DNA of 64,000 nucleotides from IMG/VR virus record IMGVR_UViG_3300010413_002638, positions 32,001-96,000 of that record. The stretch is one strand, 5' to 3'. Source of the stretch: a virus. Shown one piece after another: positions 1-64,000 of the stretch. The position numbers were made by a program, and so were the translations under genes. The notes beneath the pieces were generated by a model, which did no database searches, was not told where the DNA came from, and worked only from the letters and a program-made list of their open reading frames with translations. Within the stretch, counting starts at the first letter, position 1. Each line of letters begins with the position of its first letter.

Positions 1-2
1 AT

Positions 3-251
3 ATACGCTTGCAGGCGATCAAACCAATTGTTTAGGAGCATAATATCTTGATGAGCAATTACTATATTGTCGGTCTTCGCGACATTCAGCCCTACATTCA
101 GAGCCAAGCTAGCTGAATATAAGTTGGAATCGTTTATGATTGGAATAATTTCTACGTCGTGTTGCTGCCGCTGTTCATAGACCGATCGCAGCAAGCATCT
201 GTCGAAGATCTCTGGGTTGGAGACACAGCAAACGACGGAGAATTTAGCCAT
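3..251 (-). CDS. glycosyltransferase family 2-like protein, N-terminal part (runs off the window edge; not in the ORF track)
   Basis: Manual translation from ATG 251: MAKFSVVCCVSNPEIFDRCLLRSV...SASLALNVGLNVAKTDNIVIAHQDIMLL; GT-A pattern with HQD at the DxD position. Confidence 0.75.
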   Translation of the reverse strand, partial: MAKFSVVCCVSNPEIFDRCLLRSVYEQRQQHDVEIIPIINDSNLYSASLALNVGLNVAKTDNIVIAHQDIMLLNNWFDRLQAY

Positions 252-280
252 CAGCAAAATTACTGTAAAGGAGAATCAAT

Positions 281-505
281 ATGGCAACGACGACAATCAC
301 CAACACTTCGAACCAGGTGATTCCTATTCTGGTTGGATCGACCACGCTAGCCAAAGCTGATGCCTCTTCTTCGATTGCACCGCTCACCGCCGAGCAAACG
401 AGAATAGCACCCGGTGCTCAACTCGTCATTGAGACATCGCGAGTTGATCTGGGACAGCTGGAACAATTGCGCCGAAAGAGTCTGATCACGTTCACTACCT
501 TCTAG
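281..505 (+). CDS. hypothetical protein (74 aa)
   Basis: AAGGAG RBS; fills the gap between neighbouring genes. Confidence 0.65.
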   Translation: MATTTITNTSNQVIPILVGSTTLAKADASSSIAPLTAEQTRIAPGAQLVIETSRVDLGQLEQLRRKSLITFTTF

Positions 506-981
506 TCTCTTTCGAACAGCACAAATCTGTCGTCCAGATATTTACGAAGTATTGGCAACACTTGCTTCTTGCGAAGATTGCCATTCTCACAACCAACTAA
601 GGGTATGCCCACTGGTTTGACCAGACGCATACCCTTATTCTTAAATATATCCACCCAAACGACTAGTTGTGATGTGGACTTGCGTATCAACTCCAAGTCC
701 GAATCTTGCTGCCAAGACATCCATGGCTGACCCGCTAATGGTTTAGTCGGAAAAAGAAATAAGCGGCCAGACTTATATGGTAGAACTGCCGTTTCATCGC
801 GAAATTTCTTGCATTTAGCCCCATACCATCCGGCTAATTCTGGGTATTTGTCGGACGCAGCTCGAGCTATACCGGCACCCATGGGATTGCTGCCGTCTTT
901 CTTCCAGCCGATATTTGTAGTAATGACGATCCAGCCACCTTCTGCATGATGAGTCCATATATCGCCAATCTTTTCTATCAT
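502..981 (-). CDS. macrodomain protein, DarG-like ADP-ribose binding/hydrolase
   Basis: GDIW, TTN..., MGAGIA, LFPTK and GIPLVGCENGNL follow macrodomain/DarG motifs. Confidence 0.8.
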   Translation of the reverse strand: MIEKIGDIWTHHAEGGWIVITTNIGWKKDGSNPMGAGIARAASDKYPELAGWYGAKCKKFRDETAVLPYKSGRLFLFPTKPLAGQPWMSWQQDSDLELIRKSTSQLVVWVDIFKNKGMRLVKPVGIPLVGCENGNLRKKQVLPILRKYLDDRFVLFERD

Positions 982-1616
982 TTCACAAAGCTCTCCATAT
1001 CAATGAAAAAATCGGCATAATATTGCGATATAATACCCCGCTCCACTCCCAATATCCTGTGCAACCACTCCGGCGAATACTTGGCCCAGTAACCAGATGG
1101 CCTGCCGTCCAAACTAGATTCGTTTATCTTGGGTGTTTGGCGAAACTTTTCTTCATCAAAATCCACACCTATCTGTGTCAACACGTTGACGCAATCATCA
1201 ACCAAATTCTCAGTCCGCCCAACGAAATCGATCCCATTTGGTACAGAATCGATGTACATGTTATAGAGATACGTGAGCCAACCACTGGGCTTGTATTCAA
1301 AGACCCGACGGAGAAAATCCAAAAAATCATTAGATGCACAATTGTAATCAAGCGGATGTTCAACGTGCCAACCATGTTGCACTCGATGTACCCAACGAGA
1401 CTGGTACCAAGTCAGGGGATGGCGAACAAAAGCAAAAACAAACTTGCCGTCAAAAAAATCCTGTGGCTTCAATTCCATAATGTACGGAAAATGACTATGT
1501 TGCTCGCCAAGCTCTTCAAATGGAATATTATTTGTAGACATGGCATGGCGAAACCAAGTTCCGCCAGTCTTGGGAATATGAAGAAAAACTGCATTATTGT
1601 TTATCAATAGAGCCAT
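978..1616 (-). CDS. sulfotransferase (Sulfotransfer_2 type)
   Basis: FLHIPKTGGT (5'-PSB), FAFVRHPLTWYQS (3'-PB), DFVGRTENL. Confidence 0.85.
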   Translation of the reverse strand: MALLINNNAVFLHIPKTGGTWFRHAMSTNNIPFEELGEQHSHFPYIMELKPQDFFDGKFVFAFVRHPLTWYQSRWVHRVQHGWHVEHPLDYNCASNDFLDFLRRVFEYKPSGWLTYLYNMYIDSVPNGIDFVGRTENLVDDCVNVLTQIGVDFDEEKFRQTPKINESSLDGRPSGYWAKYSPEWLHRILGVERGIISQYYADFFIDMESFVK

Positions 1617-1797
1617 GCGTGGTCAATGCTTCGCACATATGTCTAGCTATAGCACCGCAAACATCTTCACCGGGCAACTGATCCTTGATCTCAATACTAT
1701 TGAACGCTTTCCCGTTGAAATCGAATGCGAGATGGATAGAACAAACAGAGACTAGCCTATTACGAAGTAATTCATAGACATCATCGAACTGGGTCAT
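1594..1797 (-). CDS. hypothetical protein
   Basis: Overlap-coupled within the minus-strand operon. Confidence 0.55.
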   Translation of the reverse strand: MTQFDDVYELLRNRLVSVCSIHLAFDFNGKAFNSIEIKDQLPGEDVCGAIARHMCEALTTHGSIDKQ

Positions 1798-2738
1798 GAC
1801 AACATTCCTTGTGCCTCATCCGTGAAGCCAAGAGCACTAAACAAACCAGCTATCCGATGATGATATGTATGATTATTCAGCACATGTTGACGCTGTTGCT
1901 CAGCCACAGCTATTCGTGCCTCATCGTTTCTGATATAGTGATGACATTTTTGCACGTAATTTGCCTGGTCCCGTCCCATCTCGATACTAGGGATAATATT
2001 ATTCAGACGTGGTACCGGATCGTGCACTGCCAAACAACCACATAAAACCACTTTAAACACGCGCTCTGGAATATCTATACCATACTGTTGCGTATGACGC
2101 TCCGAAACGCAAGGCGCAACCTTACCACTGTTGAAAAAAGGAGTCACCTGGTCTTCCGATAGCCCACCTGAACACAACCCCTGGGGCCAATCACCCCAAC
2201 CATGTACCCTGAAGGAGACAGGACGCTTTAACATTGGAAACAGATAACGATCGATGGTCATAGCCTTATAGGCCCAACGACCGCCTAGATAGACAATATC
2301 CAACGGTCGATTCTTCCGGTCAACGTTGAGATGATAAATGACTCTGTCGGCAGCTGTCGGCATAGGTACCCAAGGAATCGATGCTTTGCCCGGCCAGTAG
2401 CTCCACAGCAGCTCGTCGGCTGGATAACCATAGCCAAACACGGCATTCGGTTTCTTGTCCAAAGTCCACCGAATGTTCGCTTCGGACTCGTTGATACCAT
2501 CGATGTTGACAGGCCCCCATGGGTTAACATGGATAGCAACTTTAGCTCTTCTGTTAGTAGGAATGGGTTGTTTGTGACCAGAACAGCCAATATACAGATC
2601 CGGATCAAATTGATGCCATGAAGATTCTTGCCCATCCCAACGCTCAGCCACATGTCCACGGTCTCGTAGACAATTGACCCAACCATCACTGATATAGCCA
2701 AAAGCGCCGCCGGGTCTGTGGCAAATCAAGACTTTCAT
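1794..2738 (-). CDS. GT-B glycosyltransferase (CgeB/Glyco_trans_1_2-like)
   Basis: DIVYLGG, VHGWGDW, PERVFKVVLCG, and C-terminal RIAVAEQQRQHVLNNHTYHHRI. Confidence 0.8.
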   Translation of the reverse strand: MKVLICHRPGGAFGYISDGWVNCLRDRGHVAERWDGQESSWHQFDPDLYIGCSGHKQPIPTNRRAKVAIHVNPWGPVNIDGINESEANIRWTLDKKPNAVFGYGYPADELLWSYWPGKASIPWVPMPTAADRVIYHLNVDRKNRPLDIVYLGGRWAYKAMTIDRYLFPMLKRPVSFRVHGWGDWPQGLCSGGLSEDQVTPFFNSGKVAPCVSERHTQQYGIDIPERVFKVVLCGCLAVHDPVPRLNNIIPSIEMGRDQANYVQKCHHYIRNDEARIAVAEQQRQHVLNNHTYHHRIAGLFSALGFTDEAQGMLS

Positions 2739-2992
2739 CAGTTTCCTACATCCACTGGCTCTGGTATTTGGGATTTAGTCGCAACGACTCTCAGTTGGCT
2801 CGGCTTAGCATACACTTTATAGTCGAACCCAACATTAATTACCAGCAAACCAGCTTCTTCGCTAATCACCCTGCCAGTGATGCCTTTGTTTCTGCAAAAG
2901 ACAGCCGCCAATTGGTCTGCTGTTTCGTTGAAAGCCACAATATCGCCAAAATTTATTGAGTCCATTTTTGTATTTCCTCTTGCCACCCACAT
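2738..2992 (-). CDS. hypothetical protein (true start may be 2965)
   Basis: Operon continuity. Confidence 0.5.
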   Translation of the reverse strand: MWVARGNTKMDSINFGDIVAFNETADQLAAVFCRNKGITGRVISEEAGLLVINVGFDYKVYAKPSQLRVVATKSQIPEPVDVGN

Positions 2993-4908
2993 TCAAAAAG
3001 TCGTTGTTTTTGTAATTTGATTCTGTCCGGAATCGCTAGTTGGCAGAGCTTAGCTTCACGTTCCTTATTTTGTCGGTGGTGATCATTCCAATGTGCGACT
3101 CGCCCATGCCACATATGCAAAAAATCGAATACTCGACTTTCCACCCAATCACATCCCATAGAAAGTCTAGCATAAAAGTCGCAATCTTCGCAGCCATAAC
3201 CCCAATAATCCTCACAGAAGCCGCCTACCGCCCAATAGGTTGATCTCCGGCACGCCAATGAGCCTCCCTCAAAATACCCAACAATCCTTTCACAATTCAC
3301 GTTCTTGGTGACTTCTCTAGATTCACATATCAAATCGGTCGATGGCTGATCAGCATATAAAACTGTCTTGCCCATGTGGCAACCATCATGATTCTCTAGG
3401 ATATTAGCCACATTGGTCGTGTAATTGCCTTGAACGAGCATATCGGCATCATGGAGTATTATTTTGTCGGTCAGTGCTTTAGATACACCGTAGTTGAAAG
3501 CCAATGACTTGTTGAACAGCTCCGTGCGTTTGTCTGGCACCAAGTAATAGTAAATCGGCTTTATTTCTTCCAAGTTGATCTTGGTTGTTGTATCTTGCTC
3601 AACTAGGACAGTATGGATTACCGGGTATTGCTGAGCACGTATATTGTTGATAACCGATCTGATGCAAGCTTCTCGGCCAACATTTCGGAAAGGAACAACG
3701 TAAGTTACTTCCGGCATCCGCGATGATTCTGTCGGCCCACATCTTGTTGGTGTTCGCTTCTTAAAGAGGTCTTTGGCGTTCCTCAGATGGTCCGATTTAT
3801 GGTCTATCACCGATGTATCTGAATGCAAATGGAAATAAGCGTCAGAGCCAGCGGCATCCCAAAAGCCTGGTTGTTGTAAGCTGAACTCCCAGACTCGTTG
3901 GCTCCAATCTACGTGTTCCATGCCATAAAGACCATACTCCTCATTGAAGTACCCGCAAGTAGTCAACATATCTCGGTCGAATGCCAGCACCGCCCCGTGT
4001 GGCCGCTCATGGACTACTAATAAGTCCATATCTTTTACTCTGGTCAGAGTGCCACGGTCAGCACCATATACGCCCTCTTGGCGATACATGAAGTGATGCA
4101 TGCCGGTTCTTTGCATGGCTGCTACGTAAAAATGCTCCCATCCTTGTTGCAAGATCTCGATGTCATCATTCAGCATGAGACCATATTTGAAGCGTGATAG
4201 GCACCGTATCAATCTGTTGTGATTTCCAGCTACTCCTATTCGTTGTTGATTCTTGATGACTACAATACCACCCTGTGCAGTCAATTGGTCTAGGTATTCC
4301 AGCAGCTGTGGGTTGGTGCTACCGTCGTCGCTTATAAAGATTGTTGTCTTATGAACGTCAGTATTGGCGAGAACCGAATCAACCAATCTCTTTAGGCAAG
4401 ATAATCTGTTGTAAGAGAGGATGCCTACTCCGATGTTGTTGCTAATCGGGATCGTCGATTTGTCCAGATTCGCTCGAAGTAGAGCGGTGGCGTCGGCGTT
4501 TATACGACGTCCAACTATGCGAGTGCGTTTAGTTGGTGAAACATTTTGTCGTTGAACTTGTCGCGACCTGACTATCTTTTTGGCTCTATCAACTCGTTGT
4601 CTGCCGACTTTTCGGTCTTGGAGCGGAGGTGGAGGTGTTGGGGGTGGTGGGGGAGCAGCAGCTTTCTTGGTTGCTTTGTTCAGTTGTAGCTTGCTGCGAA
4701 TTTTGCCCGTTCGCGGGAATTTGGCTGCTGGTTTGGTAACTTGTGGTGTCGCACGAGTTTCGTTTACTCTGCGAATGTAGCCTCTGCTGATGTATTTGTC
4801 GAAGTATTCGTCCAGTACCACTTTTTGTTTGGCTCGGACTGTCACCTGCATGCCATTTTGGCCTATTAGGAAGACTGAGTAGGTATTAGGATTAATATAC
4901 TCAGGCAT
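2953..4908 (-). CDS. two-domain glycosyltransferase (GT2 plus GT7C/galactosyltransferase-like) with a basic, Pro-rich N-terminal extension
   Basis: GILSYNR, ISDDGS, MLNDD, YGMEHVDW; second domain VVPFRN, FNKSLAFN, LHDAD, GGFCEDYWGYGCEDCDF; AGGGAG RBS before ATG 4908. Confidence 0.85.
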   Translation of the reverse strand: MPEYINPNTYSVFLIGQNGMQVTVRAKQKVVLDEYFDKYISRGYIRRVNETRATPQVTKPAAKFPRTGKIRSKLQLNKATKKAAAPPPPPTPPPPLQDRKVGRQRVDRAKKIVRSRQVQRQNVSPTKRTRIVGRRINADATALLRANLDKSTIPISNNIGVGILSYNRLSCLKRLVDSVLANTDVHKTTIFISDDGSTNPQLLEYLDQLTAQGGIVVIKNQQRIGVAGNHNRLIRCLSRFKYGLMLNDDIEILQQGWEHFYVAAMQRTGMHHFMYRQEGVYGADRGTLTRVKDMDLLVVHERPHGAVLAFDRDMLTTCGYFNEEYGLYGMEHVDWSQRVWEFSLQQPGFWDAAGSDAYFHLHSDTSVIDHKSDHLRNAKDLFKKRTPTRCGPTESSRMPEVTYVVPFRNVGREACIRSVINNIRAQQYPVIHTVLVEQDTTTKINLEEIKPIYYYLVPDKRTELFNKSLAFNYGVSKALTDKIILHDADMLVQGNYTTNVANILENHDGCHMGKTVLYADQPSTDLICESREVTKNVNCERIVGYFEGGSLACRRSTYWAVGGFCEDYWGYGCEDCDFYARLSMGCDWVESRVFDFLHMWHGRVAHWNDHHRQNKEREAKLCQLAIPDRIKLQKQRLFECGWQEEIQKWTQ

Positions 4909-4918
4909 CACTGGCTCC

Positions 4919-5551
4919 CTACCTGACCACTTGTACGTATAATGGCTGGTAGTTCCTAACAGATTCATATAATCGAAATCTGCTCGGCTTCAATACCAGA
5001 TCGCCTTCGTAGGTGCCGCGACCCTTCATAATGAATTCAATAGCTCTTTCATCAATGATTTCGGTCGTCAACACCTCTTGCGTTGGATAAATCCTGCCAA
5101 ATATATCCTTCACCATTCCCGGAGAGGCCATTTTATTCAACGATACTTGTACATCTACCAGTATTAGTTCTCCGTCATTTAAGGCGAAGAAGAACTGGGC
5201 TTGTTCTATTTTTATCAGACGCATTGTCTCGTAAAATGTAACCACGTCTTTTCGCACGAACTCGTTGGCAGCGATGGTGAGTTCGGAAGGGTCTTTGGCT
5301 ACAACGTCTATTTTGTTGCCCGCCCAATCCCCGCACATAACGACGACTTGGTCGTTCTTAGGTTGTCTATATATGAGAACAGCCAAACCAGTGTGACCGT
5401 AATGGCGAATGACGTAGCAGAAGATATCTTTTATATTAGGAGTACCCTCGAAGGGTAATAGAGTAGGATATTTCAATATCTGTGGTAGTTCAGACGTACC
5501 AGACGATCGCGTTTTGGGTGGGGTCGTGGTGCTGAATCGCGTATTTGCCAT
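4919..5551 (-). CDS. hypothetical protein (start uncertain)
   Basis: Long ORF in operon. Confidence 0.6.
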   Translation of the reverse strand: MANTRFSTTTPPKTRSSGTSELPQILKYPTLLPFEGTPNIKDIFCYVIRHYGHTGLAVLIYRQPKNDQVVVMCGDWAGNKIDVVAKDPSELTIAANEFVRKDVVTFYETMRLIKIEQAQFFFALNDGELILVDVQVSLNKMASPGMVKDIFGRIYPTQEVLTTEIIDERAIEFIMKGRGTYEGDLVLKPSRFRLYESVRNYQPLYVQVVR

Positions 5552-5789
5552 TGCGAGCCCGTTTTACTTCTGACAATTTCAACTTGATAGTCTCTTTGTC
5601 ATGGTCGGCTTCCGCCATTGTGAATAACAGGTAAGGTATACCAGCCATGAGCACGCACAGCTCATCGGTGGTTCGATCATAATTAACTACCAAGCCGTGC
5701 CAGGTGCTAAACCACTTGGACCAAACAAAATAATCTCCATAACATGGTGTATACTCTGCTCTGGGTTTATATTGAGCCAAGACCGGCAT
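5490..5789 (-). CDS. hypothetical protein
   Basis: ORF in operon; start MPVLAQ avoids overlap with the upstream gene. Confidence 0.55.
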   Translation of the reverse strand: MPVLAQYKPRAEYTPCYGDYFVWSKWFSTWHGLVVNYDRTTDELCVLMAGIPYLLFTMAEADHDKETIKLKLSEVKRARNGKYAIQHHDPTQNAIVWYV

Positions 5790-5796
5790 GGACTGA

Positions 5797-6309
5797 CTAG
5801 TTGTTTTCGATTCTGGTGAGTTTGTGCTCATAGATATCATATTTGTAAATGTATCCGTCATCTAGATTCCAACAAATATGTACTCCATCCCTATACCCAC
5901 CGAGCCACTGTGATATTAATGGATCAACCCATGTTTTACCGAGACTACCGGCACCGACGGCGGCGAACTTCATTGTCTTTCCATTTACTTCGACGCTCGC
6001 CGTGTCAGCGTATTTATCCTCCGACTCAATACGATTTCTTATAATATCCAGACCTTCTATCAACATATCTCGCTTGCTCTTGCTCTTAGTCGGAGCGGAG
6101 ACTCGGTACCGTTGTTCTGTTCCCGTCGTTTCGTCTTGGGCGGATACGATAGTACCAATAGGAATAGTGCGTTGCGTTGGATTTTTCTTGGGGTCCAGTT
6201 GTGCGACCAGGCGTTTGATGTCCTCGACCGTGTGCACCTCAACCGGTTTCAGGATGTTCGGACTCAATCGTTGTTGCTGCCTCGCCAAGGCTTTGTCCAA
6301 TTGTTCCAT
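5797..6309 (-). CDS. hypothetical protein
   Basis: GGAG RBS, operon continuity. Confidence 0.65.
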   Translation of the reverse strand: MEQLDKALARQQQRLSPNILKPVEVHTVEDIKRLVAQLDPKKNPTQRTIPIGTIVSAQDETTGTEQRYRVSAPTKSKSKRDMLIEGLDIIRNRIESEDKYADTASVEVNGKTMKFAAVGAGSLGKTWVDPLISQWLGGYRDGVHICWNLDDGYIYKYDIYEHKLTRIENN

Positions 6310-6700
6310 CTTCGTTCTCCGAGATTCGCAGCATTATATCTAGCGAACTAACACGCCCGCGACGAATTAATTCATACGCCACATGCAACCAATTTGCCAA
6401 TCGATGCAACACAAAAACAGCCACCAACCAATTTATGAAAGTATTATCAAATATTGGAGGAGCAAACAAACCAAAGAAGGCAGCAACCCATACGCTACTG
6501 CAATACCCACAGCTCCATAAATCGTCCACAAACACTTTGAATGACCGCAAAATGCCGCCCGACGGTGGTCTATCCAAGGGGTAGGTCCACTGTTTCCATT
6601 TATTTTGGAATGGACCTATAAGCTTAGACGAGGTCAGGATTTCTGTTGTTGCTTCCACCGCGATGGCTAACAGCAGCAGAATAAGAATGGTCTCTAGCAT
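6239..6700 (-). CDS. membrane protein, DUF1360-like
   Basis: Hydrophobic segments and a CGYCSSVW motif. Confidence 0.6.
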   Translation of the reverse strand: MLETILILLLLAIAVEATTEILTSSKLIGPFQNKWKQWTYPLDRPPSGGILRSFKVFVDDLWSCGYCSSVWVAAFFGLFAPPIFDNTFINWLVAVFVLHRLANWLHVAYELIRRGRVSSLDIMLRISENEDGTIGQSLGEAATTIESEHPETG

Positions 6701-6945
6701 TACAGGATATATCGACAGTTAGCATTGGAACACTGATTACGTTCTCGATTAGCAATATTTACCAGCATAGTGGGATAGCCGCACTTTGGGCATGTTTGGC
6801 GGGGAATCACGTATTGGCGATTTATTTCCACTTTCTGTCGTTGTGGGTTACGTGCTATCCGCTGAACCGCCACTTTCTTTGTGGGAGCAGCCTTGGGTAC
6901 TACTTGTTTGCGAATGCTACGACTACCACCACCACAACAACCCAT
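6700..6945 (-). CDS. small basic zinc-ribbon protein with N-terminal MGCCGGG
   Basis: CPKC...CSNANC; K/R-rich. Confidence 0.7.
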   Translation of the reverse strand: MGCCGGGSRSIRKQVVPKAAPTKKVAVQRIARNPQRQKVEINRQYVIPRQTCPKCGYPTMLVNIANRERNQCSNANCRYIL

Positions 6946-6947
6946 GA

Positions 6948-7118
6948 CTATGTCCTATTATCAGCACTGAATGCCGGTCGGGGAGCAGCACTGGTAGCAA
7001 GCAGCTTTCTTTTGACCGGCACTGGTATGTTTTTAGGTCTAGTTGGTCGTGGACTACCGGCGTTGTATTTCAACACTCGTAATGGTGCCGTACCTTTAGA
7101 ACAACTTCCGCAGCCCAT
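6948..7118 (-). CDS. small basic protein (56 aa) with N-terminal MGCGSCS (not in the ORF track)
   Basis: Manual translation MGCGSCSKGTAPLRVLKYNAGSPRPTRPKNIPVPVKRKLLATSAAPRPAFSADNRT; GGGAGG RBS; fills the gap between neighbouring genes. Confidence 0.7.
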   Translation of the reverse strand: MGCGSCSKGTAPLRVLKYNAGSPRPTRPKNIPVPVKRKLLATSAAPRPAFSADNRT

Positions 7119-7131
7119 AACTGCCTCCCAT

Positions 7132-7800
7132 CTAGATTTGTATAAATATAGACTCCGGATCTACATGGGCTTCGAAGTCTCTCCACCGGCAGAAAACAAC
7201 TGGTGGTAAATTCAGTTCTACCATCACCTTGTTTTCTTTCTTCTTGGTCCGAGAAACGTTCATTGAGACAGGACCAAGCCAGCAATAAGCATCGAAATGG
7301 AGGTGAGGAAACCACACTTCTGAACATTTTCGACGATCAGTATATTCAGCTTCACTATCCATTGGCCGCAGGATATTCGATTGGAATGTTTGAAACGGAA
7401 CAGCTACCCAATCCCAATTTGGGTGTGGCTTGAAGAACACCATCGGGTATCGTTCAATGTTAGTGCGTTCCGTGAGGATCTTGGCATCATAAGTCGCCTG
7501 GTGCCACCATTCAGTGAACACGGCCTTTTCGGGATTCGTCATGAGGCCATCTAGGCTGAAGTCTTTGCCCTTTTTTGCCTCTATGGCGAAAATAATGTCC
7601 CCGTCAATTGGTATAACATCTGCGACGCCTTCTACTACTTTGACGTCCTCGCCTCGTCCTTCGACACGCCGCCTGCGGAATGGGCGGTTGGACCAATCTG
7701 TCATTAACCTGGCTACGCGACGTTCGTGATTCTTGGCGGTACGAACGTTGGATTTTCCGACTTTGGAGAACTTTTCTTTTTGTTCGTCTGTTAGGTCCAT
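7132..7800 (-). CDS. Holliday junction resolvase-like PD-(D/E)XK nuclease
   Basis: KNHERRVA, ADVIP, AIEAKK and WWHQA pattern of Hjc-like phage resolvases. Confidence 0.7.
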   Translation of the reverse strand: MDLTDEQKEKFSKVGKSNVRTAKNHERRVARLMTDWSNRPFRRRRVEGRGEDVKVVEGVADVIPIDGDIIFAIEAKKGKDFSLDGLMTNPEKAVFTEWWHQATYDAKILTERTNIERYPMVFFKPHPNWDWVAVPFQTFQSNILRPMDSEAEYTDRRKCSEVWFPHLHFDAYCWLGPVSMNVSRTKKKENKVMVELNLPPVVFCRWRDFEAHVDPESIFIQI

Positions 7801-7982
7801 GATTCCAGTAACTCTAGCATGAGTTCGAGAGCATTTATCCGCTCAGAAGGGACGCCTCGCGCGTACAGATGATCGACAAGGCCAGCAGCACGCTCATACA
7901 CCTCTTCTATTCCCATTTCCCTGCCACGCTCATGGGATAGAAGCATAATCCGCTTTATGAGCAAGCTCTCTATATTTACCAT
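7791..7982 (-). CDS. hypothetical protein
   Basis: Operon continuity. Confidence 0.5.
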   Translation of the reverse strand: MVNIESLLIKRIMLLSHERGREMGIEEVYERAAGLVDHLYARGVPSERINALELMLELLESWT

Positions 7983-7993
7983 ACGGCCAAATA

Positions 7994-8272
7994 CTATGCG
8001 AACCCACCGGCAGCTGTTCGCAGGTAAGTCACAATTGTATTTTGATCCATATAGTGGACGACATAATCGTCCGCTGATTCCAGCTCGAGATAAGTCTTGA
8101 CGGTGGGACTGCCGGATGTGTTGGCGATAGCGGAATCTTCGATTACACGGTGTTCGTGTGATCCAGAGAGTTGAGAAGCTATGTTGCCAGAGATATTATC
8201 CTTGGATACCACATTTCCGACGGCATCAACTTTCAGGAAACCGACTCTAGCAACATGGATATTAATCGCCAT
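7994..8272 (-). CDS. hypothetical protein
   Basis: AGGAG RBS. Confidence 0.65.
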   Translation of the reverse strand: MAINIHVARVGFLKVDAVGNVVSKDNISGNIASQLSGSHEHRVIEDSAIANTSGSPTVKTYLELESADDYVVHYMDQNTIVTYLRTAAGGFA

Positions 8273-8298
8273 TGGAATTCTCCTGGATTATTTTTGAT

Positions 8299-9135
8299 CT
8301 ACTCCAAGTTCATAAATGGAATAGTCAAATCAGTATATTCACTCTGGAAGCCAACTACCTTATATTTATTGATCAGACGATCAACTTCGCCTTTTACGTA
8401 ATTGACTTTCCTAGACATCACTTTTTGAATATAAATCCTATTGGCCAATAGCCTCGGACATAGCGACAAATCAATTAATAACATATTCCTCTGAAATAGC
8501 CGCCGCCCATGCGTTTCTATGAATTCTTGGAGGCCGCCGTTTTCTAAAATGGCGGTACTCTTAACCGGCCCGATACCATAATACCCATCAATAGAATCCG
8601 CTTTGTCTCCGACCAATGCTTTTTGCATGATCGGATTGTTGACGGGGACGGCCATTTCTTCTTGCTTTTTGGGGTCATAGACCTTCGAGCTAGAAAACCA
8701 AAATGGTATCTGCACCATATCCGAGTCTGTGGAGATTATCACGGATTGATGTGGGTGGCGAACCAAAGTCGCAGCATAGATGAGGTCGTCGGCCTCCATT
8801 TGTTTGCGGCTATACTGCCGCACGCCCATCACTTTGAAGAATGCTTTGGCCACCTGTGTCGTTCTGGCGAGATCTTCCGAAATATCTTCGACGTATGTGC
8901 TAGTAGATCTGTCTTTGTACGTCTCAAGCACCATTCGTCGCCAAACAGTGTGACGAGGGGCGTCCCAGAAAATATGCACAGACTCTGGGCGATATTTGTT
9001 CATCCAGGAAGTGAGCTGTCGTAAGAATATCACGAAGTAATGATATTTTATGGTATGACGGCGATCAGCTTTGACAGCGTAAATCGCCCGATACAGCGCG
9101 TTCCGGGCATCTATGAATAGGGCTGGCTTTGTCAT
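8299..9135 (-). CDS. 5'-3' exonuclease / flap endonuclease (T4 RNase H, PolA 5'-exo family)
   Basis: FIDARN, FWD...WR...YK, EADDLI, STDSD, ALVGDKADSIDGYYGIGP (H3TH). Confidence 0.92.
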   Translation of the reverse strand: MTKPALFIDARNALYRAIYAVKADRRHTIKYHYFVIFLRQLTSWMNKYRPESVHIFWDAPRHTVWRRMVLETYKDRSTSTYVEDISEDLARTTQVAKAFFKVMGVRQYSRKQMEADDLIYAATLVRHPHQSVIISTDSDMVQIPFWFSSSKVYDPKKQEEMAVPVNNPIMQKALVGDKADSIDGYYGIGPVKSTAILENGGLQEFIETHGRRLFQRNMLLIDLSLCPRLLANRIYIQKVMSRKVNYVKGEVDRLINKYKVVGFQSEYTDLTIPFMNLE

Positions 9136-9148
9136 AGCGTTAAGATAA

Positions 9149-9182
9149 TTGGCGGGGAAGGGGCACGTCCCTTCCCCGCCAA
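9149..9182 (-). terminator. GC-rich hairpin just downstream of the SSB gene (terminator or processing site)
   Basis: TTGGCGGGGAAGGG-gcacgt-CCCTTCCCCGCCAA, perfect 14-bp stem; only a weak U-rich tail. Confidence 0.65.
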
Positions 9183-9203
9183 CTTGTTGCGCAGAAGACT
9201 GCG

Positions 9204-10391
9204 CTAGTCATCGTCATCTTCCAGTTGGTTCAACAATGCATCAATTTCAGACGATCCAACGTCATCATCATCGTCAGCATCGTCAGCATCGTCATCGTCA
9301 GCATCATCACTGTCAGACTCGTCATCTTCTGGACTATCGAAGTCTTCATCATCAGTCACTGGCTTCTGATCTGGAAGATCATCGTCGTCATCGACGATAG
9401 CATCGTCGTCATCGTCAACGACTTCATCGTCTTTAGGCTTATCCTTCTTGGGCTTATCCTTCTTAGCCTTGTCCTTGGCCTTCTCTTCCTTATCCTTCTT
9501 GACCTTATCCTTGGCTTTATCCTTGGATTTACCCTTGTCCTTTTTGGCTTCCTTTTCGTCGTCATCGCCTACGGTTTCATCGTCATCGAATCCACCGTCG
9601 TCATCGTCGTCATCGTCTCCGTCACTCATGATCCGGAAGGCCCGCTGAATCTTCTCTTCAGTAGGAACTTCGATCTTATCCCACAAATTGTGGCGAAGCG
9701 TCAGCAACTTGGCGATATTCTTCTCGTTCGGTTCACCCTTCTTGCCGATCATCGGAATCGGGATACCATCCGTGGTAATGAACTTGCTGGTCTTGTAGCT
9801 ATTATTCTTTCCTTGCTTCAAGGATTCCAGCTGGAACAAAAAGGCAGCATTTTCGTCGAAGAAGACACCGTGAGCCTGTGGCTCGTCCTCGTCGCCCTTG
9901 TCGTCCCGCAGCAACGCAGCTGTCCAGATATCGAAACAGGTCTTCGGGGCATTGTAGAACTTCACCCGCCCGCGAAGATCTTCCGGGTTGCCTTCCCACT
10001 TGGTAAAGTAAACGTTCACCATATAGTAAGTGGTTGGCATCCATTGCTTCACGATAGCCCGACGTGTTTCCTCGTCGGTCTCATCTTTAAGCAAATCGAA
10101 TCCTTCCGTACAGATGGGGCAATCACTGTTGTCCCACACCCGTGGACAGGGCGTCGGCTTGTTGTGAATCCAATGGTCGGCGTGTGCAATAAAGAATTGA
10201 TCCATTGTATTTTCAACGGTACCACTCTTCAGCACATCGCCTTTCATTAACGGCGGGAGGACAAAGAACCGATATTTGAGCGGTTCTGTGGCCGATTTGG
10301 CGTTGTCCGGACGAAACTGGTCGGGATCGTTGAATTTCCCGCCCATCGACTGCTTCAATCTCTTTCTGATGGCTTCAACATCGTATGGCAT
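9204..10391 (-). CDS. single-stranded DNA-binding protein, T4 gp32-like, with a long acidic/KD tail
   Basis: RFFVLPP, HW...CPR...CPIC, YYMVNVY, SYKTSKF, acidic tail ending IDALLNQL; neighbours a UvsY-like gene; AGGAG RBS. Confidence 0.8.
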   Translation of the reverse strand: MPYDVEAIRKRLKQSMGGKFNDPDQFRPDNAKSATEPLKYRFFVLPPLMKGDVLKSGTVENTMDQFFIAHADHWIHNKPTPCPRVWDNSDCPICTEGFDLLKDETDEETRRAIVKQWMPTTYYMVNVYFTKWEGNPEDLRGRVKFYNAPKTCFDIWTAALLRDDKGDEDEPQAHGVFFDENAAFLFQLESLKQGKNNSYKTSKFITTDGIPIPMIGKKGEPNEKNIAKLLTLRHNLWDKIEVPTEEKIQRAFRIMSDGDDDDDDDGGFDDDETVGDDDEKEAKKDKGKSKDKAKDKVKKDKEEKAKDKAKKDKPKKDKPKDDEVVDDDDDAIVDDDDDLPDQKPVTDDEDFDSPEDDESDSDDADDDDADDADDDDDVGSSEIDALLNQLEDDDD

Positions 10392-10420
10392 ACTTTCAAC
10401 TCCTGAAACAAAATCAACAA

Positions 10421-10951
10421 TCAACTCTTATCCTGCTCTTGCCGCTTGAAACCAGCCAAAGAGCGAGATAACTCAGCTTTCATCTTAAGCGCCTCCAGCA
10501 TGTGGAAGAGCTTACCAGCTTTCATCTGAAATTCTTGCAGCTTTCTGTCAGCTTTCACCAGTGCTTCATCAGCTTCAATCAAATGTTTTACTTGTTCAGC
10601 GGTAAATCTCACCTTGTTATCGCGGGCTGATTCTTGAACAGCCCTGATAGCTTCTGCTCTACGTACCTTCACAGCACGCTCAGCGACAGCTACCATATTT
10701 CGGCACTCCGAGTAAGCAGCGGACCAAAAAGCGTATTGCGACGGCAAGTCCTGGATTTGTTCCTCTAGCAGGTCATAATCCAAGTCCAAATCCGGCAAAA
10801 TATCGACCTCGATAGTGCGATTCTTCTTCGTTTCCGGGTTGACCGCGTTCAGTTTCACCTTGAAGCGGAACAACGTCGATTCCACTAGCTCCTTAGGGAT
10901 ATTGTCGGATATCCACTTTGGAAGAACAGTATTGTCAGGAATCTTCGTCAT
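10421..10951 (-). CDS. UvsY-like recombination mediator (helical)
   Basis: LEEQIQDLPSQYAFW...IEADE coiled pattern; adjacent to SSB. Confidence 0.6.
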   Translation of the reverse strand: MTKIPDNTVLPKWISDNIPKELVESTLFRFKVKLNAVNPETKKNRTIEVDILPDLDLDYDLLEEQIQDLPSQYAFWSAAYSECRNMVAVAERAVKVRRAEAIRAVQESARDNKVRFTAEQVKHLIEADEALVKADRKLQEFQMKAGKLFHMLEALKMKAELSRSLAGFKRQEQDKS

Positions 10952-11216
10952 GCGGCTTCCACTTGTCTATCTGAAACCCTTGGTTCTCGTCTAATACACG
11001 TTCATTTCGTGGCTGTTGCATGGCATTATCAGGCGGCTGCAACGCTTGCCATGCGGACCTACTAAACGTAGTCTCCGACTGTTGTTGAACCCTAGCTATC
11101 TTAGCCTCAACTTGCACTTTTTGGGCATGTTTGAATTGAGATTCCTTGGCACGCCGCTCTTTCTTACGAGCGCGTTTACGACGCCTCTCAATTTTTTTCG
11201 GTGAATTTTTCGACAT
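10935..11216 (-). CDS. basic hypothetical protein
   Basis: Operon continuity. Confidence 0.55.
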   Translation of the reverse strand: MSKNSPKKIERRRKRARKKERRAKESQFKHAQKVQVEAKIARVQQQSETTFSRSAWQALQPPDNAMQQPRNERVLDENQGFQIDKWKPHDEDS

Positions 11217-11217
11217 A

Positions 11218-12411
11218 CTATCTATATATACGATACAATTTCCACTTCTTCCACTTCTTACCGATGCTTACCTTCACCGGGAAAGTCGGATTATCATCCA
11301 ATATTCCCTCAAATGGACGCAACATAATATTGGCAACTTGTTCGATAACCCAATTCATATGTTTCGTATTGGGAGCACAAGAAACAACCAAAGAGTCGTG
11401 AATTTCTGCGACTATTCGCGGACCAAGTTTCTCCCAAATCCGTCTAATTACTAGTTGCATAGCATGGGCAACCGAGCCCTGCATGGCACCGTTCAAGGCA
11501 GCAAGCTCGTTCTTAGCCTGACTACTTCGGAATTTTCTACCCAAAATAGTTTCCACATAGCCGTCATCTGCCTTCAGGGCACGCTTGCAATTACGTATCC
11601 ATTGTCCTAGTCTCGGATAGATCGTAGCCAATGGTATACTGCCAAAGTCCATCGAGTTAATAGATTTCAACAAAAATCTTTTGCTTTCCTCACGGGTCAT
11701 TTCACCCACAGCATCGGCATTAATCACATTCATCATATAGGTATATGGATCAGAATCAACGAATGATCTCGTGAGATCTTCATCATTCGACAGCAAAGAT
11801 GCAACTCTAATATCGGCACATATCCAATCAAAATGCAATAAATAATAATTATCGTGACAATTAGTAGGCCATATCATCACCTCATCAGCCAGCCCCTGAA
11901 TATTGAAGCCGGTGGTTTTGCTACGACCCGAGAAAGTACGTTGCGAATAAATAGGATTTACCGGCATATAATTATACATAAGGCCGGTTCGTTCCAAATC
12001 TTCATAGACAATAGCGGCGTTTGCCAAAACTTTCTGATATTGACGCGGAGTTTGCTTGGCCATCTTGTCTAAAATCTTGGCCAATATAGCAGAATCTTTT
12101 TCTAAGTCAACGGTCGGTTCTATAATAGGGAAGTGCAGATCGTAGACATTGTACGGCTTCACATCTAGCGGAATATCGAATGCTTTGACGCTCGTTTTGA
12201 AGTCAGAAGTGACAACCGAAATGCCGCGATTACTAGCAGCTATGATCGTCTTACGAACATCACTAATAGATTGAAAAACATCAGCTAATAATCGGCCAGC
12301 ACCAGGCCGATAGTGCTCACGTATGATAGTCTCGTTGCCGATTTTTATACCGGTACAGCGGGGCTTGCCGGTGTGCTTATCATAGAGAGTGTAAACATAG
12401 ATAGCTCGCAT
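11218..12411 (-). CDS. minimal divergent family A DNA polymerase
   Basis: TFSGR, motif A FDWICADIR, motif B REESK, GYVETILGRK, NGAMQGSVAH, motif C EIHDSL. Confidence 0.8.
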   Translation of the reverse strand: MRAIYVYTLYDKHTGKPRCTGIKIGNETIIREHYRPGAGRLLADVFQSISDVRKTIIAASNRGISVVTSDFKTSVKAFDIPLDVKPYNVYDLHFPIIEPTVDLEKDSAILAKILDKMAKQTPRQYQKVLANAAIVYEDLERTGLMYNYMPVNPIYSQRTFSGRSKTTGFNIQGLADEVMIWPTNCHDNYYLLHFDWICADIRVASLLSNDEDLTRSFVDSDPYTYMMNVINADAVGEMTREESKRFLLKSINSMDFGSIPLATIYPRLGQWIRNCKRALKADDGYVETILGRKFRSSQAKNELAALNGAMQGSVAHAMQLVIRRIWEKLGPRIVAEIHDSLVVSCAPNTKHMNWVIEQVANIMLRPFEGILDDNPTFPVKVSIGKKWKKWKLYRIYR

Positions 12412-12463
12412 ACGTCATGCCTCGACTGACCAAATACAAACAGGCATGACAGCGGCAAAAATC

Positions 12464-12919
12464 TCATTCTTTGGTCGGCTTGGTGGCCTTCTCGACAGCC
12501 TTTTCCATCGACTTGTCGTTCTGCACAAAATGTGTTGGCTTCGACGACCCACCATGCGTACCAGCTCTCTGCAATTTTTGCTTCATGTCGTCCACTTCAC
12601 CAGGTACTCGATATTGAGCGTATGGATCGTTATTGGTGAGTGTATGCAAATGCATATCGCGACGAGCACCATCCTTATCTAGCCAGCCATAACCGCGAAT
12701 ATAGCTGCGAACTTCTGTGCCATAAACGCTAATCTCGCAATTGGTGCCACCGCAGCGAGGACACTTTTTGGCTTCCGCCAATTCTTCCTCGGTGGGCTCC
12801 ATAGCGTGAGACGTTTCGAAGAGAACGTGCTCCTCGAACTCTTCTTGCGTTATTTGTTCGCCAAATTTCTTGGCCGCTTTTTCTTCGCAATCCTTGCAGA
12901 GATAATTATACCTCGGCAT
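12464..12919 (-). CDS. FmdB-family zinc-ribbon protein
   Basis: MPRYNYLCKDC...FE...CPRCG...GYGW. Confidence 0.75.
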   Translation of the reverse strand: MPRYNYLCKDCEEKAAKKFGEQITQEEFEEHVLFETSHAMEPTEEELAEAKKCPRCGGTNCEISVYGTEVRSYIRGYGWLDKDGARRDMHLHTLTNNDPYAQYRVPGEVDDMKQKLQRAGTHGGSSKPTHFVQNDKSMEKAVEKATKPTKE

Positions 12920-13343
12920 ATAGTTCCCACTCGACTTTACTTGGCAGTTTACAGATAATGTTCCGTTCGGACACAATAACTACCTTGTTCCCAGCATATG
13001 GTGGCGCATCGGGTTCCATGGCCATCACCACGTTCTTCTCCCCGAAAACCACCATATCGCCAATCTCCACGCACGGCTTTAGGCGACCACCTGCACCATC
13101 CGCGACACCAGGGCCAACACCGACCACCACGCCCTCATTCCGGTACTTGGCCGCATCCGGCATGGCAATACTACTCTCATTTTTGGCCTGCAAAATGGCG
13201 ACGAAATCATTCAGGCATTGTACTTCACGAATCTGCAGCGGCCCGACCGCTGTATCTGTGTCTTCCAAGAGGACGGAAGGAGCCCGCATTTCGGCAGGTT
13301 GGCTTTCTTCTTTGGACAATTTTTCGCTCTTCGGGATAGCCAT
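12906..13343 (-). CDS. groES: co-chaperonin GroES (Cpn10)
   Basis: CLNDFVAI, IAMPDAAK, EGVVVGVGPG, VEIGDMVVF, IVSERNII. Confidence 0.85.
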   Translation of the reverse strand: MAIPKSEKLSKEESQPAEMRAPSVLLEDTDTAVGPLQIREVQCLNDFVAILQAKNESSIAMPDAAKYRNEGVVVGVGPGVADGAGGRLKPCVEIGDMVVFGEKNVVMAMEPDAPPYAGNKVVIVSERNIICKLPSKVEWELYAEV

Positions 13344-13394
13344 AGTAATTCCCTATTATTAGGTGATTGGGGCAAACACGTATGATTATGTACG

Positions 13395-13604
13395 TCAGAT
13401 CTTGCAAGTAGCCAGCATATCGTCTAATGTGGCAGCTGGCTCTTTCAGAAAGACCACTTTCGTCTTGCGTTTGGGGATAGTTGGAGTGTTGGGGACTTGT
13501 ACTTTCATTGCCGAGCCGTCGGGTTGCACCGCAAATCCAGTCCGCCGCATTGTCTCAGCAATAGTATCAGCCACATCGACTTCAATGACAACGCGAAGTT
13601 TCAT
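13395..13604 (-). CDS. hypothetical protein
   Basis: ATGA overlap with the helicase gene, GGAGG RBS. Confidence 0.6.
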   Translation of the reverse strand: MKLRVVIEVDVADTIAETMRRTGFAVQPDGSAMKVQVPNTPTIPKRKTKVVFLKEPAATLDDMLATCKI

Positions 13605-14938
13605 ATGTCCTCCCGCACCACCATGGTATTGTAATTTATGACACAGTCGATCCGCTCAGCACGCGGACCGTTCCTGTTTTTGGCTATGTACATCGTAATG
13701 CGAGGAGGTTCCGCACGACGTTGGGTTCTGTTCTGATTAAGACTAACCACATAATCCAAAGCAAACTGCTTCCCAAAGCTCTCCGCCGCCTTGTTGAGGT
13801 CGGCCACTTCTTCGCCGGAAGCCCCACTCCTATTCGTCTGCGTAGCCGTGAAAACAAGAACATTTTCATTTTTTGCTAAACCACGCAGCTCGTTAGCAAC
13901 ATGTTTTTGGCGCGTGTAATCGTCCTTGTTATAGCCCTGGTTTCGACTAACCATCAAATCCATGTAATCAAGAATGACAACATCTGGACGAAAAGATTTG
14001 GTCCTTCGCAAGTTGTCTAACAAAGCATACACATGAGCGACACTACACTCATCAGGAGCCCATTCGAAAATAGCAAACCGCTTGTTGTAAGTCTGCTTCA
14101 TCTTACTAACAATGCGGCGGATAAAATCCTGATGCTCCATAATGGCATTTATGGGTGTATCCGTAGCCGCTCCCAAGCACCGCATAGCAGTCTTCAGCGT
14201 ATCCAACTCAAAAGTGATTAACAACACATTTTGGCCGGGAGTACCATCTGGTCCGATACCAGTCAAAGAAGAGATTGCATTGTTGCACAACAGGATCGAC
14301 TTGCCAACATTAGTCCCCGCCAACCAACATACCACCTCCTTAGGCGATGGGCCACCATTGTTCAACATGCGGTCTAATCGCGGGAAACCGGTAGTGCGAT
14401 GCTCAATTACGTCCGGTTCAAACAAAGCCTCAAAATTCTCAAAGAACCAGAAGCCCTGCTGGCCAACATCAGCGATACGATTGGCCTGTTTGATGATTTC
14501 TTCGAGTTGATCATAGTCGCCACGTGCGTAAGCTTCTTGGGCTTCATCGCTGTAAAGTAATCCATAGGCTCTATCGCGTGCCCACCGCAATAATGTATCC
14601 TTGATAAGCGGTACGTCGCGTGGGTCGGAATTGCGATCGACTACAGTTATGACGTTTTCATAAGGATCGTCCTCGGTAAAAGATCGCAATAATCGATCGC
14701 GGAGCATAGGCCGCGTCGGAACGACGCCGTATTTCTCATAAGAGTTGAGAATCTCCGCCATTACCCATTGGCATTCCATTCTCGCAAACATGGATGGCTG
14801 CAAGAATCTGCCAACACTAGTGAAGAATTCTGGATGATCGAAAGCTAGAGAAACAATCGATTCTTCTTCGTAAGGGGCGAATGGTTGGTTAGACTCAACA
14901 TCCGTCTCAGAGAGCCTGCTAAGCGTATCTGTTATCAT
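13601..14938 (-). CDS. replicative DNA helicase (DnaB / T4 gp41 family)
   Basis: TTGFPRLD, Walker A AGTNVGKS, ITFEL, ILDYMD, ELRGLA, TATQTNR, AKNRNG. Confidence 0.93.
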   Translation of the reverse strand: MITDTLSRLSETDVESNQPFAPYEEESIVSLAFDHPEFFTSVGRFLQPSMFARMECQWVMAEILNSYEKYGVVPTRPMLRDRLLRSFTEDDPYENVITVVDRNSDPRDVPLIKDTLLRWARDRAYGLLYSDEAQEAYARGDYDQLEEIIKQANRIADVGQQGFWFFENFEALFEPDVIEHRTTGFPRLDRMLNNGGPSPKEVVCWLAGTNVGKSILLCNNAISSLTGIGPDGTPGQNVLLITFELDTLKTAMRCLGAATDTPINAIMEHQDFIRRIVSKMKQTYNKRFAIFEWAPDECSVAHVYALLDNLRRTKSFRPDVVILDYMDLMVSRNQGYNKDDYTRQKHVANELRGLAKNENVLVFTATQTNRSGASGEEVADLNKAAESFGKQFALDYVVSLNQNRTQRRAEPPRITMYIAKNRNGPRAERIDCVINYNTMVVREDI

Positions 14939-15276
14939 TATTCAGTAGTATCCGGGCACAGACCCGTTCGTTGTAGTTGTATTCTTTCCAGTGCACGTTG
15001 GGCATTTGCTTCCGCTAGAGCCAAAGCATCACAATGTGTGATAAGCTCGCTTTCGGTGTAATACAGCGTCTTAGCATGTACGGCAGTAATCCGATCTCCG
15101 TAATAAGCCACCGCTGTTGGTTGAGCGCGACCGGCCCTGACGGTGTACAGCCATTGTCCCTGGCTCGAGCCCCACATCGCACCGCTTATAATGACCGCCT
15201 CTAGATGCCCAATGGCGGCTGATTCGCGCAAATAAACGGGATCGCCAATATCGTATTTAGGGGCATCCATTATCAT
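14938..15276 (-). CDS. hypothetical protein
   Basis: Overlap-coupled between recA and the helicase gene. Confidence 0.6.
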   Translation of the reverse strand: MIMDAPKYDIGDPVYLRESAAIGHLEAVIISGAMWGSSQGQWLYTVRAGRAQPTAVAYYGDRITAVHAKTLYYTESELITHCDALALAEANAQRALERIQLQRTGLCPDTTE

Positions 15277-16391
15277 TCCTCTTCCAACTCATCCAATATA
15301 TCGTCAACACTACGAGAGGCGTCCCCTTCGTCATCCTTCTGACAATGGAACACCATACTGTAGGTTTGTTGTTCGATTTGCTTATATAGTTCTTCATTCT
15401 CCCTCAGAGCAGCGGAAGCGTTGGCTTCGCCATTCCCTAACACCTTACCGTCAAACCGATAGAAGCTTCCCTTCTTTTTTACTATATTGAGTTCCTCCGC
15501 TACGCTCAGTAGAGAAGCTACTTCGTCGATGCCAAAGACAGGCATAGCTGGTTTGCCAAAACAGATATTATAGGTCCCGGTGGCGAAAGGGGCAGCAGCT
15601 TTGTTTTTAACCATCTTGATGCGAGTGGTAATCCCCACTGGCTCATCGCTGCTTTTGATAATGGATGCTCGCGAGACTTCGGCCCGCACGGTAGCATAAT
15701 ATTTGAGGGCTCGCCCGCCAGGCGTGGTTTCTGGATTACCGAAAACCACGCCCACTTTCTCGCGGATCTGGTTGATGAAAATGACGGTGGCCCGAGCATT
15801 AGAAGCCACACCCTTCAACTTCCGCAGGCCCTGACTCATCATGCGAGCCTGGGCTCCGATGTGGGAATCACCTATCTCACCCTCTAGTTCTGCCCTCGGC
15901 ACCAGAGCGGCTACCGAGTCTACCACTACCAGATCTATCCCGCCAGATTTGAGTAAGTCCTCAACGATATTTAATGCTTCTTCACCACAATCTGGTTGGG
16001 AAATGAAGAGCTTCTCCATATCCACGCCGTTTTTACTCGCCCATTCTGGATCAAGGGCGTGTTCAGCGTCGATGAAGGCGGCTGTGCCATGTCTGTCTTT
16101 TTTCTTGAAGAAATGCCGTTGGCAGGCAGCGATAAATCGCAGAGTGGTAGTCGTCTTACCGGAGCTTTCGGTACCATATAATTCCATTATTCGTCCCAGC
16201 GGTACTCCGCCGCAACCAAAAGCCTTATCGATAGTGATTATACCAGTCGGAAACGAGTCAATGTCTACGATAGCATGGCGGCCTCTGATGATGGACCCGG
16301 CACCGTAGCGTTTATTCAGATATTCCATTAGTTTCTCGGGATCGTTCGTTGGCACCTCTTTGTCTGTCTTTTTGTCCGTTTTCTTTGCCAC
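15273..16391 (-). CDS. recA: recombinase RecA
   Basis: GTESSGKTT, FIDAEHALDP, SQPDCGEEAL, VDSVAALVP, FINQIR, TPGGRALK; GTG start after GGAGGT. Confidence 0.97.
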   Translation of the reverse strand: MAKKTDKKTDKEVPTNDPEKLMEYLNKRYGAGSIIRGRHAIVDIDSFPTGIITIDKAFGCGGVPLGRIMELYGTESSGKTTTTLRFIAACQRHFFKKKDRHGTAAFIDAEHALDPEWASKNGVDMEKLFISQPDCGEEALNIVEDLLKSGGIDLVVVDSVAALVPRAELEGEIGDSHIGAQARMMSQGLRKLKGVASNARATVIFINQIREKVGVVFGNPETTPGGRALKYYATVRAEVSRASIIKSSDEPVGITTRIKMVKNKAAAPFATGTYNICFGKPAMPVFGIDEVASLLSVAEELNIVKKKGSFYRFDGKVLGNGEANASAALRENEELYKQIEQQTYSMVFHCQKDDEGDASRSVDDILDELEEE

Positions 16392-16641
16392 GCGATAACC
16401 TCCCAAGTCTACTCGTCAGGCGTGATATATCATAACCAGCTATTTTTAACACGTCTGAGACTGGCACTTTGATAACAACATTACTGCGCACCAACAACAG
16501 GTCTTCCTTGACTATCGCTGCCACCGACCAAAAGCCTTTCGGATCTATTTCCGCACCAGGTGGAGCTGATAAATAATCTATATTTTTGGTAGATAATAAT
16601 CGAACCTGGTCGAACCTGGATATCTTGATTTGGTCGTCCAT
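16312..16641 (-). CDS. hypothetical protein
   Basis: First gene of the minus-strand replication run. Confidence 0.55.
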   Translation of the reverse strand: MDDQIKISRFDQVRLLSTKNIDYLSAPPGAEIDPKGFWSVAAIVKEDLLLVRSNVVIKVPVSDVLKIAGYDISRLTSRLGRLSRGKENGQKDRQRGANERSRETNGISE

Positions 16642-16680
16642 TTCGCTCAAAATTAAATTTAGAATAATTGGAGGAATACC

Positions 16681-17247
16681 ATGACGCTCAATAAAAAAGA
16701 AAAATTGCTCTTGGAAGCTGTACAGAGTATGTTACAGCAAGATGCAATGCTTGGGCTCTCTATTCACAAAACGGAAGAGCCCCAATCTTCGACCGAGCGT
16801 GGCTACGAATATCTACATAACCAGATAGATGAAATGTTTGCGCTGAAAGCAGCCGAGCTGATACACGCCGACGGCGTATGCCAGGCATTTCACAAAGTCC
16901 ACAGCTACAAGTATCTGGACGATCCCTCATTCAAGACCGCCATGGAAAAAGAAATGGTGGCCCAAGGGATTCCAGCAGAAGAGCGGAACAAAGCCGCTGA
17001 ATGGATTCCGCAAATAATCCAAGAACTCAGGGAAGAACAATCTGAATGGGCCGAGAAAGACCACGGCTTCCATCCAGATATGAAAGAAATTAAAGAAATG
17101 AGCCAGCCCGACCAGCCGCTGGACTTCGCTGTCGAAGACGTCGAAGGCTGGCCCACCACCGCTAACGTCGAATGGGACAAAGGCAACGCCAGCCCCAGCC
17201 GCACCCCAGACGAAGCACAAAATACCAAAAATCGCCAAACAAAATGA
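16681..17247 (+). CDS. hypothetical protein
   Basis: GGAGG RBS; biased codon usage. Confidence 0.75.
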   Translation: MTLNKKEKLLLEAVQSMLQQDAMLGLSIHKTEEPQSSTERGYEYLHNQIDEMFALKAAELIHADGVCQAFHKVHSYKYLDDPSFKTAMEKEMVAQGIPAEERNKAAEWIPQIIQELREEQSEWAEKDHGFHPDMKEIKEMSQPDQPLDFAVEDVEGWPTTANVEWDKGNASPSRTPDEAQNTKNRQTK

Positions 17248-17522
17248 GCGCCTATTGCGTCATAAGTGAATTCTTCCGCCAACTAAAAGAAATGGAAGAA
17301 CTTCTTCCGCAAGTTCAAGACATTGAACTCCGCGAGAAACTGGCCGCCATCCACGCTCATATGCACAAAGTAGTCCGTATTGGCGAAAGAGCAGCAATGG
17401 ATCTGGAACGAGGAGTCAAGCACGACTGCATGGTCATCCCCAGACCAGTGTTGGAGCGTCAAAACGACCTGTACAAACTCGATTACGACGTTGAAACCTA
17501 TGAAGCTCAGCCAGATCAATGA
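17244..17522 (+). CDS. hypothetical protein
   Basis: ATGA overlap with the previous gene. Confidence 0.6.
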   Translation: MSAYCVISEFFRQLKEMEELLPQVQDIELREKLAAIHAHMHKVVRIGERAAMDLERGVKHDCMVIPRPVLERQNDLYKLDYDVETYEAQPDQ

Positions 17523-17742
17523 AAATCTGATGATGCAACAGCTTCGCGGTGCTCTCTCCGCCAACGGACCATACTTCATGCGGCCCAACGTCCAACTAAG
17601 CAACAGCTATTCAGCTAATAGCGGATTCGATGCCGGTGCAAGAAATTCCGGCCTAACTATGCTACCCACCGGTATCCCCAGCAAACCCAGACATAGACAA
17701 TATCTGGGCCTCGAGCGGCGACCCGGCACCCTCCGGTTATGA
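17500..17742 (+). CDS. small protein starting MKLSQINE
   Basis: ATG 17500; stop overlaps the next ATG. Confidence 0.6.
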   Translation: MKLSQINENLMMQQLRGALSANGPYFMRPNVQLSNSYSANSGFDAGARNSGLTMLPTGIPSKPRHRQYLGLERRPGTLRL

Positions 17743-18278
17743 TGGAACACTTCTATCAGCTACCCCATATGGGTGAAGACTATTTCACCTACCCACACCT
17801 CTATCGCGACATGGTTCAAGAGTTCGGTGACGGCAGCCATTTCGTAGAACTTGGCGGCTTCAAGGGCAAATCGACAGCCTATATGGCCGTCGAAATAATC
17901 AACTCTGGCAAGCGCATTCGCTTCGATTGCATAGACTTATTCATCGATTGTCCGCAAGGTAGCGGTGAATTCATCAAATCCTGTTTTTTGAATAATATCC
18001 AACCAGTAAAACACGTAGTCAATTTGTTTATCGGAGATTCAGCGGGAGCTGCTCGCTGTTACGTAGACGAATCGATCCATTTCATTTTTCTAGATGCCGA
18101 CCACACCTACGAAGGCGTCGGCAGAGATATAACGTGCTGGCTACCAAAAATCGCTGTCGGTGGGATCTTAGCTGGCCACGATTATGAATGGACAGGTGTT
18201 AGACAAGCAGTGTCAGAATTGCTACCACAAGCAACAAACTACAAACGAGACCCACACTGTTGGTTCGTCAGGAAGTAG
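17739..18278 (+). CDS. class I SAM-dependent methyltransferase (Methyltransf_24-like)
   Basis: VELGGFKGKST, FIFLDADHTYE, GGILAGHDY. Confidence 0.88.
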   Translation: MMEHFYQLPHMGEDYFTYPHLYRDMVQEFGDGSHFVELGGFKGKSTAYMAVEIINSGKRIRFDCIDLFIDCPQGSGEFIKSCFLNNIQPVKHVVNLFIGDSAGAARCYVDESIHFIFLDADHTYEGVGRDITCWLPKIAVGGILAGHDYEWTGVRQAVSELLPQATNYKRDPHCWFVRK

Positions 18279-19047
18279 AAATAATACCACTGCCACCACA
18301 CTTTGGACACACTTGTGTGTTTCGGCCCATTCTCACATCACCATCACCATGGCAGATCGGGCAAGTGGCAGTAGTATTGGCATAACCAGACCTAGCGAAA
18401 TCCGGCGTCTGGTCGTGCATGGAATCAGCCGCCATCTTTTTGAACCGCTGTTGTAGCTTTCTGTCGTCTTCCGTCTTTTGGATACTGATTCTGGTCGTAC
18501 CTGTGCCATCTACCCGTTGTTGCGGTACAGCAAGCGGCTGACCTTCCCGGCCTTCTACAACAGCCATCTTCACTTTTCCCTTAAGAGCATCGGCAGGGAG
18601 TTCACCTTTCACGCTGGTCGTGTCATGGCTAGCATATGATTGTACGTTCCCGAGTGTAGTATTCCCTCCGACACTAGACATTGGTCGTGATCGATCAACT
18701 ACGTCTGTGGATACCCAATCGCCGTCTTCTTCCTGTGCCACCGGCTGCGGTTGGGGCTTCGGTTGGGGCTCCGGCGTTGATGCTTCTTGTACCGGTTCGG
18801 GAGTTTGCTTTTCCGCGATTGCTATCCCACCAGACTCTGAGATATTCAAGCCCAGTGCTTTGGCTTGTTCGATAACTTCCTGGATTTTCTTTTGCTTATC
18901 CAAGAACGCGGCTTTGGCACTCTTGATACTGGCTTCTTCCGCATGTTCATCGCAAATATCGACTGTATGCTTAAGTCCATCATCAAGCGTAATGGTCAGC
19001 TGCGTATTTAAATTCTTGGAAGTACCGCAGTAGATACATTGCGACAT
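18268..19047 (-). CDS. protein with an N-terminal Zn finger and C-terminal DnaJ-type CxxCxGxG repeats
   Basis: CIYC...CDEH; CPICHGDG...CPKCGGSG. Confidence 0.7.
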   Translation of the reverse strand: MSQCIYCGTSKNLNTQLTITLDDGLKHTVDICDEHAEEASIKSAKAAFLDKQKKIQEVIEQAKALGLNISESGGIAIAEKQTPEPVQEASTPEPQPKPQPQPVAQEEDGDWVSTDVVDRSRPMSSVGGNTTLGNVQSYASHDTTSVKGELPADALKGKVKMAVVEGREGQPLAVPQQRVDGTGTTRISIQKTEDDRKLQQRFKKMAADSMHDQTPDFARSGYANTTATCPICHGDGDVRMGRNTQVCPKCGGSGIISTS

Positions 19048-19074
19048 TTTCAATATTCTCCGAAGGACAAGCTA

Positions 19075-19482
19075 ATGGCAAAAGTATCTATCATCGAAGT
19101 TGATCTAGGTTTCAGTGTATCCGATCTAATCAATGAAGACGTAGCCGGTCTGGTTGGCGAAGCACAAAAGGAATTAGAAACCGCCATTTCGACAGCCAAA
19201 AAAGCCAACGCACTACGAGAGCAAAAGGAAAGAGAAGCCCAAGAGTCAGTTGACAAAATTAGTGCAGTCATGGCCACGGCATACGACAATATCAAAACAG
19301 CCGGGGAAGAAGGAGTCCCAGCCGACCAAATCATGGCAGTCATAGATGGAGCAATCCCCAACATATCCGCCTTCACCTTACGAATGAAGAAAATCCTACG
19401 CGACAACGGCAACGAATATGCCATCATCAAAAAGAAAAAAGGCGGAGTCCCGCATTATATATTTATACCCTTCAATCAATAA
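19075..19482 (+). CDS. hypothetical protein (coiled coil plus a possible winged helix)
   Basis: AAGGA RBS, coding-like composition. Confidence 0.6.
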   Translation: MAKVSIIEVDLGFSVSDLINEDVAGLVGEAQKELETAISTAKKANALREQKEREAQESVDKISAVMATAYDNIKTAGEEGVPADQIMAVIDGAIPNISAFTLRMKKILRDNGNEYAIIKKKKGGVPHYIFIPFNQ

Positions 19483-19709
19483 AAACCGTGATTTGCCAAC
19501 ACTTCATAAATACGGTCTATCGTTCTCTGACTCACACCATTAATAGTAAGTAATTGTTTCTTGGTGCGAGCGAGCAGCATGCCCAGATTATGAATTCCAT
19601 TACTATCCAAAATGCCTGCGATAGTAGCACTCAGACCAGCATCCTGACAAGGTATATCTAGCTTAGCTTCTAATTCTTCCCGAGAGAATTGTGAGTAGTG
19701 TTTTGCCAT
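19476..19709 (-). CDS. stand-alone RNA polymerase alpha-CTD-like protein
   Basis: GLSATIAGILDSNGIHNLGMLL...LLTINGVSQRTIDRIYEVL matches the alpha-CTD HhH pattern. Confidence 0.75.
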   Translation of the reverse strand: MAKHYSQFSREELEAKLDIPCQDAGLSATIAGILDSNGIHNLGMLLARTKKQLLTINGVSQRTIDRIYEVLANHGFY

Positions 19710-20479
19710 TTGGTGCGTAAGACCTTAACCAATTCACACATCACTCTTATCTGATCCTCGAAAGCCGCCTTGCGGCTTCCATCGCGAAAATTAACCGGTG
19801 ATGGGTGATAAATCGCAAAGACGCCCACGCCAAATTTCTCGCTCTTGGTAATCTTCTTCAGCGACGGGCCAAAATCAACACCAGGGCATAATTGCGTAAA
19901 CGATACCGCCCCCAGCGCTATAATTAGTTTTGGCCGCAGCAAATTGATCTCCATACACAAGAAAGGCTCGCAACGATCCATATGACGCTGCGTCGGCCTC
20001 TGATTTCCTTCCGTATAGCAACGCACCGTATTACAGATATAGAACCAATCCCTCGAAACACCGTGCTTCTTTATTTCCGTATCGAAATTATTACCAGCCG
20101 CCCCCACAAAAGGCTCATTCTTCTCCAATTCGTTCCAACCCGGATTCTGCCCCACGATAACAAAAGGTGAGGGATTCATATTACTCAGCACATGTGGGTC
20201 GCGGATTTCATTTTTGCGTTCCGCACCTTTGATGCCAAGCTCGCACATACTACACGCTGTGCAAGTAGTAGAAAGCTGACGAAGCATACGCAATTTGCGA
20301 TCTCGCCACGCTTCTTTACCGACGTCAAGAACGCTGATGAAATCTGGCACGAATACCTCGGCTGGTGCTGTGCTAGTGAAACCAAACCAATCGAAATTCC
20401 TCAGCTCATCCAGAGGATCACTGGGTTCAGGGGTCTCAATACAAGCGAATCTTTTTCGGTAGGCTTCATATTTTGACAT
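19670..20479 (-). CDS. uracil-DNA glycosylase family 4 (Fe-S)
   Basis: CSMC, GQNPG..E....EPFVGAAG, YICNTVRC...N..P...C, YHPS. Confidence 0.92.
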   Translation of the reverse strand: MSKYEAYRKRFACIETPEPSDPLDELRNFDWFGFTSTAPAEVFVPDFISVLDVGKEAWRDRKLRMLRQLSTTCTACSMCELGIKGAERKNEIRDPHVLSNMNPSPFVIVGQNPGWNELEKNEPFVGAAGNNFDTEIKKHGVSRDWFYICNTVRCYTEGNQRPTQRHMDRCEPFLCMEINLLRPKLIIALGAVSFTQLCPGVDFGPSLKKITKSEKFGVGVFAIYHPSPVNFRDGSRKAAFEDQIRVMCELVKVLRTKWQNTTHNSLGKN

Positions 20480-21173
20480 GTCGTTTTACGAAAGCATCAT
20501 ATTCTTCGCGAGTATCAATACCAGCATGTAGTATGGAACGAGTGAGCACTTTAATTCGATAGCCAGCTTGCAACCAGGTTAATTGTTCTAGCGACTCGCC
20601 GGAATACGTGGTTTTATCGAGCGTGGCCGTTGCCATCAATGTTTCGTACGTGAAAGCATAAATCCCCATATGCTTCAAAGCCGCTTCCGGCTGGTCATAT
20701 GGAATAGGGCAGCGACTAAAGTACATCGCCAGATCGTCATGATCCAAGACTGCTTTTACCACGTCTGGAGACTGGTATTCTTCCGACGTGGCCGATGCAG
20801 CTAGTGTCGCCACCTCCACGTCATGCCTCGTGCAAGCATACGCCAAATCCAACACGTGCAGCGGGTCTAATTCTGGTTCGTCGCCCTGCCAATTAACTAT
20901 GATAGTATCATTATCAATATCCATATCTCCCGCCAATGCCGCTCTCACGCGCTCAGTGCCAGAAGAACAATTACCGGTCATGATGACTTCGGCAGACTTC
21001 CTAACCACATCGCGAATTTGTTGGTTATCCGTAGCCACCACCACACGACCAAACCTCTCTTTGGCGGCCTGGACGGTATGCAAAATAAGCGGTTGCCCGG
21101 TTTCACTCAACAATAATTTGTTGGGTAATCGGGAAGATTCTAGCCTAGCAGGAATTACTACAACAACTCTCAT
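20466..21173 (-). CDS. kdsB: 3-deoxy-manno-octulosonate cytidylyltransferase (CMP-Kdo synthetase)
   Basis: IPARLESSRLPNK, VATD, SGTER, VNWQGDEP, YFSR.PIP, HMGIY, ESLEQL, GIDT. Confidence 0.92.
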   Translation of the reverse strand: MRVVVVIPARLESSRLPNKLLLSETGQPLILHTVQAAKERFGRVVVATDNQQIRDVVRKSAEVIMTGNCSSGTERVRAALAGDMDIDNDTIIVNWQGDEPELDPLHVLDLAYACTRHDVEVATLAASATSEEYQSPDVVKAVLDHDDLAMYFSRCPIPYDQPEAALKHMGIYAFTYETLMATATLDKTTYSGESLEQLTWLQAGYRIKVLTRSILHAGIDTREEYDAFVKRHVKI

Positions 21174-22117
21174 GGCTTGATAATTTTCATAGTGGCTGGC
21201 TTGAATTCGCGTTGAGCATATTTCAGAAGCCGCATAATGCAGGAACCGACATCCATGCACCAATCCCATTGGGCATAGCTACCAACGCAATAAATACCAG
21301 CACGCTCCACATTGTCCAATTTGGGAGTATGACCCATAGGCAAAGCATTTTCGATGGAAGTACCATCGATAATCTCAAAACGAGACGTAAACGCCATCAA
21401 ATAAACACCAGGAGTCGGAATCTCCTCATGACAGTAGAACAAATATCTATTCTTGGATATATTAGCCACCTTGAAGAAAGAAATAGGAGCATCAACAACC
21501 AATAATTGATTAAAGCCTTCAAAATCAAGAGAGTCGGTCTCCACGTGCAAATAATGTAGTGTCTTCGACGGCAGTTCCACGTTAACGTTCATCAACTTAC
21601 ACAACGCATCCAGCGGTATGGTGCTCACAGCATTATCAAAGTCAATTCTATTCCCATCACGTATGAAGAAATGATCACCTACTGCTGTTACTGCTCCCTT
21701 GGCAGCCTCTTCCTTCAAGTCTGACAAAAATTCATTCACCAACGATTGATATAAGCCGTTGACTCGAATATCATAAACAAACAAATTCATCCTGTTACTA
21801 TGATAAATCTCGCTCTGGGGCGGAACCACTGTTCCAAACATTTTGCTAAGCCAATCAGAGCATAACCCCGAACTATAGTCGGATATTATCTGCCCGGCTA
21901 TTGACCAAGCTCGCTTGTATACGTATACAGGCAACGACTTGCCATATAAGTCTTTGATGAATGGATCTAACTGTTCGTCCCGGATGATAAAGTTATCATC
22001 CAGTGCCGGGTTAAACGAGAAGAATCTACTACGATAAAACGGGATGACCTTCCAGGAAGGTCCTAGAATCTTCCGTGCCAATAATCCAACTATTCCAGAC
22101 CCAAAGATTACGTTCAT
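21170..22117 (-). CDS. FAD-dependent oxidoreductase-like protein (amine oxidase/UGM-like fold)
   Basis: N-terminal GSGIVG, VSTIPL, C-terminal CVGSYAQW. Confidence 0.65.
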   Translation of the reverse strand: MNVIFGSGIVGLLARKILGPSWKVIPFYRSRFFSFNPALDDNFIIRDEQLDPFIKDLYGKSLPVYVYKRAWSIAGQIISDYSSGLCSDWLSKMFGTVVPPQSEIYHSNRMNLFVYDIRVNGLYQSLVNEFLSDLKEEAAKGAVTAVGDHFFIRDGNRIDFDNAVSTIPLDALCKLMNVNVELPSKTLHYLHVETDSLDFEGFNQLLVVDAPISFFKVANISKNRYLFYCHEEIPTPGVYLMAFTSRFEIIDGTSIENALPMGHTPKLDNVERAGIYCVGSYAQWDWCMDVGSCIMRLLKYAQREFKPATMKIIKP

Positions 22118-22851
22118 TCTTCTGCTAAATCACTGTCATCGAAGTTGGCTGACTCTTCCTGCTCCTCCACTGGTCCCGCCGCGTCAATAAGCTTCTGCCA
22201 GGCTTCTTCGTTGGCGTCTTCGGCCATATCATCTGACGCCTGCTGTAGTGCATTACCAACGAAATCTGTACTGCTTGCCTTTTTCTTGGGGACCTTCTTA
22301 GGAGCCTTTTTGGCGGCTTTCTTAGCTGGCTTTTTCTTGGTACTCTTCGGCTTTTCCTCTTGCTCTTCTTTAGGCTCGAGAACGTCAATCAGGTCTTGGT
22401 CCACCTCGGGCTCAGAATCGCTCGGAAGGGCTTCCGATGGCTCCTCGAGGGCCTCCGCCAAGTCATTTACATCGATTCTATCGCCAATGGGTTCCCCGGA
22501 GGGTGTTATCGGTTCATTAAAGTCATGCAACAAGGGGTCCAATTCTGACGCCGGAACCCTCCCGGATTCAATGGGATTATTAAATGGATCGTTGATGACC
22601 GGCTCAGGAGGAATACAATGCTCGCAAGAATAATGTACCGGCTGAAAAGGCGGGTCCATCAACTTCACATGCACGACCAATCCCTGCCCGCAATTGGGGC
22701 AAACCGTCGATAATTTACTCGGCTTGACAATATTCCCAAAAGCATTTTCCATTGTGTTGTGGTCAGCGATCGGCGTGTCGAATTCGATCGGACGACCAAA
22801 TATTTCAACGCCATTGATAACCATCGGAACCAAATCGTATGGATTGTACAT
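22114..22851 (-). CDS. Zn-ribbon protein with an acidic and K/A-rich disordered tail
   Basis: CPNC...CEHC; KKPAKKAAKK. Confidence 0.7.
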   Translation of the reverse strand: MYNPYDLVPMVINGVEIFGRPIEFDTPIADHNTMENAFGNIVKPSKLSTVCPNCGQGLVVHVKLMDPPFQPVHYSCEHCIPPEPVINDPFNNPIESGRVPASELDPLLHDFNEPITPSGEPIGDRIDVNDLAEALEEPSEALPSDSEPEVDQDLIDVLEPKEEQEEKPKSTKKKPAKKAAKKAPKKVPKKKASSTDFVGNALQQASDDMAEDANEEAWQKLIDAAGPVEEQEESANFDDSDLAEE

Positions 22852-22858
22852 TTCTCAC

Positions 22859-23413
22859 CTATGATTGCGTGGACCACTTGCCAGCTGACTTGCGAATCTG
22901 CTCAGCCTTCTTACGTAGCCCCAAAAAGGAATCTTCTGACAAACTGAACTCCAAAAATCGATCATCAGTATGTATCGACGCTGGTTTTACATAATTTGTG
23001 TTGCCACACGAACAAGCCTTGTCCGCATCAAATGTCTTCTTTTGGCACTTAGTGCAAATATTCGGTTGCCCAGCCATTCTGACATCGACCTTGGTCGCAG
23101 TGCAATAATAATAGCTGTAATTCGCCCCAAATTTTTCACCAGTGAGTTCACAAATATGTGGAGCACGTTGCCGTCGTGTTCCCGACATCACGAGCTTATA
23201 ATTATTGATTATTTGCTGACTCAGTGTTGAAAAACACGCCGTGCAGATGTCCAACGAAAACACAATTTGTGAGTGATACAGCGTATCCAAGCCAGGCATA
23301 CGACCGTCAGTCACTGTAATATGCCGGAAATCAAACGAATAATAGATAAAATCATTGCGATAAGAAGCACCACAATGATCGCAAGCTATCCCACTTCTGT
23401 CACTGGTTTGCAT
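22859..23413 (-). CDS. Cys-rich hypothetical protein
   Basis: Several CxxC pairs; GGAG RBS. Confidence 0.65.
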   Translation of the reverse strand: MQTSDRSGIACDHCGASYRNDFIYYSFDFRHITVTDGRMPGLDTLYHSQIVFSLDICTACFSTLSQQIINNYKLVMSGTRRQRAPHICELTGEKFGANYSYYYCTATKVDVRMAGQPNICTKCQKKTFDADKACSCGNTNYVKPASIHTDDRFLEFSLSEDSFLGLRKKAEQIRKSAGKWSTQS

Positions 23414-23427
23414 AAATAGTCTCCATA

Positions 23428-26172
23428 CTATTTATTCAACTTCTCCATCCTCTCCGCCTCATAGGCTTCTCTCCAACCACGATGGAGTAGTTTAATAATT
23501 ACCTCACCTCGCACCAAAGTGAAGGTATTGCGCATCTCATCATATTCGACAAAGAGCTGCACACCAGTACCAGGTTGCTGGATCATCTCTAAATCCTGCA
23601 TCAACAGAGCCTTGCCAAAAAGCATCACCAGAGTGCTTTGGATGCCGTCACTAATCACCAGTCTACCGTATGGCTTGTTGTTCTTTGATTCCGCCATTTC
23701 AAAACCTATGATAACGCCCTCCAATTTGGCCTCACCATTCTTAACGGAATTCACTTTCGCATCTTCAATAGTGCAACCGCCCTCTATCTCATACACATCC
23801 AAAGGAGAGTGTAAATAATATCCAAGATATTCCTTCTCGAACTCAAGCATTTGTTCAATAGTGAAGTCCTCTGGAAACAAGGACATTACTTTCTCGGGAG
23901 AATCATCAGGGACCGGCTTCCAATTCTCCATTTTGGTCGGAACCTTGCGGCGATTTGGATATGCTTTGAAATATTCATCAATTTGGCGTTGACGTTCTTG
24001 TTCGATAGCTTCGTCCGTCCAATCATCCAGCAGCAACAATTTTCGCCTTATCTCCTGGCGGAGCTTGGTGATGTCCTTGCCACTGCAATATTTGTACCTG
24101 TAATACTCCCAAGTCGCCTGAGCATTTTCGTATCCTGGAAACTGCCTGAATGACCCCAATTTGATGAAACGCTCAAAAACCGACTTGTCCTTCCCTGCCG
24201 AGTCAACCATATCATCCAAAGAAGTAAATTGCCGTTGGCTGGTCCATTTTTTAGCGGCAACATCGCCCAACCCCTTGATGCCAATCAAACCCTGGTTCAC
24301 CACATCGCCCGTAACCGTGAAATTGGCGGTCATATTCTCCACATTGATCGTGTCGAACTTCACGCCACGAGCACGTTGCTTCGGTTGGAACTTGCCACAA
24401 TACGTGATATCCGTCGGTTCCCAGTTCTCAGACCGTGCCACGCCCATATAACGAACGAGTTTGTCCGGATGGCAATCGCTCATCACCGCCGCCCAGAACT
24501 CTGGCGCGAAATGAGCCTTCAACCATAAACATCGATGAGCCACCAGGCAATAACTGACAGCATGGCTGCGGTTAAACGCATATCGCCCAAACGTCTCCAT
24601 CTTCGTCCACCACTGCTCCGCTTCCTGCTCACCCAAAACACGCGAAGCACCGCGTACCCATTTCTCCTTGATGGGCTTGAGCTTGTGCGTCCATTTCTTG
24701 GCTACAGCCTTACGAGCCTCCTGAGCCTCCGGAGCCGTAAAACCAGCCACAAGCTGCCAAATAGCCTGCAACTGCTCCTGATAAACAATGACTCCATAAG
24801 TGTCTTTCAAGACACTAAGAATATCCGGATGTAATTTCTTCTGCCAACGGCCTGATGTATCATCGCGGTTTGCCACCGCATCCGGAATAGAGGCCATAGG
24901 ACCAGGATGCCCCATGGCATTAAAGAGCATCAGATCCTCAAAATTCCGTACACCATTCTGCAAGATACTCTTGGCCAGATTCGTATCGAATTGAAAAACG
25001 CCATCTGTCTTCTGGGCGTTTGCCAGTGCAAGCGCGTACTCGTCATTTAGGTCAATATATCGTTTATTCCCGTCGCCGTCGAAGAAATGACCAGCTCGGC
25101 TTTGTGTAGGATCAATATCATCCCATCCGTCCATGTTCTTGCCAAAAGAGATACCACGATTCCGCTCGATCAATTTGCAACATTCGAAGATATACTTGAG
25201 CGTCTTGAGACCGAGAATGTCCCACTTAACATAACCAAACTTGGACAGCTGTGTGTTACGGCCTTCCGTCCACATGCTGATCCAATAGCCACCCTTCTTG
25301 CTCTTAGCCAGCGGAATATTGCCGTAGAGAGAGCGATCGGCAATAATCAGGGCACCAGCGTGCATACCCATATTGCGAACGCGACCTACCAACTTGACCG
25401 CATAATCAACGATCTTAGGGTGCTTCTTGGCGAATTTGAGGAGATCTTCATGGTCTCGCAGAAGTTTACCAATAGTAATTCCATCTGTGTCAGCAGATCC
25501 GCATTTAGGGCACTTGGTAGCGTTATGCGAATGCCCACATTCAGTCTCTTCACCGGTATCTGCATTGACGACACGGCCCTTACAATTAGACTTGCCTCCA
25601 TCCTTTAGATCATCCACTTCATCCGGCAGATTGGTCGTAAGTGATAAAATCTCCTGTTTATCCAGCCAGCCGGTGGCGGCACAGACATCGATAAGAGCAG
25701 ATCGGAATTTGTAGGTTGTCCATGTGCCCACACTGCAGACAGCACCATAACCGTCTTTGATGTGCGCACCGAATTTCCGCATCGCATATTCTTTAATAGG
25801 ATCACGGGCTTCCGGTAGACAATCTATATCAATATCCGGTTGGTCTGGATCTTTGATGAGATCAGGCGGGATAAAGCCCTGGTCGCGCTTGAAATCTGAT
25901 ACCACAGAAGCCCGCACGCTATTGAGCATGGGCGTGGTGCGAGCAGCAATCGGGTCTCCTTCGACCATTCCCAACAACCACGGCAACAAAAGAAAGTTGG
26001 GATTAGAAGAGAATTTCTTGCCGTCGTTGTAGAGATTCGTCCAGTAAGTGATAGCACCTTGCTTCTCAACTTCCTGGATTTCGAATTTCAGCCGTTCTTG
26101 ATACTCTTGGCCGTTCTTGCGATTTGCTTTGTTTGCTATCTCTTTGATTTCTTGCCAAGAGACTTCAGCCAC
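23428..26172 (-). CDS. dnaE: DNA polymerase III alpha, C-terminal part (palm catalytic Asps, fingers, HhH, OB)
   Basis: PDIDID, GMHAGALII, KWDILGLKTL, GVFQF, TYGVIVYQEQ, YAFNRSHAVSY, WLKAHF, GIKGLG, EKEYLGYYL. Confidence 0.93.
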   Translation of the reverse strand: MAEVSWQEIKEIANKANRKNGQEYQERLKFEIQEVEKQGAITYWTNLYNDGKKFSSNPNFLLLPWLLGMVEGDPIAARTTPMLNSVRASVVSDFKRDQGFIPPDLIKDPDQPDIDIDCLPEARDPIKEYAMRKFGAHIKDGYGAVCSVGTWTTYKFRSALIDVCAATGWLDKQEILSLTTNLPDEVDDLKDGGKSNCKGRVVNADTGEETECGHSHNATKCPKCGSADTDGITIGKLLRDHEDLLKFAKKHPKIVDYAVKLVGRVRNMGMHAGALIIADRSLYGNIPLAKSKKGGYWISMWTEGRNTQLSKFGYVKWDILGLKTLKYIFECCKLIERNRGISFGKNMDGWDDIDPTQSRAGHFFDGDGNKRYIDLNDEYALALANAQKTDGVFQFDTNLAKSILQNGVRNFEDLMLFNAMGHPGPMASIPDAVANRDDTSGRWQKKLHPDILSVLKDTYGVIVYQEQLQAIWQLVAGFTAPEAQEARKAVAKKWTHKLKPIKEKWVRGASRVLGEQEAEQWWTKMETFGRYAFNRSHAVSYCLVAHRCLWLKAHFAPEFWAAVMSDCHPDKLVRYMGVARSENWEPTDITYCGKFQPKQRARGVKFDTINVENMTANFTVTGDVVNQGLIGIKGLGDVAAKKWTSQRQFTSLDDMVDSAGKDKSVFERFIKLGSFRQFPGYENAQATWEYYRYKYCSGKDITKLRQEIRRKLLLLDDWTDEAIEQERQRQIDEYFKAYPNRRKVPTKMENWKPVPDDSPEKVMSLFPEDFTIEQMLEFEKEYLGYYLHSPLDVYEIEGGCTIEDAKVNSVKNGEAKLEGVIIGFEMAESKNNKPYGRLVISDGIQSTLVMLFGKALLMQDLEMIQQPGTGVQLFVEYDEMRNTFTLVRGEVIIKLLHRGWREAYEAERMEKLNK

Positions 26173-26534
26173 TTTTGATATTCCTCTAACTTGTCAGCAT
26201 GATTACTTTTTACATGCAGCGTCCGCCCACTAGTGCTAGACATAGGTTTGTTGCAAAATGGACAACACAGCTGATCGGTCGGAGCTGGTTCTGGTACTGG
26301 TTCCACCTGTGTGGGTCTGGGAATAGTATCTGGGTCCAATTCCCATGGTTGTATGGCAACCAATCTACCCTGGCGTTTTTCCATAGGTGCAGAATAGAGA
26401 CAATAACCAGCCTCCACTGCCCTATTTAGCAGCTCCTGATACTCTGAGTTATTCTTTAGTTTGTGCTGCGATATAATGCGGCTCGGTGGTTTAACCAGAA
26501 TGAAAGCAGTATGCTTGAAGTCAATCTTGTTCAT
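26136..26534 (-). CDS. C2H2 zinc-finger protein
   Basis: CPFC-x12-HVKSNH. Confidence 0.65.
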   Translation of the reverse strand: MNKIDFKHTAFILVKPPSRIISQHKLKNNSEYQELLNRAVEAGYCLYSAPMEKRQGRLVAIQPWELDPDTIPRPTQVEPVPEPAPTDQLCCPFCNKPMSSTSGRTLHVKSNHADKLEEYQKWLKSLGKKSKR

Positions 26535-26976
26535 CCGGCAAATGGTCCACAGTCTGTGAATCGTATTGTTGCTGAGATAGACAAATCCTGCTCGCTAGCG
26601 ACCGGCAGACAGCAAGATTTTCGTTATTGGGCGAATCAACTACAAATCCGACATCTTCGAAGAACCCCACCCATCGTACGAACTCATCTATCTCCTGCTT
26701 GTATCCTTTCACATCGCCCCTCAAATAATTTAATACTGTCTCGTCGGGGAAGTGCATAATTATTTTAAGTTTTCGACAGGCCGGATTAACAGCGGCCAAA
26801 GCCAATTTAGCAGCCTGGATCTTAGCCCTATCGATCTCGGAACCACCTAGCCCAAAACCCAACAACCGACACCGCACCTGGTCATTAGAGCTAAACATTA
26901 GAAGAATACCACACGAACTCAATTGCATGACCTCGTTGGCATTCCTGATAGAAATCGCACAGAAAATATCGATCAT
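26521..26976 (-). CDS. RNase HI-fold protein, apparently lacking the catalytic carboxylates
   Basis: Motif spacing of RNase HI (IFCAIS..CGILL; DRAKIQAAKLAL; IMHFPD; NENLAVCRSLA) with D/E positions replaced. Confidence 0.5.
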   Translation of the reverse strand: MIDIFCAISIRNANEVMQLSSCGILLMFSSNDQVRCRLLGFGLGGSEIDRAKIQAAKLALAAVNPACRKLKIIMHFPDETVLNYLRGDVKGYKQEIDEFVRWVGFFEDVGFVVDSPNNENLAVCRSLASRICLSQQQYDSQTVDHLPDEQD

Positions 26977-27467
26977 AGTAGATTATTCTTGAGATCTCGG
27001 ATCTCTGGGTAAGTCGATTTGGTATACGATTGTAGGGCACGCAACGCCTCAGCAATCCCCCGCAAAACAGCATTTTTTGCCGCTCGCTTGTCAGGTAGAC
27101 CCCGCGACCTACCCACCAACACCAACAATTGATCGGCGTGAGCCTTCACGTTGTCCGGGAATGTCTCATCCTTGGCTTGGGCCTTTATCATCCGTTCATC
27201 AAAAGAACGCTGTAGCCAAATAGCCAAAGATTCAATCACGTGGAAAGACAAATCAGCACATTCTTTCTCCACCCTGGCGAGGCAAGTTTTTCTATTACCC
27301 TCATTCTCCAAGGCGTTATACAAGTCATCCACCACATCAAGTAATTTCACCAGGAACACTGACAACTGGGGGCTTGGACCGCCCTGCAGCAGAACATGTG
27401 TATAGATGGAATGCTTCAATTCAGCAAGAGATTCGGTGGCCGACGGGCCAATAGGTGTCTGCATCAT
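26973..27467 (-). CDS. hypothetical protein
   Basis: Overlap-coupled within the operon. Confidence 0.6.
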   Translation of the reverse strand: MMQTPIGPSATESLAELKHSIYTHVLLQGGPSPQLSVFLVKLLDVVDDLYNALENEGNRKTCLARVEKECADLSFHVIESLAIWLQRSFDERMIKAQAKDETFPDNVKAHADQLLVLVGRSRGLPDKRAAKNAVLRGIAEALRALQSYTKSTYPEIRDLKNNLL

Positions 27468-28885
27468 TACTCACTCGGCATTTTGACGTTCAACATGTAT
27501 CCACCACGGCTCGACGCCAGGAACCGGTCAAACGAAAGACCCCACAACAATGGGTCCAAGACGTGAATCCCCAGCAGAAAACAAACCAGCGAACCGCCAG
27601 CACTTCCACGTGGACTGAAAGGCCAACCTCGTTTCTTTCCGTACTTAATAAGATCCTTGGTGATAAGGAAGTAGCTAGCGAACCCTTTATCAATAAACCG
27701 GTTCAATTCAATACTAGCCTGTTCCCTATAAGTCACCTCGCGGCCATCGATGAGAAATTTGGTCTTACATTTCTCCAATCCACGCCACCGCAATTCCTTA
27801 ATGACCAGTTTACACAACTCATTATCAGCATCAGATATCTCGGGATATTTGGGAGCAGTATCAACACCAAATTTCTCACAGCGATCGGCAACCATTAGGG
27901 TATTATCGCACAATTGATCAAAAGTTCGGTTGTCTATGCCGTTACTGTAATTGCCGTTACGGAACGTGGCCCATAATTCTGCCCGCGACTTCATGAATTG
28001 TTCATCACTATTGACATGGAATAGATCCGGCGAATCGATGGTTGTTTCCTGGGCGACAGCCATCATCAGTTTCTGCAATATGAAGTCAGCTCGATTGAGA
28101 TAATGACAATCATTGGTGAGTACAACAGGAATCTTGAAGAAATCAGCGATAGATATCAACTCACGAAATACCTTATCATCCTCTGGGATGCCAGGCATTT
28201 GAACTTCAAGATAATAGTCCTGGCCGAATGCTTTCTTGAACTTCTTGATGTATTCGACAGCCGCGTCTAATCTGGCCTTCTTTTTCCGCTCGACCAGAAC
28301 CTTTCCTTCTTTGTCGGTGAGCTGTTTATAGCGAAGCTCATGAGACACTGGCCCATTTAGACACCCAGACAACACTATGAGTCCTTCGCGAAACTCGCAA
28401 AGTTTATCGAACCAGATCCTATTGTATTGTGTACTACCCATACCGAATAGACCGGTCTCATAAGCTTGGGTTGTCAATCTTACGAGATTATGAAATCCGG
28501 TTTCATTCTTGCAAAGGACCGTCAAATGTCTATTGCGCCTGATACGGCTGGAAGTGTCTGGATTTTCTTCCTGCCATTCTTTCGAGCGAAATTTGATTCC
28601 TTTTGCCACCAGTTCTTGTCGTAATGGTTCGAAGTCATTGAAGTAAATTTCGCAACCTGGGATGTACTTCAAGCCGTGCTTCTTGAAGGCGAGATACATG
28701 TCAGGCACGGAAGCCATATGGCCGTGCTCTGTAGCACTCATAGCGGAGTAGCCGCGAGCTGCACATTGCTCGGCATACTGTTCTGGCGTAGCCACGCCGT
28801 CCAGAGCTGAAAAGACGGTGTGATTGTGCAGGTGCACGAAATCAGAAGGGCCGGTATATTCTTCAGGACTGAATTCTTCTGACAT
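27467..28885 (-). CDS. dnaE: DNA polymerase III alpha, N-terminal part (PHP domain to the RGS motif)
   Basis: FVHLHNHT, LDG, TEHG, GCE, HLTVL, SGC, NDCH, GFASYF, RGSAGGSLV, FDRFL; stops before PDID. Confidence 0.93.
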   Translation of the reverse strand: MSEEFSPEEYTGPSDFVHLHNHTVFSALDGVATPEQYAEQCAARGYSAMSATEHGHMASVPDMYLAFKKHGLKYIPGCEIYFNDFEPLRQELVAKGIKFRSKEWQEENPDTSSRIRRNRHLTVLCKNETGFHNLVRLTTQAYETGLFGMGSTQYNRIWFDKLCEFREGLIVLSGCLNGPVSHELRYKQLTDKEGKVLVERKKKARLDAAVEYIKKFKKAFGQDYYLEVQMPGIPEDDKVFRELISIADFFKIPVVLTNDCHYLNRADFILQKLMMAVAQETTIDSPDLFHVNSDEQFMKSRAELWATFRNGNYSNGIDNRTFDQLCDNTLMVADRCEKFGVDTAPKYPEISDADNELCKLVIKELRWRGLEKCKTKFLIDGREVTYREQASIELNRFIDKGFASYFLITKDLIKYGKKRGWPFSPRGSAGGSLVCFLLGIHVLDPLLWGLSFDRFLASSRGGYMLNVKMPSE

Positions 28886-29528
28886 TAGCCACTATTTCGT
28901 CGTTGATGTTGTACAATGACTGACTTCTAAACACTGTCTGGCACACTCGCTCGATCAACTCATTATCTAGGTCAGTCGTATCCGGGTAATTAGGCGTCGT
29001 TGGTTGTCTTCCCAAGCGGCGTATAAATCCTTCAAATATCGCTGCCGCGCTAGGCATATTAAAATTACAAGTTTGCCAAAATCTGCATAAGTAATTATAT
29101 AGCCTATTTCTGCCACCTTTCTTCAATAACCTGTCGAAGTTATCAACAATAGATTTTACGTGGATCTCTTCTATTTTGGCGGGATCGATCAACTCGATAA
29201 AGTAAGACCTGGCGTAATCGTTGGTGAGATCTGTTTGAAAGATCGTTCGCCTGGACTCTATTACGGCTTGGGTAATTAATTGGCGAACGTTTTCTGCTGA
29301 AAGCCCACATGATAACCCAACGGAAAACGCCTTACTCATATCGCGTAGGCCACGCAACGAATGCCTTTGATCGGTCTTTGCTTGCAACCAATTATCGAGA
29401 TTCGGCACCACCATCTTATGCAACGTATTATCAAATAGTTCTGGTAGATTCGCACTGTCGCGGAAATAAAATAGCTCTCCATCGATCTCGAAAACAGTCA
29501 CCGTTTTCTCAACATATCTAATAATCAT
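28863..29528 (-). CDS. hypothetical protein
   Basis: Long ORF upstream of dnaE-N; start uncertain. Confidence 0.6.
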   Translation of the reverse strand: MIIRYVEKTVTVFEIDGELFYFRDSANLPELFDNTLHKMVVPNLDNWLQAKTDQRHSLRGLRDMSKAFSVGLSCGLSAENVRQLITQAVIESRRTIFQTDLTNDYARSYFIELIDPAKIEEIHVKSIVDNFDRLLKKGGRNRLYNYLCRFWQTCNFNMPSAAAIFEGFIRRLGRQPTTPNYPDTTDLDNELIERVCQTVFRSQSLYNINDEIVANVRRIQS

Positions 29529-30486
29529 GTTATCTAACAATCGAAGAAGAGAAATAAGCGTCGTTGTCGTTTGCGGCGACCAATACCACGATTATCTCCG
29601 AACAGCTATAGACAGCATTCGAAGACAAACCATTCAGCCAGATGAGATAATAATAGTATACGACAACACCGAGCCAAGTATGACCTCCTACCCATATCTA
29701 CAAACACACAATGACAACCCTCTCGCCAGCCGCAGGGACGGATTTGCCGCTACCAGCAAAGAAACAGTCTTTTTCCTAGACGCCGACGACTATATCAGCG
29801 ATGATTATATCGGTTCTGGTCTGGCCCTCAAAACCGACAACAACATAGTCTACTCAGACGTCCGCCTCTTCGGAACAATGAACAAAACATTACGTTATTC
29901 ACCCAAATTCATGTCCCAAGAAAACTATCTGCATGTAGCCAGTCTCATCAGTCGCGACGCAATCGACATAGCAGACGCCTTCAACCCAATACCACCAGTC
30001 GATTGCCATGAAGACTGGGTATTCTGGCGGCGATTATTAAAAGCCGGATGCCCAACTATCAAACAACCTGGCATCCACTACCACCGAGAACATGAACACA
30101 ACCGTTCCAAGAAAATCGTGCAACACGAATTTCCCATAGCCAAGGGAATCTGGTGTGATACTATTGGCTTCGTTCGCGCGGACGGCCAAGAACACGAAGA
30201 GCAAGTCTTACAACAATGGCCACCAGAACAGAGAGAATTATACACCATAGATAACCCGGATATCAGAGCAATCAACAAAATCCTCCAGAGAACAAACGCT
30301 GACTATTTGTTATTCTATAGCACAAAAGACCTACAAATGATTAGAATGATGGCAGATCTAGACTACGGTGTGGCAATTGTCCAAGCCCGTGATTTACCAA
30401 TGTGGTATGGAACACTCATCGTCGTTGACCTACTCAAAGCTCAATCACCGTCTTACACGTTTAACGGCAAATCGATACTGGTCTAA
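29527..30486 (+). CDS. glycosyltransferase family 2
   Basis: ISVVV, SIRRQT..PDEIIIVYD, FLDADD, HEDW. Confidence 0.88.
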   Translation: MLSNNRRREISVVVVCGDQYHDYLRTAIDSIRRQTIQPDEIIIVYDNTEPSMTSYPYLQTHNDNPLASRRDGFAATSKETVFFLDADDYISDDYIGSGLALKTDNNIVYSDVRLFGTMNKTLRYSPKFMSQENYLHVASLISRDAIDIADAFNPIPPVDCHEDWVFWRRLLKAGCPTIKQPGIHYHREHEHNRSKKIVQHEFPIAKGIWCDTIGFVRADGQEHEEQVLQQWPPEQRELYTIDNPDIRAINKILQRTNADYLLFYSTKDLQMIRMMADLDYGVAIVQARDLPMWYGTLIVVDLLKAQSPSYTFNGKSILV

Positions 30487-31232
30487 TGGTAAACAAGATT
30501 TCCATATTGATGGCTATCTATAACTGTGCAGATTATCTGCCAGCGTCCATTGAAAGCATATTAGGCCAAACAGTAGGAGATTTCGAATTTATCATCATAG
30601 ACGACGGCTCAGACGAATCGGTAATGGAGATATTAGAATGGTACAACGACAGGCGTATCAAAATTATCAGAGTCGATGAGAATGTCGGCTTGACCCGTTG
30701 CCTAAACATCGCCTTAGACGTAGCTACTGGCAATATATTCGCACGTCATGACGGGGATGATATTGCATTACCAGACAGACTGGCAATAGAATTACCATTA
30801 CTTACTGGGCGTACCGGTCTAGTGAGCTGCTGGGCGGAGCCCATCAACGAAAATGGAGAGATAATCAAAGACGACTGGACAGAGCAAGAATTGCAAAGAG
30901 AAGCTGATGAAGTAGAAAAGTTGATGTCCCAAACAAACTGCGTGTTGGCCCCAGGAGCAATATTCACCAGAGAAGTGTTCGAACGAATAGGATATTTCGA
31001 TCCAGAAGTCAGATATGCACAAGATTATAATTACTGGTTGCGATTGATGAACGAGTTTACCATCAACATCGTGCCAGAGGTATTAGTGCAAAAGAGAGTC
31101 CATAAAGAATCAGTGTGGGGCCAAGAAGAAGAGCACGACCAAGATTGGCGACAAATAGCCAAAGACAGAGCCACAACAGATCCAACGATTTTTCAAGTAG
31201 AGCATCCCCCATTTCATTGGAGAAGGCATTGA
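30486..31232 (+). CDS. glycosyltransferase family 2
   Basis: ISILMAIYN, EFIIIDDGS, RHDGDD, AQDY. Confidence 0.92.
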   Translation: MVNKISILMAIYNCADYLPASIESILGQTVGDFEFIIIDDGSDESVMEILEWYNDRRIKIIRVDENVGLTRCLNIALDVATGNIFARHDGDDIALPDRLAIELPLLTGRTGLVSCWAEPINENGEIIKDDWTEQELQREADEVEKLMSQTNCVLAPGAIFTREVFERIGYFDPEVRYAQDYNYWLRLMNEFTINIVPEVLVQKRVHKESVWGQEEEHDQDWRQIAKDRATTDPTIFQVEHPPFHWRRH

Positions 31233-32422
31233 AACTTTCACATTACGTAGTTCGTACTTTTTCTGGTGAACAAGATATACTTTTTCATACAGTCACAAGA
31301 AAAGTGCTGCTAGCAGATGCCGATGAGAAAACATTGGCAGAGAATTTCTTTTATGCTGGCCAAGAGAAACAAGCTGTCCTGGCGAAACTCGCACAACCAC
31401 CGGATGGTTGGTTTCACTTTCATTTATCTCCGACCTGGGAATGCAACCTTCGCTGTACACATTGCATGGTACGACATAGACTCATCAAAGATGACACCAA
31501 TATTCTAGAGGTCGCACCAGTAATTCGTTTAGCACAACAAAGCAAACAACTATTCGACGTACGTCGAATGTCAGTGAACTTCTTCGGTGGCGAAAGCATG
31601 CTAGCCATCGATAAATGCAACGAAATCGTCGATGCGTTCAACGGGATTGATCTTGAACTGATGCACTTTCAGTTGTTCACGAACCTCACCATGGAACTAA
31701 CCGACAAGCATCTTGAATTCTTCCGGCAAGTCGATAGTATCGGCGTCAGCATAGACGGTCTGGAACAGATACACAATGCTCAGCGTATGCCGATTTCTCC
31801 CATGAATCCATTCGAAAAAACGATGCAAAATCTCAAAATATTGGTCAAGCAAGGCTGGAAAGAAAAAATCTCGATACAAGCCTGCCTAAGCGACCAACAT
31901 AATACACTAGATAATAGAGTTTCGTTCTACAGAACCATTCTGCAATTTGGCATTCGTCCACATAGGATTATGATTGGAACTATCGCTCCAACCAAGACCA
32001 ATCCCACACCAGGCGACCATTACAAAAAAGGATTGCATCAAGTCAAATTGACTGACGGATTCTGTTGTAAGTATAGATTAAATAATCTGGTCATCGACAA
32101 CACTGGGAATGTCTTCTCAGATTATTATTCATACACCAAAATAGGCACAGTGAATGATGACTTATTGATGCTATTGGGTGAAAAAGAAAAAATTACATTA
32201 GAAACAGCCCCGGCTCTAAATGATCCAAAATGTCAGAAATGCCCAGCACTAGGCTTTTGTTGGGGCGGTTGCTCTGTCACAGAAAATGATGCACCACTTA
32301 GTACATATTGTAACCAAGACGGCATCATAGCTGTTATTGAAGAGGCAGCCAAGCTCGGCCAATTTAAGTTAGGAAATGAAAATGGCCTCCCCATCGACAG
32401 CCAAACCCACTTATTTCACTGA
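31229..32422 (+). CDS. radical SAM/SPASM-domain protein, putative peptide maturase
   Basis: TTG start overlapping the upstream TGA; CNLRCTHC, FFGGE, FTN, VSIDG...HNAQR; SPASM CC...G....CQKCPALGFCWGGC...C; MKLSHY...ILFHTVT N-terminus as in peptide maturases. Confidence 0.88.
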   Translation: MKLSHYVVRTFSGEQDILFHTVTRKVLLADADEKTLAENFFYAGQEKQAVLAKLAQPPDGWFHFHLSPTWECNLRCTHCMVRHRLIKDDTNILEVAPVIRLAQQSKQLFDVRRMSVNFFGGESMLAIDKCNEIVDAFNGIDLELMHFQLFTNLTMELTDKHLEFFRQVDSIGVSIDGLEQIHNAQRMPISPMNPFEKTMQNLKILVKQGWKEKISIQACLSDQHNTLDNRVSFYRTILQFGIRPHRIMIGTIAPTKTNPTPGDHYKKGLHQVKLTDGFCCKYRLNNLVIDNTGNVFSDYYSYTKIGTVNDDLLMLLGEKEKITLETAPALNDPKCQKCPALGFCWGGCSVTENDAPLSTYCNQDGIIAVIEEAAKLGQFKLGNENGLPIDSQTHLFH

Positions 32423-32654
32423 ACAAGAGAGAAAAGAGCTTGGGCTTCCCGATGACCACGATATAGCCGTACTGTTAGACAGATGTAAGGCAAATGATTT
32501 ATCCCCATTTGCTGCCGCCACCAACTCGCTGGGATATGATGTAACCGGCGAGCCGTACTGTTATTGTGGTTTCTGCAAACCAGAGTCCGGGATCAACGGA
32601 ACCTGTAATGGCCCCTCGGCGTCTTTATCTGATACAATACCAATCCCACTCTAG
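32382..32654 (+). CDS. putative RiPP precursor peptide 1 (Cys-rich)
   Basis: AGGA RBS; 90 aa; core PYCYCGFCKPESGINGTC; directly follows the rSAM/SPASM gene. Confidence 0.7.
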   Translation: MASPSTAKPTYFTEQERKELGLPDDHDIAVLLDRCKANDLSPFAAATNSLGYDVTGEPYCYCGFCKPESGINGTCNGPSASLSDTIPIPL

Positions 32655-32662
32655 GAAAGAAA

Positions 32663-32938
32663 ATGACACAATCCCCTACAATCGGCAGGCCCACCTATTT
32701 CACTGAACAAGAGAGAAAAGAGCTTGGACTCCCTGACGACCAAGATATCGCCATAATGTTAGACAGATGCAAAGCAAAGGATTTGTCTCCCTTTGCCGCA
32801 GCTACTAATTCACTAGGGTATGACGTAACCGGCGAGCCATATTGTTATTGTGGCTTCTGCAAACCAGAATCTGGAATCAACGGAACCTGTGATGGTCCTT
32901 CGGCATCATTATCACATTCAGTAGCCGGGCCAGAATAA
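32663..32938 (+). CDS. putative RiPP precursor peptide 2 (paralog of peptide 1)
   Basis: AGGA RBS; 91 aa; near-identical protein with many synonymous DNA differences. Confidence 0.7.
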   Translation: MTQSPTIGRPTYFTEQERKELGLPDDQDIAIMLDRCKAKDLSPFAAATNSLGYDVTGEPYCYCGFCKPESGINGTCDGPSASLSHSVAGPE

Positions 32939-32950
32939 AAAGTACACCCT

Positions 32951-34078
32951 GTGATACATTCCTATCTGGAATATTATTCTCATCCGACAATCAAAAATGC
33001 CAAACGATTGTGGGAATCTATCAGAGAATATGACTATCACGAACCACTAGATGACCTAATCGCTGCTCGCAAAGTCATCAAGCCCAAACTACACTTAGCC
33101 GATCGCTACCTGTTCAGCAACGGAACAGTAGGCAAAACAAGAGCATACCTGATAGGACCGCACGCGGACTTCTGGATCAAACAAATAGAAGACTTCGTAA
33201 AATATCGAACCACCAGATATATCAATATCCTAGATCTATTATCCTTCAACCACCACAAAATAGCTCGAATGCCCGAGCCGATCACAGACGACTCATATTA
33301 TTATATTGCTGCAGCAGACTACCGCCAAATTGACAAATTCATACAGGAATTAGCAAGACTCGGTAATTACGGCTTCAACGCCGCGCCGAACACATGGTTA
33401 TATCTGCTCAGCCTACCGGCATTTCGAGAATTTCTATCATCCCGCCAGATAATATGCTTATCGACCGGCTGGGACGGATTCTATAAACAACCGCCAACCA
33501 ATATCCATATGAACGATAATATGGTAAATTGGACAACCGGGATGAATTTCTATACCTGCCAGTACGGAACCAGACACTACCTACAAACATTCGCAATCGC
33601 ACCAGAAGGCATCGTCAATCTGTTAAACCTGGCTTGCCAACCAGTCTTGCCAGTCGATGATCTCATGCAGATCTCTCCGGTAGTCAAACGTTGTCAGTGT
33701 GGAAGAAATTTTCGCGAAATCTCTTATTTTCCGCATTATATCTGGTTGCCCAAATCATCTGACGGTGAAATAATTTATGATCTACAGCTGGCCGACCACT
33801 TTAAAGCTTCTTATCTGAACTTACAATTTATTCAGATCGGCCAAACAATTGATGTCTTGTATATCTCTAACAGTAACAACGACCTGTTAGAACATGACCA
33901 AAACATCATCACCACATTTTTCGAAAGCCATGGATTGGAGACGGTGTTCAAACGTGATAAATATCGTAGTATCAATCGCAAGTACCATGTTTTTCTTAGA
34001 ATAGCAGCACCAACCACTTACAAATCCTGGAATCTGGTATGCACCAATTCGCAACCGTCATCACAGCCGACCATATAG
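32951..34078 (+). CDS. divergent adenylate-forming enzyme (phenylacetate-CoA ligase/CapK-like)
   Basis: FSNGTVGK (P-loop-like), LSTGW, FYTCQYG..H, LLN...DD, RCQCGR in the family's order. Confidence 0.55.
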   Translation: MIHSYLEYYSHPTIKNAKRLWESIREYDYHEPLDDLIAARKVIKPKLHLADRYLFSNGTVGKTRAYLIGPHADFWIKQIEDFVKYRTTRYINILDLLSFNHHKIARMPEPITDDSYYYIAAADYRQIDKFIQELARLGNYGFNAAPNTWLYLLSLPAFREFLSSRQIICLSTGWDGFYKQPPTNIHMNDNMVNWTTGMNFYTCQYGTRHYLQTFAIAPEGIVNLLNLACQPVLPVDDLMQISPVVKRCQCGRNFREISYFPHYIWLPKSSDGEIIYDLQLADHFKASYLNLQFIQIGQTIDVLYISNSNNDLLEHDQNIITTFFESHGLETVFKRDKYRSINRKYHVFLRIAAPTTYKSWNLVCTNSQPSSQPTI

Positions 34079-34923
34079 ACAAGACGTTGGTGCTTCTTGA
34101 ATCGCTCCGAACATTCAATGAAGCCGAATTACACGCACTAGTCATCGACTATAACCCGCGTATAATGGCCAGCGTCGATTTCGACCACTTGTACGTGCAT
34201 GATCTCCAAGAATTACTAGGAGATAGAGATCACGGCGTTGTTGCCAGAATCATCGCCAACAAATATGCAAACTTGCGCGACGAATTACGCTGGGCACTCA
34301 AAGCCCCATTCATCAAAAGTTTACGCACAGAACATCCAGAAATCTGCTACGTCGATTGCGACCTATGCTTTTATGCCGACTACCAATTTCTGATGGATAA
34401 ATTGGCTACCTCGGCTATCTTGCTCACGCCGCACTGGCGCGAAATAAACCCGATGACTATAGATTTCCGCTACAACTTCAAGCACGGAATCTATAATGCT
34501 GGCTTCGTCGGCTTCGGGAACGGGTGCGAAGAGATGCTCGATTGGTGGGAAGAAATGTGTGCTATCGAATGCACCAAATCCGATCGAGCCTTCACATACG
34601 TTGACCAACGATATTTGGATCTGGTACCAATCTATTTCAACAATGTCGAAATCATACAACACTTTGGTTGTAATGTCGCAGCCTGGAACACCTCTTATCT
34701 CAAACGTGAGGTGGTCGATGGAGAAACCTTAATCCAAGGCGAACCTATTATCTTTATCCATTACTCGCCAATCACCATCGATTATGTCGAGAATGGCAAA
34801 GATAACGCTCTGTATGATTACTACAACCATTATCGACTAGCACTGCGACAAACCCGCAAGAAGCTGGTAGGATTGGGCCTAAAAGACTGCACATCCAAAC
34901 CAGTCGAAGACCAAATATTGTAA
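34039..34923 (+). CDS. GT-A nucleotide-diphospho-sugar transferase
   Basis: ELRWALK, YVDCD, LTPH, GIYNAGF, DQRYLD, GCNVAAWN, FIHYS. Confidence 0.85.
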   Translation: MHQFATVITADHIDKTLVLLESLRTFNEAELHALVIDYNPRIMASVDFDHLYVHDLQELLGDRDHGVVARIIANKYANLRDELRWALKAPFIKSLRTEHPEICYVDCDLCFYADYQFLMDKLATSAILLTPHWREINPMTIDFRYNFKHGIYNAGFVGFGNGCEEMLDWWEEMCAIECTKSDRAFTYVDQRYLDLVPIYFNNVEIIQHFGCNVAAWNTSYLKREVVDGETLIQGEPIIFIHYSPITIDYVENGKDNALYDYYNHYRLALRQTRKKLVGLGLKDCTSKPVEDQIL

Positions 34924-35813
34924 TGAACCACTTTTCGACTGTTATAACAGCGAACCACCTCGACAAAACCCTCGTATTGCTGGATTCACTCAACGAATTC
35001 GGTGAAGCAACATTACATACCCTCGTTGTTGATGAAATCCCAAACATCCAATTCACCAATCTAATCATTTACAGCCTCAAAGACCTAGCAAAGAAACAAT
35101 TGGCCGCCAGAACACTGGCAATAAAACACGCAGAAGAACAAGATGAATTACGATGGGCACTAAAACCCACATTCATGCTACATCTAATGCAAGAATACAC
35201 CAAGCTCTGTCACGTAGACGCAGACATCTGCTTCTATGATGAATACCAATTTCTATTCGACGAATTGAACGATTATCCGGTAATCCTCACGCCGCACTGG
35301 CGTCAGATATATCAATATGGGCCAGATTATATCCATAATTTCAGCGACGGCTTGTACAACGCTGGGTTCATTGGGTTTAGCAGAACGGAACACAAGGGCT
35401 CGAATATGGTGTCAGGTATGAGAGCACTTCGATGGTGGTCGAAAATCTGTGCTAAAGAATGCACGCAATCATCCGAAAATCACACTTACACCGACCAACG
35501 ATACCTGGACCTATTCCCGATCTACTTCCGAGCTAAAGTATTGCGACATTATGGATGTAATGTGGCTGGTTGGAACGCTAGCTATCTACAACGAACCAAG
35601 GAAGACGAACACATCCTCGTTCGTGGCATGCCACTTATCTTCATCCACTTCTCTGAAATTACAGAACGCACCATCGCGGACGGTCTAGATGATTTATTAC
35701 GCGAGCCATACAGAAAATATCTAATCGCATTACAGAAAAAACGCCAGCAGTTGGCAAAAGCAAAACTCGGCATGTGTATTTCTAAACAACGATATCCTTC
35801 TCAGGCAATCTGA
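34923..35813 (+). CDS. GT-A nucleotide-diphospho-sugar transferase (paralog of the previous gene)
   Basis: ELRWALK, HVDAD, LTPH, GLYNAGF, DQRYLD, GCNVAGWN, FIHFS. Confidence 0.85.
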   Translation: MNHFSTVITANHLDKTLVLLDSLNEFGEATLHTLVVDEIPNIQFTNLIIYSLKDLAKKQLAARTLAIKHAEEQDELRWALKPTFMLHLMQEYTKLCHVDADICFYDEYQFLFDELNDYPVILTPHWRQIYQYGPDYIHNFSDGLYNAGFIGFSRTEHKGSNMVSGMRALRWWSKICAKECTQSSENHTYTDQRYLDLFPIYFRAKVLRHYGCNVAGWNASYLQRTKEDEHILVRGMPLIFIHFSEITERTIADGLDDLLREPYRKYLIALQKKRQQLAKAKLGMCISKQRYPSQAI

Positions 35814-37128
35814 AAGGGATTTTCTTCAAATAGTAGCTAGGCTTGTCGCGAAAAGCAGAAATAAATGCTGAAAACGACGACATTCCAGCAACAAAAACAT
35901 CAGCATCTATCATGCTTTTAGCTACCCTATATAATCGCGGATAGACCTGATCGCAAATTTTTACGTTTTCACCGACAAAATCACCCACTAGGTCATTCAC
36001 AGGGCCTTGCGTGTAATAAACGACATTCAATCGTTTGCCAGGATGGTCATCTCTCACACGATCCAACACCCTATCATACTCGCTCTTGGGAATGATTCTG
36101 CCACCATTATCATGTAGCCGACCACCACCACGCACATAGACAGCCACATTCAACACACCAGCCGTCGCCTCGAAATCAGACGCAAAAAAATTATAGAAAT
36201 TAGTCCGTTTAATAAGAGATTCCCACAACCGCAAATTCTTTTGATACAAACCCGGTAGTGTATCACCCTGCTGCTCAGCTTCGAACAATTGCTTGAAACC
36301 AAAAAACGTTGACCTCCTAAGAATAACGCTAGTTCCAGACGGAAGCCCCCGCAAATATTGTCTCGCCAACGTAAGTGGCATACCCCACCACTTCATCTTC
36401 TCATCTGGCGTGTAAATGTCGCAAGCTGGTTCCTCAATGCTGTGCTTATCGAAAAAATCCGCGAAATTGAAATAATAGTTAAACATCTCCTCGCCCCATT
36501 CATGCGGATAAAAGCCAGTATAATGATACCCAAGACCAAAAATATCCGCCAAAATAGGGCCACTCACAATATCATTAAATTGATGACCTATGCGGCCCCA
36601 TTCCGGGAGCATCGACAACCATATATTCCTAGGGTTCGTAACGGGTGGTAAAAACTCCAACAACTCCGACTCATCAATCACCCTTAACAGTTCGCCCTGG
36701 CGCTGCTCGAATTCTTGTTCATCAACACCCACCATCAGTCTTTTACTATTGGGGCGCTTCAAAACGATCATACCGGGTATGATAGTAACAGAATCGACTT
36801 CTTCCAGCCGCCTAATTTCTAGAATATCCCGCCATCTTTCGACGCACCTGATTATTAGCAAGCACCCATTATCATTTAAGCGCGAGATTGCTGCATGAAA
36901 GTTGTCCTGCACGACCACATCATTCAACAAAATAAGATCATACTTTCTGGCACAACTTGCAAAGAAACTAGAAGCAGAACCGCGAAAATTACCACCGGCT
37001 GTCGGATGAACACCAGTTTTATCTGTCAAACTTATCCGACTAAATATCGCATCGTCACACCCCAGCTCTAAATAGGACGAAAAAGAATATCTGTCGGCTA
37101 AAGAGTTCAATAGTTGGGTTATATTCAT
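35782..37128 (-). CDS. degenerate methyltransferase domain fused to a GT11/GT23-like (fucosyltransferase-type) domain
   Basis: YLELGC, YDLIL; GRIGHQ, VAVYVRGG, ADVFVAGMSSFS. Confidence 0.6.
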   Translation of the reverse strand: MNITQLLNSLADRYSFSSYLELGCDDAIFSRISLTDKTGVHPTAGGNFRGSASSFFASCARKYDLILLNDVVVQDNFHAAISRLNDNGCLLIIRCVERWRDILEIRRLEEVDSVTIIPGMIVLKRPNSKRLMVGVDEQEFEQRQGELLRVIDESELLEFLPPVTNPRNIWLSMLPEWGRIGHQFNDIVSGPILADIFGLGYHYTGFYPHEWGEEMFNYYFNFADFFDKHSIEEPACDIYTPDEKMKWWGMPLTLARQYLRGLPSGTSVILRRSTFFGFKQLFEAEQQGDTLPGLYQKNLRLWESLIKRTNFYNFFASDFEATAGVLNVAVYVRGGGRLHDNGGRIIPKSEYDRVLDRVRDDHPGKRLNVVYYTQGPVNDLVGDFVGENVKICDQVYPRLYRVAKSMIDADVFVAGMSSFSAFISAFRDKPSYYLKKIPFRLPEKDIVV

Positions 37129-38108
37129 AAGACACTTTTGATGATATCTGCGAATCTTTTTGCTAGATATTTTTTGTCGCGACCTTTCATTGCATTTTGG
37201 AAGGCCAGCACTCGCATTTCATCATATTCAGGATAATTGGCTAGTATGTCAGCTAATATTTTCTCCAAGTCCGAAAAATCAGTCTTACATACAACATACG
37301 GAATATCAGGCCAAGAAACGGCAAAAGAAGTATCTGGCTTAATTAGAACCGCTCCCACCAGAGCGGCCTCAAAATCTCGAAAACACGTAATATCATATCC
37401 CCAAGGAGATAAACATACCTTGCTTCGTGTCATTATATCGAAATATTCTTGAAAATCAACAAACGTATCGCTGGATGGTATGCGAACTCTAACATTATAT
37501 CTATCCCGCAAATCACAAACAGTATTCACCGCCACCTGGCGATGAAGGCGAGTTTCGGCATCTGGATAGAATTCGCCTATGTCGCCAAGCATCATAGATA
37601 TATCCAATTCCTTTTGTTGATCCAACACAAAAGGTAGTTTCTGATAAATGGGACGTTGGAAATGTTCCCAAGATATAAGATTAGCAAAAACATGTATCTT
37701 ATCAGAAAGATGACTCACGCGAGGCTGTCGCATTAACGTTGGTTCGCGATCAGCCATTATTGCAACATGCTTCTTATAGCAGTAAAATTCCTTATCATAG
37801 TCCAATGGATCTACGAATTTGGACGTCTTCATCATTGCCTTGACATTGTCGCGTATTAAGAATTCGCGTAGATTCCACCAATTGATCTCCGGACCCAAAT
37901 AGAGATCATGTAAAATAGTGGGTTTATCGTCGTCCAGCACGCGACGCACATAATCGACGTCCCGTGAGCCCTGAACTAATTTGATATCGCCTGGGCCGTC
38001 CGTAAAGATGATGCCCAGGGCACGTAATTCATCCTCTAGGCGTAGCCAGCATTGCAAATGAAAATTGAAATATCTAGCACAATTTGGTTTAATATCGAGC
38101 TTGATCAT
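37125..38108 (-). CDS. GT-B glycosyltransferase
   Basis: SKVCLSPWGYDITCFRDFEAALVGAVLIKPD. Confidence 0.75.
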   Translation of the reverse strand: MIKLDIKPNCARYFNFHLQCWLRLEDELRALGIIFTDGPGDIKLVQGSRDVDYVRRVLDDDKPTILHDLYLGPEINWWNLREFLIRDNVKAMMKTSKFVDPLDYDKEFYCYKKHVAIMADREPTLMRQPRVSHLSDKIHVFANLISWEHFQRPIYQKLPFVLDQQKELDISMMLGDIGEFYPDAETRLHRQVAVNTVCDLRDRYNVRVRIPSSDTFVDFQEYFDIMTRSKVCLSPWGYDITCFRDFEAALVGAVLIKPDTSFAVSWPDIPYVVCKTDFSDLEKILADILANYPEYDEMRVLAFQNAMKGRDKKYLAKRFADIIKSVL

Positions 38109-39206
38109 CTAATCGACTATGCCTTTTTCAGCTGCCTCCAAACAGCCCGTAGCCACGCAATATAATGGTATATCAGAACAAGTAATCGTACCAATATCGA
38201 AGGGTACGTCCAATTCGTCAAACTTCTTGGAAACTCGTTTTACAAATCCCTTTGGTGAGCTAGTTCCACCGGCCATATAGACATTAATAGCTTCCCCGTC
38301 CAACCGTGCCTCGGATTCATTCTCCTCGAATCCCTTGATGATCCCGTCAATCACCGTGCTTATCAGCACATCATAATGTAGTACGATATCCAAGCCGATC
38401 CGGTCGTCTGGTTCTTTGCCCGGCGTCAAATCAACACTCATTTTCCGCTTAGACACCGTGGTCGGCGTTTCTTTGGCTGTTTTCTTGCGAATCTTAGACG
38501 CCAAAGCACTGTAGCCATGCCTGATTGCGACTTGCTCATCAATCCAATCACCAGCACCGACCCAGCAGAAAGAGAAGATCTCGAGCCCATATTTCACGTA
38601 GCTGACAGTGACAGTCCCGGCACCCCACGATATACCGATACCAGTACCATCTTGACTCATATTAATAACAATAGCGTGTGATTCACGAATGGCCTTGCGT
38701 TGAATCTTCGCCTTGGTTTCATAGCCATCAATCACGATATCAACGACCCGCTCATGGTAATCGATATTCAGATCTTTATTAAGAGCTGGGGCAGTGGTGC
38801 AATAACAGACCTTCAATTGATCACTGAACTTGCCAACTTCGTTCTCGGCCATTTCCATTAATCCCTGAACAATACTGCCCAGAATGGTCATGGCTTCTTC
38901 ATCGGCGGAAATGCCACCTTCGGCCATCGGTCGGCGAAGAGTGTCGTTTTTAGCGTAAGCAAATTCTTCGGCATCTTGGCCCAACACGACGGCTTGACCA
39001 TCTGGCATTTCGACCCATCTGGCTGCTCGTTTGGTTCCGTCGCTGCGGATTTTGTTGGGGTCATCGAGCATGTTTTTGATGAAGGGAGTGGCTCGCTCGA
39101 AGGGCCAATATCCGTTAATTTCGCTAATATAATGGACTTGACCTTCGTCGTCGCGGTAGGCGAGCACTACGGTGCGGGTGCCAATATCGATACCCAATTG
39201 TTTCAT
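38109..39206 (-). CDS. actin-like ATPase (MreB/volactin-like); the frame stays open upstream to 39653
   Basis: Phosphate-1 GIDIGT, RPMAEG, ESHA, phosphate-2 GISWGAGT, GAGDWID, adenosine MAGGTS; AGGAG RBS. Confidence 0.85.
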   Translation of the reverse strand: MKQLGIDIGTRTVVLAYRDDEGQVHYISEINGYWPFERATPFIKNMLDDPNKIRSDGTKRAARWVEMPDGQAVVLGQDAEEFAYAKNDTLRRPMAEGGISADEEAMTILGSIVQGLMEMAENEVGKFSDQLKVCYCTTAPALNKDLNIDYHERVVDIVIDGYETKAKIQRKAIRESHAIVINMSQDGTGIGISWGAGTVTVSYVKYGLEIFSFCWVGAGDWIDEQVAIRHGYSALASKIRKKTAKETPTTVSKRKMSVDLTPGKEPDDRIGLDIVLHYDVLISTVIDGIIKGFEENESEARLDGEAINVYMAGGTSSPKGFVKRVSKKFDELDVPFDIGTITCSDIPLYCVATGCLEAAEKGIVD

Positions 39207-39315
39207 TATACATCTCCTGCCGGTGTAAACATCACCAAGTCTATATACCTGGTAATTCTGTGTTGTGGTTATATCCAGCAAAAGCCCCTCAACCTGAGGG
39301 ACGGCGACGGGGAGG

Positions 39316-39747
39316 TCACTTTCTTCGACGACGGGCTCCGGGAGGGGTTCCGGTGATATCACAACTGGCACCGGCGTCGGCGGGACCGGGGTCGGCGGGG
39401 TCGTCGGGGGTGGCATCACTGACCTGACCACCTTCACTTCCTGTTTCGCCACTGTTTCCTTGTTGAATTTGTAAATCGTCATCTGTACGAACTGCGGACC
39501 CGAACCCGCCCCGTGGCCTTGGCGGTTTGAAGAGGTTGGGAGCGACGACTTCTGGTGGGAGTGGTTCGACTCTTCGAACCGTGATCGTTGAATCCTCTGT
39601 TGGAGATGAGACCGCAACTCCATCGCCAATTTTTTGCCGTTTGCTGAGAACATTCACCAGGGCCTCTAAAACATGGATAAGTCTAACTCCTAGATAGGCT
39701 AGAACTCCAACAAAAGCAGCAGAAATGGCAACAAAAGTCCAAATCAT
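39316..39747 (-). CDS. membrane-anchored hypothetical protein
   Basis: N-terminal TM helix; ATGA overlap with the upstream gene. Confidence 0.55.
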   Translation of the reverse strand: MIWTFVAISAAFVGVLAYLGVRLIHVLEALVNVLSKRQKIGDGVAVSSPTEDSTITVRRVEPLPPEVVAPNLFKPPRPRGGFGSAVRTDDDLQIQQGNSGETGSEGGQVSDATPDDPADPGPADAGASCDITGTPPGARRRRK

Positions 39748-41162
39748 GCGTGATTAACTCGAAAGAGAGGAATACCTGAACTAAGAGCCAACTTACCAAG
39801 CTGATCTATACCATTATCATAGAAAGCAAACCGCCTCCGTGTCTGCTCAGACTCCGTCCATATCTGTCCATCATTATAATAATCTAGCCTCGAAGTATGA
39901 CTCTTTCCCTCTATAATTTTATTATCACAACCAAATAGAGAAATACTACGCGGCCCCAAGAACAACGCAAAATGAGTAGCCATATGCACACAACTACCAA
40001 AATCACAAAACGGCGGATTAACCGACCTCAACACACCAATATCACCAATCTCAAACTGAACAGCACCCGGCACCACATGCCCGGCAAAAACATACTCTCC
40101 AGCCGTCTGATGTTCCAAAACATACGGAACAATAAAGCGTTGCTCAGGATATTTCTCACGCAGCTCGGAAATCACCTGCACGGAATTAGTCACCACATAG
40201 TCAGCATCCACCAACAAACCCACATAATCCACAGCAATCACAATATCATGATTATTGATCTGTGACAGATTCAAATAATCCAATGACGGACCATCTCCCA
40301 CCACAGCAATCCGTTTACCATGAGCTGTATTCCGCAACAAATAGACACCCAACAACTCCGGCTGCAAATGCTCCAACCACCACTGCGATGACCGCTCCGC
40401 CGATTCCGCAAACCTCACCAGCTCATCGATCCGACCAATATCAACCGAGCCTGGTTCCAACTCGCATGCCTCATAGAAATGCGTGATATGCTTCGGGAAC
40501 CAAGCTTCCATCATCCGTGCCAGATTACGCCTCGCTTCTGATTCCACCTCGGGGATTACTGCAATATAGCTATCATCCACCACCAATACTTCGCCACCGG
40601 CCATCCACGTCTTCAACGATAGACAAATATTATCGCCTGGGCCTGGGCTAGCATCGTCATCAAATCCACCAATTTCGTCAAAGAATTTCTTATTAATTGC
40701 TAAGCAGAACGCGGCCAACGGCGATTTATCGCCAAATCGCCGATTATACATTGCCATGCTCCATCGCATGCCATACCGTCGCCACCCTCTATCCTCTGTA
40801 GCCCACAGATTAGTGTCAAGAGAAAATGCGAGAGGGCTTACAAGTCTTTTCTCAGCTAGTTCACTAACGACTGGTAAGAACCAATCTTTTCCGAACTTAA
40901 CAGGAGCGGTAAGAAATACAAGCTGTTCGGAGGTGGCCAGTTTGGCAGCGGTATTCCAGGCTCGAGATCTACCCACTTGTTCTGTTTTAGATATAATATC
41001 CCAATCGTTCCACGGAAAACCGTGATCTTCCAGCGGAATGGCGTTTGTTTCATCACAAAGAATGATTTGTTCGACGTACTGTGGAGGAGTTTTGTCGATT
41101 AAGTCATTCAAAGTGCGTTCTATATGATCGCTGTTGCGACAGTAGATTATAAAAGTGGCCAT
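39744..41162 (-). CDS. GT2 (GalNAc-T-like, degenerate) fused to a DUF115/Maf/CstII-like domain
   Basis: QIILCDE, GRSRAWN, IGGFDD, LSLKTWMAGG; RIAVVGDGPSL, ISLFGCD. Confidence 0.72.
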   Translation of the reverse strand: MATFIIYCRNSDHIERTLNDLIDKTPPQYVEQIILCDETNAIPLEDHGFPWNDWDIISKTEQVGRSRAWNTAAKLATSEQLVFLTAPVKFGKDWFLPVVSELAEKRLVSPLAFSLDTNLWATEDRGWRRYGMRWSMAMYNRRFGDKSPLAAFCLAINKKFFDEIGGFDDDASPGPGDNICLSLKTWMAGGEVLVVDDSYIAVIPEVESEARRNLARMMEAWFPKHITHFYEACELEPGSVDIGRIDELVRFAESAERSSQWWLEHLQPELLGVYLLRNTAHGKRIAVVGDGPSLDYLNLSQINNHDIVIAVDYVGLLVDADYVVTNSVQVISELREKYPEQRFIVPYVLEHQTAGEYVFAGHVVPGAVQFEIGDIGVLRSVNPPFCDFGSCVHMATHFALFLGPRSISLFGCDNKIIEGKSHTSRLDYYNDGQIWTESEQTRRRFAFYDNGIDQLGKLALSSGIPLFRVNHA

Positions 41163-41179
41163 GAAAATATATACATCAC

Positions 41180-41335
41180 CTAGAATTTGTAACCGAAGAA
41201 TTCAATAGATTCTGCATATCCCTCGGCTACTCTTTCTCGCATTTCGTCAGTGTACGCTTCTTGATATGGTCGGTCAGAAAAGCAATTGACACGTGGCAAG
41301 ATGCGTTGAGCAATATCTAGATTATCATATTCCAC
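41180..41335 (-). pseudogene. C-terminal fragment of a sulfotransferase-like gene
   Basis: LPRVN...RPYQEAYTDEMRERVAEGYAESIEFFGYKF matches sulfotransferase C-termini; no PAPS-binding motifs upstream. Confidence 0.45.
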
Positions 41336-43008
41336 TTCTTGTTGCCCATCGATAGGGCACCAGTTCCTATCGATGGTCTCTTGGTCCTCCGGTGCACGTC
41401 CTGCGAGCGCAGGGATGCCGATACTTCTGGAGATGCGCAATCAAGAGGTGGGTCTTGCACGTTAGGACACCAGAACCAGGAATCCTCACAGCATTCGTCT
41501 TCTTCTGGTTCACCCCCGATAATGAGATCCCATGGATAAATTCCTGGGCGGGAGGCATCCAAACCGTACCAAACTGCTCCATCAGAACACGCTTCAACGT
41601 CCGTGCTAGGTATCCAACGAAATTCGTGTTTAGCATAATGTCTCTGCGTTACACAGCCAGGTTGAGGGTCCCAGTGCACAAGTTCCAACTCGGGAGACTC
41701 ATCACTTTCAAGCTCAACCTCATAACGATTGACATATTTGCACTCCTCTAAAGTCATCTGGGCAGAAGCAAAAACACTCTTCAATGTCGTCGCGTCAGAT
41801 AACGTGTTCGAATTCGGGAGCAAGCTGATCTTATCAACACATAATTCCTCCAGCAGATCAGCACAAATAGTGTAAATAATATCCAAATCACAATCAAGAC
41901 GAGCATTAATGATCGGACAACTGACTGTAACATTCGTGTCATCAATAGTACACTCAACAATCCGCAAATAACACTCGCCCGGATCACCCGTCAGCCCATC
42001 CGGACCCTTCTGACGCGATTTCACACACCAATCATTCGAAACATCAGCCCAATTGAAACCATTCAAAAAGACCGAACCACAAATGATATTCGTAGTCAGA
42101 TCATACTGAATACTCGCCTTCGTCGCCGCCTCATCCACATCCAAATCAGAAATAATCGTAATATCAGTAGGATCAACCGGGCTCACCTCTATCGTCACCG
42201 AAGGCGAACTCTCAACTACCGCCCCGCCCGTAATTATCGCCACTTTGCTCAGCGGAATATCACACAAACTCTCTGAATATTTCTCACCAAGAGCCCGCTT
42301 CAACAACAAATCACGAGTATGCTGGAAACTAGGCAACACCTCCGGATGAAACTTGTTATAAACAATCGCCATATGTTGCATCTGATCGACTGCCTTCGAC
42401 TCCTCGACAGTCTCCTCAGAAATCTTATACAAGCGAACTGATATTTCCGGCACATGACGATTCGGATACTCGATAGGACCGCCCGGCAAAATAGGTGTCG
42501 GCGTATGAATAGCAAAATCTAACCGAGTTTGTTGAATTTCCGATGGATAATAACAAACCTCCGGAGCACCAGGAACGCCATCTCGTCCCTTATCCCCCTT
42601 CGGCCCATTTGCACCACGTGCGCCAGGACAAATCTGCTTCATCAATATCTGAAACAGACGCCCCCTATCCACTTCGACACGAAGAGCGGATTCACCCTCG
42701 GGTGAAAACCGAAAAAGCTTGTCGCTCGAGCGGAAATAATACCAATAGGCGTCAACACCAGGATAAAGCTTGAGTGGACGAATATCGACGCCCGTTTTGA
42801 GATAAGCATCTAATTTGCTTAATCGCGAATAGATATCCGAATCGATTATACCGTTGTTGTTTTCAGTAACAACAGCCGGAGCTATCACGACGCCCTTGGA
42901 AATCCAAGCGTCGCTTTCGGCAGTATATTGCCAGCGGTTTCCGTAGACATCGGATACTTGATCTCCGTCAGTCGGATTTCGCGGAAATTTTCCGATGTTT
43001 GTGGCCAT
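41317..43008 (-). CDS. probable virion structural protein with short collagen-like repeats and a Cys-rich C-terminus
   Basis: FPRNPTDGD...WQY...W N-terminal motif; GARGANGPKGDKGRDGVPGAP; KGPDGLTGDPG. Confidence 0.6.
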   Translation of the reverse strand: MATNIGKFPRNPTDGDQVSDVYGNRWQYTAESDAWISKGVVIAPAVVTENNNGIIDSDIYSRLSKLDAYLKTGVDIRPLKLYPGVDAYWYYFRSSDKLFRFSPEGESALRVEVDRGRLFQILMKQICPGARGANGPKGDKGRDGVPGAPEVCYYPSEIQQTRLDFAIHTPTPILPGGPIEYPNRHVPEISVRLYKISEETVEESKAVDQMQHMAIVYNKFHPEVLPSFQHTRDLLLKRALGEKYSESLCDIPLSKVAIITGGAVVESSPSVTIEVSPVDPTDITIISDLDVDEAATKASIQYDLTTNIICGSVFLNGFNWADVSNDWCVKSRQKGPDGLTGDPGECYLRIVECTIDDTNVTVSCPIINARLDCDLDIIYTICADLLEELCVDKISLLPNSNTLSDATTLKSVFASAQMTLEECKYVNRYEVELESDESPELELVHWDPQPGCVTQRHYAKHEFRWIPSTDVEACSDGAVWYGLDASRPGIYPWDLIIGGEPEEDECCEDSWFWCPNVQDPPLDCASPEVSASLRSQDVHRRTKRPSIGTGALSMGNKKWNMII

Positions 43009-43078
43009 ATGGTAATCCCATTTATGGTATTTTTGGTGGACACCGGCACACAAATATTTATCTATTAGGATTAGATAG

Positions 43079-43333
43079 TTAGGGTTCCTCGCCGTGGACC
43101 CAACTAACATGCTTGTTATGTTCTTTATAGATCTGCTTCACGTCCTCCGGTATGAAATCTATCGGCCCTTCCCAAGCTAATTTACCATTGTAGAGGATGC
43201 GAATCCAACGACCGTGCTGATAACAGATTATTTCTTCTGCGTTGAGCTTTTCTTCTTTGGGCTTTGAGAAGAGTTTCTGGAGTATTTTACGCAATATCTT
43301 CATATAGTGGTGCTCCCCCGTCCTCATCATCAT
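43079..43333 (-). CDS. hypothetical protein
   Basis: Short ORF; start uncertain. Confidence 0.45.
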   Translation of the reverse strand: MMMRTGEHHYMKILRKILQKLFSKPKEEKLNAEEIICYQHGRWIRILYNGKLAWEGPIDFIPEDVKQIYKEHNKHVSWVHGEEP

Positions 43334-43348
43334 AATAAAATCTTTTTT

Positions 43349-43388
43349 AATTCTTAAGATTCTCTATTTTAAGATTCTCTTAAGAATT
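43349..43388. repeat. AT-rich direct plus inverted repeat
   Basis: TTAAGATTCTCT twice, bracketed by the inverted pair AATTCTTAAG / CTTAAGAATT. Confidence 0.6.
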
Positions 43389-44094
43389 TGATGATTCGGC
43401 ACTCTTTAGCGAACACTGTCACTTCAAGATCACAGCAAGCACCAGAACTATTACCAGTTCGCAGGGGGAGGCTAGCACATCCTGGTCGAAATCTGCGTCC
43501 ATGTTCCCGCCGTCATCACTTCCTTCCCAGGAAGCCGCTGTACTCTACCAGTTTCGGTACCTCGGGAACTTCGAGTTCTCTGATTATCACCCCAACAAGT
43601 ATCCTACCTCATTATCACTGCCAATGCTCCCGGCTTCGTCAAGGCTACGCACATCAAACTCACATAACAATCAAACAAATTTCGCACTGTCAACATTCTT
43701 GCCACTATGGGCGCTTCAACTAATTTCGCAAAAATCAGACAATTCAGGCGGTTCAACTTTCAGACAATTAATGAGTGCCTCGCCCCACCGTTGGTACATT
43801 GGGGGTGTCAATAATAGATAACCAGGTCCGGGTCCTCAGCCTAATTCATTCGTTTTTGGACGCTTGTCATCCTGAGGCGCGGCGTAGGACATGGGGGCTC
43901 TCATTGCTGAGCCCAGGCCCAAAAGGACCCTAAACGAACTATAACAAACCACTGTTGTCCAGGCCGACTGAGGTTCAACGGAACACCAACTGTGGCAATT
44001 TGGGCCACTATGTACGACGGGATTGACTACACCGTCGGTAGCTAAATACCAGAGCAACGCACCACAACAACAAATCCAATTTGTCGAGGATCAT

Positions 44095-45090
44095 ATGAGC
44101 TGTTGGAATCCCTTCGAAGAGCTGCGTTGCAACCCAACCGTCTACACCACCTGTTGCCCACCCTGGTTGGACAAGAAAATGTGGTATGGCGAATGGGAAA
44201 ACTACGACACACCAGCCCTAGAAGCAAGCCCCTGGGAAGTCTGGAACAACCCCGTACTTCAAGAACTCCGCAAAGCCATCCTCAATTACGACTATAGTAA
44301 TTGCACCAACTGTGCCAAAGTCTTCGCCGGGCACCTCGAAAAAGTCATCGAACCCTGGATGAAGCCTATTCTGGAAGTACCACCACGGCGCTTATGGCTC
44401 GAACACGACCGCCACTGCCAACTAAAATGCCCCAGTTGTCGTCCCGCCTTTGTCATGCACACCGTCCAGCAAGACAAACGCGACACCAAAATCAAAGAAA
44501 TCTGTGAAGAATTCATGCCCACCGCGCTCTGGATCATCCTTATGAGCAGCGGAGAACCATTAGTCAGTCGCTCGACTCTTGAGATTATCTCTTGGGTCCA
44601 GAAATATCCTGAACTAGAAATGGAACTCTATACCAATGGTCTTCTTCTACCGGAGAGATGGGACCTATTGCCAGAGGAACAGATAGGCAAGATCAATATC
44701 AGTATCGATGCCGCCAGTAAAGAGACTTATGAGGATGTGCGGCGGCCAGGCAAATGGGCCAAATTATTACAGAGCCTTGCTCTCGTAGCCGAGAAAAGAA
44801 GATCGGGTCTTATTCCGGAATTTCAGGCGAATTTCGTAGTTCAAGCCAAAAATTTCCGAGAAATACCTGACTTTGTTCGCCTCTGCATCAATCACAATGT
44901 TACCTATTGCGTTTTCGCACCATATAATCAACTACACCATACCGATGAAGAATTTGCCGAGATCAATATCTTCAATCCCGATCATCCAGAACATTCGGAA
45001 TTCGTAAAGGTGCTGGCCGATCCTATTATTGCGGATGATTCGGTCTGGTGTCCGGATTTCTGGCAATTCGAACCGAGCTTGAAGAAATAA
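44095..45090 (+). CDS. radical SAM protein with an N-terminal SPASM/twitch-like Cys domain
   Basis: CWNPF...CCP...CTNC, then HCQLKCPSC, SGEP, YTNG, ISIDA; GAGGA RBS. Confidence 0.85.
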   Translation: MSCWNPFEELRCNPTVYTTCCPPWLDKKMWYGEWENYDTPALEASPWEVWNNPVLQELRKAILNYDYSNCTNCAKVFAGHLEKVIEPWMKPILEVPPRRLWLEHDRHCQLKCPSCRPAFVMHTVQQDKRDTKIKEICEEFMPTALWIILMSSGEPLVSRSTLEIISWVQKYPELEMELYTNGLLLPERWDLLPEEQIGKINISIDAASKETYEDVRRPGKWAKLLQSLALVAEKRRSGLIPEFQANFVVQAKNFREIPDFVRLCINHNVTYCVFAPYNQLHHTDEEFAEINIFNPDHPEHSEFVKVLADPIIADDSVWCPDFWQFEPSLKK

Positions 45091-45101
45091 AATATACAGA
45101 T

Positions 45102-45656
45102 ATGAAACTCTTCCATATCACCGAGCAGCGCCGTTGTCCTTCTTGCGGAAAACCGTTCAAGAAGGATGAGCCATATCCCGATGTAGAGAATTGTGAAGTC
45201 TGTGAGCGCTTCGGCCCACCAAAAACAGTCAAAGAAGATTTTAATTATGAGACTCCAGCTAAGGTGATGTGGCGGGACCTCATTCGAGACGCGATGAAAG
45301 AGTTTGATGTATCGTTCGACCTAGAGAACGATGATAAGGTGGTTGGTCGCGATATCAAAATAGGCGAAGATAATAAATTCTATTGTGAATTATGGAAAGC
45401 TGGTGGAGATTGGCAGAATCCTATCGCCTATTTCCGCTGCGAACTAAAAGACGGTTATCTGGAGAATCCCCTTCATTCTCAATATAATGATCCACATTTC
45501 GTTTTCATCCCCGGCGTGGACGAGGGAAACCCACACCTAGTCCGCACCAAGAACGGTAAGTGGTCCGCTCCTGACAACCAGGACGACGATGAGGGCGAAC
45601 CGGATGAAAAGCTATGTTGGAAGTCATTAAACGAATATCTCCAGAGTCTTGAATAA
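45102..45656 (+). CDS. Zn-ribbon protein starting MKLFHITE
   Basis: CPSC...CEVC; stop abuts the next ATG. Confidence 0.65.
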   Translation: MKLFHITEQRRCPSCGKPFKKDEPYPDVENCEVCERFGPPKTVKEDFNYETPAKVMWRDLIRDAMKEFDVSFDLENDDKVVGRDIKIGEDNKFYCELWKAGGDWQNPIAYFRCELKDGYLENPLHSQYNDPHFVFIPGVDEGNPHLVRTKNGKWSAPDNQDDDEGEPDEKLCWKSLNEYLQSLE

Positions 45657-46433
45657 ATGGTAATACCCGAACTTGTTGACGGTTGTCAACTACGCTGTGC
45701 CCTATGCTGGAATCGTTCCCGCGTACCATCCAATAATCAGATGTCAATGGAGGTCTTTGATAAAGTTCTAGAGAAATATGGGCGTGCTTCGCGGATAGAC
45801 TGGTTCAATTGGGGTGAACCACTTTTACATAAAGAATTTCTTACTATTGCCGAACGGCTTCGTGATACTAATTCTCGCATCAGCACCAATTTTTCACTTC
45901 CAGTGTCTGACGAATACTTAGAGGCTCTTAACAATTTCAAGATTGTTTATATTTCTCTGTCTGGTATGACCGAGCAGGTGTATCGAATTTATCACAAAGG
46001 TGGGGATCACGGGTTAGTATTTGATAACATTAAACGATTCATGGCTCGTGCGACGACGCATGTACGAGTTCGTTGGTTGATACACAAACATAATCAGCAT
46101 CAGTGGCATTGGTGTCGCAAATTCTGTAATTTACGGGGAATTAGATTCGAGCCAATACCATTAAATGCGGAAGTAGAAAACTTGCTCGAGGAGAGCTTCT
46201 CACACGATCTTTATGCGAAGACAGAGAAACGAGAGAAACGAACTACGTGTCATATCATAGAGTGGCTGCCGATAGGCTGGGATGGCCGTTATTACCTATG
46301 TTGTGCGAGCCATAACGTAGATACTGGGTATACTGTGTTTGATGATATCACACCGACCCAATTGATAGATATCAAGAAGAAATTACCACTCTGTCAAGAG
46401 TGTCAGAAGTACGAGATCTGGAAATATTTCTGA
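45657..46433 (+). CDS. radical SAM protein with a C-terminal twitch domain
   Basis: CQLRCALC, FNWGEPLL, ISTN; C...DG...CC...CQEC. Confidence 0.87.
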   Translation: MVIPELVDGCQLRCALCWNRSRVPSNNQMSMEVFDKVLEKYGRASRIDWFNWGEPLLHKEFLTIAERLRDTNSRISTNFSLPVSDEYLEALNNFKIVYISLSGMTEQVYRIYHKGGDHGLVFDNIKRFMARATTHVRVRWLIHKHNQHQWHWCRKFCNLRGIRFEPIPLNAEVENLLEESFSHDLYAKTEKREKRTTCHIIEWLPIGWDGRYYLCCASHNVDTGYTVFDDITPTQLIDIKKKLPLCQECQKYEIWKYF

Positions 46434-47023
46434 TGCAACGCATTCATGAAATTGTCTGCAAGAAGTTTGATATTGATGCTCGCTATGATAATCTGCCTTT
46501 GGCTGGAGTGACAGGTACCCGCAATGACCTGGCTGAGCTGTTCGCTGAGTTCGGATACAAGAAAGGTGCTGAAGTTGGTGTATGCGAGGGCATCTATTCA
46601 GAGATTTTATGTAAAGCTAATCCTGAACTTGAGCTAATTTGTATTGATCCGTGGGAACCCACTTTCAAGTATACACCACGTAAAGTAAGGCGACTCCAAA
46701 AAGAAGCTACAGAAAGATTGGCTCCTTATAAGGCTACATTGATAAAAGGTTATAGCTTAGAAGTAGTAAAAACTATCCCGGACAAGTCGTTAGATTTTGT
46801 TTATATAGATGCCTTACACGAATTTGATCCGGTGATAATGGATATTATCAATTGGATACCAAAGATTCGTCGTGGTGGCATTATCGCTGGCCACGATTTT
46901 TGTCACTTCAAGTATGGCGGTGTGGTATTTGCTGTGGAAGCATATACTCGTGCACACCGAATTGATCCGTGGTACGTGACACGATGTGACAGAGAACCAT
47001 CCTGGTTTTGGGTGGTTCAATGA
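46433..47023 (+). CDS. class I SAM-dependent methyltransferase (Methyltransf_24-like)
   Basis: AEVGVCEG, IDPW, LDFVYIDALH, GGIIAGHDF. Confidence 0.88.
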   Translation: MQRIHEIVCKKFDIDARYDNLPLAGVTGTRNDLAELFAEFGYKKGAEVGVCEGIYSEILCKANPELELICIDPWEPTFKYTPRKVRRLQKEATERLAPYKATLIKGYSLEVVKTIPDKSLDFVYIDALHEFDPVIMDIINWIPKIRRGGIIAGHDFCHFKYGGVVFAVEAYTRAHRIDPWYVTRCDREPSWFWVVQ

Positions 47024-47199
47024 GTGCCGCTGCAGACACAAGTGGGTTCGTAACCGGTACAAATGTCTGCGTATTGTTGGCACTGCATCTCTTTGTCGAT
47101 GAGATCCCACATTTCTTCGAGGTCGATCTGACCGTTACGAAACATTTCGACGAGAGAAGTTATCAGCATAGTTCCTGTGTGATCTAATGAATTGAACAT
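47017..47199 (-). CDS. small hypothetical protein
   Basis: GGAGG RBS. Confidence 0.5.
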   Translation of the reverse strand: MFNSLDHTGTMLITSLVEMFRNGQIDLEEMWDLIDKEMQCQQYADICTGYEPTCVCSGTH

Positions 47200-47290
47200 G
47201 GCCTCCGTCCTCCTATGGTCGGAGTTGCACCAGAACTTGCAAGAGCACCGATTCCAAACTATCTTTGGTCATATGCTAGCATCGCTAAAA

Positions 47291-48385
47291 CTAAGATTCT
47301 GCTTGTTCAACAGCGTATAATTCGTCGCCCTCTACGACTACTTCGTTGTGAACCGAGAATAACACTTTCTTGTCTAATTCTTTGTGGCCCTTTTTGTCCG
47401 CATCATACCACGCCACAAAGAGATCCTTGTGTTGAGGAGCGTCCGGTTTGGTCTCTTCTTCCGTCTTCTTTTGTTTGATATCCAACCAACGTACCGACTT
47501 AGCACCCAGATCAACCAAGCGTTTCTTGATGACTTGTTTCTCGGCAGCCGTATAATCGCGCTGGAGAGCGACCCGAATCATATTGCCAGCAATATGACTC
47601 TCAGTCTTTTCCGGCAACAATTCATCTAACAACGTACAGAACTGTGGCGGAGCTTCTTCATCTGGTAAGAACCGCTCGCCAGCCTTCCAAATGTTGATGA
47701 ATTTGTGAGTATCAGTTTCCAGATCAAGACAATAGAAACCATGGGCTATATCACCTTCATCGAACTTGAAGGGAATAGGTGAACCCGGATACCACACATT
47801 TTCACCTATTTGTTGCTTGTTGTGAAAATGGCCGGTGTAGATGCGATTGAAAGGCAGGTCCTCAAAATCGATGGTGGTCCAATTTTGGAGTAGGAAGCAG
47901 GTATTCATGGTGGCTCCATGAATACCGATGTGTGTCAGCAAATTGTCACCGGGCTGTACCTGGTCCCTAATAGCCTTCAATACCCGCATATAGGATTTCT
48001 CGTAGGTGATGAACGGAAGAATCCAAAAGCGAGTGTCATCCACTTTGACTATTTTCACGTCTTCGACGACGGTGATGTGTTTGCGGAGGGCGGTTAGGCT
48101 GTTGATTTCCCAAGAGTGGCGGAGGAACATGTCGTGGTTACCGGGGAAGGCGATCCATTTTTGGTGGTAATCATCGACTGTTTCTTCGAAGAAGCGGGAA
48201 ACGTGGGAGAGTACTTCGATGTCTAGGCTGCGCCGGTCGTGAAAGAGATCACCGAGTATGAATACTGTGTCGATATTGGCTGCGTGGCAATATTCACGCA
48301 TGACTCGGCAGGCCCAGAGAATGTCTTGGAGGCGGCCTGGAACGCCGAAGTGAATATCAGCAGTGATGAGCAGTTTGGACATCAT
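47291..48385 (-). CDS. SbcD/Mre11 (T4 gp47-like) nuclease
   Basis: ADIH, GDLFH, GNHD, TGHFH, YPGSP. Confidence 0.92.
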   Translation of the reverse strand: MMSKLLITADIHFGVPGRLQDILWACRVMREYCHAANIDTVFILGDLFHDRRSLDIEVLSHVSRFFEETVDDYHQKWIAFPGNHDMFLRHSWEINSLTALRKHITVVEDVKIVKVDDTRFWILPFITYEKSYMRVLKAIRDQVQPGDNLLTHIGIHGATMNTCFLLQNWTTIDFEDLPFNRIYTGHFHNKQQIGENVWYPGSPIPFKFDEGDIAHGFYCLDLETDTHKFINIWKAGERFLPDEEAPPQFCTLLDELLPEKTESHIAGNMIRVALQRDYTAAEKQVIKKRLVDLGAKSVRWLDIKQKKTEEETKPDAPQHKDLFVAWYDADKKGHKELDKKVLFSVHNEVVVEGDELYAVEQAES

Positions 48386-48654
48386 TTTCCTCTGTCTTTA
48401 TATACCAGATAGACTAAACGTTCGTACATTGAATTGGTGGGATGTCGCAACATCTTATTAATACGTATTTAGTATTTTGTAACAGTAGATGGGTACTATT
48501 ATGAAAGAAAAGCGACTACCAAAGCGTGAAAAACGCAGAAAGATATATCGCTCTGACAGAGCCAATTGACCTAATAGAATATATGACAAATTATTTTCAG
48601 CGGAGATTCATTGAAAGATACCAAGGGATGTTCGAAACACACTAGGAGAAGAAA

Positions 48655-49182
48655 ATGTTTGACGCATTACTAATATCACTAGCTGATGGCCAATCCTACA
48701 AACACGTGCGTATCTTGGAAGACCAAGATATCCAAGCTAGCGATTTCCCGAAGCTCTTCGAAGAATACACTTCCGCCTTCCACACCGATGACGGTCGTTT
48801 CGTCATCTGCCACAATTGGGGCATCAAACTAATCCACCTAGATCGTCATCAACGTGGGACTCGAACAGGATTGAAAGTAGAAAGAATATTGGTGTCAGGA
48901 GACGCTCTGTATGCTCCGGCTACGATACTTCCAGGTGAATCCTGGTATGATAACGGAGTACCCTACTACTTCCTGAATACTAGTGGGATTACCGGTCAGT
49001 TTGTATTTTCTACAGTAGAGGGCACGTTCCTTACCGCCGACAAGAACGTGGTAAGCGTCATATTCCCAGCGATGCCCAAACGAGCTATTACTAGCAGTGA
49101 GAACGTCCAAAAATCCTTCGTTACTATGCGTAAGCGATCAGCAATACCTGATACTGTCAGTGGCAAGATACAACATACATGA
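48655..49182 (+). CDS. hypothetical protein
   Basis: AGGAG RBS. Confidence 0.65.
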   Translation: MFDALLISLADGQSYKHVRILEDQDIQASDFPKLFEEYTSAFHTDDGRFVICHNWGIKLIHLDRHQRGTRTGLKVERILVSGDALYAPATILPGESWYDNGVPYYFLNTSGITGQFVFSTVEGTFLTADKNVVSVIFPAMPKRAITSSENVQKSFVTMRKRSAIPDTVSGKIQHT

Positions 49183-49523
49183 GCGGTCTGGTCGATCTAA
49201 TATACCAATATCTGATGAACCATGAGGTGGTTGAGAGCTTGAATCCTACCGGGTTCGGTCTATCGCCACTAGCACATATTTCGTCCTCATACTACATTAT
49301 TGAATTTGTAGTGTCGGTGGAGATGCGGCGGGAGCCACCTGTCCCGTTGCTGTATCATATAAATCTTGATTCTGACAGAGCTATTCTGACTGTTTTAGAT
49401 GGTATACATGTACAAGTTTACCGATATTGTGATCCTGAGTTCCCACAAAATCTCCTCCAAGCACTCTCAAACATAAAGACCAATGTTGAACGATTTAGCA
49501 ATCACCGAACCAGTACACTTTGA
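49179..49523 (+). CDS. hypothetical protein
   Basis: ATGA overlap. Confidence 0.55.
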   Translation: MSGLVDLIYQYLMNHEVVESLNPTGFGLSPLAHISSSYYIIEFVVSVEMRREPPVPLLYHINLDSDRAILTVLDGIHVQVYRYCDPEFPQNLLQALSNIKTNVERFSNHRTSTL

Positions 49524-51264
49524 TCTTGACGCGATCGATGCTTCTTTCCCTAAGCCTAGTTATCGCGACGGACAAAAAGAGGCCATCGAGTTCGCCCTCG
49601 AGTCCTTCAACGCCGGAAAACGCATAGTCATCCTCGAGTGCCCTACCGGCAGCGGCAAATCAGCCATCGGGATGACCATTGCGGACATGGTGGAACGATC
49701 TTACTACATCACCATCACCAAAATCCTTCAAGACCAGCTTGTTGGTGACTTCGGTGATACCATCGTTAATCTCAAGGGACGAAACGCATATCCATGCACT
49801 TTCTACAACCGAGAAGGGCAGAAGTTGGTTGATAGGAAGCTTTGGACAGCCCAAAAACTCAAGGAGGCTGTCAATGCCCGACCGACTTGTGCCACTGGTT
49901 TCTGCCGTACCAAGACTAACAGGGATATGCCCGGAGCATCTTCAAGTCATTGCTCCATGTGCTTCACAACAGATGGTCCTTTCGGAACCGGTAGACCGAA
50001 AGGTGATTTGCATGATTTGCCATATGGCATGTCATATTCTGCCTGCCCATATTACGAGACTGTCTACTCGGCCATCCAATCTCGCAAAGTGGTCATGAAC
50101 TTTTCGAGCTTTCTCTATCAAACGAGCTTGACCAAGCGATTTGATGAACCGCGCGATCTGATGATTGTGGACGAGTGTCATAATATTGAGCCACAATTAT
50201 TGGACTTCGTGGCCTTTACGATTAGTGACCAGCACTTGCAGCAGTATGGCATCTTTATTCCACAATTAGCCAGTCCATATGATTATTATGTCTGGCTGGT
50301 GGACACTAGAGTTGCCCACTTGCTGTACGATATTATCAAGCAAGCCGAGGATGAAGAGAACCACAAGCTGGCCGACGAATTGAAATACACCTTGAAGAAG
50401 TTCCAGCTTTTCATTCATCGGATCGAAGAATCCGATGATGACCGGAATACCGAGTGGGTGGCCGATTATACGGAGAAATTGAACAGCTCTGGTGACATTC
50501 AACACCGGTCCGTCACAATCAAACCGGTCTACGCCAACGCTTTTGCCCAACCTTTGTTGTTCAGATACGCCAAGCGGATTCTGCTGATGTCGGCGACGGT
50601 GTTGGACGTGAACGTGGTTTGTCGTTCTTTGGGTCTAAATAAGTCCGAGATAGCCGCGAAAAGGCTCAAGAACCGCTTTCCGGTCGAGAACCGTCCGATC
50701 TACCTGAATACCGTCGCGAAGATGACGGGAGGCAAGGAAGCTATGTCCAAGTGGGCTCCCGCCCTAGTATCTGGTGTCAACGAAATCGTAGAGAAGCACA
50801 AAGGCGAAAAAGGAATAATTCATACCCATAACTTCGCCATTATGGACCATCTGTTGGTTCGGTGCAAGCCGAGCGTCAAGGCTCGATTTCTCTGCCAGCG
50901 GGATTTCATGAATAAGACGGAGATGCTGGCGGAGCATGAAAGGTTAGAGGATTCGGTGTTGATAGCTCCGGCGATGCACGAGGGTGTAGATCTCGTGGAT
51001 GCTTTGAGCCGGTTCCAAATCATCTGCAAGGTACCATTTGCCAATTTCTTCGACAATCAACAATTGGCTAGGCGTGTGGAAGTCGATCGGAAATACTATA
51101 TCTGGCTCACGGCACTGAAATTGGTCCAATCTTACGGGCGGAGTGTCCGTAGTGAAGATGACTACGCGGTGACTTATATTCTGGATGAGAGCATTCATCG
51201 CTTTCTGAAAGATGCGAGGAAGATGTTACCAACCTGGTTTACAGAAGCTATAAAGGACGAATAA
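49483..51264 (+). CDS. DinG/XPD-family helicase
   Basis: YRDGQ, CPTGSGKS, KGRNAYPC plus Cys cluster, DECH, MSAT, EGVD, QSYGRSVR. Confidence 0.92.
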   Translation: MLNDLAITEPVHFDLDAIDASFPKPSYRDGQKEAIEFALESFNAGKRIVILECPTGSGKSAIGMTIADMVERSYYITITKILQDQLVGDFGDTIVNLKGRNAYPCTFYNREGQKLVDRKLWTAQKLKEAVNARPTCATGFCRTKTNRDMPGASSSHCSMCFTTDGPFGTGRPKGDLHDLPYGMSYSACPYYETVYSAIQSRKVVMNFSSFLYQTSLTKRFDEPRDLMIVDECHNIEPQLLDFVAFTISDQHLQQYGIFIPQLASPYDYYVWLVDTRVAHLLYDIIKQAEDEENHKLADELKYTLKKFQLFIHRIEESDDDRNTEWVADYTEKLNSSGDIQHRSVTIKPVYANAFAQPLLFRYAKRILLMSATVLDVNVVCRSLGLNKSEIAAKRLKNRFPVENRPIYLNTVAKMTGGKEAMSKWAPALVSGVNEIVEKHKGEKGIIHTHNFAIMDHLLVRCKPSVKARFLCQRDFMNKTEMLAEHERLEDSVLIAPAMHEGVDLVDALSRFQIICKVPFANFFDNQQLARRVEVDRKYYIWLTALKLVQSYGRSVRSEDDYAVTYILDESIHRFLKDARKMLPTWFTEAIKDE

Positions 51265-51605
51265 TGTGCACATATTATCCCTATCAACCACAAGATGCTA
51301 AATCTAATCTCGACTCTACTCTCGGCAAGGTGGAGATGGAACACGCCGCTGCTGTGATTATCCAACAAGCCCAAAAGCAGGGCAATTGGAATGTGCGTGT
51401 TCTTTTGTGTGGTTATTCTAATCATGATACTGTATATGGTATGGAACTACTTGCTGGCTACGGCTGGTTAATATTTTTACCCGACGAGGAACGATGGACT
51501 ATTACGCCTGAATTCATCAAGCGAGTCTGTCAGAGTACCGAAGATCGGGATCTACACCGAGCTATCCAAGACTACGACGTGAAACCAGATGATTATTCAC
51601 CATGA
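51264..51605 (+). CDS. hypothetical protein
   Basis: Overlap-coupled. Confidence 0.55.
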   Translation: MCTYYPYQPQDAKSNLDSTLGKVEMEHAAAVIIQQAQKQGNWNVRVLLCGYSNHDTVYGMELLAGYGWLIFLPDEERWTITPEFIKRVCQSTEDRDLHRAIQDYDVKPDDYSP

Positions 51606-51985
51606 CAATTGATAATATCACGATAGAACGTGCTGCCTCTAAGCTCATCGAAGAAGGTCTAGAGGTGGCAGATATTTCTGGTCATTTCAATGTAAGGCGT
51701 GAAGGGTATCGCCGAATTATTATCTCCGGTCCCGGAGAATCTCATTGTGACAATCACAGGGAAGGTGTTTGGATCTATACCTATACCCATTGTTCTCGCG
51801 TCCGCACTAATCCTTTCCGAGAGTTAAATGAAGACCGGTACTTCGAGCATTCTAATCCTGAGTTCCCCACGAATTTAATCAGATATGTGGAGCTTGCCAC
51901 ATGTTCTTGGGCGGATTGGTGGGAGGTCTTCGAGAGGGAAGAAGGGGAGCGTGAACAATGCGAGTCTATCGACTCTTGCGAATAG
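51602..51985 (+). CDS. hypothetical protein
   Basis: ATGA overlap; shares a PEFPxNL motif with 49179..49523. Confidence 0.55.
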   Translation: MTIDNITIERAASKLIEEGLEVADISGHFNVRREGYRRIIISGPGESHCDNHREGVWIYTYTHCSRVRTNPFRELNEDRYFEHSNPEFPTNLIRYVELATCSWADWWEVFEREEGEREQCESIDSCE

Positions 51986-52293
51986 GGCGGCTCAAACAAC
52001 GAATGGTGCCGTACAAACGTGCCCTAGACGATAAAGCATTACCCGCTGATCGGCGTATTATCGCCCTAACCGAAGATGGGTTGGACAATCCACGAGCCGA
52101 ACCGGTCATTATCACTGATGACAGCTTGGTTCTCTTCGCAGATGGCCAAATCTGGCATCTAGGCGGTACCGCTTCTCTGGAAACGTGCCAGATACCCGAT
52201 GGTTATCGACCTTCTTACAATTGGCAGGCGGACCAACCTCGGCGATCATATAAGTGTTATATGATCTGGCAATCATTTCAATCTACTCCGTAG
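51958..52293 (+). CDS. hypothetical protein
   Basis: Operon continuity. Confidence 0.5.
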   Translation: MRVYRLLRIGRLKQRMVPYKRALDDKALPADRRIIALTEDGLDNPRAEPVIITDDSLVLFADGQIWHLGGTASLETCQIPDGYRPSYNWQADQPRRSYKCYMIWQSFQSTP

Positions 52294-52947
52294 CCACTCC
52301 CGCCAAGGTCGGATGCTGGGACGGTAGTGGATATTTTCTTTTTCCGCCTTGTCCGCTATAACCACGCAACGTTTCGCTTGCCATTCCCAGATTTTATTCA
52401 GCTCTTCGCGGTCTTTGTAGTTGGCTGGTACCATTTCTTTTAGGACGTGGCAATAATAGCCGAACTCACAGGCCCGCTCGATTTCTAACCAGGCCGGTTC
52501 GCGTACTCTGCTGTAGACAGCGACGGCAGCACCATTAGTATATGCAGTCCATTCGTCATATACATATAATGCTGTTTCATCCCAATATCTCTGTTGCTCG
52601 CAGAGGTAGCAGGGATAGCCACCGCCGCGATATCTGACGCATCGTGCTAGTTGGGACAAGCGAATGCCGGTCTTGGAGACTTTGACGAATCGTTTCTGTC
52701 CAACATAATAACATTGAGCACCGTATTGATTTCGCAGTATACTATTGATCCCATGTGTTGATTCATGTACGGTGGTGAGTGTACTCCCACTTTTGTAGAT
52801 GGAAGGAGCATTTGCCAAGGAGTATGGTGATTGGAAGAATGTTTGTCCTTCTAATGGGTTGAAATAAGCCAAGCAAAATGGTATTAGTTGTAACACCATG
52901 ATACGAAGCGATACCTCGGGTCTAAACATCTGTTCCTCGCTTGCCAA
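52273..52947 (-). CDS. putative HExxH metallopeptidase-like protein
   Basis: VHESTH, with downstream DEWTAY; hydrophobic N-terminus. Confidence 0.5.
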   Translation of the reverse strand: MASEEQMFRPEVSLRIMVLQLIPFCLAYFNPLEGQTFFQSPYSLANAPSIYKSGSTLTTVHESTHGINSILRNQYGAQCYYVGQKRFVKVSKTGIRLSQLARCVRYRGGGYPCYLCEQQRYWDETALYVYDEWTAYTNGAAVAVYSRVREPAWLEIERACEFGYYCHVLKEMVPANYKDREELNKIWEWQAKRCVVIADKAEKENIHYRPSIRPWREWLRSRLK

Positions 52948-53014
52948 TGGGATTATTGAGAGTCCCGTCTTGTGGCGTATTTATGGGTAAAACACTCCCG
53001 TCCGAGGTATACCC

Positions 53015-54844
53015 ATGCTTGAATTAAGAAGCGTTTCCTGGCGTAATTTCATGTCCTATGGTGATTATGTCTCTACACTTGATCTCACCACTCTGGGACA
53101 ATGCCTTATTACCGGAGAGGTTATTGAGTCTGACGTCAAGGAAACATATGATTCTGCTAACCCAATTCCAATAAGGAAGTCCAACGGGGCTGGCAAATCA
53201 ACAATCCCTAGCGTGATTCAGTGGGTGCTCTTTGGACGCACCATGCACTCGGCGAATCCAGGCTCAAAAGTAGTCAATCATTTCACAGGGAAGGACTGTT
53301 GGGCCAAAATCGAGTTCAAGAACGGGGACAGTATCACCCGCACTAGAAATTTGGACGGAACCAACGAACTTATCTACGTCCTCAACGGCGACGAAAACGT
53401 CGTCACTGCCAACACCCTGTCAACCGTCCAAAACCAACAAAAACAACTCGCCCGTGCTTTCAACCTCGATTGGGAAATGTTCTGCGGCAGTGTCTTCTTC
53501 AACCAGTATAGCAAGCCATGGATGGAAATGGCTGACCAGTCCCGCAAGAAAGCCATCGAACGAGCCCTCCACGTCGATCGATTCGAATATTACGCCAAAA
53601 TAGCCAAAGGCAAACTAGCCAAAATCGAAGCCGACGTAGAAGCCAGCGACCTCAAAGTACAAGGTATCCTCAACGAGATCGAACGAATTAAAGCATCCAT
53701 CGGAAGACTCCAAGCATCCGCCGCGTCCTTCGAAGACAACAAGAAAGAACGCAAGAAAGATCTCCTCCTCCGCGCCAAACGAGTCAAGGAAGAACGAGAT
53801 GCCATGGAACTACCCGATCTAGACAAACTCAAAGCCAAATGGACAGTAGTAGACAAAATCAACAAAAAGCTAGGCGAATATCGAGCCGAAGCAAACCGCA
53901 TCACCAGCGATATAGCCGAACTGAAAGGCACCAAATCTTCGCTCGAGCGAAAAATCGGCCTCTGGAATGACAAGAGCGGCACGATCTGCACCAGTTGTGA
54001 ACAGACCGTGCCAGCGGGCCACGTGGCCGCCCGCGTGGAGCCACTACAAAAATCGCTCGAAGAAACCATCGCCGAAATAGAGATCAAAGAGGCCGAACTA
54101 GGTCAGATCAGAGATACCATCGCCAAAACTCAGCAAATAGTGGCCCAAAAACAACCATCTTTGTCCACACGCGATGCTGAATCTATTCATTCTAGGCACA
54201 AGTCCAGAACAACAGAAATCAAACGACTCAAAGAACAAGCCGTTGCTATCGATGATGAAACTAATCCACATCACCAATCCATTACTGATGCCGAAAAGAC
54301 GATGGAGGACCGGCAGGCAGCACTAGAGAAGATCAAAGAAGACAACGAAAAGAAGACATACCTTAGCCAACACTACCAGTACGTGTACAAAGCGTACAAT
54401 GACCGGACGAAAATCAAGAGCTATGTCTTCCAGGAGCATATCCCATATATTAATGAGCGGATCAAGCATTATCTGGAGGTTTTTGGGCTTGACGTGCATA
54501 TCGAGCTGACTTCTTCGCTAGGAATATCTAGTAATCTTTGGGGTTACGAATTTGAGTCCGGTGGTGAGCGAAAGCGGACAGATGTAGCCTTCATGCTGGC
54601 AATGTTTGACTTCCACGAGCAAATGTATGGTCGCCAATGTAATATTCTGGTTCTAGACGAAGTCGATGGCCGCTTGGACGATGACGGTATTGATTCTCTG
54701 ATAAATATTATCAAGGATGATCTTAGCTCCAAGGTAGAATCTATTCTGGTTATCTCCCATCGTGAGTTGATGTGGGATACGTTCGCCAATGAGGTGAAGG
54801 TCACCAGGAAAGATAGGTTTTCGCACCTGCGGTTAGCAATATAG
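53015..54844 (+). CDS. SbcC/Rad50 (T4 gp46-like) ATPase
   Basis: NFMSYG, SNGAGKS, coiled coil with CTSC hook, SGGE, LVLDE, ISH. Confidence 0.93.
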   Translation: MLELRSVSWRNFMSYGDYVSTLDLTTLGQCLITGEVIESDVKETYDSANPIPIRKSNGAGKSTIPSVIQWVLFGRTMHSANPGSKVVNHFTGKDCWAKIEFKNGDSITRTRNLDGTNELIYVLNGDENVVTANTLSTVQNQQKQLARAFNLDWEMFCGSVFFNQYSKPWMEMADQSRKKAIERALHVDRFEYYAKIAKGKLAKIEADVEASDLKVQGILNEIERIKASIGRLQASAASFEDNKKERKKDLLLRAKRVKEERDAMELPDLDKLKAKWTVVDKINKKLGEYRAEANRITSDIAELKGTKSSLERKIGLWNDKSGTICTSCEQTVPAGHVAARVEPLQKSLEETIAEIEIKEAELGQIRDTIAKTQQIVAQKQPSLSTRDAESIHSRHKSRTTEIKRLKEQAVAIDDETNPHHQSITDAEKTMEDRQAALEKIKEDNEKKTYLSQHYQYVYKAYNDRTKIKSYVFQEHIPYINERIKHYLEVFGLDVHIELTSSLGISSNLWGYEFESGGERKRTDVAFMLAMFDFHEQMYGRQCNILVLDEVDGRLDDDGIDSLINIIKDDLSSKVESILVISHRELMWDTFANEVKVTRKDRFSHLRLAI

Positions 54845-54886
54845 TTATCAAATATAAAAGGAACAGTTGACTCCGGGAGCTACTCT

Positions 54887-55432
54887 ATGGATTCCCATAC
54901 TACTGAACATATCAAGCACGTCACGAACACCGAAGTTGTTCGACGCTTGCTTATCCGCTATTTTATGGAAAAGGGATTCACGGAGAGCTTCGACCGGCAT
55001 CTCTATCCTGCCCTTCTCCAAGATCTGACACTTCGTGTTCCACAACTCACCACGAAGATCGAAATAGTTCCCTTTGCCGAAGAAGTGGATACATTCCAGG
55101 GTAAAGCCATCTTGGGTTGGAACCTCTTCGTCCTCGGGAATCAACGGATGTACCTGGGGCAGACCTACCATAACGATTTGCGGAGTCTAGCTCGGCAACT
55201 CCAAACGGGAATGGTAGTTATTCCTGAGGGAAGTGTTATTAATGCCCGCCGTCAGACGACGCCACGCAGAGTAGTAACTTTCATTACTCGCGTGTTGGAG
55301 TCGCACGAGGCTGGTTATGTGGATTTGTCGGTTGCTACAAATCCGAAGAAGATTGGCGAGCCATATGCCACGAAGAATAGCCTAATGGGCATGCCGCAGC
55401 AATTTTTTACACGTAGTGGGTACGGCGTGTGA
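54887..55432 (+). CDS. hypothetical protein
   Basis: GGGAG RBS. Confidence 0.65.
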   Translation: MDSHTTEHIKHVTNTEVVRRLLIRYFMEKGFTESFDRHLYPALLQDLTLRVPQLTTKIEIVPFAEEVDTFQGKAILGWNLFVLGNQRMYLGQTYHNDLRSLARQLQTGMVVIPEGSVINARRQTTPRRVVTFITRVLESHEAGYVDLSVATNPKKIGEPYATKNSLMGMPQQFFTRSGYGV

Positions 55433-55474
55433 AAGAACAGTTTCGTCATGTAAATATAACATGGAGGTTATATT

Positions 55475-56206
55475 ATGCACGAAACTATCAACGAATCAGG
55501 AAATGTCTACGGCAAATGGATAGTACTATCGAAGTACAAATCCACCACTTCTTCTGCCGCTTGGCTTTGCCGCTGTGAATGCGGGTACGAACGACCAATT
55601 CTTGGCGTCGATCTCCGTCGTAATAAACTGCCGTTGTGTACTAATTGTTGTCGCGTTTGTGGCAAGACCAGGAACGAAACCGAGTTCAAGGGTAATAAAC
55701 GTATCTGTAAAGAATGCGACAAACGGCGAATAAAAGAATGGAAAACGGCTACGAACTATCAGAAGCAATATATGAACCCCTGGCTTAAAAGGAATCCAGA
55801 AGCTGTTGCCAGGCACAAAGAAACAGAACGAGATCGCTTACAGTCAGATCCGTACATTTTCCTTTGTTATAAATTGAAGGATATACGTAGGAAAATCAAG
55901 AGAGCCGATAAAAATCTATCTCTTGGCACTAAACAAAGATCTAGGCTAATTGACCGCGAGGTCACTATAACCGAAGAAGAACTTATCGCTCTTTGGGACA
56001 AGCAGAATGGGTTATGTGCTATTTCTGGTATGCCGATGGCTCACGAGTTCAAGAATCTTCGGTCTGCTAGTATTGATCGGATTGATAGTAGTAAGGGATA
56101 TGTGCCTGGGAATGTCCAATTGGTATGTCAGTGGGTGAACTACGCTAAGAATAACCATGCCGACGCGGAAATAAGAGAGGTATTGGCCGAATATGGCAAA
56201 GCGTAG
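55475..56206 (+). CDS. HNH-like homing endonuclease
   Basis: WLCRCECG, QNGLCAISG, SIDRIDSSKGYVPGNVQLVC...N..K. Confidence 0.82.
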   Translation: MHETINESGNVYGKWIVLSKYKSTTSSAAWLCRCECGYERPILGVDLRRNKLPLCTNCCRVCGKTRNETEFKGNKRICKECDKRRIKEWKTATNYQKQYMNPWLKRNPEAVARHKETERDRLQSDPYIFLCYKLKDIRRKIKRADKNLSLGTKQRSRLIDREVTITEEELIALWDKQNGLCAISGMPMAHEFKNLRSASIDRIDSSKGYVPGNVQLVCQWVNYAKNNHADAEIREVLAEYGKA

Positions 56207-56486
56207 AAAGCAAAAACGACAGAAGGGTTGGAAACAACCAAAATATCACCAATATATTAAATCAAAGGCTTGGCGCAATAGACGAAAACAAGCATTGATT
56301 GCGGCTAATTTTCGTTGTGAGATATGTGGTAGCACCGAAGACTTGCACGTTCACCATCTTAATTACAAGAGAGTTGGCAGAGAAAAGAAAGAAGATCTAC
56401 AAGTATTATGCGATCAGTGCCACAAAAACGAACATGATATACCAACATTTCTCGATGAGGAGTATGCCGCCATTGTCGGCGATTAG
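56193..56486 (+). CDS. HNH endonuclease
   Basis: CEICG...LHVHH..Y...DLQVLCDQCHKNEH. Confidence 0.85.
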   Translation: MAKRRKQKRQKGWKQPKYHQYIKSKAWRNRRKQALIAANFRCEICGSTEDLHVHHLNYKRVGREKKEDLQVLCDQCHKNEHDIPTFLDEEYAAIVGD

Positions 56487-56533
56487 CAAATTTATTGTAT
56501 GAAGCTCTCTGCTAGGCTATGGTGTATGATTAA

Positions 56534-57178
56534 ATGAGACTTGCCCTCATCAACGAGCGTATCGACTCTTTACACGATCAAAGGGTAAAGACCCTCAAGA
56601 ATATCGCTCCATTTGTAAGAAAAATCGCTGCCAGATTTGTCAATGGCGATAAGGAATATGCTGATCTCAAAAGCGCAAGATATACACCGTCTGATGAAGA
56701 CGACCTCTATCAAGTGGGACTCATGGCTCTCTGGAATTATTTAAGCAAAGTCGAAAGAAAAGAAGACGGTCGCTTGGATGTCAGTTTCAGCCGCGTAAAA
56801 CAAGAGATATTTTCTGCTATGGCGCGAGGTGGCAACGCAGAATATCAAGTATTTGGTGATATACCATTCCAGATATCCTCAGACGTGTATAAAAGAGACA
56901 AAGATTATACCGGTGTTGATCCTACTTATGATGTCTCTGATTTCGCTCAACCTGAAGGCAACAGAAGACATATGTTGGCTTCCAGAGCTGTGGATAACGC
57001 CAATATACCAGAGAGAGCTAAGATGGTCTTCCGTAAGCTCTTATCTGGTATGCAACAAGCAGAAGTTGCTCGTGAATTGAACGTCAGCAAAGTTGCTGTT
57101 CATAAGACGGTAAAGAAATATATGCCACAAGTACAGGCTGCTCTAGAAGAGGCGAAAATTGCTAATGCGATTCTATGA
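56534..57178 (+). CDS. sigma-70-like factor
   Basis: Region 2 FVRKIA...DDLYQVGLMALW; region 4 PERAKMVF...GMQQAEVARELNVSKVAVHK. Confidence 0.8.
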   Translation: MRLALINERIDSLHDQRVKTLKNIAPFVRKIAARFVNGDKEYADLKSARYTPSDEDDLYQVGLMALWNYLSKVERKEDGRLDVSFSRVKQEIFSAMARGGNAEYQVFGDIPFQISSDVYKRDKDYTGVDPTYDVSDFAQPEGNRRHMLASRAVDNANIPERAKMVFRKLLSGMQQAEVARELNVSKVAVHKTVKKYMPQVQAALEEAKIANAIL

Positions 57179-57641
57179 ATTTGGCCAGCCTACCAACACT
57201 GTCTGAAAGGTCTTTGACTTGATTACTAATGGTATACCGGCTATTGCTAAATTGCATACACCAGTAATAGCGTCCATTCCATTGATAGCAGGCAGCACCA
57301 GTGTAGCGGTAATTACCCAACATTATCGAACGATGGCCGCGACTGTTCATCCAACTCTGTATTGCTTCTCCTACTGTGCGTTGGCCGGAGGCGATAATCT
57401 CCGCAGCGCCACTACTGTGAGTGAGAGAGTTGCTCCTGACCATCCACTTAGTGTGGTTGGATGCCCGTAGCATTAGGCCATAATCCGCTTGGACTGGTTG
57501 TAATCCATATCTGGCCCGTTGAGCATTTGCTTGGTCGATCATCGCCACGAAAGCTGGCTGGTATTTGGTGGCGGCGGTAGCGTTGATCCGTTCATTCATG
57601 TTGTCGGACGCTATGGCCCAGAGAATCAATAGCATACCCAT
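57162..57641 (-). CDS. CAP (SCP) domain protein
   Basis: NAQRARYGL, H..WM....LTHS, AEIIA, WMNSRGHR. Confidence 0.85.
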   Translation of the reverse strand: MGMLLILWAIASDNMNERINATAATKYQPAFVAMIDQANAQRARYGLQPVQADYGLMLRASNHTKWMVRSNSLTHSSGAAEIIASGQRTVGEAIQSWMNSRGHRSIMLGNYRYTGAACYQWNGRYYWCMQFSNSRYTISNQVKDLSDSVGRLAKFIESH

Positions 57642-57667
57642 GTCAAGCTCCTAGAAATAGTGGCGTC

Positions 57668-57925
57668 CTAACTTTGACCCACTATTTCCTGAGCCCAACT
57701 GGCAAGATATGCTCTGGCACACCGCCCTTCTTTCCCGGATTGCCAACCGTCTACTATCAGATAGCGGCAGCAATCATCGTCCAGTTGCGGCTCGTAGCGA
57801 CGCAAATGGGTACCGACTTCTAGCACTTCTCGTACTTGAAATCTTAATGTGCCGCGAGGGGTTCGCCATGTTCGCTTAAGACGGGCACCGACGGTGATGA
57901 GATCATGCTTTATTGGCCACATCAA
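57668..57925 (-). CDS. hypothetical protein
   Basis: Operon continuity. Confidence 0.45.
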   Translation of the reverse strand: MMWPIKHDLITVGARLKRTWRTPRGTLRFQVREVLEVGTHLRRYEPQLDDDCCRYLIVDGWQSGKEGRCARAYLASWAQEIVGQS

Positions 57926-58298
57926 TCTCGAACTCCGGTTCTGGCACCAATTTGAATAGACCCTTTAATTCATTACACCAGGTGAGGCTGTCTTCTTTGG
58001 TGAAGATGCAATAATATTGTTCTTTGACGTCTGAATAAAGGATTTCGAGAACAGCCAAATCTTGACCAGGTGCGTTATACCAGTACCAGCCTTCGGCGTT
58101 CAGTTCTTCGGCTGGTATCCATTTGCCCTGTAGTCTCATGAATGTTTGCAGGGCGGCATTATAGAGGATTTGTCGGGCAGTACTGATAATGTTGCGTTCT
58201 TTCAAGTAGGTGGCATACGCGGCCCAAAAGGACGTGAGGTCGCCCTTGTTTAATAGTTGTGCCAGTGCCAGCCACCATTCTTGTTCTGTGCGTGCCAT
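57903..58298 (-). CDS. hypothetical protein
   Basis: Operon continuity. Confidence 0.55.
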   Translation of the reverse strand: MARTEQEWWLALAQLLNKGDLTSFWAAYATYLKERNIISTARQILYNAALQTFMRLQGKWIPAEELNAEGWYWYNAPGQDLAVLEILYSDVKEQYYCIFTKEDSLTWCNELKGLFKLVPEPEFEIDVANKA

Positions 58299-58364
58299 GG
58301 TCAAAGCTAGGTTGGGTATAGAACGGGCGAAACGTGATGTGTGCTTGAGCCAGCCTCGGATATT

Positions 58365-58778
58365 TTATTCGGGGCTGGCTTTTTTTATATATGCTTCGAC
58401 AATTCCTATGATCCACTTTTCTAATTCACTAATCGAATCCGGGTGGACAAGATCAAAGATCTTGGAGCGGTTCGCTTCGGAGAGATGATTTCCTTCTTTC
58501 ACTACTACACTGCGGGCCACTAAGCGATCGTCGCTTGATTCTTCTGAGGTAGTTTTAGCAGCAAAAAATTTGAATGTTACGGAGTTCTCACCATCAGCTA
58601 CTACCAATAATGGTGGAGTGAGGAGGCTTTTGGTGGCACCGCTGGGGCCGACGACTATTTTGTTTGGCCCGATTACCGCTGGGTGGCCTTCAATGCGGAG
58701 GTTTGAGTATTTCTTGCGTAGATCTCTTGCGAGGGATTTGACGATGACGTCGCGGATAGAATGTGGTTTCTTGACCAT
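58365..58778 (-). CDS. hypothetical protein
   Basis: Coding-like ORF. Confidence 0.6.
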   Translation of the reverse strand: MVKKPHSIRDVIVKSLARDLRKKYSNLRIEGHPAVIGPNKIVVGPSGATKSLLTPPLLVVADGENSVTFKFFAAKTTSEESSDDRLVARSVVVKEGNHLSEANRSKIFDLVHPDSISELEKWIIGIVEAYIKKASPE

Positions 58779-58819
58779 GTTGGTCTGTTGCGAGCCAAGA
58801 CGCAGTGTTAATAAGCTGA

Positions 58820-58852
58820 GGCCCCGCAGCGCCTTTTGAGCACCACGGGGCC
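58820..58852 (-). terminator. RNA hairpin on the minus-strand transcript (terminator/attenuator-like)
   Basis: 14-bp stem; its four C-A mismatches on + all become G-U pairs on -. Confidence 0.6.
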
Positions 58853-58980
58853 GGTTGTGGAATTTTTAGCTTTTAATTTTCAGTTCTAAACCGGTCCGGA
58901 CCCTACCCGGCATCCCCCCGCTCGATTACGAGGTGGCTTGGACTTAGCCCACGCAAGTCATGTGACTGGTCTCAACCAGT

Positions 58981-59009
58981 ATCGTCAAACAATATTTTTC
59001 TCATGTCAA
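58981..59009 (-). promoter_or_regulatory. possible sigma70-type promoter
   Basis: TTGACA-17 nt-GACGAT on the minus strand (weak -10). Confidence 0.35.
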
Positions 59010-59071
59010 CGATCCTATATCTTTTGTGCATTCAGTAGTATCTCTGCCCCTAAAATACATCTAGTGTATTT

Positions 59072-60313
59072 TTAGCTAACGGGTGCGAGGCCGTTTAGGT
59101 GACAATGAATACGGATTTGTTCGTGGCACTGTCCAATTGTTCTGTTGGGGACTCCTAAGAATTCTGCCATGTGGCATTTTCGGGGGTCACCATTTCCATA
59201 GATGTCGCTGAATTCCCGGTAGGTCTGTCCTTGACCGCTCTGAATGTCAAAAACGGCCTTACAGGTACCATCCGGTAAGGCGGCTCGTATTGCCTCCATG
59301 ACATCCCTATTATCTACTACTGCAACATGATCGTCTTGGTCCATTCTAGCTCCCTCAATCGTACGATAACCAATTTGTTTGATGGTAAATCCATTCTCAT
59401 CAGCTTCATTTTCCTCCTGAAACATCACGTGCTCTGGCATACTCACGCGCGTGGTCATGCTGCGAGCATTACTATTCTTCAATACGCGAACAGCATTGCT
59501 CGTGGTTTCAATGGCTACCTCCTCCTTCAACGCCCGCTGACGGAGGAGAGCTAGTTCCACCGTGAATTCCGGTGGTGTCAAAAGGCCGACAACATATACT
59601 TCGAAGACTTTCTCGTCATAGTTCTCGGGGTCATAGCGGAAGTCAAGCTTCATCTTCCGGCAGATTGCCAAAAGCTCCTGCAAAATGACTTCGTCCGCCC
59701 GAGCGATAACGGTTCGCGGGGTCTTCCGGTGTTCCGCTCGTTCGTTCTCACGGATTTGTTGGCGAACGTAATTCCAGCCATATTCGCCAAAGAATTTGCT
59801 ACGTTGGACCGGATCGTTGATGATCGACATGGGATCATCGTAGAATTTCTCGCCGGTCACATATTTGATGGCCGAACGGCATCGCGGGGGACGTTCATCA
59901 TCGCCATATTGGGCAACGATTGCCTGGAACTGCTCATAGGGTAGGAATTGCCCTTTGGTTAGTTCTTCGCTGTCGCCAGGGTCCTTGATCTGAACGTGAT
60001 CGCAGTTGGGGCAACGGAGCTGTTGGCGATCGATGGAGGCGACTTTGTTCCGTTTGGTGACGTAGCAGGAGCTACCACAGGCTTGGCAACGGAACTTGTA
60101 TTTGCAGTGATAGAAGAGGTTGACGACACCTCGCCATACGGCGATATACCATTCTTGGTCGGCTATGGTGCGGTCGTCCCTGTAATCCCAGCCGATGGTT
60201 GCGCCAAGGCCGCGAATGATGCTGGCACGCTTGGCTTGCATGTCTGGATCGTTGACAATCGCGCGTACGATTTCATCGATTCGAACTCGGTCTTCCTCCG
60301 TGAGATTCGCCAT
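59072..60313 (-). CDS. highly divergent sigma-like factor with a zinc-ribbon insertion
   Basis: ADQEWYIAVW (2.2-like), CQAC...CPNC insert, FFGEYGWNYVRQQIRE (2.3/2.4-like), LPDGTCKAVF...MAEFLGVPNRTI (region 4 HTH). Confidence 0.55.
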   Translation of the reverse strand: MANLTEEDRVRIDEIVRAIVNDPDMQAKRASIIRGLGATIGWDYRDDRTIADQEWYIAVWRGVVNLFYHCKYKFRCQACGSSCYVTKRNKVASIDRQQLRCPNCDHVQIKDPGDSEELTKGQFLPYEQFQAIVAQYGDDERPPRCRSAIKYVTGEKFYDDPMSIINDPVQRSKFFGEYGWNYVRQQIRENERAEHRKTPRTVIARADEVILQELLAICRKMKLDFRYDPENYDEKVFEVYVVGLLTPPEFTVELALLRQRALKEEVAIETTSNAVRVLKNSNARSMTTRVSMPEHVMFQEENEADENGFTIKQIGYRTIEGARMDQDDHVAVVDNRDVMEAIRAALPDGTCKAVFDIQSGQGQTYREFSDIYGNGDPRKCHMAEFLGVPNRTIGQCHEQIRIHCHLNGLAPVS

Positions 60314-60488
60314 CGTAATGTTGGCGATACTGCCACGCAGGCACAACTTGGGCAGCTGTCGTTGTAGCGGCATACAAAACTCCTAAACCAACGTTGCACA
60401 AAGAAAAGAGGTATATCTCGTTGATTCGGGAGTTCACCGTATTGGTGAGAACAAGATACACCCCATACACTGTTGCAAAGGAAATACA

Positions 60489-61244
60489 ATGGGTCAATAC
60501 TGTGATAGCCAAAAGCTAGAACATTACTGGTACCATTGGATATTAAGCTCATCCGTGCCAGCTTTGGAAGAATACCGCCGAAGAGGAATACTTTGGACCA
60601 AAGTGATTGGCTTTGCCCAACACGACGGGCAATTGCTACTGTCCAACGGAAAACCATTGCCAGACCCATCTCATCCAACCAGGTTGCATTGTTTGGCATT
60701 GGATTATCCCCTATTCTTTCGGACAGAGGAAGGAATGCCAACAGCACCTATCTCCAATTTCGGACGGAATTTACGAGAATCGCCCGGTGAGATAAAATTC
60801 AAGTATAAGAATTTAGCTCGCCGCCAAGCATCTGCGGACGAGGAATTGTTTGCTGAATTGAAGCGACTTGGGTACGCAAAAGAGTACACGACCGACCACA
60901 GTTGGCATAATATGTTGGAGGATATCAGGAATATATGTAATGGTATAGCGATGAAGTTTCGACTTAGCAGCGAAGATGAGCAATTGGACTTAGCGTCCGA
61001 CGCCCTTCTCCAGGTCGTAAACAAGCTAGATTCAGGAAGGCTTGTGTACATGCCAGGCCGAGCCCCTGTCTTCAACCTGCTAACCACGACGACTTACAGA
61101 ATTATGTATAGTATTCTGAACAAAAAGAATGGTCAGAAGTATAGCATCCGAAAGCTTATAGATGATGCTGCGGCGGGTGTCTTGCCTGATTCTGGGCGAA
61201 GCATCCGTGTGCCCACCATCCGATCTCCTATTAGATCACACTAA
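60489..61244 (+). CDS. T4 gp55-like late sigma factor
   Basis: YCDSQKLEHYW N-terminus; ICNGIAMKF...DLASDALL...VFNLLTT...SILNK resembles the gp55 region-2 core. Confidence 0.6.
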   Translation: MGQYCDSQKLEHYWYHWILSSSVPALEEYRRRGILWTKVIGFAQHDGQLLLSNGKPLPDPSHPTRLHCLALDYPLFFRTEEGMPTAPISNFGRNLRESPGEIKFKYKNLARRQASADEELFAELKRLGYAKEYTTDHSWHNMLEDIRNICNGIAMKFRLSSEDEQLDLASDALLQVVNKLDSGRLVYMPGRAPVFNLLTTTTYRIMYSILNKKNGQKYSIRKLIDDAAAGVLPDSGRSIRVPTIRSPIRSH

Positions 61245-61446
61245 CCATTTCTTGTCAAGTAGACACAGCCGTCGGTGTGTCGTCACCACAATACTCAAAA
61301 GGAGTTAGAGAACCTATTCTTAATTCCTGTCGATGTATTGTACACAACAGATATTGTGCTAGCATGCACACCCAATATTAAGGGGACTTCTGGCAAAAAG
61401 GAGGCTACGTTAATCGGATCGAAAGGTTTTAACTCGAAGGGGAACA

Positions 61447-61707
61447 ATGTCTACCCAAACCCACAAGGAAGGTCAAGTATCGGAGGAGATCAAGCAAATA
61501 TTTCAACAACATCGAGAAGCTATCATCATCACAGTTGACCCCGTTGCAGAATCAGAAGAAACAGCCGTGAACGCTTTCGTCAAAATGCTAGATAAAAATA
61601 AAGGCGGGAAACTGGCCTCCCTGCTGGATAGCATTTTGACCAACCTGAAAGCGACCTATGGCGAAAAACGTGGTGGTATGCCGAGTTCGTCCGCAGCTCA
61701 TCCGTAA
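61447..61707 (+). CDS. hypothetical protein
   Basis: AGGGG RBS. Confidence 0.55.
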   Translation: MSTQTHKEGQVSEEIKQIFQQHREAIIITVDPVAESEETAVNAFVKMLDKNKGGKLASLLDSILTNLKATYGEKRGGMPSSSAAHP

Positions 61708-62593
61708 GCGGACTATCATCAAGACGGTGCCAACTGTCCAGGTCATCGCTAAACCGGCACAGCAGAAAGTCCTAAAACTACAGGATATTCGGCCACCCAG
61801 CCCTCCAATCCCACAGAACTCAGCTGCCGTCGTTCAGCCAAAGAACGTCAAACGCCAGCGGAATATCCGGAAAAAGACCCACGTCCGTTACCAAACTCGC
61901 GACCCACTACCAGGATCACTGGAACGGACTAAGGCTATACAGGGTATGGGTCGTGGTAAGGTCCTCATCATTATTGGCAACGGCCCTTCCATATCAGAAG
62001 CGCCACTAGACCAATTAGTTGGCGTACCTAATATCGAAATAATGTCAGTCAATCGACCTGACGAACGAATTTGGCCAACTACTTATTGGTCTTTCTTTGA
62101 CCTCTCTCAAATGCGACGGCACGAGAAATTGTGGGAGAATTATGAAGGCTATATCTTCAATTCCACAGCTATTCGTCGCCAAAAAGCCAAATCTATTCAA
62201 TTCAAGAATATAATGGGCCAAGGTTGGAGTCGAGATCTAACCAAAGGTATCCATATTGGTCGATCTTCTGTCTACGCTTCTATGCAGATAGCTATGTGGA
62301 TGCAATTCGCACATGTTTATGTCTTCGGGTGTGACATGAACCCCGACGGAATAAATGGTCAGTTGCATTTCTATGGTGTGAATCCTGATGTTGAACCCAA
62401 CATCAGAGCGCAGCGATTCTTAAAGGAGTCAGAGTTCTACGTTAACGCCGCCGAGGTATTAACGGAAGAAGAACGAGCGAAGTTTACCTTTGCCACTGAC
62501 TACAACCCATGGGATTTTGTACATAAATACAATCAAATGTCGCACAAATCCATGGGTCCCATAATTGAACACGCTGCATCCCTAACACCATGA
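61658..62593 (+). CDS. DUF115/Maf/CstII-like glycosyltransferase with a basic N-terminal extension
   Basis: IIIGNGPS, MSVN, SSVYASMQIA, VYVFGCD, HFY. Confidence 0.72.
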   Translation: MAKNVVVCRVRPQLIRKRTIIKTVPTVQVIAKPAQQKVLKLQDIRPPSPPIPQNSAAVVQPKNVKRQRNIRKKTHVRYQTRDPLPGSLERTKAIQGMGRGKVLIIIGNGPSISEAPLDQLVGVPNIEIMSVNRPDERIWPTTYWSFFDLSQMRRHEKLWENYEGYIFNSTAIRRQKAKSIQFKNIMGQGWSRDLTKGIHIGRSSVYASMQIAMWMQFAHVYVFGCDMNPDGINGQLHFYGVNPDVEPNIRAQRFLKESEFYVNAAEVLTEEERAKFTFATDYNPWDFVHKYNQMSHKSMGPIIEHAASLTP

Positions 62594-63123
62594 CAAACAA
62601 CCAATCTGTTCCGCTCGGAAGAGTATATATTGCTTCTAGTCTGCACAACGCCGAGCGAGTAAAACACATCAAACAAAAGCTCGAATCATTGGGCGTAATG
62701 GTCACTTATGATTGGACCGTGCACGGCCAAGTCTTCGACAAAGAGGAATTGATAAGAATAGCCATAGCAGAGGAACAGGGAGTAAGCGACGCGGACGTGT
62801 TCTTAATGGTATTTCCTGGTCGGACCGGTACGCACGTCGAGTTTGGGCTTGCTCGCGGATTGGGTATTCCGATCGTGCTGTTGGAAGAAGTAGAAGTAGA
62901 ACAGAAATCATTTTATTATCTGCCTGGCCTCCATAAGACCCAAACGGAAGAAGAGGCCATCAGAGCAGTGTTGCGTATTTTGCAAGACAAAAATAGCTGG
63001 CCAAGCAGCGTCCCTAAAACCGTGGGTGAAGTGCTGCAACTGGTACCAAAGATCTTAGAATCGCTGAGGAGTGATAATGTCGATTTTCCACAAGCTCGAA
63101 CTGGATGTAATGCAGACCAATGA
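62590..63123 (+). CDS. nucleoside 2-deoxyribosyltransferase / nucleotide N-hydrolase family protein
   Basis: VYIASS, DADV, GTHVEFGLA, GIPI. Confidence 0.8.
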   Translation: MTNNQSVPLGRVYIASSLHNAERVKHIKQKLESLGVMVTYDWTVHGQVFDKEELIRIAIAEEQGVSDADVFLMVFPGRTGTHVEFGLARGLGIPIVLLEEVEVEQKSFYYLPGLHKTQTEEEAIRAVLRILQDKNSWPSSVPKTVGEVLQLVPKILESLRSDNVDFPQARTGCNADQ

Positions 63124-63769
63124 ATTGGAAGATGCTGCTAAAATAGCGGTCAAGTATAACTTCCAGGCTATGGTCGTACACCCGCTGATTGTCACCGATG
63201 CCATTTTCCTACGTGGTCGAACTCAGGGTAGGTATAAGATAATCACACCAGTTGATTGGCCCAAAGGCGAGAACTTTGGTATGGTCAAATTACGTGGTTT
63301 GTCCTCCGACGCCCTGGACGTCGATGGTTTCGAGATATTATTGACCGGCGATAAAACTCTGGTCGAGACCCGCAACGAAGCCAAGGTGTTGACCAATTTC
63401 ATCAAGCAACAATTATCAGAATTGGTCGAAGTGCGATTTGTACTTGGCACGTCCCTGCGGACACCGGAAAATGTCGCTCACATGATGGAAGCGTTCAAGG
63501 ATGTGAGAATTCCAGCTTATATCCGCAACGACCACCATCTAAAGTTGCAAGTGAGCAAGGCCAACGCCGACACGCATAATGCCTTTATGGACAAATTGTT
63601 CGAGATATTTCGGGCACCGGTCAAGCTGAGTGGCAATATTAATACTGTCAGAGCGATTACCTCTTGTGATCGTGCACAACGGTTTGCCGTAAATATCAAT
63701 CAAGCACGGACAATAATCAAAGAAGTCCACCAGCAACCAGAAGAATTGAAGTCAATTCTAGATGCTTGA
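63077..63769 (+). CDS. DeoC (deoxyribose-phosphate aldolase)-like TIM barrel lacking the Schiff-base Lys
   Basis: VVHP, TPVDWPKG...K, VRFVL, YIRND (cf. FVKTS), VKLSGNI. Confidence 0.6.
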   Translation: MSIFHKLELDVMQTNELEDAAKIAVKYNFQAMVVHPLIVTDAIFLRGRTQGRYKIITPVDWPKGENFGMVKLRGLSSDALDVDGFEILLTGDKTLVETRNEAKVLTNFIKQQLSELVEVRFVLGTSLRTPENVAHMMEAFKDVRIPAYIRNDHHLKLQVSKANADTHNAFMDKLFEIFRAPVKLSGNINTVRAITSCDRAQRFAVNINQARTIIKEVHQQPEELKSILDA

Positions 63770-64000
63770 AGCAATTTGCCCGGAGTGTGGCATAACCAAT
63801 TCTTTCGACGAATCACAAGTAATCTACGAATTTGACTTCGTATATGTTCTTTGTTATAATTGCGGTAGCACGATAAAAATACAATGCGAGACAATAATCC
63901 CAGGAAGGTGTTCCGCAGAAATAAGTGCTCCCGTATTAGAAATTGGTGAAATTGTAAAAATAACTAATAGAGAACACGCCTGGTATGACGAAATCGCAAT
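63762..64000 (+). CDS. zinc-ribbon protein, truncated by the window end (not in the ORF track)
   Basis: Manual translation MLEAICPECG...LCYNCGS...LEIGEIVKITN. Confidence 0.6.
   Translation, partial: MLEAICPECGITNSFDESQVIYEFDFVYVLCYNCGSTIKIQCETIIPGRCSAEISAPVLEIGEIVKITNREHAWYDEIA

Follow-up and report, generated by a model that had tools for sequence, protein, structure and literature searches.

Gene content of the locus

The window analysed, a stretch of 64,000 nt from virus record IMGVR_UViG_3300010413_002638, carries the alpha subunit of a DnaE-type DNA polymerase III in two genes, N and C, with three further genes (g1, g2 and g3) in between (Table 1). The DnaE profile is partitioned cleanly and non-redundantly over N and C, and the cut runs through the catalytic centre of the palm. 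Positions 5-398 of the 1146 of NCBIfam PRK05673 correspond to N aa 15-460 and positions 401-1031 to C aa 111-861; phrog_405 is divided into positions 42-439 in N and 440-1029 in C; and PF07733 (DNA_pol3_alpha) covers N aa 379-460 with positions 16-98 and C aa 110-321 with positions 100-260. Since the profiles resume only at about residue 110 of C, the first 105 residues of this protein are extra.

Table 1. Coordinates of the genes and features of the split dnaE locus
Feature	Extent	Position (nt)	Strand	Description
Gene N	472 aa	27467-28885	minus	PHP domain and N-terminal palm subdomain (palm-N) of DnaE; end precedes catalytic PDxDxD
PHP domain	N aa 18-229	28199-28834	minus	Pfam PF02811, E=1e-33
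Palm-N segment	N aa 379-460	27506-27751	minus	PF07733 positions 16-98; RGS loop and FDRFL inside
C-terminal tail of N	N aa 458-472	27470-27514	minus	Clade-specific, SRGGYMLNVKMP...; conserved columns and complex model
g1	164 aa	26973-27467	minus	Conserved helical protein, no family match
g2	151 aa	26521-26976	minus	RNase H-like fold (predicted)
g3	132 aa	26136-26534	minus	C2H2-type zinc finger, conserved (CPFC...H....H)
Gene C	914 aa	23428-26172	minus	Extension, Mg-binding palm, thumb with zinc insert, fingers, HhH, OB
N-terminal extension of C	C aa 1-108	25849-26172	minus	Diverged palm-N paralogue without GPGRGSAAGS loop; compact helical domain (predicted)
PDIDID	C aa 112-117	25822-25839	minus	Catalytic D113, D115, D117; invariant in 29 clusters
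Zinc-ribbon-like insert	C aa 191-232	25477-25602	minus	Cys4 and His; alignment and model
KWDILG	C aa 316-321	25210-25227	minus	Third catalytic Asp, D318; invariant

All elements pointed out by the initial annotation were recovered at the coordinates given there. As that annotation had it, N combines a PHP domain with metal ligands and the RGSAGGSLV and FDRFL blocks, and ends just before PDID. Nine PHP ligands (H18, H20, D29, H54, E79, H120, C175, D259 and H261) are invariant in an alignment of 27 clusters, D259 and H261 lying slightly past the end of the PF02811 span. These would constitute HHDHEHCDH, the nine-residue metal-binding signature of PHP quoted in PMC12926913, an assignment that is our own reading of the alignment. 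The RGS loop (R426, G427, S428; nt 27602-27610) is part of PRGSAGGSLV and invariant; conservation of N peaks in this palm-N/RGS block, with 79% mean pairwise identity versus 66-70% elsewhere in the protein. N ends in ...GGYMLNVKMPSE followed by the stop, and in its tail R460 and G462 are invariant and G461, Y463, L465 and N466 nearly so.

Gene C starts with GTG, preceded 8 nt upstream by a Shine-Dalgarno-like GAGGA. The catalytic Asp triad and the Cys/His insert that had been noticed in C are both present and conserved: in the insert C197, C212, C221 and C224 are invariant and H216 nearly so, and the predicted model has short beta strands at residues 195-211. Fingers and HhH are recognized by PF17657 (E=9e-30) and PF14579 (E=5e-8), and an unbroken FNRSH motif is found at aa 533-537. 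The model of C matches Taq, E. coli and Mtb DnaE with Z of 19-21 and its C-terminal part matches OB folds with Z of 10-11.6. Thus the constituents of a DnaE-type polymerase are found: the nine-residue PHP signature in N, fingers, HhH and OB after the palm in C, and the palm's G[GS] nucleotide-binding loop and three catalytic Asp, yet the latter are spread over two polypeptides (RGS in N; PDIDID and D318 in C). What the locus does not have is a single-polypeptide catalytic subunit, since it consists of two ORFs with three genes between.

These had initially been described as three unrelated genes, which is right as to their location but understates them, as g1-g2-g3 is a block kept across the clade and one of its products is RNase H-like. 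No family was found for g1 by searches of Pfam, PHROGs and NCBIfam; its orthologues (35-67% identity) occupy the equivalent position in relatives. For g2, the ESM Atlas gave a feature score of 0.93 to 'ribonuclease H' clusters and a structural TM of 0.82 to PF00075 clusters; in the alignment of its orthologues the first catalytic Asp is not kept. No homing endonuclease family (HNH, GIY-YIG or LAGLIDADG) was identified in g1-g3 with Pfam, PHROGs or NCBIfam. Stop and start codons overlap along N-g1-g2-g3-C, the end of g3 and the start of C by 37 nt, for which reason the five genes are probably co-translated. Around the locus extends a replication module, in which UDG, RecA, DnaB, FEN and a gp32-like protein are encoded.

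The N-terminal extension of C

The initial annotation had taken the start of C for a decayed second copy of the block that precedes the split, lacking RGS. Pairwise the copy is weak (BLASTP of N versus C, E=2.4), and small profiles gave P=0.003. A profile of 29 extension sequences compared by hhalign with 80 contiguous bacterial DnaE sequences yielded a probability of 91.9% and E=7.1e-7, as opposed to E=0.28 for the reversed control. The alignment is in register with palm-N, and a gap of 11 residues takes out exactly VGPGRGSAAGS. In two orthologues PF07733 itself spans the extension. When the extension was used in a fold search against 48,161 PDB chains, the top seven matches were all C-family polymerases (DnaE or PolC), with Z of 6.1-3.7 and 94-104 of 105 residues aligned, starting where the palm begins. 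Together, profile comparison and fold search show the extra N-terminal piece of C to be a divergent palm-N copy from which the GPGRGSAAGS loop was deleted.

The label 'decayed' was rejected. Over 29 clusters the mean pairwise identity of the extension is 43% and many of its residues are invariant; a conserved loop (K52, F54 and N57) takes the former place of the RGS loop. By itself it folds confidently (AF2 pLDDT 92.5), and the complex model sets it against the tail of N. Its profile matched 147 of 1.84 billion proteins; the match starts within the first 30 residues in all but two of these (50 and 62), hence at or near the N-terminus, and never lies inside a contiguous DnaE. Probably the extension was retained as a docking piece. 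A duplication followed by complementary loss, as proposed initially, is supported as the most economical origin. The extension could instead stem from a foreign second dnaE rather than from internal duplication, since it resembles its own N only weakly (E=0.021).

Distribution and comparison with known systems

The two-protein split of DnaE is common to hundreds of metagenomic relatives of this uncultured giant phage. At 90% identity, relatives of N form at least 120 clusters (63-98% identical) and relatives of C likewise at least 120 (48-80% identical), on contigs of up to 438 kb. The survey of relatives suggested by the initial annotation retrieved the same architecture on many independent contigs and, within the clade, no fused form of N and C above 35% identity: the best 40 relatives longer than N, at 39-73% identity, turned out to be intein-bearing N genes without fingers or HhH, below which scores fall to contiguous bacterial DnaE of at most 35% identity. 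Both halves are under selection, to judge from the many clusters retained and from the invariance of the Asp triad, RGS and all nine PHP ligands. The split is ancient, and fixed in a large jumbo-phage clade. N and C occur once each in the two near-complete relatives, of 408 kb and 354 kb. In one relative N and C are on opposite strands, 58 kb apart, and must therefore act in trans there. PolB (PF00136) was not found in five related records, including records 100% and 98% complete. A small PolA-like gene is kept in all five genomes checked, hence DnaE need not be the sole polymerase. A PurA/PurZ-family gene is also kept in these five.

Iyer, Anantharaman, Krishnan, Burroughs and Aravind (2021, PMC7824862) predicted a minimal split DNA polymerase III alpha in group 2.2 (T4-like) jumbo phages, in which the N-terminal NTP-binding subdomain is apart from the C-terminal Mg- and template-binding subdomains. 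That version lacks PHP and any further Pol III domain, has its genes at a distance from one another and occurs alongside a family B polymerase. Both systems have two stand-alone catalytic-module proteins, no intein and a presumed reconstitution of one enzyme; the cut between RGS and PDxDxD fits the description in PMC7824862, on which this comparison is based. The present form differs in being full-size (active-looking PHP, thumb, fingers, HhH and OB), in the absence of PolB from near-complete relatives, in halves that mostly share an operon, with three conserved genes between them, and in a C chain that retains a paralogous copy of N's last segment.

In cyanobacteria too dnaE consists of two genes, the products of which are both required for one polymerase. 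Their split site lies in the fingers, immediately before CFNKSH (Ssp and Npu DnaE exteins). The cyanobacterial halves are rejoined by protein trans-splicing via Hint halves (Caspi et al. 2003, as cited in PMC3919608; NCBIfam PRK09532 and PRK07373), whereas the phage chains stay separate, have no Hint domain according to Pfam and are cut in the palm (PF07733 98/100), about 135 profile positions before the cyanobacterial site. A split intein of the cyanobacterial type was thus discarded, there being no Hint halves at the end of N or the start of C, a DnaE palm homologue at the start of C and no split near FNKSH, and the distinction drawn by the initial annotation holds. In some relatives C does have a split intein close to the cyanobacterial site, at FN(R/K)|SH just a few residues away, and with this second split their DnaE is in three pieces.

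Phage polymerase and reductase genes broken up by insertion of an intron or homing endonuclease form another comparison. T4-related Aeromonas phages have a split gp43 and a split NrdA. In Bacillus phage vB_BauM_KLEB27-3 an HNH gene interrupts DnaE. As here, an essential replication enzyme is in such cases spread over two ORFs, with other genes between. In contrast to such genes in pieces, the intervening genes of our locus are not recognizable homing endonucleases, no intron was detected, the split is ancient and clade-fixed instead of sporadic, and the junction carries a second copy of a segment about 100 residues long. An interruption by an intron or homing endonuclease was rejected on the blank Rfam search of 22500-29800 at E up to 1 and the lack of endonuclease families in g1-g3. 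Contiguous DnaEs of large phages (the 1179 aa protein of LR756511.1, a 595 kb uncultured phage, and those of Mycobacterium phage Tonenili and Gordonia phage RedWattleHog) have the same domain order and share 26-30% identity with N and C, but are one polypeptide with one palm-N segment and without the zinc insert. N aa 18-463 and C aa 7-791 both align to the LR756511.1 protein, where their alignments overlap on residues 333-436.

A proposed composite active site and its alternatives

Structure prediction of both chains, which had been proposed as a check, was performed with N and residues 1-520 of C. The model obtained an ipSAE of 0.85, the best control 0.00, although this score may echo likeness to, or memory of, solved single-chain DnaE structures, since N and C are halves of a protein that has been solved as one chain. 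In the benchmark, 58 of 80 solved complexes attained the ipSAE mark, as did 2 of 110 mismatched pairs. Contacts agreed for at least 91% between runs and partner pLDDT was at least 81. The modelled interface comprises N 419-429 (RGS), C 104-119 (PDIDID) and C 300-325 (D318), as well as residues 30-69 and 86-101 of the extension and residues 458-470 and 472 of the tail of N. From these interface lists and one high-confidence pair (N:465-C:34, expected error 0.8 Å), the model places the extension against the clade-specific tail of N.

The initial annotation had left two functional options, a two-chain active site or a separate PHP proofreader beside a polymerase that works without RGS. Under the latter, N would be a free PHP 3'-5' exonuclease with a vestigial palm stub and C a self-sufficient polymerase with the extension in the canonical position. 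The palm of C does look topologically complete, with an extension that is colinear with palm-N, folds confidently alone and carries its own conserved loop where RGS used to be. It is hard to square with a vestige, however, that conservation within N is highest in the RGS block, with R, G and S all invariant. When C is modelled alone its palm core is predicted disordered (pLDDT below 50 at aa 107-153 and 264-319) and the model aligns to DnaE only from about residue 118-126, leaving the extension out; in the complex model N 412-415 lies against C 126-129 (expected error 0.7-0.8 Å), while both the RGS loop and the extension loop (52-59) contact the other chain. Conservation and modelling therefore favour the two-chain active site, since the RGS block is best conserved in N, C modelled alone has a disordered palm core and RGS, PDIDID and D318 meet in the modelled interface; separate jobs for N and C seem improbable.

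Considerably less probable still is that the halves are joined into a single-chain DnaE post-transcriptionally or post-translationally, whether through an intron or trans-splicing or through an atypical split intein or ribosomal bypass. In relatives this gene family is rich in mobile elements, with in-frame inteins in N, one of them within the RGS motif, and the FN(R/K)|SH split intein in C; the DnaE of the Bacillus phage is broken by an HNH gene. The same Pfam search that readily detects the relatives' inteins nevertheless gave neither Hint nor intein nor homing-endonuclease domains for the window's N, g1-g3 and C, and the Rfam search found no intron nor any other RNA family, in agreement with the intein-free split noted at the outset. 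The tail of N has no Cys/Ser start with Hint blocks; C starts with a palm-N homologue rather than IntC, without an HN-plus-nucleophile junction. Moreover, a joined product would contain the palm-N segment twice, three conserved protein genes separate the halves, and in one relative these are on different strands. The record is a metagenome-assembled fragment, estimated to be 32% complete, but an assembly artefact or decaying pseudogene is hardly credible given equivalent architectures on many independent contigs from different samples, intact frames with conserved catalytic residues, overlapping start and stop codons and the GAGGA ahead of C.

We thus consider it likely that the locus encodes a heterodimeric C-family (DnaE-type) replicative polymerase of two unjoined chains, with an extension left by duplication and fission and kept for docking; the assembly of the chains, their composite active site, the docking role and the origin are what we infer from the data above. 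In solved DnaE the RGS loop grips the phosphates of the incoming dNTP. Subunit N would bring this loop with the first palm subdomain and an active PHP proofreading nuclease, and subunit C the three metal-binding Asp, the zinc-ribbon thumb, fingers, HhH and OB. The chains would meet without covalent joining and both would form the active site. The first 105 residues of C would be an old paralogue of N's last segment, arisen by partial duplication and then fission, that dropped its nucleotide-binding loop and was kept as a compact domain packing on N and its clade-specific tail, so stabilizing the broken palm.

A more speculative and rather unlikely extension of the heterodimer model is that the split serves a function and is more than a frozen accident: the active site would close upon the meeting of two separately made subunits and not before, with the pseudo-palm of C as a placeholder or switch and g1-g3 as further replisome subunits. 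If so, the pseudo-palm might stabilize C pending N, or let the proofreading and nucleotide-binding subunit be swapped, and the helical g1, the RNase H-like g2 without conserved first Asp and the C2H2 protein g3 would be parts of a phage-specific replisome. Given the PurA/PurZ-family gene in the genomes checked, such a replisome might suit a modified genome.

Gene layout and conservation of the split DnaE

The DnaE of this phage is encoded by an upstream gene, N, and a downstream gene, C, separated by three small genes, g1 to g3. All five are packed tightly, with overlaps of 1, 4, 14 and 37 nt in that order; GAGGA lies 8 nt upstream of the start codon of C, and a search for terminator-like sites between the five genes found none. 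The IMG/VR virus record that holds the window measures 112.8 kb and is only ~32% complete (CheckV estimate), hence its source is a jumbo phage. No close relatives were identified by megablast among GenBank phages, which means that this collection lacks a cultured close relative.

Pfam places PHP at N residues 18-229 and DNA_pol3_alpha positions 16-98 also in N, with positions 100-260, fingers and HhH all in C. The same cut was obtained with PHROGs (phrog_405, positions 42-439 in N and 440-1029 in C) and NCBIfam (PRK05673, positions 5-398 in N and 401-1031 in C). Since the three profile sets cut alike, N and C amount to exactly one DnaE with nothing missing, and the first ~108 residues of C, hereafter the extension, are surplus to this partition. 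Every motif quoted in the initial annotation was recovered in N or C and is invariant in 27 N and 29 C clusters: in N the nine PHP ligands and R426-G427-S428; in C the residues D113, D115, D117 and D318 as well as a zinc-type quartet, C197, C212, C221 and C224. The tail of N (residues 458-472, SRGGYMLN..MP) carries a conserved, clade-specific insertion as compared with the canonical FERFLNPERVSMP. Annotation pipelines either name N and C alike 'DNA polymerase III alpha' or leave one of the two as 'hypothetical', and such genes may end up flagged as fragments.

Coordinates of genes in the window and of loci on contigs of related phages (L-numbers) or in the source record (G000)
Feature	Location	Strand	Remarks
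N	27467-28885	minus	472 aa
g1	26973-27467	minus	unassigned protein
g2	26521-26976	minus	RNase H-like fold
g3	26136-26534	minus	C2H2 zinc finger
C	23428-26172	minus	914 aa; GTG start
UDG-family protein	19670-20479	minus	
RecA	15273-16406	minus	
DnaB-like helicase	13601-14938	minus	
PolA-like protein	11218-12411	minus	397 aa
gp32-like SSB	9204-10424	minus	
FEN	8299-9135	minus	
N genes with in-frame inteins	L020:7989-9887, L021:4845-8663		at the most conserved motifs
Three-piece DnaE loci	L018:11680-16347, L008:7992-14927, L021:10680-15584		
~130-aa extension-plus-tail genes	L027:2791-3195, L028:1375-1761		at the usual C start, after N and two small genes
Frame-shifted C	L030:1616-3321		two overlapping ORFs
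Adenylosuccinate-synthetase-family gene	G000:C1:96614-97246		~600 nt past window end

A survey of related phages for the same split, proposed as a check with the initial annotation, found N, g1-g3 and C in identical order on at least a dozen IMG/VR contigs. In a large protein collection N and C each account for at least 120 clusters, on contigs of up to 438 kb. Of the longer proteins related to N, the best 40 (39-73% identity) prove to be N genes enlarged by inteins, lacking fingers and HhH, and below those 40 the scores drop to contiguous bacterial DnaE. Relatives with a contiguous dnaE, together with reads showing a misassembly, had been named as an observation that would speak against the split; contiguous forms were encountered only at 35% identity to N or less. 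Two near-complete relatives, of 408 kb and 354 kb, contain one N and one C each, and no family B polymerase was found in either. One relative has N and C on opposite strands, 58 kb apart, which excludes cis-joining in that genome. The split of DnaE through the palm is old and fixed in the clade.

Many Pseudomonas hits were obtained; one of them, Pseudomonas 'phage' Y1, was rejected as a further split, its DnaE being contiguous and host-like. On a single metagenome contig (L030) C shifts frame right after the PDIDID region, and the resulting ORFs match C residues 5-133 and then 139-538 (tblastn); this frame change is likely a sequencing error.

N to C lie within a replication and recombination module, all of it on the same strand. 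For g1 no match was obtained in Pfam, PHROGs, NCBIfam, PDB sequences or the ESM Atlas. The fold of g2 was assigned by structure (TM 0.82, ESM Atlas); its first catalytic Asp varies between orthologues, in the window Gln replaces the expected Glu, and g2 may be a non-catalytic subunit. The match of the PolA-like protein covers no more than the final third of the family A DNA polymerase profile (positions 248-380, E=8e-13), and such a small gene is present in all five related records checked, with open frames of 398-450 aa. A DnaN-type clamp (PF02768) was not detected in five related records, by what is a weak test. The adenylosuccinate-synthetase-family gene occurs in the source record and in all four relatives searched (G001-G004), with two copies in G001.

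Inteins in the window and in related phages

The absence of an intein, claimed in the initial annotation, stands: N, g1-g3 and C have no match to Hint, intein or homing-endonuclease families in Pfam, PHROGs and NCBIfam, while the same searches detect inteins in relatives. Introns or other RNA families were not found over 22500-29800 either (Rfam, E up to 1).

Inteins are present in at least 40 protein clusters of N. In one relative's N gene a mini-intein of 165 aa splits the RGS motif precisely between RG and S; another N gene, of 1272 aa, carries a pair of inteins, of which one follows the PHP motif PGC and the other contains a LAGLIDADG domain. In three relatives C is cut again at residues 535/536, FN(R/K)|SH, by a naturally split intein, so that DnaE comes in three pieces there. 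The first C piece ends in ...GRYAFN(R/K), followed by an IntN of ~105-120 aa beginning with CL(N/D)KDT, the Cys of which is intein position 1; the last piece begins with MKI..RSLG...SPEM...HN...VH(K/R)N and then SHAVSY, with Ser directly after the HKN/HRN intein end. The pieces are separated by 1.9-4.1 kb of other genes, and the split intein of cyanobacterial DnaE has its site a few residues away from this cut.

A family of stand-alone ~130-aa proteins (alignment A5, members P0376-P0428) combines the extension domain with a Hint-like beta tail of ~50 residues, and one such protein is named 'intein/homing endonuclease' by JGI. It may represent a split or degenerate intein that parts the extension from the polymerase core; the expected intein-start Cys is present in some members only, and the L027 and L028 contigs stop before the downstream gene.

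The extension of C and its origin

The extension represents a second, diverged copy of palm-N, the first palm subdomain of DnaE, which in N carries the RGS loop. The simplest searches did not reveal this: BLASTP of N against C gave no significant similarity (E=2.4), a HMMER profile of 11 extensions found no DnaE among PDB sequences, and DNA_pol3_alpha (Pfam) was matched by one of 11 single extensions, at E=0.17. The homology emerged only from deeper profile-profile comparison and structure, where several stronger tests agree. A profile of 29 extensions aligned by hhalign with that of 80 contiguous bacterial DnaE in the palm-N register (probability 91.9%, E=7.1e-7; reversed control, E=0.28), with an 11-residue gap that is exactly the VGPGRGSAAGS loop absent from the extension. 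By single-sequence BLAST it falls at ~residues 305-399 of many of the 80. The contiguous 1179-aa DnaE of an uncultured phage (LR756511.1) aligns with N residues 18-463 and C residues 7-791, the two alignments overlapping on its residues 333-436, and in two orthologues Pfam's DNA_pol3_alpha model spans the extension.

Modelled alone, the extension is a compact helical domain, predicted with confidence (pLDDT 92.5, pTM 0.82). Structural comparison of the extension with every one of 48,161 PDB chains put C-family polymerases in all seven top places (Mtb DnaE1, PolC, E. coli and Taq Pol III alpha; 94-104 residues aligned), with matches beginning at the palm start (E. coli residue 280, Mtb 308, Taq 297). 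Their Z values, 6.1-3.7, are modest for a helical domain and the next, unrelated row has Z 3.6; the weight of the argument lies in the exclusivity of the top rows. Foldseek returned nothing significant (E 4-8), yet three of its four rows are DnaE, and aligning the C-alone model structurally with DnaE left the extension out.

The description of this copy as decayed does not hold. The extension has many invariant residues and a mean pairwise identity of 43%, the OB domain having 37% and the catalytic parts 61-68%. Its HMMER profile matched 147 proteins out of 1.84 billion representatives searched, in all cases at or near the N-terminus (start within 30 residues, with two exceptions at 50 and 62), and none of the 147 has it inside a contiguous DnaE.

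The most economical account of its origin is that the palm-N segment was partially duplicated and the gene then underwent fission. The bacterial consensus is closer to the extension (E=7e-7) than its partner N is (E=0.021), so a second dnaE may have contributed. Direct DNA repeats between the palm-N segment of N and the extension were limited to chance-size matches. Three imperfect 32-nt direct repeats (63-72% identical) lie at 26087-26118, 26164-26195 and 26425-26456 and encode similar peptides: KNGQEYQERLK in the extension and, in g3, DKLEEYQKWLK at its end and KNNSEYQELLN nearer its start; they are probably chance or a helical motif in common.

A putative two-chain enzyme

N was modelled in complex with C residues 1-520, each with its own alignment. 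The complex reached an ipSAE of 0.85 (best control 0.00). Of the solved complexes, 58 out of 80 attained the mark, as did 2 out of 110 mismatched pairs. N and C are two parts of what has been solved as one chain, so that the pass may reflect likeness to those structures and need not be independent evidence of binding. At least 91% of contacts agree between runs, with a partner pLDDT of at least 81. In the model the interface takes in the RGS loop (N 419-429), PDIDID (C 104-119) and the D318 region; C residues 283-300 are packed by the PHP domain of N, and the C helix after PDIDID (residues 126-129) contacts N residues 412-415. Extension residues 30-69 and 86-101 touch N, the conserved K52...N59 loop included, and high-confidence pairs include N residue 465 with C residue 34. 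When C is modelled alone its palm core (residues 107-153 and 264-319) has pLDDT below 50 and the remainder folds well. Judging by these models, N and C probably work as a two-chain enzyme whose active site is composite, and in which the extension and the tail of N would be co-evolved docking elements.

To our knowledge replicative C-family polymerases have been described as single catalytic chains. Other phage DnaE genes examined were contiguous, or in one case interrupted by a HNH gene, and in two broad surveys of bacterial C-family polymerases the forms mentioned are limited to intein-split and frameshifted ones. The closest precedent is a 'minimal' Pol III alpha from T4-like jumbo phages, for which a division into an NTP-binding protein and a Mg-binding one has been predicted (Iyer et al. 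2021, PMC7824862); in contrast, that polymerase lacks PHP and the other domains, has dispersed genes and occurs alongside PolB. The difference from cyanobacterial DnaE, already pointed out in the initial annotation, is confirmed: that enzyme is cut in the fingers and rejoined through a split intein (PMC3919608), whereas here the palm is cut and Hint is absent. The literature searched, coverage of which was incomplete, contains no description of a full-size, intein-free DnaE whose palm is cut and which retains a paralogous domain at the junction.

If confirmed, this system would demonstrate, as an experiment of nature, that the palm of DnaE can assemble in trans, and would be a clear fossil of gene fission via partial duplication, since the overlap was retained and given a new use. 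It would also provide a naturally split polymerase scaffold, with the inteins and split intein of relatives at other sites of the same gene family. The clade of giant phages that keeps the dNTP-binding loop and the metal-binding Asp residues on separate proteins, with nothing to rejoin them, is large and apparently successful.

Follow-up and report, generated by a model that had tools for sequence, protein, structure and literature searches.

Most known RiPP pathways come from cellular genomes. Ranthipeptide/SCIFF maturases (PapB, CteB) combine a radical SAM (rSAM) core with a SPASM domain and act on a small peptide, encoded next to the enzyme, that provides Cys donors. Some sactipeptides, for example ruminococcin C (matured by RumMC), carry a C-x-C donor pair at the start of the core, and the potential acceptor residues lie to one side. 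Glycocins of the sublancin type bring together a ribosomal peptide and GT2 enzymes in one operon, and in the case of mycofactocin an rSAM/SPASM enzyme (MftC) and a GT2 enzyme (MftF) act in one pathway.

The window analyzed here, a stretch of 64,000 nucleotides (positions 32,001 to 96,000 of the virus record IMGVR_UViG_3300010413_002638), comes from a very large phage and contains a locus with elements of all these systems. We consider it likely that the locus represents a phage-borne RiPP-type pathway with a conserved core that consists of an rSAM/SPASM maturase, one or two precursors and a PaaK-like ATP-dependent ligase.

Layout of the locus and the rSAM/SPASM enzyme

Eight tightly packed genes with overlapping ends occupy positions 29527-35813 of the + strand, in the order two GT2 glycosyltransferases, rSAM/SPASM enzyme, two paralogous peptides of ~90 aa, a 375-aa protein and two paralogous proteins of ~295 aa (Table 1). 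The run, including the two GT2 genes at its upstream end, had been outlined in the initial annotation, and all the genes described there were recovered in place. The rSAM gene starts with the TTG at 31229, which overlaps the stop of the preceding GT2 gene (TTGA) and lies 3' of a GGAGAAGG ribosome-binding site. Neither an exporter nor a leader protease had been seen in the cluster, and a search of the 112.8-kb record yielded no protease, exporter or immunity gene either, which is unusual for a secreted RiPP; given that the record covers only ~32% of the phage genome, a protease could be encoded elsewhere.

Table 1. Genes of the locus, with the evidence for each assignment
Position	Strand	Feature	Evidence
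29527-30486	+	GT2-family glycosyltransferase, 319 aa; opens the run	PF00535, 44.6 bits
30486-31232	+	GT2-family glycosyltransferase, 248 aa; stop overlaps the rSAM start	PF00535, 87.4 bits
31229-32422	+	Radical SAM/SPASM enzyme, 397 aa, proposed maturase	PF04055 and TIGR04085 above cut-offs
32376/32382-32654	+	Peptide A, precursor-like; 90 aa if started at 32382, 92 aa if at 32376	Leader motif and Cys core
32663-32938	+	Peptide B, precursor-like; 91 aa	84% identical to A
32951-34078	+	PaaK-like protein (ANL superfamily fold), 375 aa, second conserved cassette enzyme	AF2 model and Foldseek
34039-34923	+	Probable retaining GT-A (GT8-like) transferase, 294 aa, with a D-x-D at D106-C-D108	Weak-to-moderate structural likeness
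34923-35813	+	296-aa paralogue of the 34039-34923 product, 47% identity	Sequence comparison

The assignment of the proposed maturase to the rSAM/SPASM class, already made in the initial annotation, is borne out by the scores of PF04055 (40.9 bits vs a cut-off of 29.5) and of the SPASM model TIGR04085 (35.4 bits vs 27). The cluster motif C-x3-C-x2-C (C72/C76/C79) is nearly invariant in 11 homologues. The cysteines of the SPASM region are found at positions 279, 280, 335, 338, 344, 348 and 361, and C335-x2-C338-x5-C344-x3-C348 is invariant among the homologues together with C279, C280 and C361. The cysteine of the canonical SPASM G-x4-C motif is replaced by Asp298, so that ligation of the auxiliary cluster is unusual.

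The top NCBIfam matches of the enzyme are peptide-modifying rSAM/SPASM families, the best being PapB (NF047865); the quinohemoprotein maturase model TIGR03906 is among the weak matches. The nearest solved structures are CteB (PDB 5wgg, the best at E 6e-16), ChlB, anSME and SkfB. The nearest families and structures (PapB, HxsB, anSME, CteB, SkfB) thus all act on peptides and do not belong to clades that modify sugars or cofactors. The enzyme is a member of none of the named thioether families (those of PapB ranthipeptides, of SCIFF, and of RumMC with the other sactisynthases): all the scores fall below the respective equivalog cut-offs, in the case of ranthipeptide/SCIFF maturases far below them (PapB, 66.8 bits vs 340; SCIFF, 44.7 vs 425; RumMC (NF035951), 42 vs 720; CcpM, 49.3 vs 500). 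The core, too, had not been recognised in the initial annotation as that of any named RiPP class. Unlike the ranthipeptide/SCIFF systems, this one combines an unrelated precursor family with an obligatory PaaK-like partner and is almost restricted to phages. No RRE was detected: a PqqD match was obtained for none of the 11 rSAM homologues at E-values up to 1. The N-terminal extension of the enzyme is only ~65 aa long.

The precursor-like peptides and their association with the enzyme

Peptide A combines the leader motif Y-F-T-E-Q-E-R-K-E-L-G-L-P with the core Y-C-Y-C-G-F-C ... N-G-T-C. Peptides A and B are indeed Cys-bearing paralogues of ~90 aa, as first reported, with 84% identity in protein and 86% in DNA, and are preceded by an identical AGGAAA-n-GAAA-ATG, so that A more likely starts at 32382. 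The differences between the two copies are mainly synonymous, save at both ends: by the Nei-Gojobori method, dN/dS is 0.024 (dS ~1.2) for the 75 conserved codons and 0.74 for the tails. Purifying selection on the two copies is thus strong and, judging from these values, both are translated and constrained.

In the family alignment, T15 and E18 of the leader and C62 and C64 of the core are invariant and C77 is nearly so. The cysteines usually follow the pattern C-x-C-x-x-C plus one later Cys, and the rest of the core is hypervariable, with widely differing length and composition; the peptides range from 56 to 100 aa across the loci. A stand-alone fold of the peptide, which would speak against a precursor role, was not predicted with any confidence (Atlas pLDDT 0.42; pLDDT 47-54 as partner in the complex runs).

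The related rSAM loci with a readable flank, 30-72% identical, comprise 11 distinct loci (the window, L001/2, L003, L004/5, L006, L007, L008, L009, L010, L011/12/14 and L013). In all 11, the rSAM gene is adjoined by a small ORF on the same strand with an N-terminal F-T-x-x-E and an invariant C-x-C near the C-terminus. This ORF is located downstream of the rSAM gene in eight loci and upstream in L006, L007 and L009. In these last three, the C-x-C is at the extreme C-terminus of the peptide, in contrast to the ruminococcin C type, from which the present system differs also in its leader and in having no dedicated protease, exporter or immunity genes; what it shares with that type is a core that opens with C-x-C and has its candidate acceptors to one side. 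The sole locus without a peptide ORF, L016, is on a contig that begins within the rSAM gene. Both motifs are present in 12 of the 1388 small frames of the window and 12 loci, with ~1 expected if the motifs were independent, and all 12 are ORFs next to an rSAM gene. No peptide homologue away from an rSAM gene was detected in a word search (which found only the paralogue), in a profile search of 1.84 billion representative proteins (true relatives, P0016 and P0017 only) or in a scan of IMG/VR (known loci only), so that none of the stand-alone homologues that would have counted against the initial annotation came to light. The peptide P0017, the rSAM protein P0008 and the 375-aa homologue P0021 are each recorded on a contig of 16,388 nt, and P0003 and P0020 each on one of 4,380 nt.

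Modelling of the peptide-rSAM complex, suggested at the outset, placed the leader on the enzyme with a score of 0.74, compared to 0.00 for the best of three controls. Of 80 solved complexes, 58 attained the benchmark mark, as did 2 of 110 mismatched pairs, counts that are only rough because our own alignments were used; contact agreement among the runs was at least 32% and partner pLDDT at least 47. In the model, leader residues 11-48 contact enzyme residues 199-253, and core residues 61-67 contact residues 275-286 and 345-350, the segments that hold C279/C280 and C344/C348; the C-x-C-x-x-C is located beside the SPASM cysteines, on the active-site side of the SPASM domain. Solved rSAM-peptide complexes exist (CteB with CteA, SuiB with SuiA), and the score may therefore partly reflect likeness to known complexes. 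Co-occurrence, enzyme class and complex model together support the original proposal that a very large phage encodes an rSAM/SPASM maturase whose substrates are the two Cys-bearing precursors next to it.

The PaaK-like protein and the proposed pathway

The 375-aa protein has no match in Pfam or NCBIfam at E-values up to 5 and none among PDB sequences. Its AF2 model (pLDDT 78.9, pTM 0.81), compared with the PDB by Foldseek, gave top matches that are all PaaK-family ligases (4rvn, 2y27, 6six, NatL2 and AjiA1; E ~1e-8, probability 1.0, TMq 0.46-0.51), and the description of this protein as a degenerate adenylate-forming enzyme is thus upheld at the level of the fold, which is of the PaaK type. 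The protein shares the two-domain ANL fold with PaaK-family AMP ligases (PaaK1 2y27, BT_0428 4rvn, NatL2 6tm4, AjiA1 6wuq, ClxA 9s45; Foldseek E 8e-9 to 1e-6) but is only 10-15% identical to them and ~50 residues shorter. The P-loop-like S-N-G-T-V-G-K-T-R corresponds to S-N-G-S/T-x-x-x-x-R in the family, where R64 alone is invariant; the C-terminal Lys, K344, is invariant as well. Because this P-loop is not conserved and is partly deleted in L007, ATP use is not assured.

Homologues of the 375-aa protein adjoin the rSAM and peptide genes in L001, L003, L004, L007, L010, L012 and L013; wherever the visible flank extends for at least 2.2 kb, such a homologue follows. To our knowledge, a fixed pairing of a PaaK-like enzyme with an rSAM maturase of RiPPs has not been described, and our literature search retrieved neither such a case nor a publication on this cassette family.

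In the pathway that we propose, the leader, with its helix region F-T-x-x-E ... G-L-P, would dock on the enzyme and the core with its invariant C-x-C would enter the active site beside the auxiliary Fe-S clusters. SAM-derived radical chemistry could then generate intramolecular cross-links, most likely thioethers formed by the C-x-C cysteines, as in sacti- or ranthipeptides, after which the PaaK-like enzyme may activate a carboxylate, which could belong to the peptide or to a small acid, and ligate it. As no exporter or leader protease was found, the product would act within the infected cell or be freed at lysis.

A peptide modified by the rSAM enzyme could, alternatively, remain whole as a cross-linked small protein, in the manner of QhpC, the gamma-subunit matured by QhpD, and serve as a subunit or structural component, a virion protein or a host-takeover protein. 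The length of the peptides, great for RiPP precursors, would fit such a role, as would the weak TIGR03906 match and the lack of a leader protease and exporter in the record. However, the protease could lie in the remainder of the genome, the peptide has no confident fold, and a core that is hypervariable outside the C-x-C and followed by C-terminal tails nearly free of constraint is better accounted for by a small product; we regard the whole-protein role as unlikely.

The cassette family occurs almost exclusively on viral and metagenome contigs, and a RiPP pathway that very large phages conserve and that is nearly absent elsewhere would be unusual. If the proposed pathway is correct, it would involve a new precursor family with an F-T-x-x-E leader and a C-x-C core, an rSAM/SPASM subfamily, likewise new, in which Asp occupies the place of a canonical cluster ligand, and an unprecedented fixed partnership with a PaaK-like ligase. 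A more far-reaching proposition, to which we would give somewhat less than an even chance, is that a clade of huge phages has its own class of ribosomal natural products, characterized by C-x-C cross-linking by a distinct rSAM/SPASM subfamily, a dedicated PaaK-like ATP-dependent ligase and glycan decoration, sulfated in some lineages, with two cassettes or tandem precursors in some phages and a phage-specific role, for instance in taking over the host, in keeping out rival phages or in killing neighbouring bacteria upon lysis. One may then ask how a lytic phage would benefit from a peptide that is modified, and probably glycosylated, but has no exporter; the system is small, with three to eight genes, and accordingly is directly testable by co-expression.

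Variable neighbours and the glycosyltransferase-rich surroundings

The products of the last two genes of the run have no Pfam match. For the 34039-34923 product, the Atlas feature neighbours include GT8 clusters at 0.98, with GT8 in 18% of the members, and a model of low confidence (pLDDT 55) resembles YeGT, SetA and glycogenin (VIA Z 10.5, 10.3 and 9.5, respectively) as well as Lgt1, TcdA-GT and LgtC (Z-scores down to 8). D106-x-D108 is invariant in three sequences of this family, and both paralogues are probably retaining GT-A (GT8-like) transferases. Of the GT2 genes, the first has a 51% identical homologue in L001 only, and the second gives EpsE/TuaG-like NCBIfam matches far below the cut-offs; both are retained only in the syntenic relative L001/L002.

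The initial annotation had counted the GT genes as part of the cluster. They are present, the D-x-D pair included, but do not belong to the conserved cassette: they recur only in L001/L002, the closest relative, and the case for glycosylation therefore rests on other GT and sulfotransferase families at other loci. Genes of such families abut the cassette in L004 (GT2-like), L006 (GT61, 55.5 bits), L007 (GT2 and Sulfotransfer_2), L008 (Sulfotransfer_2) and L012 (GT2), and carbohydrate-type sulfotransferase or methyltransferase genes stand in place of the window GTs at some other loci. A glycocin was considered and rejected, as no GT is conserved with the precursor beyond L001/L002 and the two nested disulfides are absent from the cores.

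The phage is generally rich in GT genes, and the adjacency of those in the window to the cassette could for this reason be coincidental. A further GT2 domain is encoded at 39744-41162 and a CMP-sugar-type cytidylyltransferase at 20466-21269.

Such surroundings would also suit a glycan-building island for modification of the virion, the host envelope or DNA, in which a sugar, nucleotide or lipid is the substrate of the rSAM and PaaK-like enzymes and the small ORFs encode metal-binding or regulatory partners; phage GTs that hypermodify DNA are reported in a preprint (bioRxiv 10.1101/2023.12.21.572611). We consider this improbable because the families and solved structures closest to the enzyme all modify peptides, a substrate would be expected to show just this leader/core architecture and strict adjacency, the modelled C-x-C-x-x-C lies on the active-site side of the SPASM domain, and the L003 cassette has no GT beside it. 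That the peptide serves as a scaffold, sacrificed to yield a small peptide-derived cofactor or metabolite like PQQ or mycofactocin, is highly improbable, despite the rSAM/SPASM and GT2 genes in one operon, the weak match of the GT2 genes to MftF models (TIGR03965, E 2.3e-9, far below the cut-off) and the missing exporter: cofactor precursors keep their reacting residues strictly, whereas here, unlike in MftA, the core is hypervariable around an invariant C-x-C, and the scan of the neighbours detected nothing like PqqB/C/D or MftB/D/E.

In the RiPP-type pathway that we favour, the variable neighbour enzymes would probably decorate the cross-linked product, through the two GT2 and two GT8-like transferases in this phage and through GT2, GT61, carbohydrate-type sulfotransferase or methyltransferase enzymes at other loci. 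L001 encodes a single copy of the GT8-like paralogue.

Genomic setting of the gene run

The DNA in the window is phage DNA, with genes for a split DnaE-type polymerase, a DnaB-like helicase, a DNA helicase and an SbcC-like nuclease. The 112,804-nt IMG/VR virus contig that contains it is estimated by CheckV to be 32% complete and the genome would therefore be roughly 350 kb; together with a related contig of 340,072 nt, this fits the jumbo phage proposed in the initial annotation. Eight + strand genes with overlapping or abutting ends (29527-35813) make up the run of interest, and the two GT2 genes said to lie just 5' of the rSAM gene are indeed in place. The TTG start of the rSAM gene, which is preceded by GGAGAAGG, agrees with the M-K-L-S-H-Y-V N-terminus of its homologues. 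A promoter and terminator scan remained at chance level (27 vs 21.6 and 12 vs 8.7), and blastn matched the cluster to none of 50,697 phage records.

Features of the window and of related loci (window coordinates unless another locus is named)
Feature	Position	Strand	Remark
GT2	29527-30486	+	first gene of the run
GT2	30486-31232	+	second gene of the run
rSAM/SPASM	31229-32422	+	TTG start overlaps GT2 stop
Peptide A	32376/32382-32654	+	
Peptide B	32663-32938	+	
375-aa protein	32951-34078	+	
294/296-aa paralogues	34039-34923 and 34923-35813	+	47% identical
Two convergent genes	35782-38108		
GT	2953-4968		
Cytidylyltransferase, CMP-Kdo/CMP-sugar type	20466-21269	-	CTP_transf_3, 122 bits
DnaE C-half, 914 aa	23428-26172	-	phrog_405, E 4e-109
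Three small ORFs	26136-27467		separate the DnaE halves
DnaE N-half, 472 aa	27467-28885	-	phrog_405, E 7e-101; 82% identical in L001
514-aa protein	38109-39653	-	77% identical in L001
GT2 + MptE-like domain	39744-41162		
597-aa protein	41317-43110	-	
Second radical-SAM island	44023-47023	+	355-aa rSAM, 202-aa ORF, 258-aa rSAM, Methyltransf_24 (61.3 bits)
Metallophos	47291-48385	-	adjoins the second island
L004, PaaK-like gene	2668-3771	+	convergent; more canonical T-S-G-T-T-T-G loop
L004, rSAM	3733-5064	-	21% identical to window enzyme
L004, 67-aa ORF	5077-5280	-	ends C-G-C-S-G-C-C-...
L021, PaaK-like region	5401-9374		IMGVR_UViG_3300035698_017052
L027 (Atu_ph07), rSAM genes	118122-127048		NC_042013.1

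The radical SAM/SPASM enzyme and the adjacent peptides

We consider it likely that the rSAM/SPASM gene, the small peptide genes and the 375-aa PaaK-like gene encode a RiPP-type pathway. The enzyme exceeds the cut-offs of both PF04055 (40.9 bits against 29.5) and the SPASM model TIGR04085 (35.4 bits against 27), as anticipated for the proposed maturase. Across 11 aligned homologues there is little or no variation at C72-x3-C76-x2-C79 or at C279, C280, C335, C338, C344, C348 and C361 in the SPASM region, and the nearly invariant Asp298 occupies the position of the canonical G-x4-C cysteine. The top NCBIfam matches are PapB (66.8 bits), HxsB (63.3) and anSME (62.4), followed in order by SCIFF-related, CcpM, DynA, YhhB, CefB and RumMC; among solved structures, CteB (E 6e-16), ChlB, anSME and SkfB are closest in sequence. 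Because the strongest NCBIfam families are all peptide-modifying rSAM/SPASM enzymes rather than sugar- or cofactor-modifying ones, yet each match lies far under the equivalog cut-off, the enzyme represents an unnamed subfamily of the peptide-modifying SPASM enzymes. A PqqD-like RRE was detected in none of the rSAM homologues, and an anSME-like formylglycine reaction is rejected for lack of a C/S-x-P-x-R motif.

Peptides A and B, which have the same AGGAAA-type ribosome-binding site, share 84% identity at the protein level and 86% at the DNA level. Their 75 conserved codons differ by 31 synonymous and 5 non-synonymous changes (dS about 1.2, dN/dS 0.024), whereas at the two ends the ratio is 0.74, close to free evolution. 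These values show that both peptides are translated and constrained and that the duplication is old, and the description of a paralogous, Cys-bearing pair of about 90 aa stands. The ORFs that adjoin rSAM genes elsewhere are just 17-38% identical to peptide A; common to them are an N-terminal motif [F/Y/L]-T/S-x-x-E, often in the form F-T-E-E-E-[K/R]-x-x-[L/F]-G-L-P, and an invariant C-x-C near the C-terminus, usually extended to C-x-C-x-x-C with one Cys further on. A [D/E/N]-x-x-C spacing ahead of the first Cys, seen in 7 of 12 peptides, and a recurring A-S dipeptide (9 of 12) are post-hoc leads among related sequences and not evidence; N-x-S/T sequons in several cores were dropped, their frequency being about that expected by chance.

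The peptide by itself is modelled with low confidence (Atlas pLDDT 0.42), which speaks against its folding as a stand-alone metal-binding domain, the outcome named at the outset as contrary to the precursor reading. An alternative in which the small protein is modified but kept whole, as a subunit or virion component, we regard as unlikely.

For the precursor reading, the rSAM enzyme was modelled in complex with peptide A from our own alignments and scored 0.74, against 0.00 for the best of three controls. Of the solved complexes, 58 of 80 attain this mark, as do 2 of 110 mismatched pairs, counts that are only rough here. At least 32% of contacts are shared between runs, with a partner pLDDT of at least 47. 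Leader residues 11-14, 18, 22-25 and 30-48 are placed against enzyme residues 199-253, and core residues 61-67 (Y-C-Y-C-G-F-C) against 275-286 and 345-350, the segments that hold C279/C280 and C344/C348. Solved rSAM-peptide complexes exist, so that part of this pass may reflect likeness to them; the model supports the predicted binding of peptide A by the enzyme.

A conserved triad with variable neighbours

The relatives of the rSAM protein form a small family (30-72% identity). Loci were drawn from metagenomes in IMG/VR and JGI (14) and from a genome collection (one). At each distinct locus whose flank can be read, a small same-strand ORF adjoins the rSAM gene, as the proposed precursor role predicts. 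It lies downstream in the window, L001/2, L003, L004/5, L008, L010, L011/12/14 and L013, and upstream in L006, L007 and L009; L016 alone departs from this, its 3.6-kb contig starting inside the rSAM gene. In 1388 small stop-delimited frames from the window and 12 loci, the leader motif occurs 21 times, a late C-x-C 64 times and both together 12 times (about one expected were the motifs independent), and all 12 frames with both are rSAM neighbours; the motif was derived from the same peptides, and the control speaks to specificity only.

Database searches recovered no peptide homologue away from an rSAM gene. A word-based search of 5.8 billion proteins returned the paralogue as the sole peptide match, and a profile search of 1.84 billion representatives returned two peptide relatives, P0016 and P0017, the further matches P0014, P0015 and P0018 being long repeat proteins that were rejected as spurious. 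An Atlas search yielded no look-alike clusters above 0.8. Ten aligned peptides (A4) diverged too far to be used in a collection scan, and the scan with the five-sequence alignment A7 recovered known loci only. A contig of 16,388 nt is recorded for each of P0017, the rSAM homologue P0008 and the 375-aa homologue P0021; for two of the set P0003-P0007, P0011 and P0012, co-occurrence was read from equal recorded contig sizes only.

When all cluster proteins were compared with the loci by BLAST, only the rSAM, peptide and 375-aa genes were found to travel together (window, L001/2, L003, L004/5, L007, L010, L011/12/14 and L013). For the 375-aa protein, searches of Pfam, NCBIfam and PDB sequences came back empty, as did a profile of its family run against PDB sequences. 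Its AF2 model, built from nine homologues (pLDDT 78.9, pTM 0.81), resembles the PaaK-family AMP ligases BT_0428, PaaK1, 6six, NatL2, AjiA1 and ClxA (Foldseek E 8e-9 to 1e-6, probability 1.0, TMq about 0.5). Of its P-loop-like S-N-G-T-V-G-K-T-R, R64 alone is invariant across the family, along with D236-D237, C248-x-C250-G251 and K344 near the C-terminus; "degenerate adenylate-forming enzyme" is a fair term. A distant PaaK-like gene in L021 (24% identity over 160 residues) is followed by a zinc-ribbon protein, a 69-aa ORF with a Cys/Gly-rich C-terminus and a 493-aa radical SAM protein, and may mark a further phage peptide cassette built along similar lines.

Outside the window, the syntenic relative L001/L002 is the one place where the two GT2 genes, the 294/296-aa paralogues and the two convergent genes were found again. 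The paralogy of the 294/296-aa pair is clear, and its assignment to GT-A transferases is probable: the D-x-D is invariant, the Atlas neighbours are GT8 in part (score 0.98), and a low-confidence model (pLDDT 55) of the 294-aa protein matches retaining GT-A enzymes (VIA Z 10.5-8), including YeGT, SetA, glycogenin, Lgt1 and LgtC, which suggests a GT8-like enzyme. Elsewhere the cassette is accompanied by Methyltransf_24 (L003), two GT2-like genes and a methyltransferase (L004), GT61 (55.5 bits; L006), GT2 and Sulfotransfer_2 (L007), Sulfotransfer_2 (L008) or GT2 (L012). RiPP clusters typically combine a constant core with variable tailoring neighbours, and by this pattern glycosylation of the product, with sulfation in some lineages, is plausible, at about an even chance. 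Adjacency to glycosyltransferases is in itself weak evidence because these phages are GT-rich in general; the window encodes further GTs, and its cytidylyltransferase is consistent with them. That the small ORFs are not substrates and serve instead within a glycan pathway would suit such surroundings but is judged improbable.

Distribution and proposed pathway

The triad, as a putative RiPP-type pathway, is nearly exclusive to huge phages. Across 185,579 prokaryote species, each represented by one genome, a single short MAG contig encodes an rSAM relative. Cultured phages yielded no close relative; the sole tblastn match of the rSAM protein is a 24%-identical gene of Agrobacterium phage Atu_ph07, whose annotated context differs, with two rSAM genes among hypothetical proteins. 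In this 490-kb cultured jumbo phage the annotated radical SAM genes are two genes apart, and the matching one aligns over 72% of its length. Second cassettes occur in the phage of L001 (L003) and, very diverged and beside the DnaE gene, in the 340-kb phage of L004 (L004 2668-5280). Neither a C39 peptidase nor an ABC transporter is present in the 112.8-kb record, about a third of the genome, in line with the lack of an exporter or leader protease observed initially.

In the proposed pathway, the leader would dock on the rSAM enzyme, radical-SAM cross-linking would start from the C-x-C cysteines, with thioether formation as a tentative best guess at the chemistry, the PaaK-like enzyme would perform an ATP-dependent ligation, and variable neighbouring enzymes would decorate the product. 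A peptide-derived cofactor is a very improbable alternative. As a proposed pathway the system falls among the rSAM/SPASM RiPPs, a known kind, and a literature search found no paper on it; new are its family of precursors, its subfamily of rSAM enzymes and, within a range almost confined to huge phages, the constant presence of a PaaK-like partner.

Several other features of these genomes deserve mention. In L004, the DnaE C-half is flanked by rSAM cassettes. No C-x-C peptide was seen in the second radical-SAM island of the window; in the relative phage, the L003 cassette has a Methyltransf_24 gene on one side and, on the other, a Metallophos-like gene whose N-terminus resembles that of the Metallophos gene here. 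The 514-aa protein matches Volactin (PF25216) over residues 153-508 (139 bits, cut-off 35) and has a Pro-rich N-terminal extension. The 597-aa protein, which has neither a Pfam nor a PHROG match, combines a Cys-rich C-terminal part with short stretches of collagen-like G-x-y repeats (G-P-K-G-D-K-G-R-D-G-V-P-G and G-P-D-G-L-T-G-D-P-G); it is possibly a fibre protein.

Follow-up and report, generated by a model that had tools for sequence, protein, structure and literature searches.

Genes at the locus

The DNA analysed here is a stretch of 64,000 nucleotides from a virus (IMG/VR record IMGVR_UViG_3300010413_002638, positions 32,001 to 96,000), referred to throughout as the window. Between a radical SAM (rSAM)/SPASM gene and a gene for a predicted ATP-dependent ligase lie two small co-oriented open reading frames, 32376/32382..32654 (92/90 aa) and 32663..32938 (91 aa), which a repeat search returns as a tandem direct repeat of 252 nt with 81% identity and a start-to-start distance of 284 nt. 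The features of the region are as follows.

29527-30486 and 30486-31232, plus strand: two GT2 glycosyltransferase genes (Pfam PF00535, 1.9e-11 and 1.4e-24)
31229..32422, plus strand: radical SAM/SPASM enzyme, 397 aa (Pfam PF04055, 3.6e-10)
32371..32374, plus strand: AGGA Shine-Dalgarno of peptide A, 7 nt before the ATG at 32382, read from sequence
32382..32654, plus strand: peptide A, 90 aa; leader-like YFTEQERKELGLPDDHDIAVLLD, Cys motif YCYCGFCKPESGINGTCN, tail SDTIPIPL
32508-32630, plus strand: the 41 codons FAAATN..SASLS of copy A used in the codon comparison
32653..32656, plus strand: AGGA Shine-Dalgarno of peptide B, 6 nt before its ATG, read from sequence
32663..32938, plus strand: peptide B, 91 aa; leader and Cys motif as in A, tail SHSVAGPE
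32792-32914, plus strand: the matching 41 codons of copy B
32951..34078, plus strand: ligase-like protein of predicted PaaK fold (ANL superfamily), 375 aa
34039-34923 and 34923-35813, plus strand: two paralogous DxD proteins of ~295 aa, presumed to be glycosyltransferase-like

The genes are tightly packed. The TTG start of the rSAM gene overlaps the stop of the upstream GT2 gene, and the last 41 nt of the rSAM gene overlap peptide A. For peptide A, 32382 is the likelier start since the ATG at 32376 is only 1 nt past the AGGA. The arrangement TAGGAAA..GAAAATG is common to the sequences upstream of A and B, and the AGGA of B overlaps the TAG stop of A. A scan for promoters and terminators gave nothing above shuffled expectation.

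Neither peptide has a family match in Pfam, NCBIfam, PHROGs or PADLOC, and copy A was not called as a gene by IMG. The exact sequence of peptide B is on record from a 112,804-nt contig, and P0001, which is peptide B with one residue changed (A88V), lies on an independent 8,379-nt JGI contig. Neither the A-B junction, searched as an exact pattern in metagenome contigs, nor the 32-mer common to A and B, searched likewise in viral contigs, gave a match, in databases that may mask records close to the window; GenBank phages had no blastn match either. The ESM Atlas yielded only sub-threshold look-alikes. Matches of peptide A to the giant multi-domain proteins P0004 (1426 aa) and P0005 (3172 aa) were rejected, the former because its score comes from five identical repeats at 29% identity with the cysteines outside the alignment.

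Selection and age of the duplication

The preliminary description of this locus had counted, by hand, 20 synonymous differences and a single amino-acid change across the 41 codons, and the count is reproduced exactly; the one non-synonymous difference is AAT/GAT, which gives peptide A an N and peptide B a D after the last Cys. By the Nei-Gojobori method these codons have S=30.0, N=93.0, pS=0.667, pN=0.011, dS=1.65 and dN=0.011, hence dN/dS=0.007 (Fisher P=1.1e-14). The constrained block extends well beyond them, with 31 synonymous against 5 non-synonymous differences over codons 10-84 (dN/dS=0.024, P=1.5e-19), and dN/dS for the whole gene is 0.09. The observed ratio of synonymous transitions to transversions is 26:5. 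When kappa is set between 1 and 10, 0.26-0.33 of the changes are expected to be synonymous, and the probability of at least 20 synonymous differences among 21 stays between 2.5e-11 and 2.9e-9, so the synonymous excess holds under transition bias. Divergence is confined to the first 9 and last 7 codons, in agreement with the earlier remark on diverged termini: codons 1-9 have dN 0.48, and the last 7 codons (DTIPIPL in A, HSVAGPE in B) carry 9 non-synonymous and 2 synonymous differences. With dN/dS of 0.007-0.02 and an AGGA 6-7 nt before each ATG, the proposal that both copies are translated and constrained is upheld. That both copies are under selection is also direct evidence, independent of the assembly, for these unannotated ~90-codon ORFs being real genes.

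Since the window derives from a metagenome assembly, the tandem pair could in principle be two strain alleles placed side by side, with one real gene and apparent paralogues that are actually orthologues. A 1,250-nt Logan contig lends this some substance by encoding a hybrid, P0003, that has the N-terminus of A and then the remainder of B, and it indicates that other data contain the pair in collapsed or single-copy form. The hybrid junction, however, lies within the 32 nt over which A and B are identical, and such a hybrid is expected from a k=31 graph on a true tandem repeat sharing a 32-mer. Moreover, the copies differ in 19-22% of their nucleotides while the flanking rSAM and ligase genes are single, with no second allele; the boundary between A and B is a clean one, in which the stop overlaps the AGGA and is followed by a spacer and the ATG; and A and B have different unique ends. 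An assembly artefact is thus very improbable, and we treat the pair as a genuine duplication.

The duplication had been called old. That stands on the neutral scale (dS 1.2-1.6), but the age is relative only, since each copy is still most closely related to the other, at 82% identity, against 64-66% to P0008. The duplication is therefore later than the split from the nearest known relative. The tandem pair is unique to the window's phage. The longest identical run between the copies is 32 nt, spanning 10 codons (YFTEQERKEL); a gene-conversion tract in the leader was considered and rejected, since a run of this length is within chance (P=0.07), and recent gene conversion has thus left no sign. 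The repeat has become stable against recombination through synonymous drift. Several precursor copies per cluster are common among ribosomally synthesized, modified peptides (RiPPs). Two copies have most likely been retained for the dosage of a stoichiometric substrate, dosage being our hypothesis here, with minor variant ends (the N/D difference and the tail).

A three-gene module in huge phages

The rSAM/SPASM gene, the peptide gene and the PaaK-like gene recur together in four other huge-phage records. The additional modules are given below in the order rSAM, peptide, PaaK-like.

L003: 6814..8004, 8001..8279, 8272..9378 (L004 is a near-identical strain)
L007: 5001..6137, 6148..6360, 6317..7483 (92.5-kb record, the same one as L003)
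L015: 2670..3812, 3822..3995, 3959..5083 (340-kb record)
L019: 2995..4167, 4151..4351, 4345..5451 (354-kb record, 98% complete)

In five modules (window, L003, L007, L015 and L019) a peptide gene lies between the rSAM and ligase genes, and because the flanking genes differ among loci, the three travel as a unit. L003 and L004 are 99.9% identical with zero differences within the module and are therefore uninformative for dN/dS; the other homologues with DNA are saturated, at ~33% protein identity. One further rSAM-PaaK pair, L021, has no recognisable peptide, whether as a neighbour or in the rest of its 98%-complete genome, so the two enzymes may also act on another substrate. Pattern-seeded scans were applied to 185,579 prokaryote species genomes, where they recovered neither peptide nor ligase homologues, and to JGI metagenome contigs, which yielded no peptide relatives.

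The module peptides are 57-92 aa long and share an N-terminal motif, [YFL]-T-[ED]-x-E...G-[LI]-P or, more fully, [YFL]-T-[ED]-x-E-x-x-x-[LF]-G-[LI]-P...[DE][DE]. Of the invariant alignment columns, T13, E16 and P23 belong to the leader, while C60 and C62 belong to the core. In every distant comparison the leader is more conserved than the remainder: 54.5% identity against 16.7% for L007, 43.5% against 29.8% for P0007, 39% against 30% for L019 and 30% against 21% for L015. A conserved leader joined to a differing core is a hallmark of RiPPs, and the module peptides show it. The earlier suggestion that A and B are precursor peptides thereby gains strong comparative support, as the module occurs in four other huge-phage records with its leader kept and its cores different.

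The C-terminal part of the peptides is built around cysteines. A CxC is present in all family members, and the closer relatives share Y-C-x-C-x-F-C...G..G..C, among which the four cysteines C62, C64, C67 and C77 are invariant. The spacing shifts from module to module, being CxCx2Cx9C in the window, CxCx6Cx9C in L007 and CxCx9CxxC in L019, and the L015 peptide has a CxC alone, near its C-terminus. The 41 codons first described as the core are indeed constrained between A and B but do not form one unit, as only the Cys motif is kept family-wide. Since FAAATNSLGYDVTGEP varies among phages, its perfect conservation between A and B points to a lineage-specific constraint. Likewise, of the two tails thought to vary freely only that of B has drifted; A retains the family ending S-D-[ST]-I-P, its SDTIPI matching SDSIPI in P0006 and SASIP in P0007, and hence carries the ancestral form. 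Elsewhere, some module peptides stop at the last Cys and others run 8-15 residues further. Neither a C-x3-D motif in the core sequence nor a His-Xaa-Ser repeat was found in A or B.

No module contains a leader peptidase, an exporter, an immunity gene or a double-glycine site; peptidase and ABC-transporter families are absent among the scanned window neighbours and next to the L007, L015 and L019 modules. Together with the constraint on the entire 75-residue block, as a folded protein would show, and the four invariant cysteines of the closer relatives (CxCxxC...C), this absence could indicate that A and B have an accessory role as Cys-rich proteins that bind a metal (Zn or Fe-S), for example as a dedicated electron donor or chaperone of the rSAM enzyme, duplicated for dosage. 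A conserved metal site would not be expected to vary in Cys count and spacing as the modules do, nor the N-terminal motif to be kept more strongly than the Cys region. No fold is predicted for the peptide either: an AlphaFold2 model from six sequences has pLDDT 50.6 with helices in the leader only, and that of the ESM Atlas has pLDDT 0.42, which is weak evidence from few sequences that the peptides may lack a stable fold. An accessory metal-binding role is accordingly an unlikely explanation, and the peptides are most likely substrates of the adjacent rSAM enzyme.

The putative modification enzymes

The rSAM enzyme carries the motifs CNLRCTHC (CX3CX2C) and, towards its C-terminus, CxxCxxxxxCxxxC...C. 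Its SPASM domain is recognised by the NCBIfam model TIGR04085 (35.2 bits, cut-off 27). The L003 orthologue is 47% identical with every Fe-S cysteine invariant, and across four orthologues the invariant cysteines are C72/C76/C79, C279/C280, C335/C338/C344/C348 and C361. The nearest named NCBIfam families are peptide maturases (PapB, HxsB, CcpM and the SCIFF maturase); the best equivalog matches are PapB at 66.3 bits, HxsB at 63.5 and anSME at 62, all far under their cut-offs. By sequence, the closest solved structure is CteB (5wgg, E=5.4e-14). The N-terminal extension is ~60 aa, compared with ~90 aa in CteB. The HxsB alignment, which pairs residues 42-251 of the 435-aa ORF with profile positions 32-235, takes in this extension, matching it to the N-terminus of HxsB; no RRE or PqqD domain was matched in Pfam at E<=0.01. 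PADLOC returned only generic viperin-type rSAM matches.

The constant third gene of the module encodes a protein with no sequence match in Pfam (AMP-binding included), NCBIfam, PHROGs, PADLOC or the PDB. An AlphaFold2 model from seven homologues is of moderate quality (pLDDT 65, pTM 0.60). Its top Foldseek matches in the PDB are the PaaK-family AMP ligases ClxA (9s45), NatL2 (6tm4), BT_0428 (4r1m) and PaaK1 (2y27), with E-values from 8e-8 to 1e-5 and probability 1.0, and the top 30 are all PaaK-family or ANL, so this moderate model points to an ANL two-domain fold. A glycine-rich S-x-G-T-x-G loop is present in three sequences (SNGTVGK in the window, SNGTSGY in L003, SGGTTGN in L007), and S56, G58, D236/D237 and K344 are invariant in an alignment of seven, as positions of that alignment rather than of a solved active site. 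The protein thus resembles PaaK1, NatL2, AjiA1 and ClxA in predicted fold and loop but is only 11-14% identical to them. The substrates of known PaaK-family members are small aromatic acids, not peptides.

Sugar-transferase genes lie near the module in the window and in L003. The GT2 pair lies directly upstream of the rSAM gene, a synteny kept in L003 and not in the other modules. For the two DxD paralogues, sequence matches were absent from Pfam, NCBIfam and the PDB; they are missing from the L007, L015 and L019 modules and are neighbours outside the constant core. Co-duplication of these paralogues with A and B was rejected. The paralogues share 48% identity, and one copy is nearer than the other (62% against 47%) to the single copy of L003, so their duplication is much older.

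A constant ligase partner and nearby sugar-transferase genes also allow for a peptide that serves as a scaffold or carrier for the ligase (pearlin/LysW-like) or as a cofactor precursor, with the rSAM enzyme acting on an appended or excised moiety, and rSAM/SPASM enzymes do make PQQ and mycofactocin from peptides. Carrier chemistry at the C-terminus fits poorly with C-termini that are unconserved and with A and B tails that differ. In cofactor precursors a short core is invariant and the rest is free to vary, but constraint in A and B spans 75 residues. The glycosyltransferase genes are missing in 3/5 modules. This possibility is consequently rated low, a shade below the metal-binding one. Overall, A and B are probably a tandem-duplicated precursor peptide gene of an rSAM/SPASM-peptide-PaaK-like modification module found in a clade of huge uncultured phages.

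Relation to known systems

The closest parallels are the RiPPs with thioethers made by rSAM/SPASM enzymes, namely SCIFF/CteB, PapB ranthipeptides and sactipeptides, in which an rSAM-SPASM gene likewise adjoins a small Cys peptide with a conserved N-terminus; CteB is the best solved-structure match of the window enzyme and PapB its best NCBIfam match. The scores nevertheless fall well short of the family cut-offs (66.3 against 340 bits for PapB, 43.8 against 425 for the SCIFF maturase). Unlike the SCIFF and PapB systems, the window module lacks a SCIFF or Cx3D motif, a peptidase and an exporter, no RRE is detectable in it, its peptide is long (57-92 aa across modules), a PaaK-fold ligase is constant, and it is found in huge phages only.

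A second parallel is the CrpC/CrpA pair of methanogens, where, in the available portion of the account, an RS-SPASM enzyme cross-links an adjacent Cys-rich protein to give a protein ranthionine (PMC13692751). The window module would share with it an adjacent Cys-rich protein as the target rather than a short peptide, and such protein-modification logic, as far as that portion conveys it, fits the absence of leader-removal genes here. CrpC/CrpA is archaeal and cellular, the same portion mentions no ligase partner, and its likeness to the window module is one of description (PMC13692751). In the HXS anti-phage system (HxsA-D), an rSAM enzyme matures a protein effector in phage-host conflict (PMC13128918). 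This is again an rSAM-matured small protein, and HxsB is the second-best NCBIfam match of the window enzyme, but the score is 63.5 against a cut-off of 370 bits, the window module has a single rSAM enzyme without HxsC, HxsD or HxS repeats, and HXS is host-encoded where the window module is phage-encoded.

Viruses that carry clusters for modifying ribosomal peptides have been described before, such as sublancin on SPbeta, almost all of them in temperate phages of cultured hosts; antiSMASH assigned the reported clusters to the bacteriocins, a few being glycocins or lanthipeptides, and genes for export and immunity accompany them (bioRxiv 10.1101/2020.10.01.322628). The window module differs in being of an rSAM/SPASM-ligase type, in residing in huge phages and in having no cellular homologue in the scans above. 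It is most likely a phage-only, undescribed peptide-modification cassette.

Proposed pathway and significance

In the proposed pathway, A and B are each translated from their own AGGA site, as selection on both copies shows. The N-terminal motif may then serve as the leader, recognised by the rSAM/SPASM enzyme and docking the peptide there, in keeping with the leader-conserved, core-variable pattern. The enzyme would next cross-link the C-terminal Cys motif, most likely through a Cys thioether of the sactionine or ranthionine type; we infer this chemistry from weak similarity to CteB/PapB-type maturases. Finally, the PaaK-fold ligase, judging from its predicted fold, might activate a carboxylate with ATP and ligate or cyclise the product. 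With no peptidase or exporter in the module and a 75-residue block under constraint, that product may be a cross-linked mini-protein of ~90 residues, not a short excised core.

More speculatively, and with rather less than even confidence, the peptides could represent a virus-specific class of ribosomal, rSAM cross-linked, ATP-ligated mini-proteins that huge phages produce while infecting, from a module that lacks a cellular counterpart. They might inhibit host defence or block superinfection, and the two copies would have been held for so long because peptide supply limits the pathway.

At the level of experiment, a phage-only rSAM/ligase peptide pathway becomes tractable, with three small genes and two natural substrate variants in the window's phage and at least four further natural leader/core combinations in related phages. 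A conserved rSAM/SPASM system of huge phages would bring a new kind of viral biochemistry and would give RiPP-like pathways a new partner enzyme, a PaaK-fold ligase.

Gene layout of the peptide pair

Peptides A and B are encoded by tandem genes of about 90 codons, which lie between two enzyme genes as follows.

31229-32422, + strand, radical SAM enzyme with a SPASM domain (PF04055 match; SPASM domain TIGR04085 over cut-off)
32376 or 32382 to 32654, + strand, peptide A, a small ORF in the same orientation as B
32663-32938, + strand, peptide B, a small ORF in the same orientation as A
32951-34078, + strand, PaaK-fold ligase-like protein of 375 amino acids, downstream of B (fold match only)

By repeat search, A and B form a direct repeat of 252 nt with 81% identity and a spacing of 284 nt. 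Each gene has an upstream AGGA, separated from the ATG by 7 nt in A (32382) and by 6 nt in B (32663), and the duplicated unit takes in the ribosome-binding site. Since the alternative ATG of A at 32376 has its AGGA only 1 nt earlier, 32382, the coordinate used in the preliminary description, is the likelier start. The last 41 nt of the radical SAM gene (32382-32422) overlap A in another frame; in the orthologue at L003, an IMG/VR huge-phage locus, the overlap is 4 nt. The C-terminal tail of the enzyme is not conserved. Relative to the related peptide P0008, the N-terminus of A is more derived than that of B.

That the tandem is an assembly chimera of two strains is very improbable, as the copies are about 20% apart in nucleotides and yet each flanking gene is single, A passes into B at a proper gene boundary, and the unique ends differ between the two copies. 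A hybrid peptide, P0003, is present on a 1,250-nt Logan contig, where the N-terminus of A (MASPSTAKP) is followed by the remainder of B. Its crossover falls inside a 32-nt stretch identical in both copies (32409-32440 and 32693-32724 of the window), as expected of a k=31 assembly graph on a real tandem repeat. P0003 could be such an assembly collapse or, possibly, a genuine single-copy recombinant variant.

Selection on the two copies

Nei-Gojobori estimates were obtained for A against B. In the 41-codon core, FAAATN..SASLS (A 32508-32630, B 32792-32914), the earlier count was reproduced, with 20 differences synonymous and a single replacement (N/D), giving dS 1.65, dN 0.011 and dN/dS 0.007 (Fisher P 1.1e-14). 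Codons 10-84 contain 31 synonymous and 5 non-synonymous differences (dS 1.24, dN 0.029, dN/dS 0.024, Fisher P 1.5e-19). Because the synonymous changes are rich in transitions (26:5 over transversions), the test was rerun with kappa from 1 to 10, across which the probability of at least 20 of 21 changes being synonymous is 2.5e-11 to 2.9e-9. The extreme termini have diverged, as previously described: dN is 0.48 in codons 1-9, and the last seven codons hold 9 non-synonymous against 2 synonymous differences. These values indicate that both copies are translated and under strong purifying selection, in agreement with the preliminary description, and that the duplication is old on a neutral scale. 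Recent gene conversion between A and B was considered and rejected for want of any pointer to it; the identical leader run of 32 nt is within chance for its length (P=0.07).

The age of the duplication is bounded by its relatives. A and B are 82% identical to each other and 64-66% identical to P0008, making them each other's nearest relatives, and the duplication is thus later than their divergence from the closest relative known. The segment FAAATNSLGYDVTGEP, within the 41 codons, differs between phages yet is identical in A and B, a constraint specific to this lineage that spans the entire 75-residue block and not the Cys motif alone. Both tails had been considered freely varying. The SDTIPI of A matches SDSIPI of P0006 and SASIP of P0007, so A keeps an ancestral ending and only the tail of B has drifted.

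Recurrence of the module

All 1.84 billion cluster representatives were scored for peptide homologues, along with word-indexed searches of a 5.8-billion-protein set, and the only true relatives were four, marking a very rare family.

Relatives of the peptides
P0001: differs from B by A88V alone; from an independent JGI contig
P0008: 64-67% to A; Logan / ENA
P0006: 39-42% to A; JGI
P0007: 32-36% to A; Logan, with a near-identical form on the IMG/VR records behind L003 and L004

In 185,579 prokaryote species genomes, pattern-seeded scans revealed no relatives of peptide or ligase, and neither belongs to a family in PHROGs or PADLOC. The order radical SAM/SPASM enzyme, peptide, PaaK-like ligase recurs in IMG/VR at L003 (6814-9378) and its near-identical strain L004, at L015 (340-kb record) and at L019 (354-kb record, 98% complete). 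The 92.5-kb record that carries L003 has a second, diverged module, L007 (5001-7483). The L003 and L007 modules are 38-47% (radical SAM enzyme) and 39-43% (ligase) identical to that of the window, and their peptides have a common leader motif and different Cys cores. As flanking genes vary among the loci, the three genes constitute the unit. Each of these loci has one peptide gene; the tandem pair occurs only in the window's phage. At L021 (2977-5294; 354-kb record, 98% complete), the radical SAM/SPASM gene abuts the PaaK-like gene with no family peptide recognised between them, and a profile search of that whole genome returned only the peptide at L019, which the L021 pair may share unless it acts on another substrate.

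The window belongs to an IMG/VR virus record of 112,804 nt that is 32% complete by CheckV, so the full phage genome would be about 350 kb. Among its genes are those for a split DnaE-type polymerase, DnaB, a helicase and an SbcC-like nuclease; the closest match of the polymerase piece is to an uncultured 595-kb phage (26%).

Leader, core and enzymes

The aligned peptides carry an N-terminal motif, [YFL]-T-[ED]-x-E-x-x-x-[LF]-G-[LI]-P and then acidic residues, with T13, E16 and P23 invariant. C-x-C is also invariant, and closer relatives have Y-C-x-C-x-F-C...G..G..C. Measured against A, identity in the 23-residue leader block exceeds that in the rest of the peptide in L007 (54.5% vs 16.7%), P0007 (43.5% vs 29.8%), L019 (39% vs 30%) and L015 (30% vs 21%). 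RiPP precursors are classically recognised by such a pattern: a conserved recognition part joined to differing Cys-bearing cores, beside a radical SAM/SPASM enzyme. With the recurring module, this leader conservation largely bears out the earlier reading of A and B as precursor peptides. No fold is predicted for the peptide (AlphaFold2 pLDDT 50.6, helices confined to the leader), which is weak evidence given the shallow alignment; the ESM Atlas model has a pLDDT of 0.42.

The radical SAM enzyme scores best against PapB, HxsB, anSME and further peptide-maturase families, in each case far under the equivalog cut-off, and its nearest solved structure is CteB (E=5.4e-14). For the 375-residue protein, searches of Pfam, NCBIfam, PDB sequences and PHROGs gave no sequence-family match. 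The PDB matches of its AlphaFold2 model (7 homologues, pLDDT 65, pTM 0.60) are all PaaK-family or ANL adenylate-forming enzymes (ClxA, NatL2, BT_0428, PaaK1; probability 1.0, E down to 8e-8). An S-x-G-T-x-G loop is conserved, S56 and G58 being invariant in a 7-sequence alignment.

The module has two GT2 genes upstream and, downstream, a pair of DxD paralogues (34039-35813, about 295 residues each); the glycosyltransferase-rich stretch is common to the window and L003. The DxD paralogues, without a match in Pfam, NCBIfam, PHROG or PDB sequence searches, probably represent an undescribed GT-A-like family. They share 48% identity with each other, and the single copy in L003 is 62% identical to one and 47% to the other, which makes their duplication much older than that of A and B; the two duplications are therefore not a matched pair. 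Other neighbours are as follows.

37125-38108, - strand, sugar-transferase-like gene (weak RXYLT1_C match)
38109-39653, - strand, actin-like protein (Pfam Volactin PF25216, 3.2e-40, over cut-off; 521-residue syntenic homologue in L003)
39744-41162, - strand, sugar-transferase-like gene (GT2 with a weak MptE-like region)
44023-45090, second, unrelated radical SAM gene of 355 residues, 10 kb downstream (PF04055, 3.7e-11)

Possible function of the peptides

The chemistry of the module, like its biological role, is inferred: the radical SAM/SPASM enzyme would probably install Cys thioether cross-links in the peptide, probably followed by an ATP-dependent ligation. No peptidase or exporter gene accompanies the module, which together with the 75-residue constraint suggests that the product is a cross-linked mini-protein and not a short core cut out of a precursor; HxsA (PMC13128918) and CrpA (PMC13692751) are precedents. 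This analysis contributes a quantified selection test, a family-wide comparison of leader and core, a fold assignment for the third gene, and a tandem pair unique to this phage. A and B are most likely the long-kept copies of a duplicated substrate peptide gene in a phage-specific radical SAM/SPASM and PaaK-fold ligase module, and both would most likely have been retained for the dosage of a substrate needed in stoichiometric amounts, their ends being minor variants.
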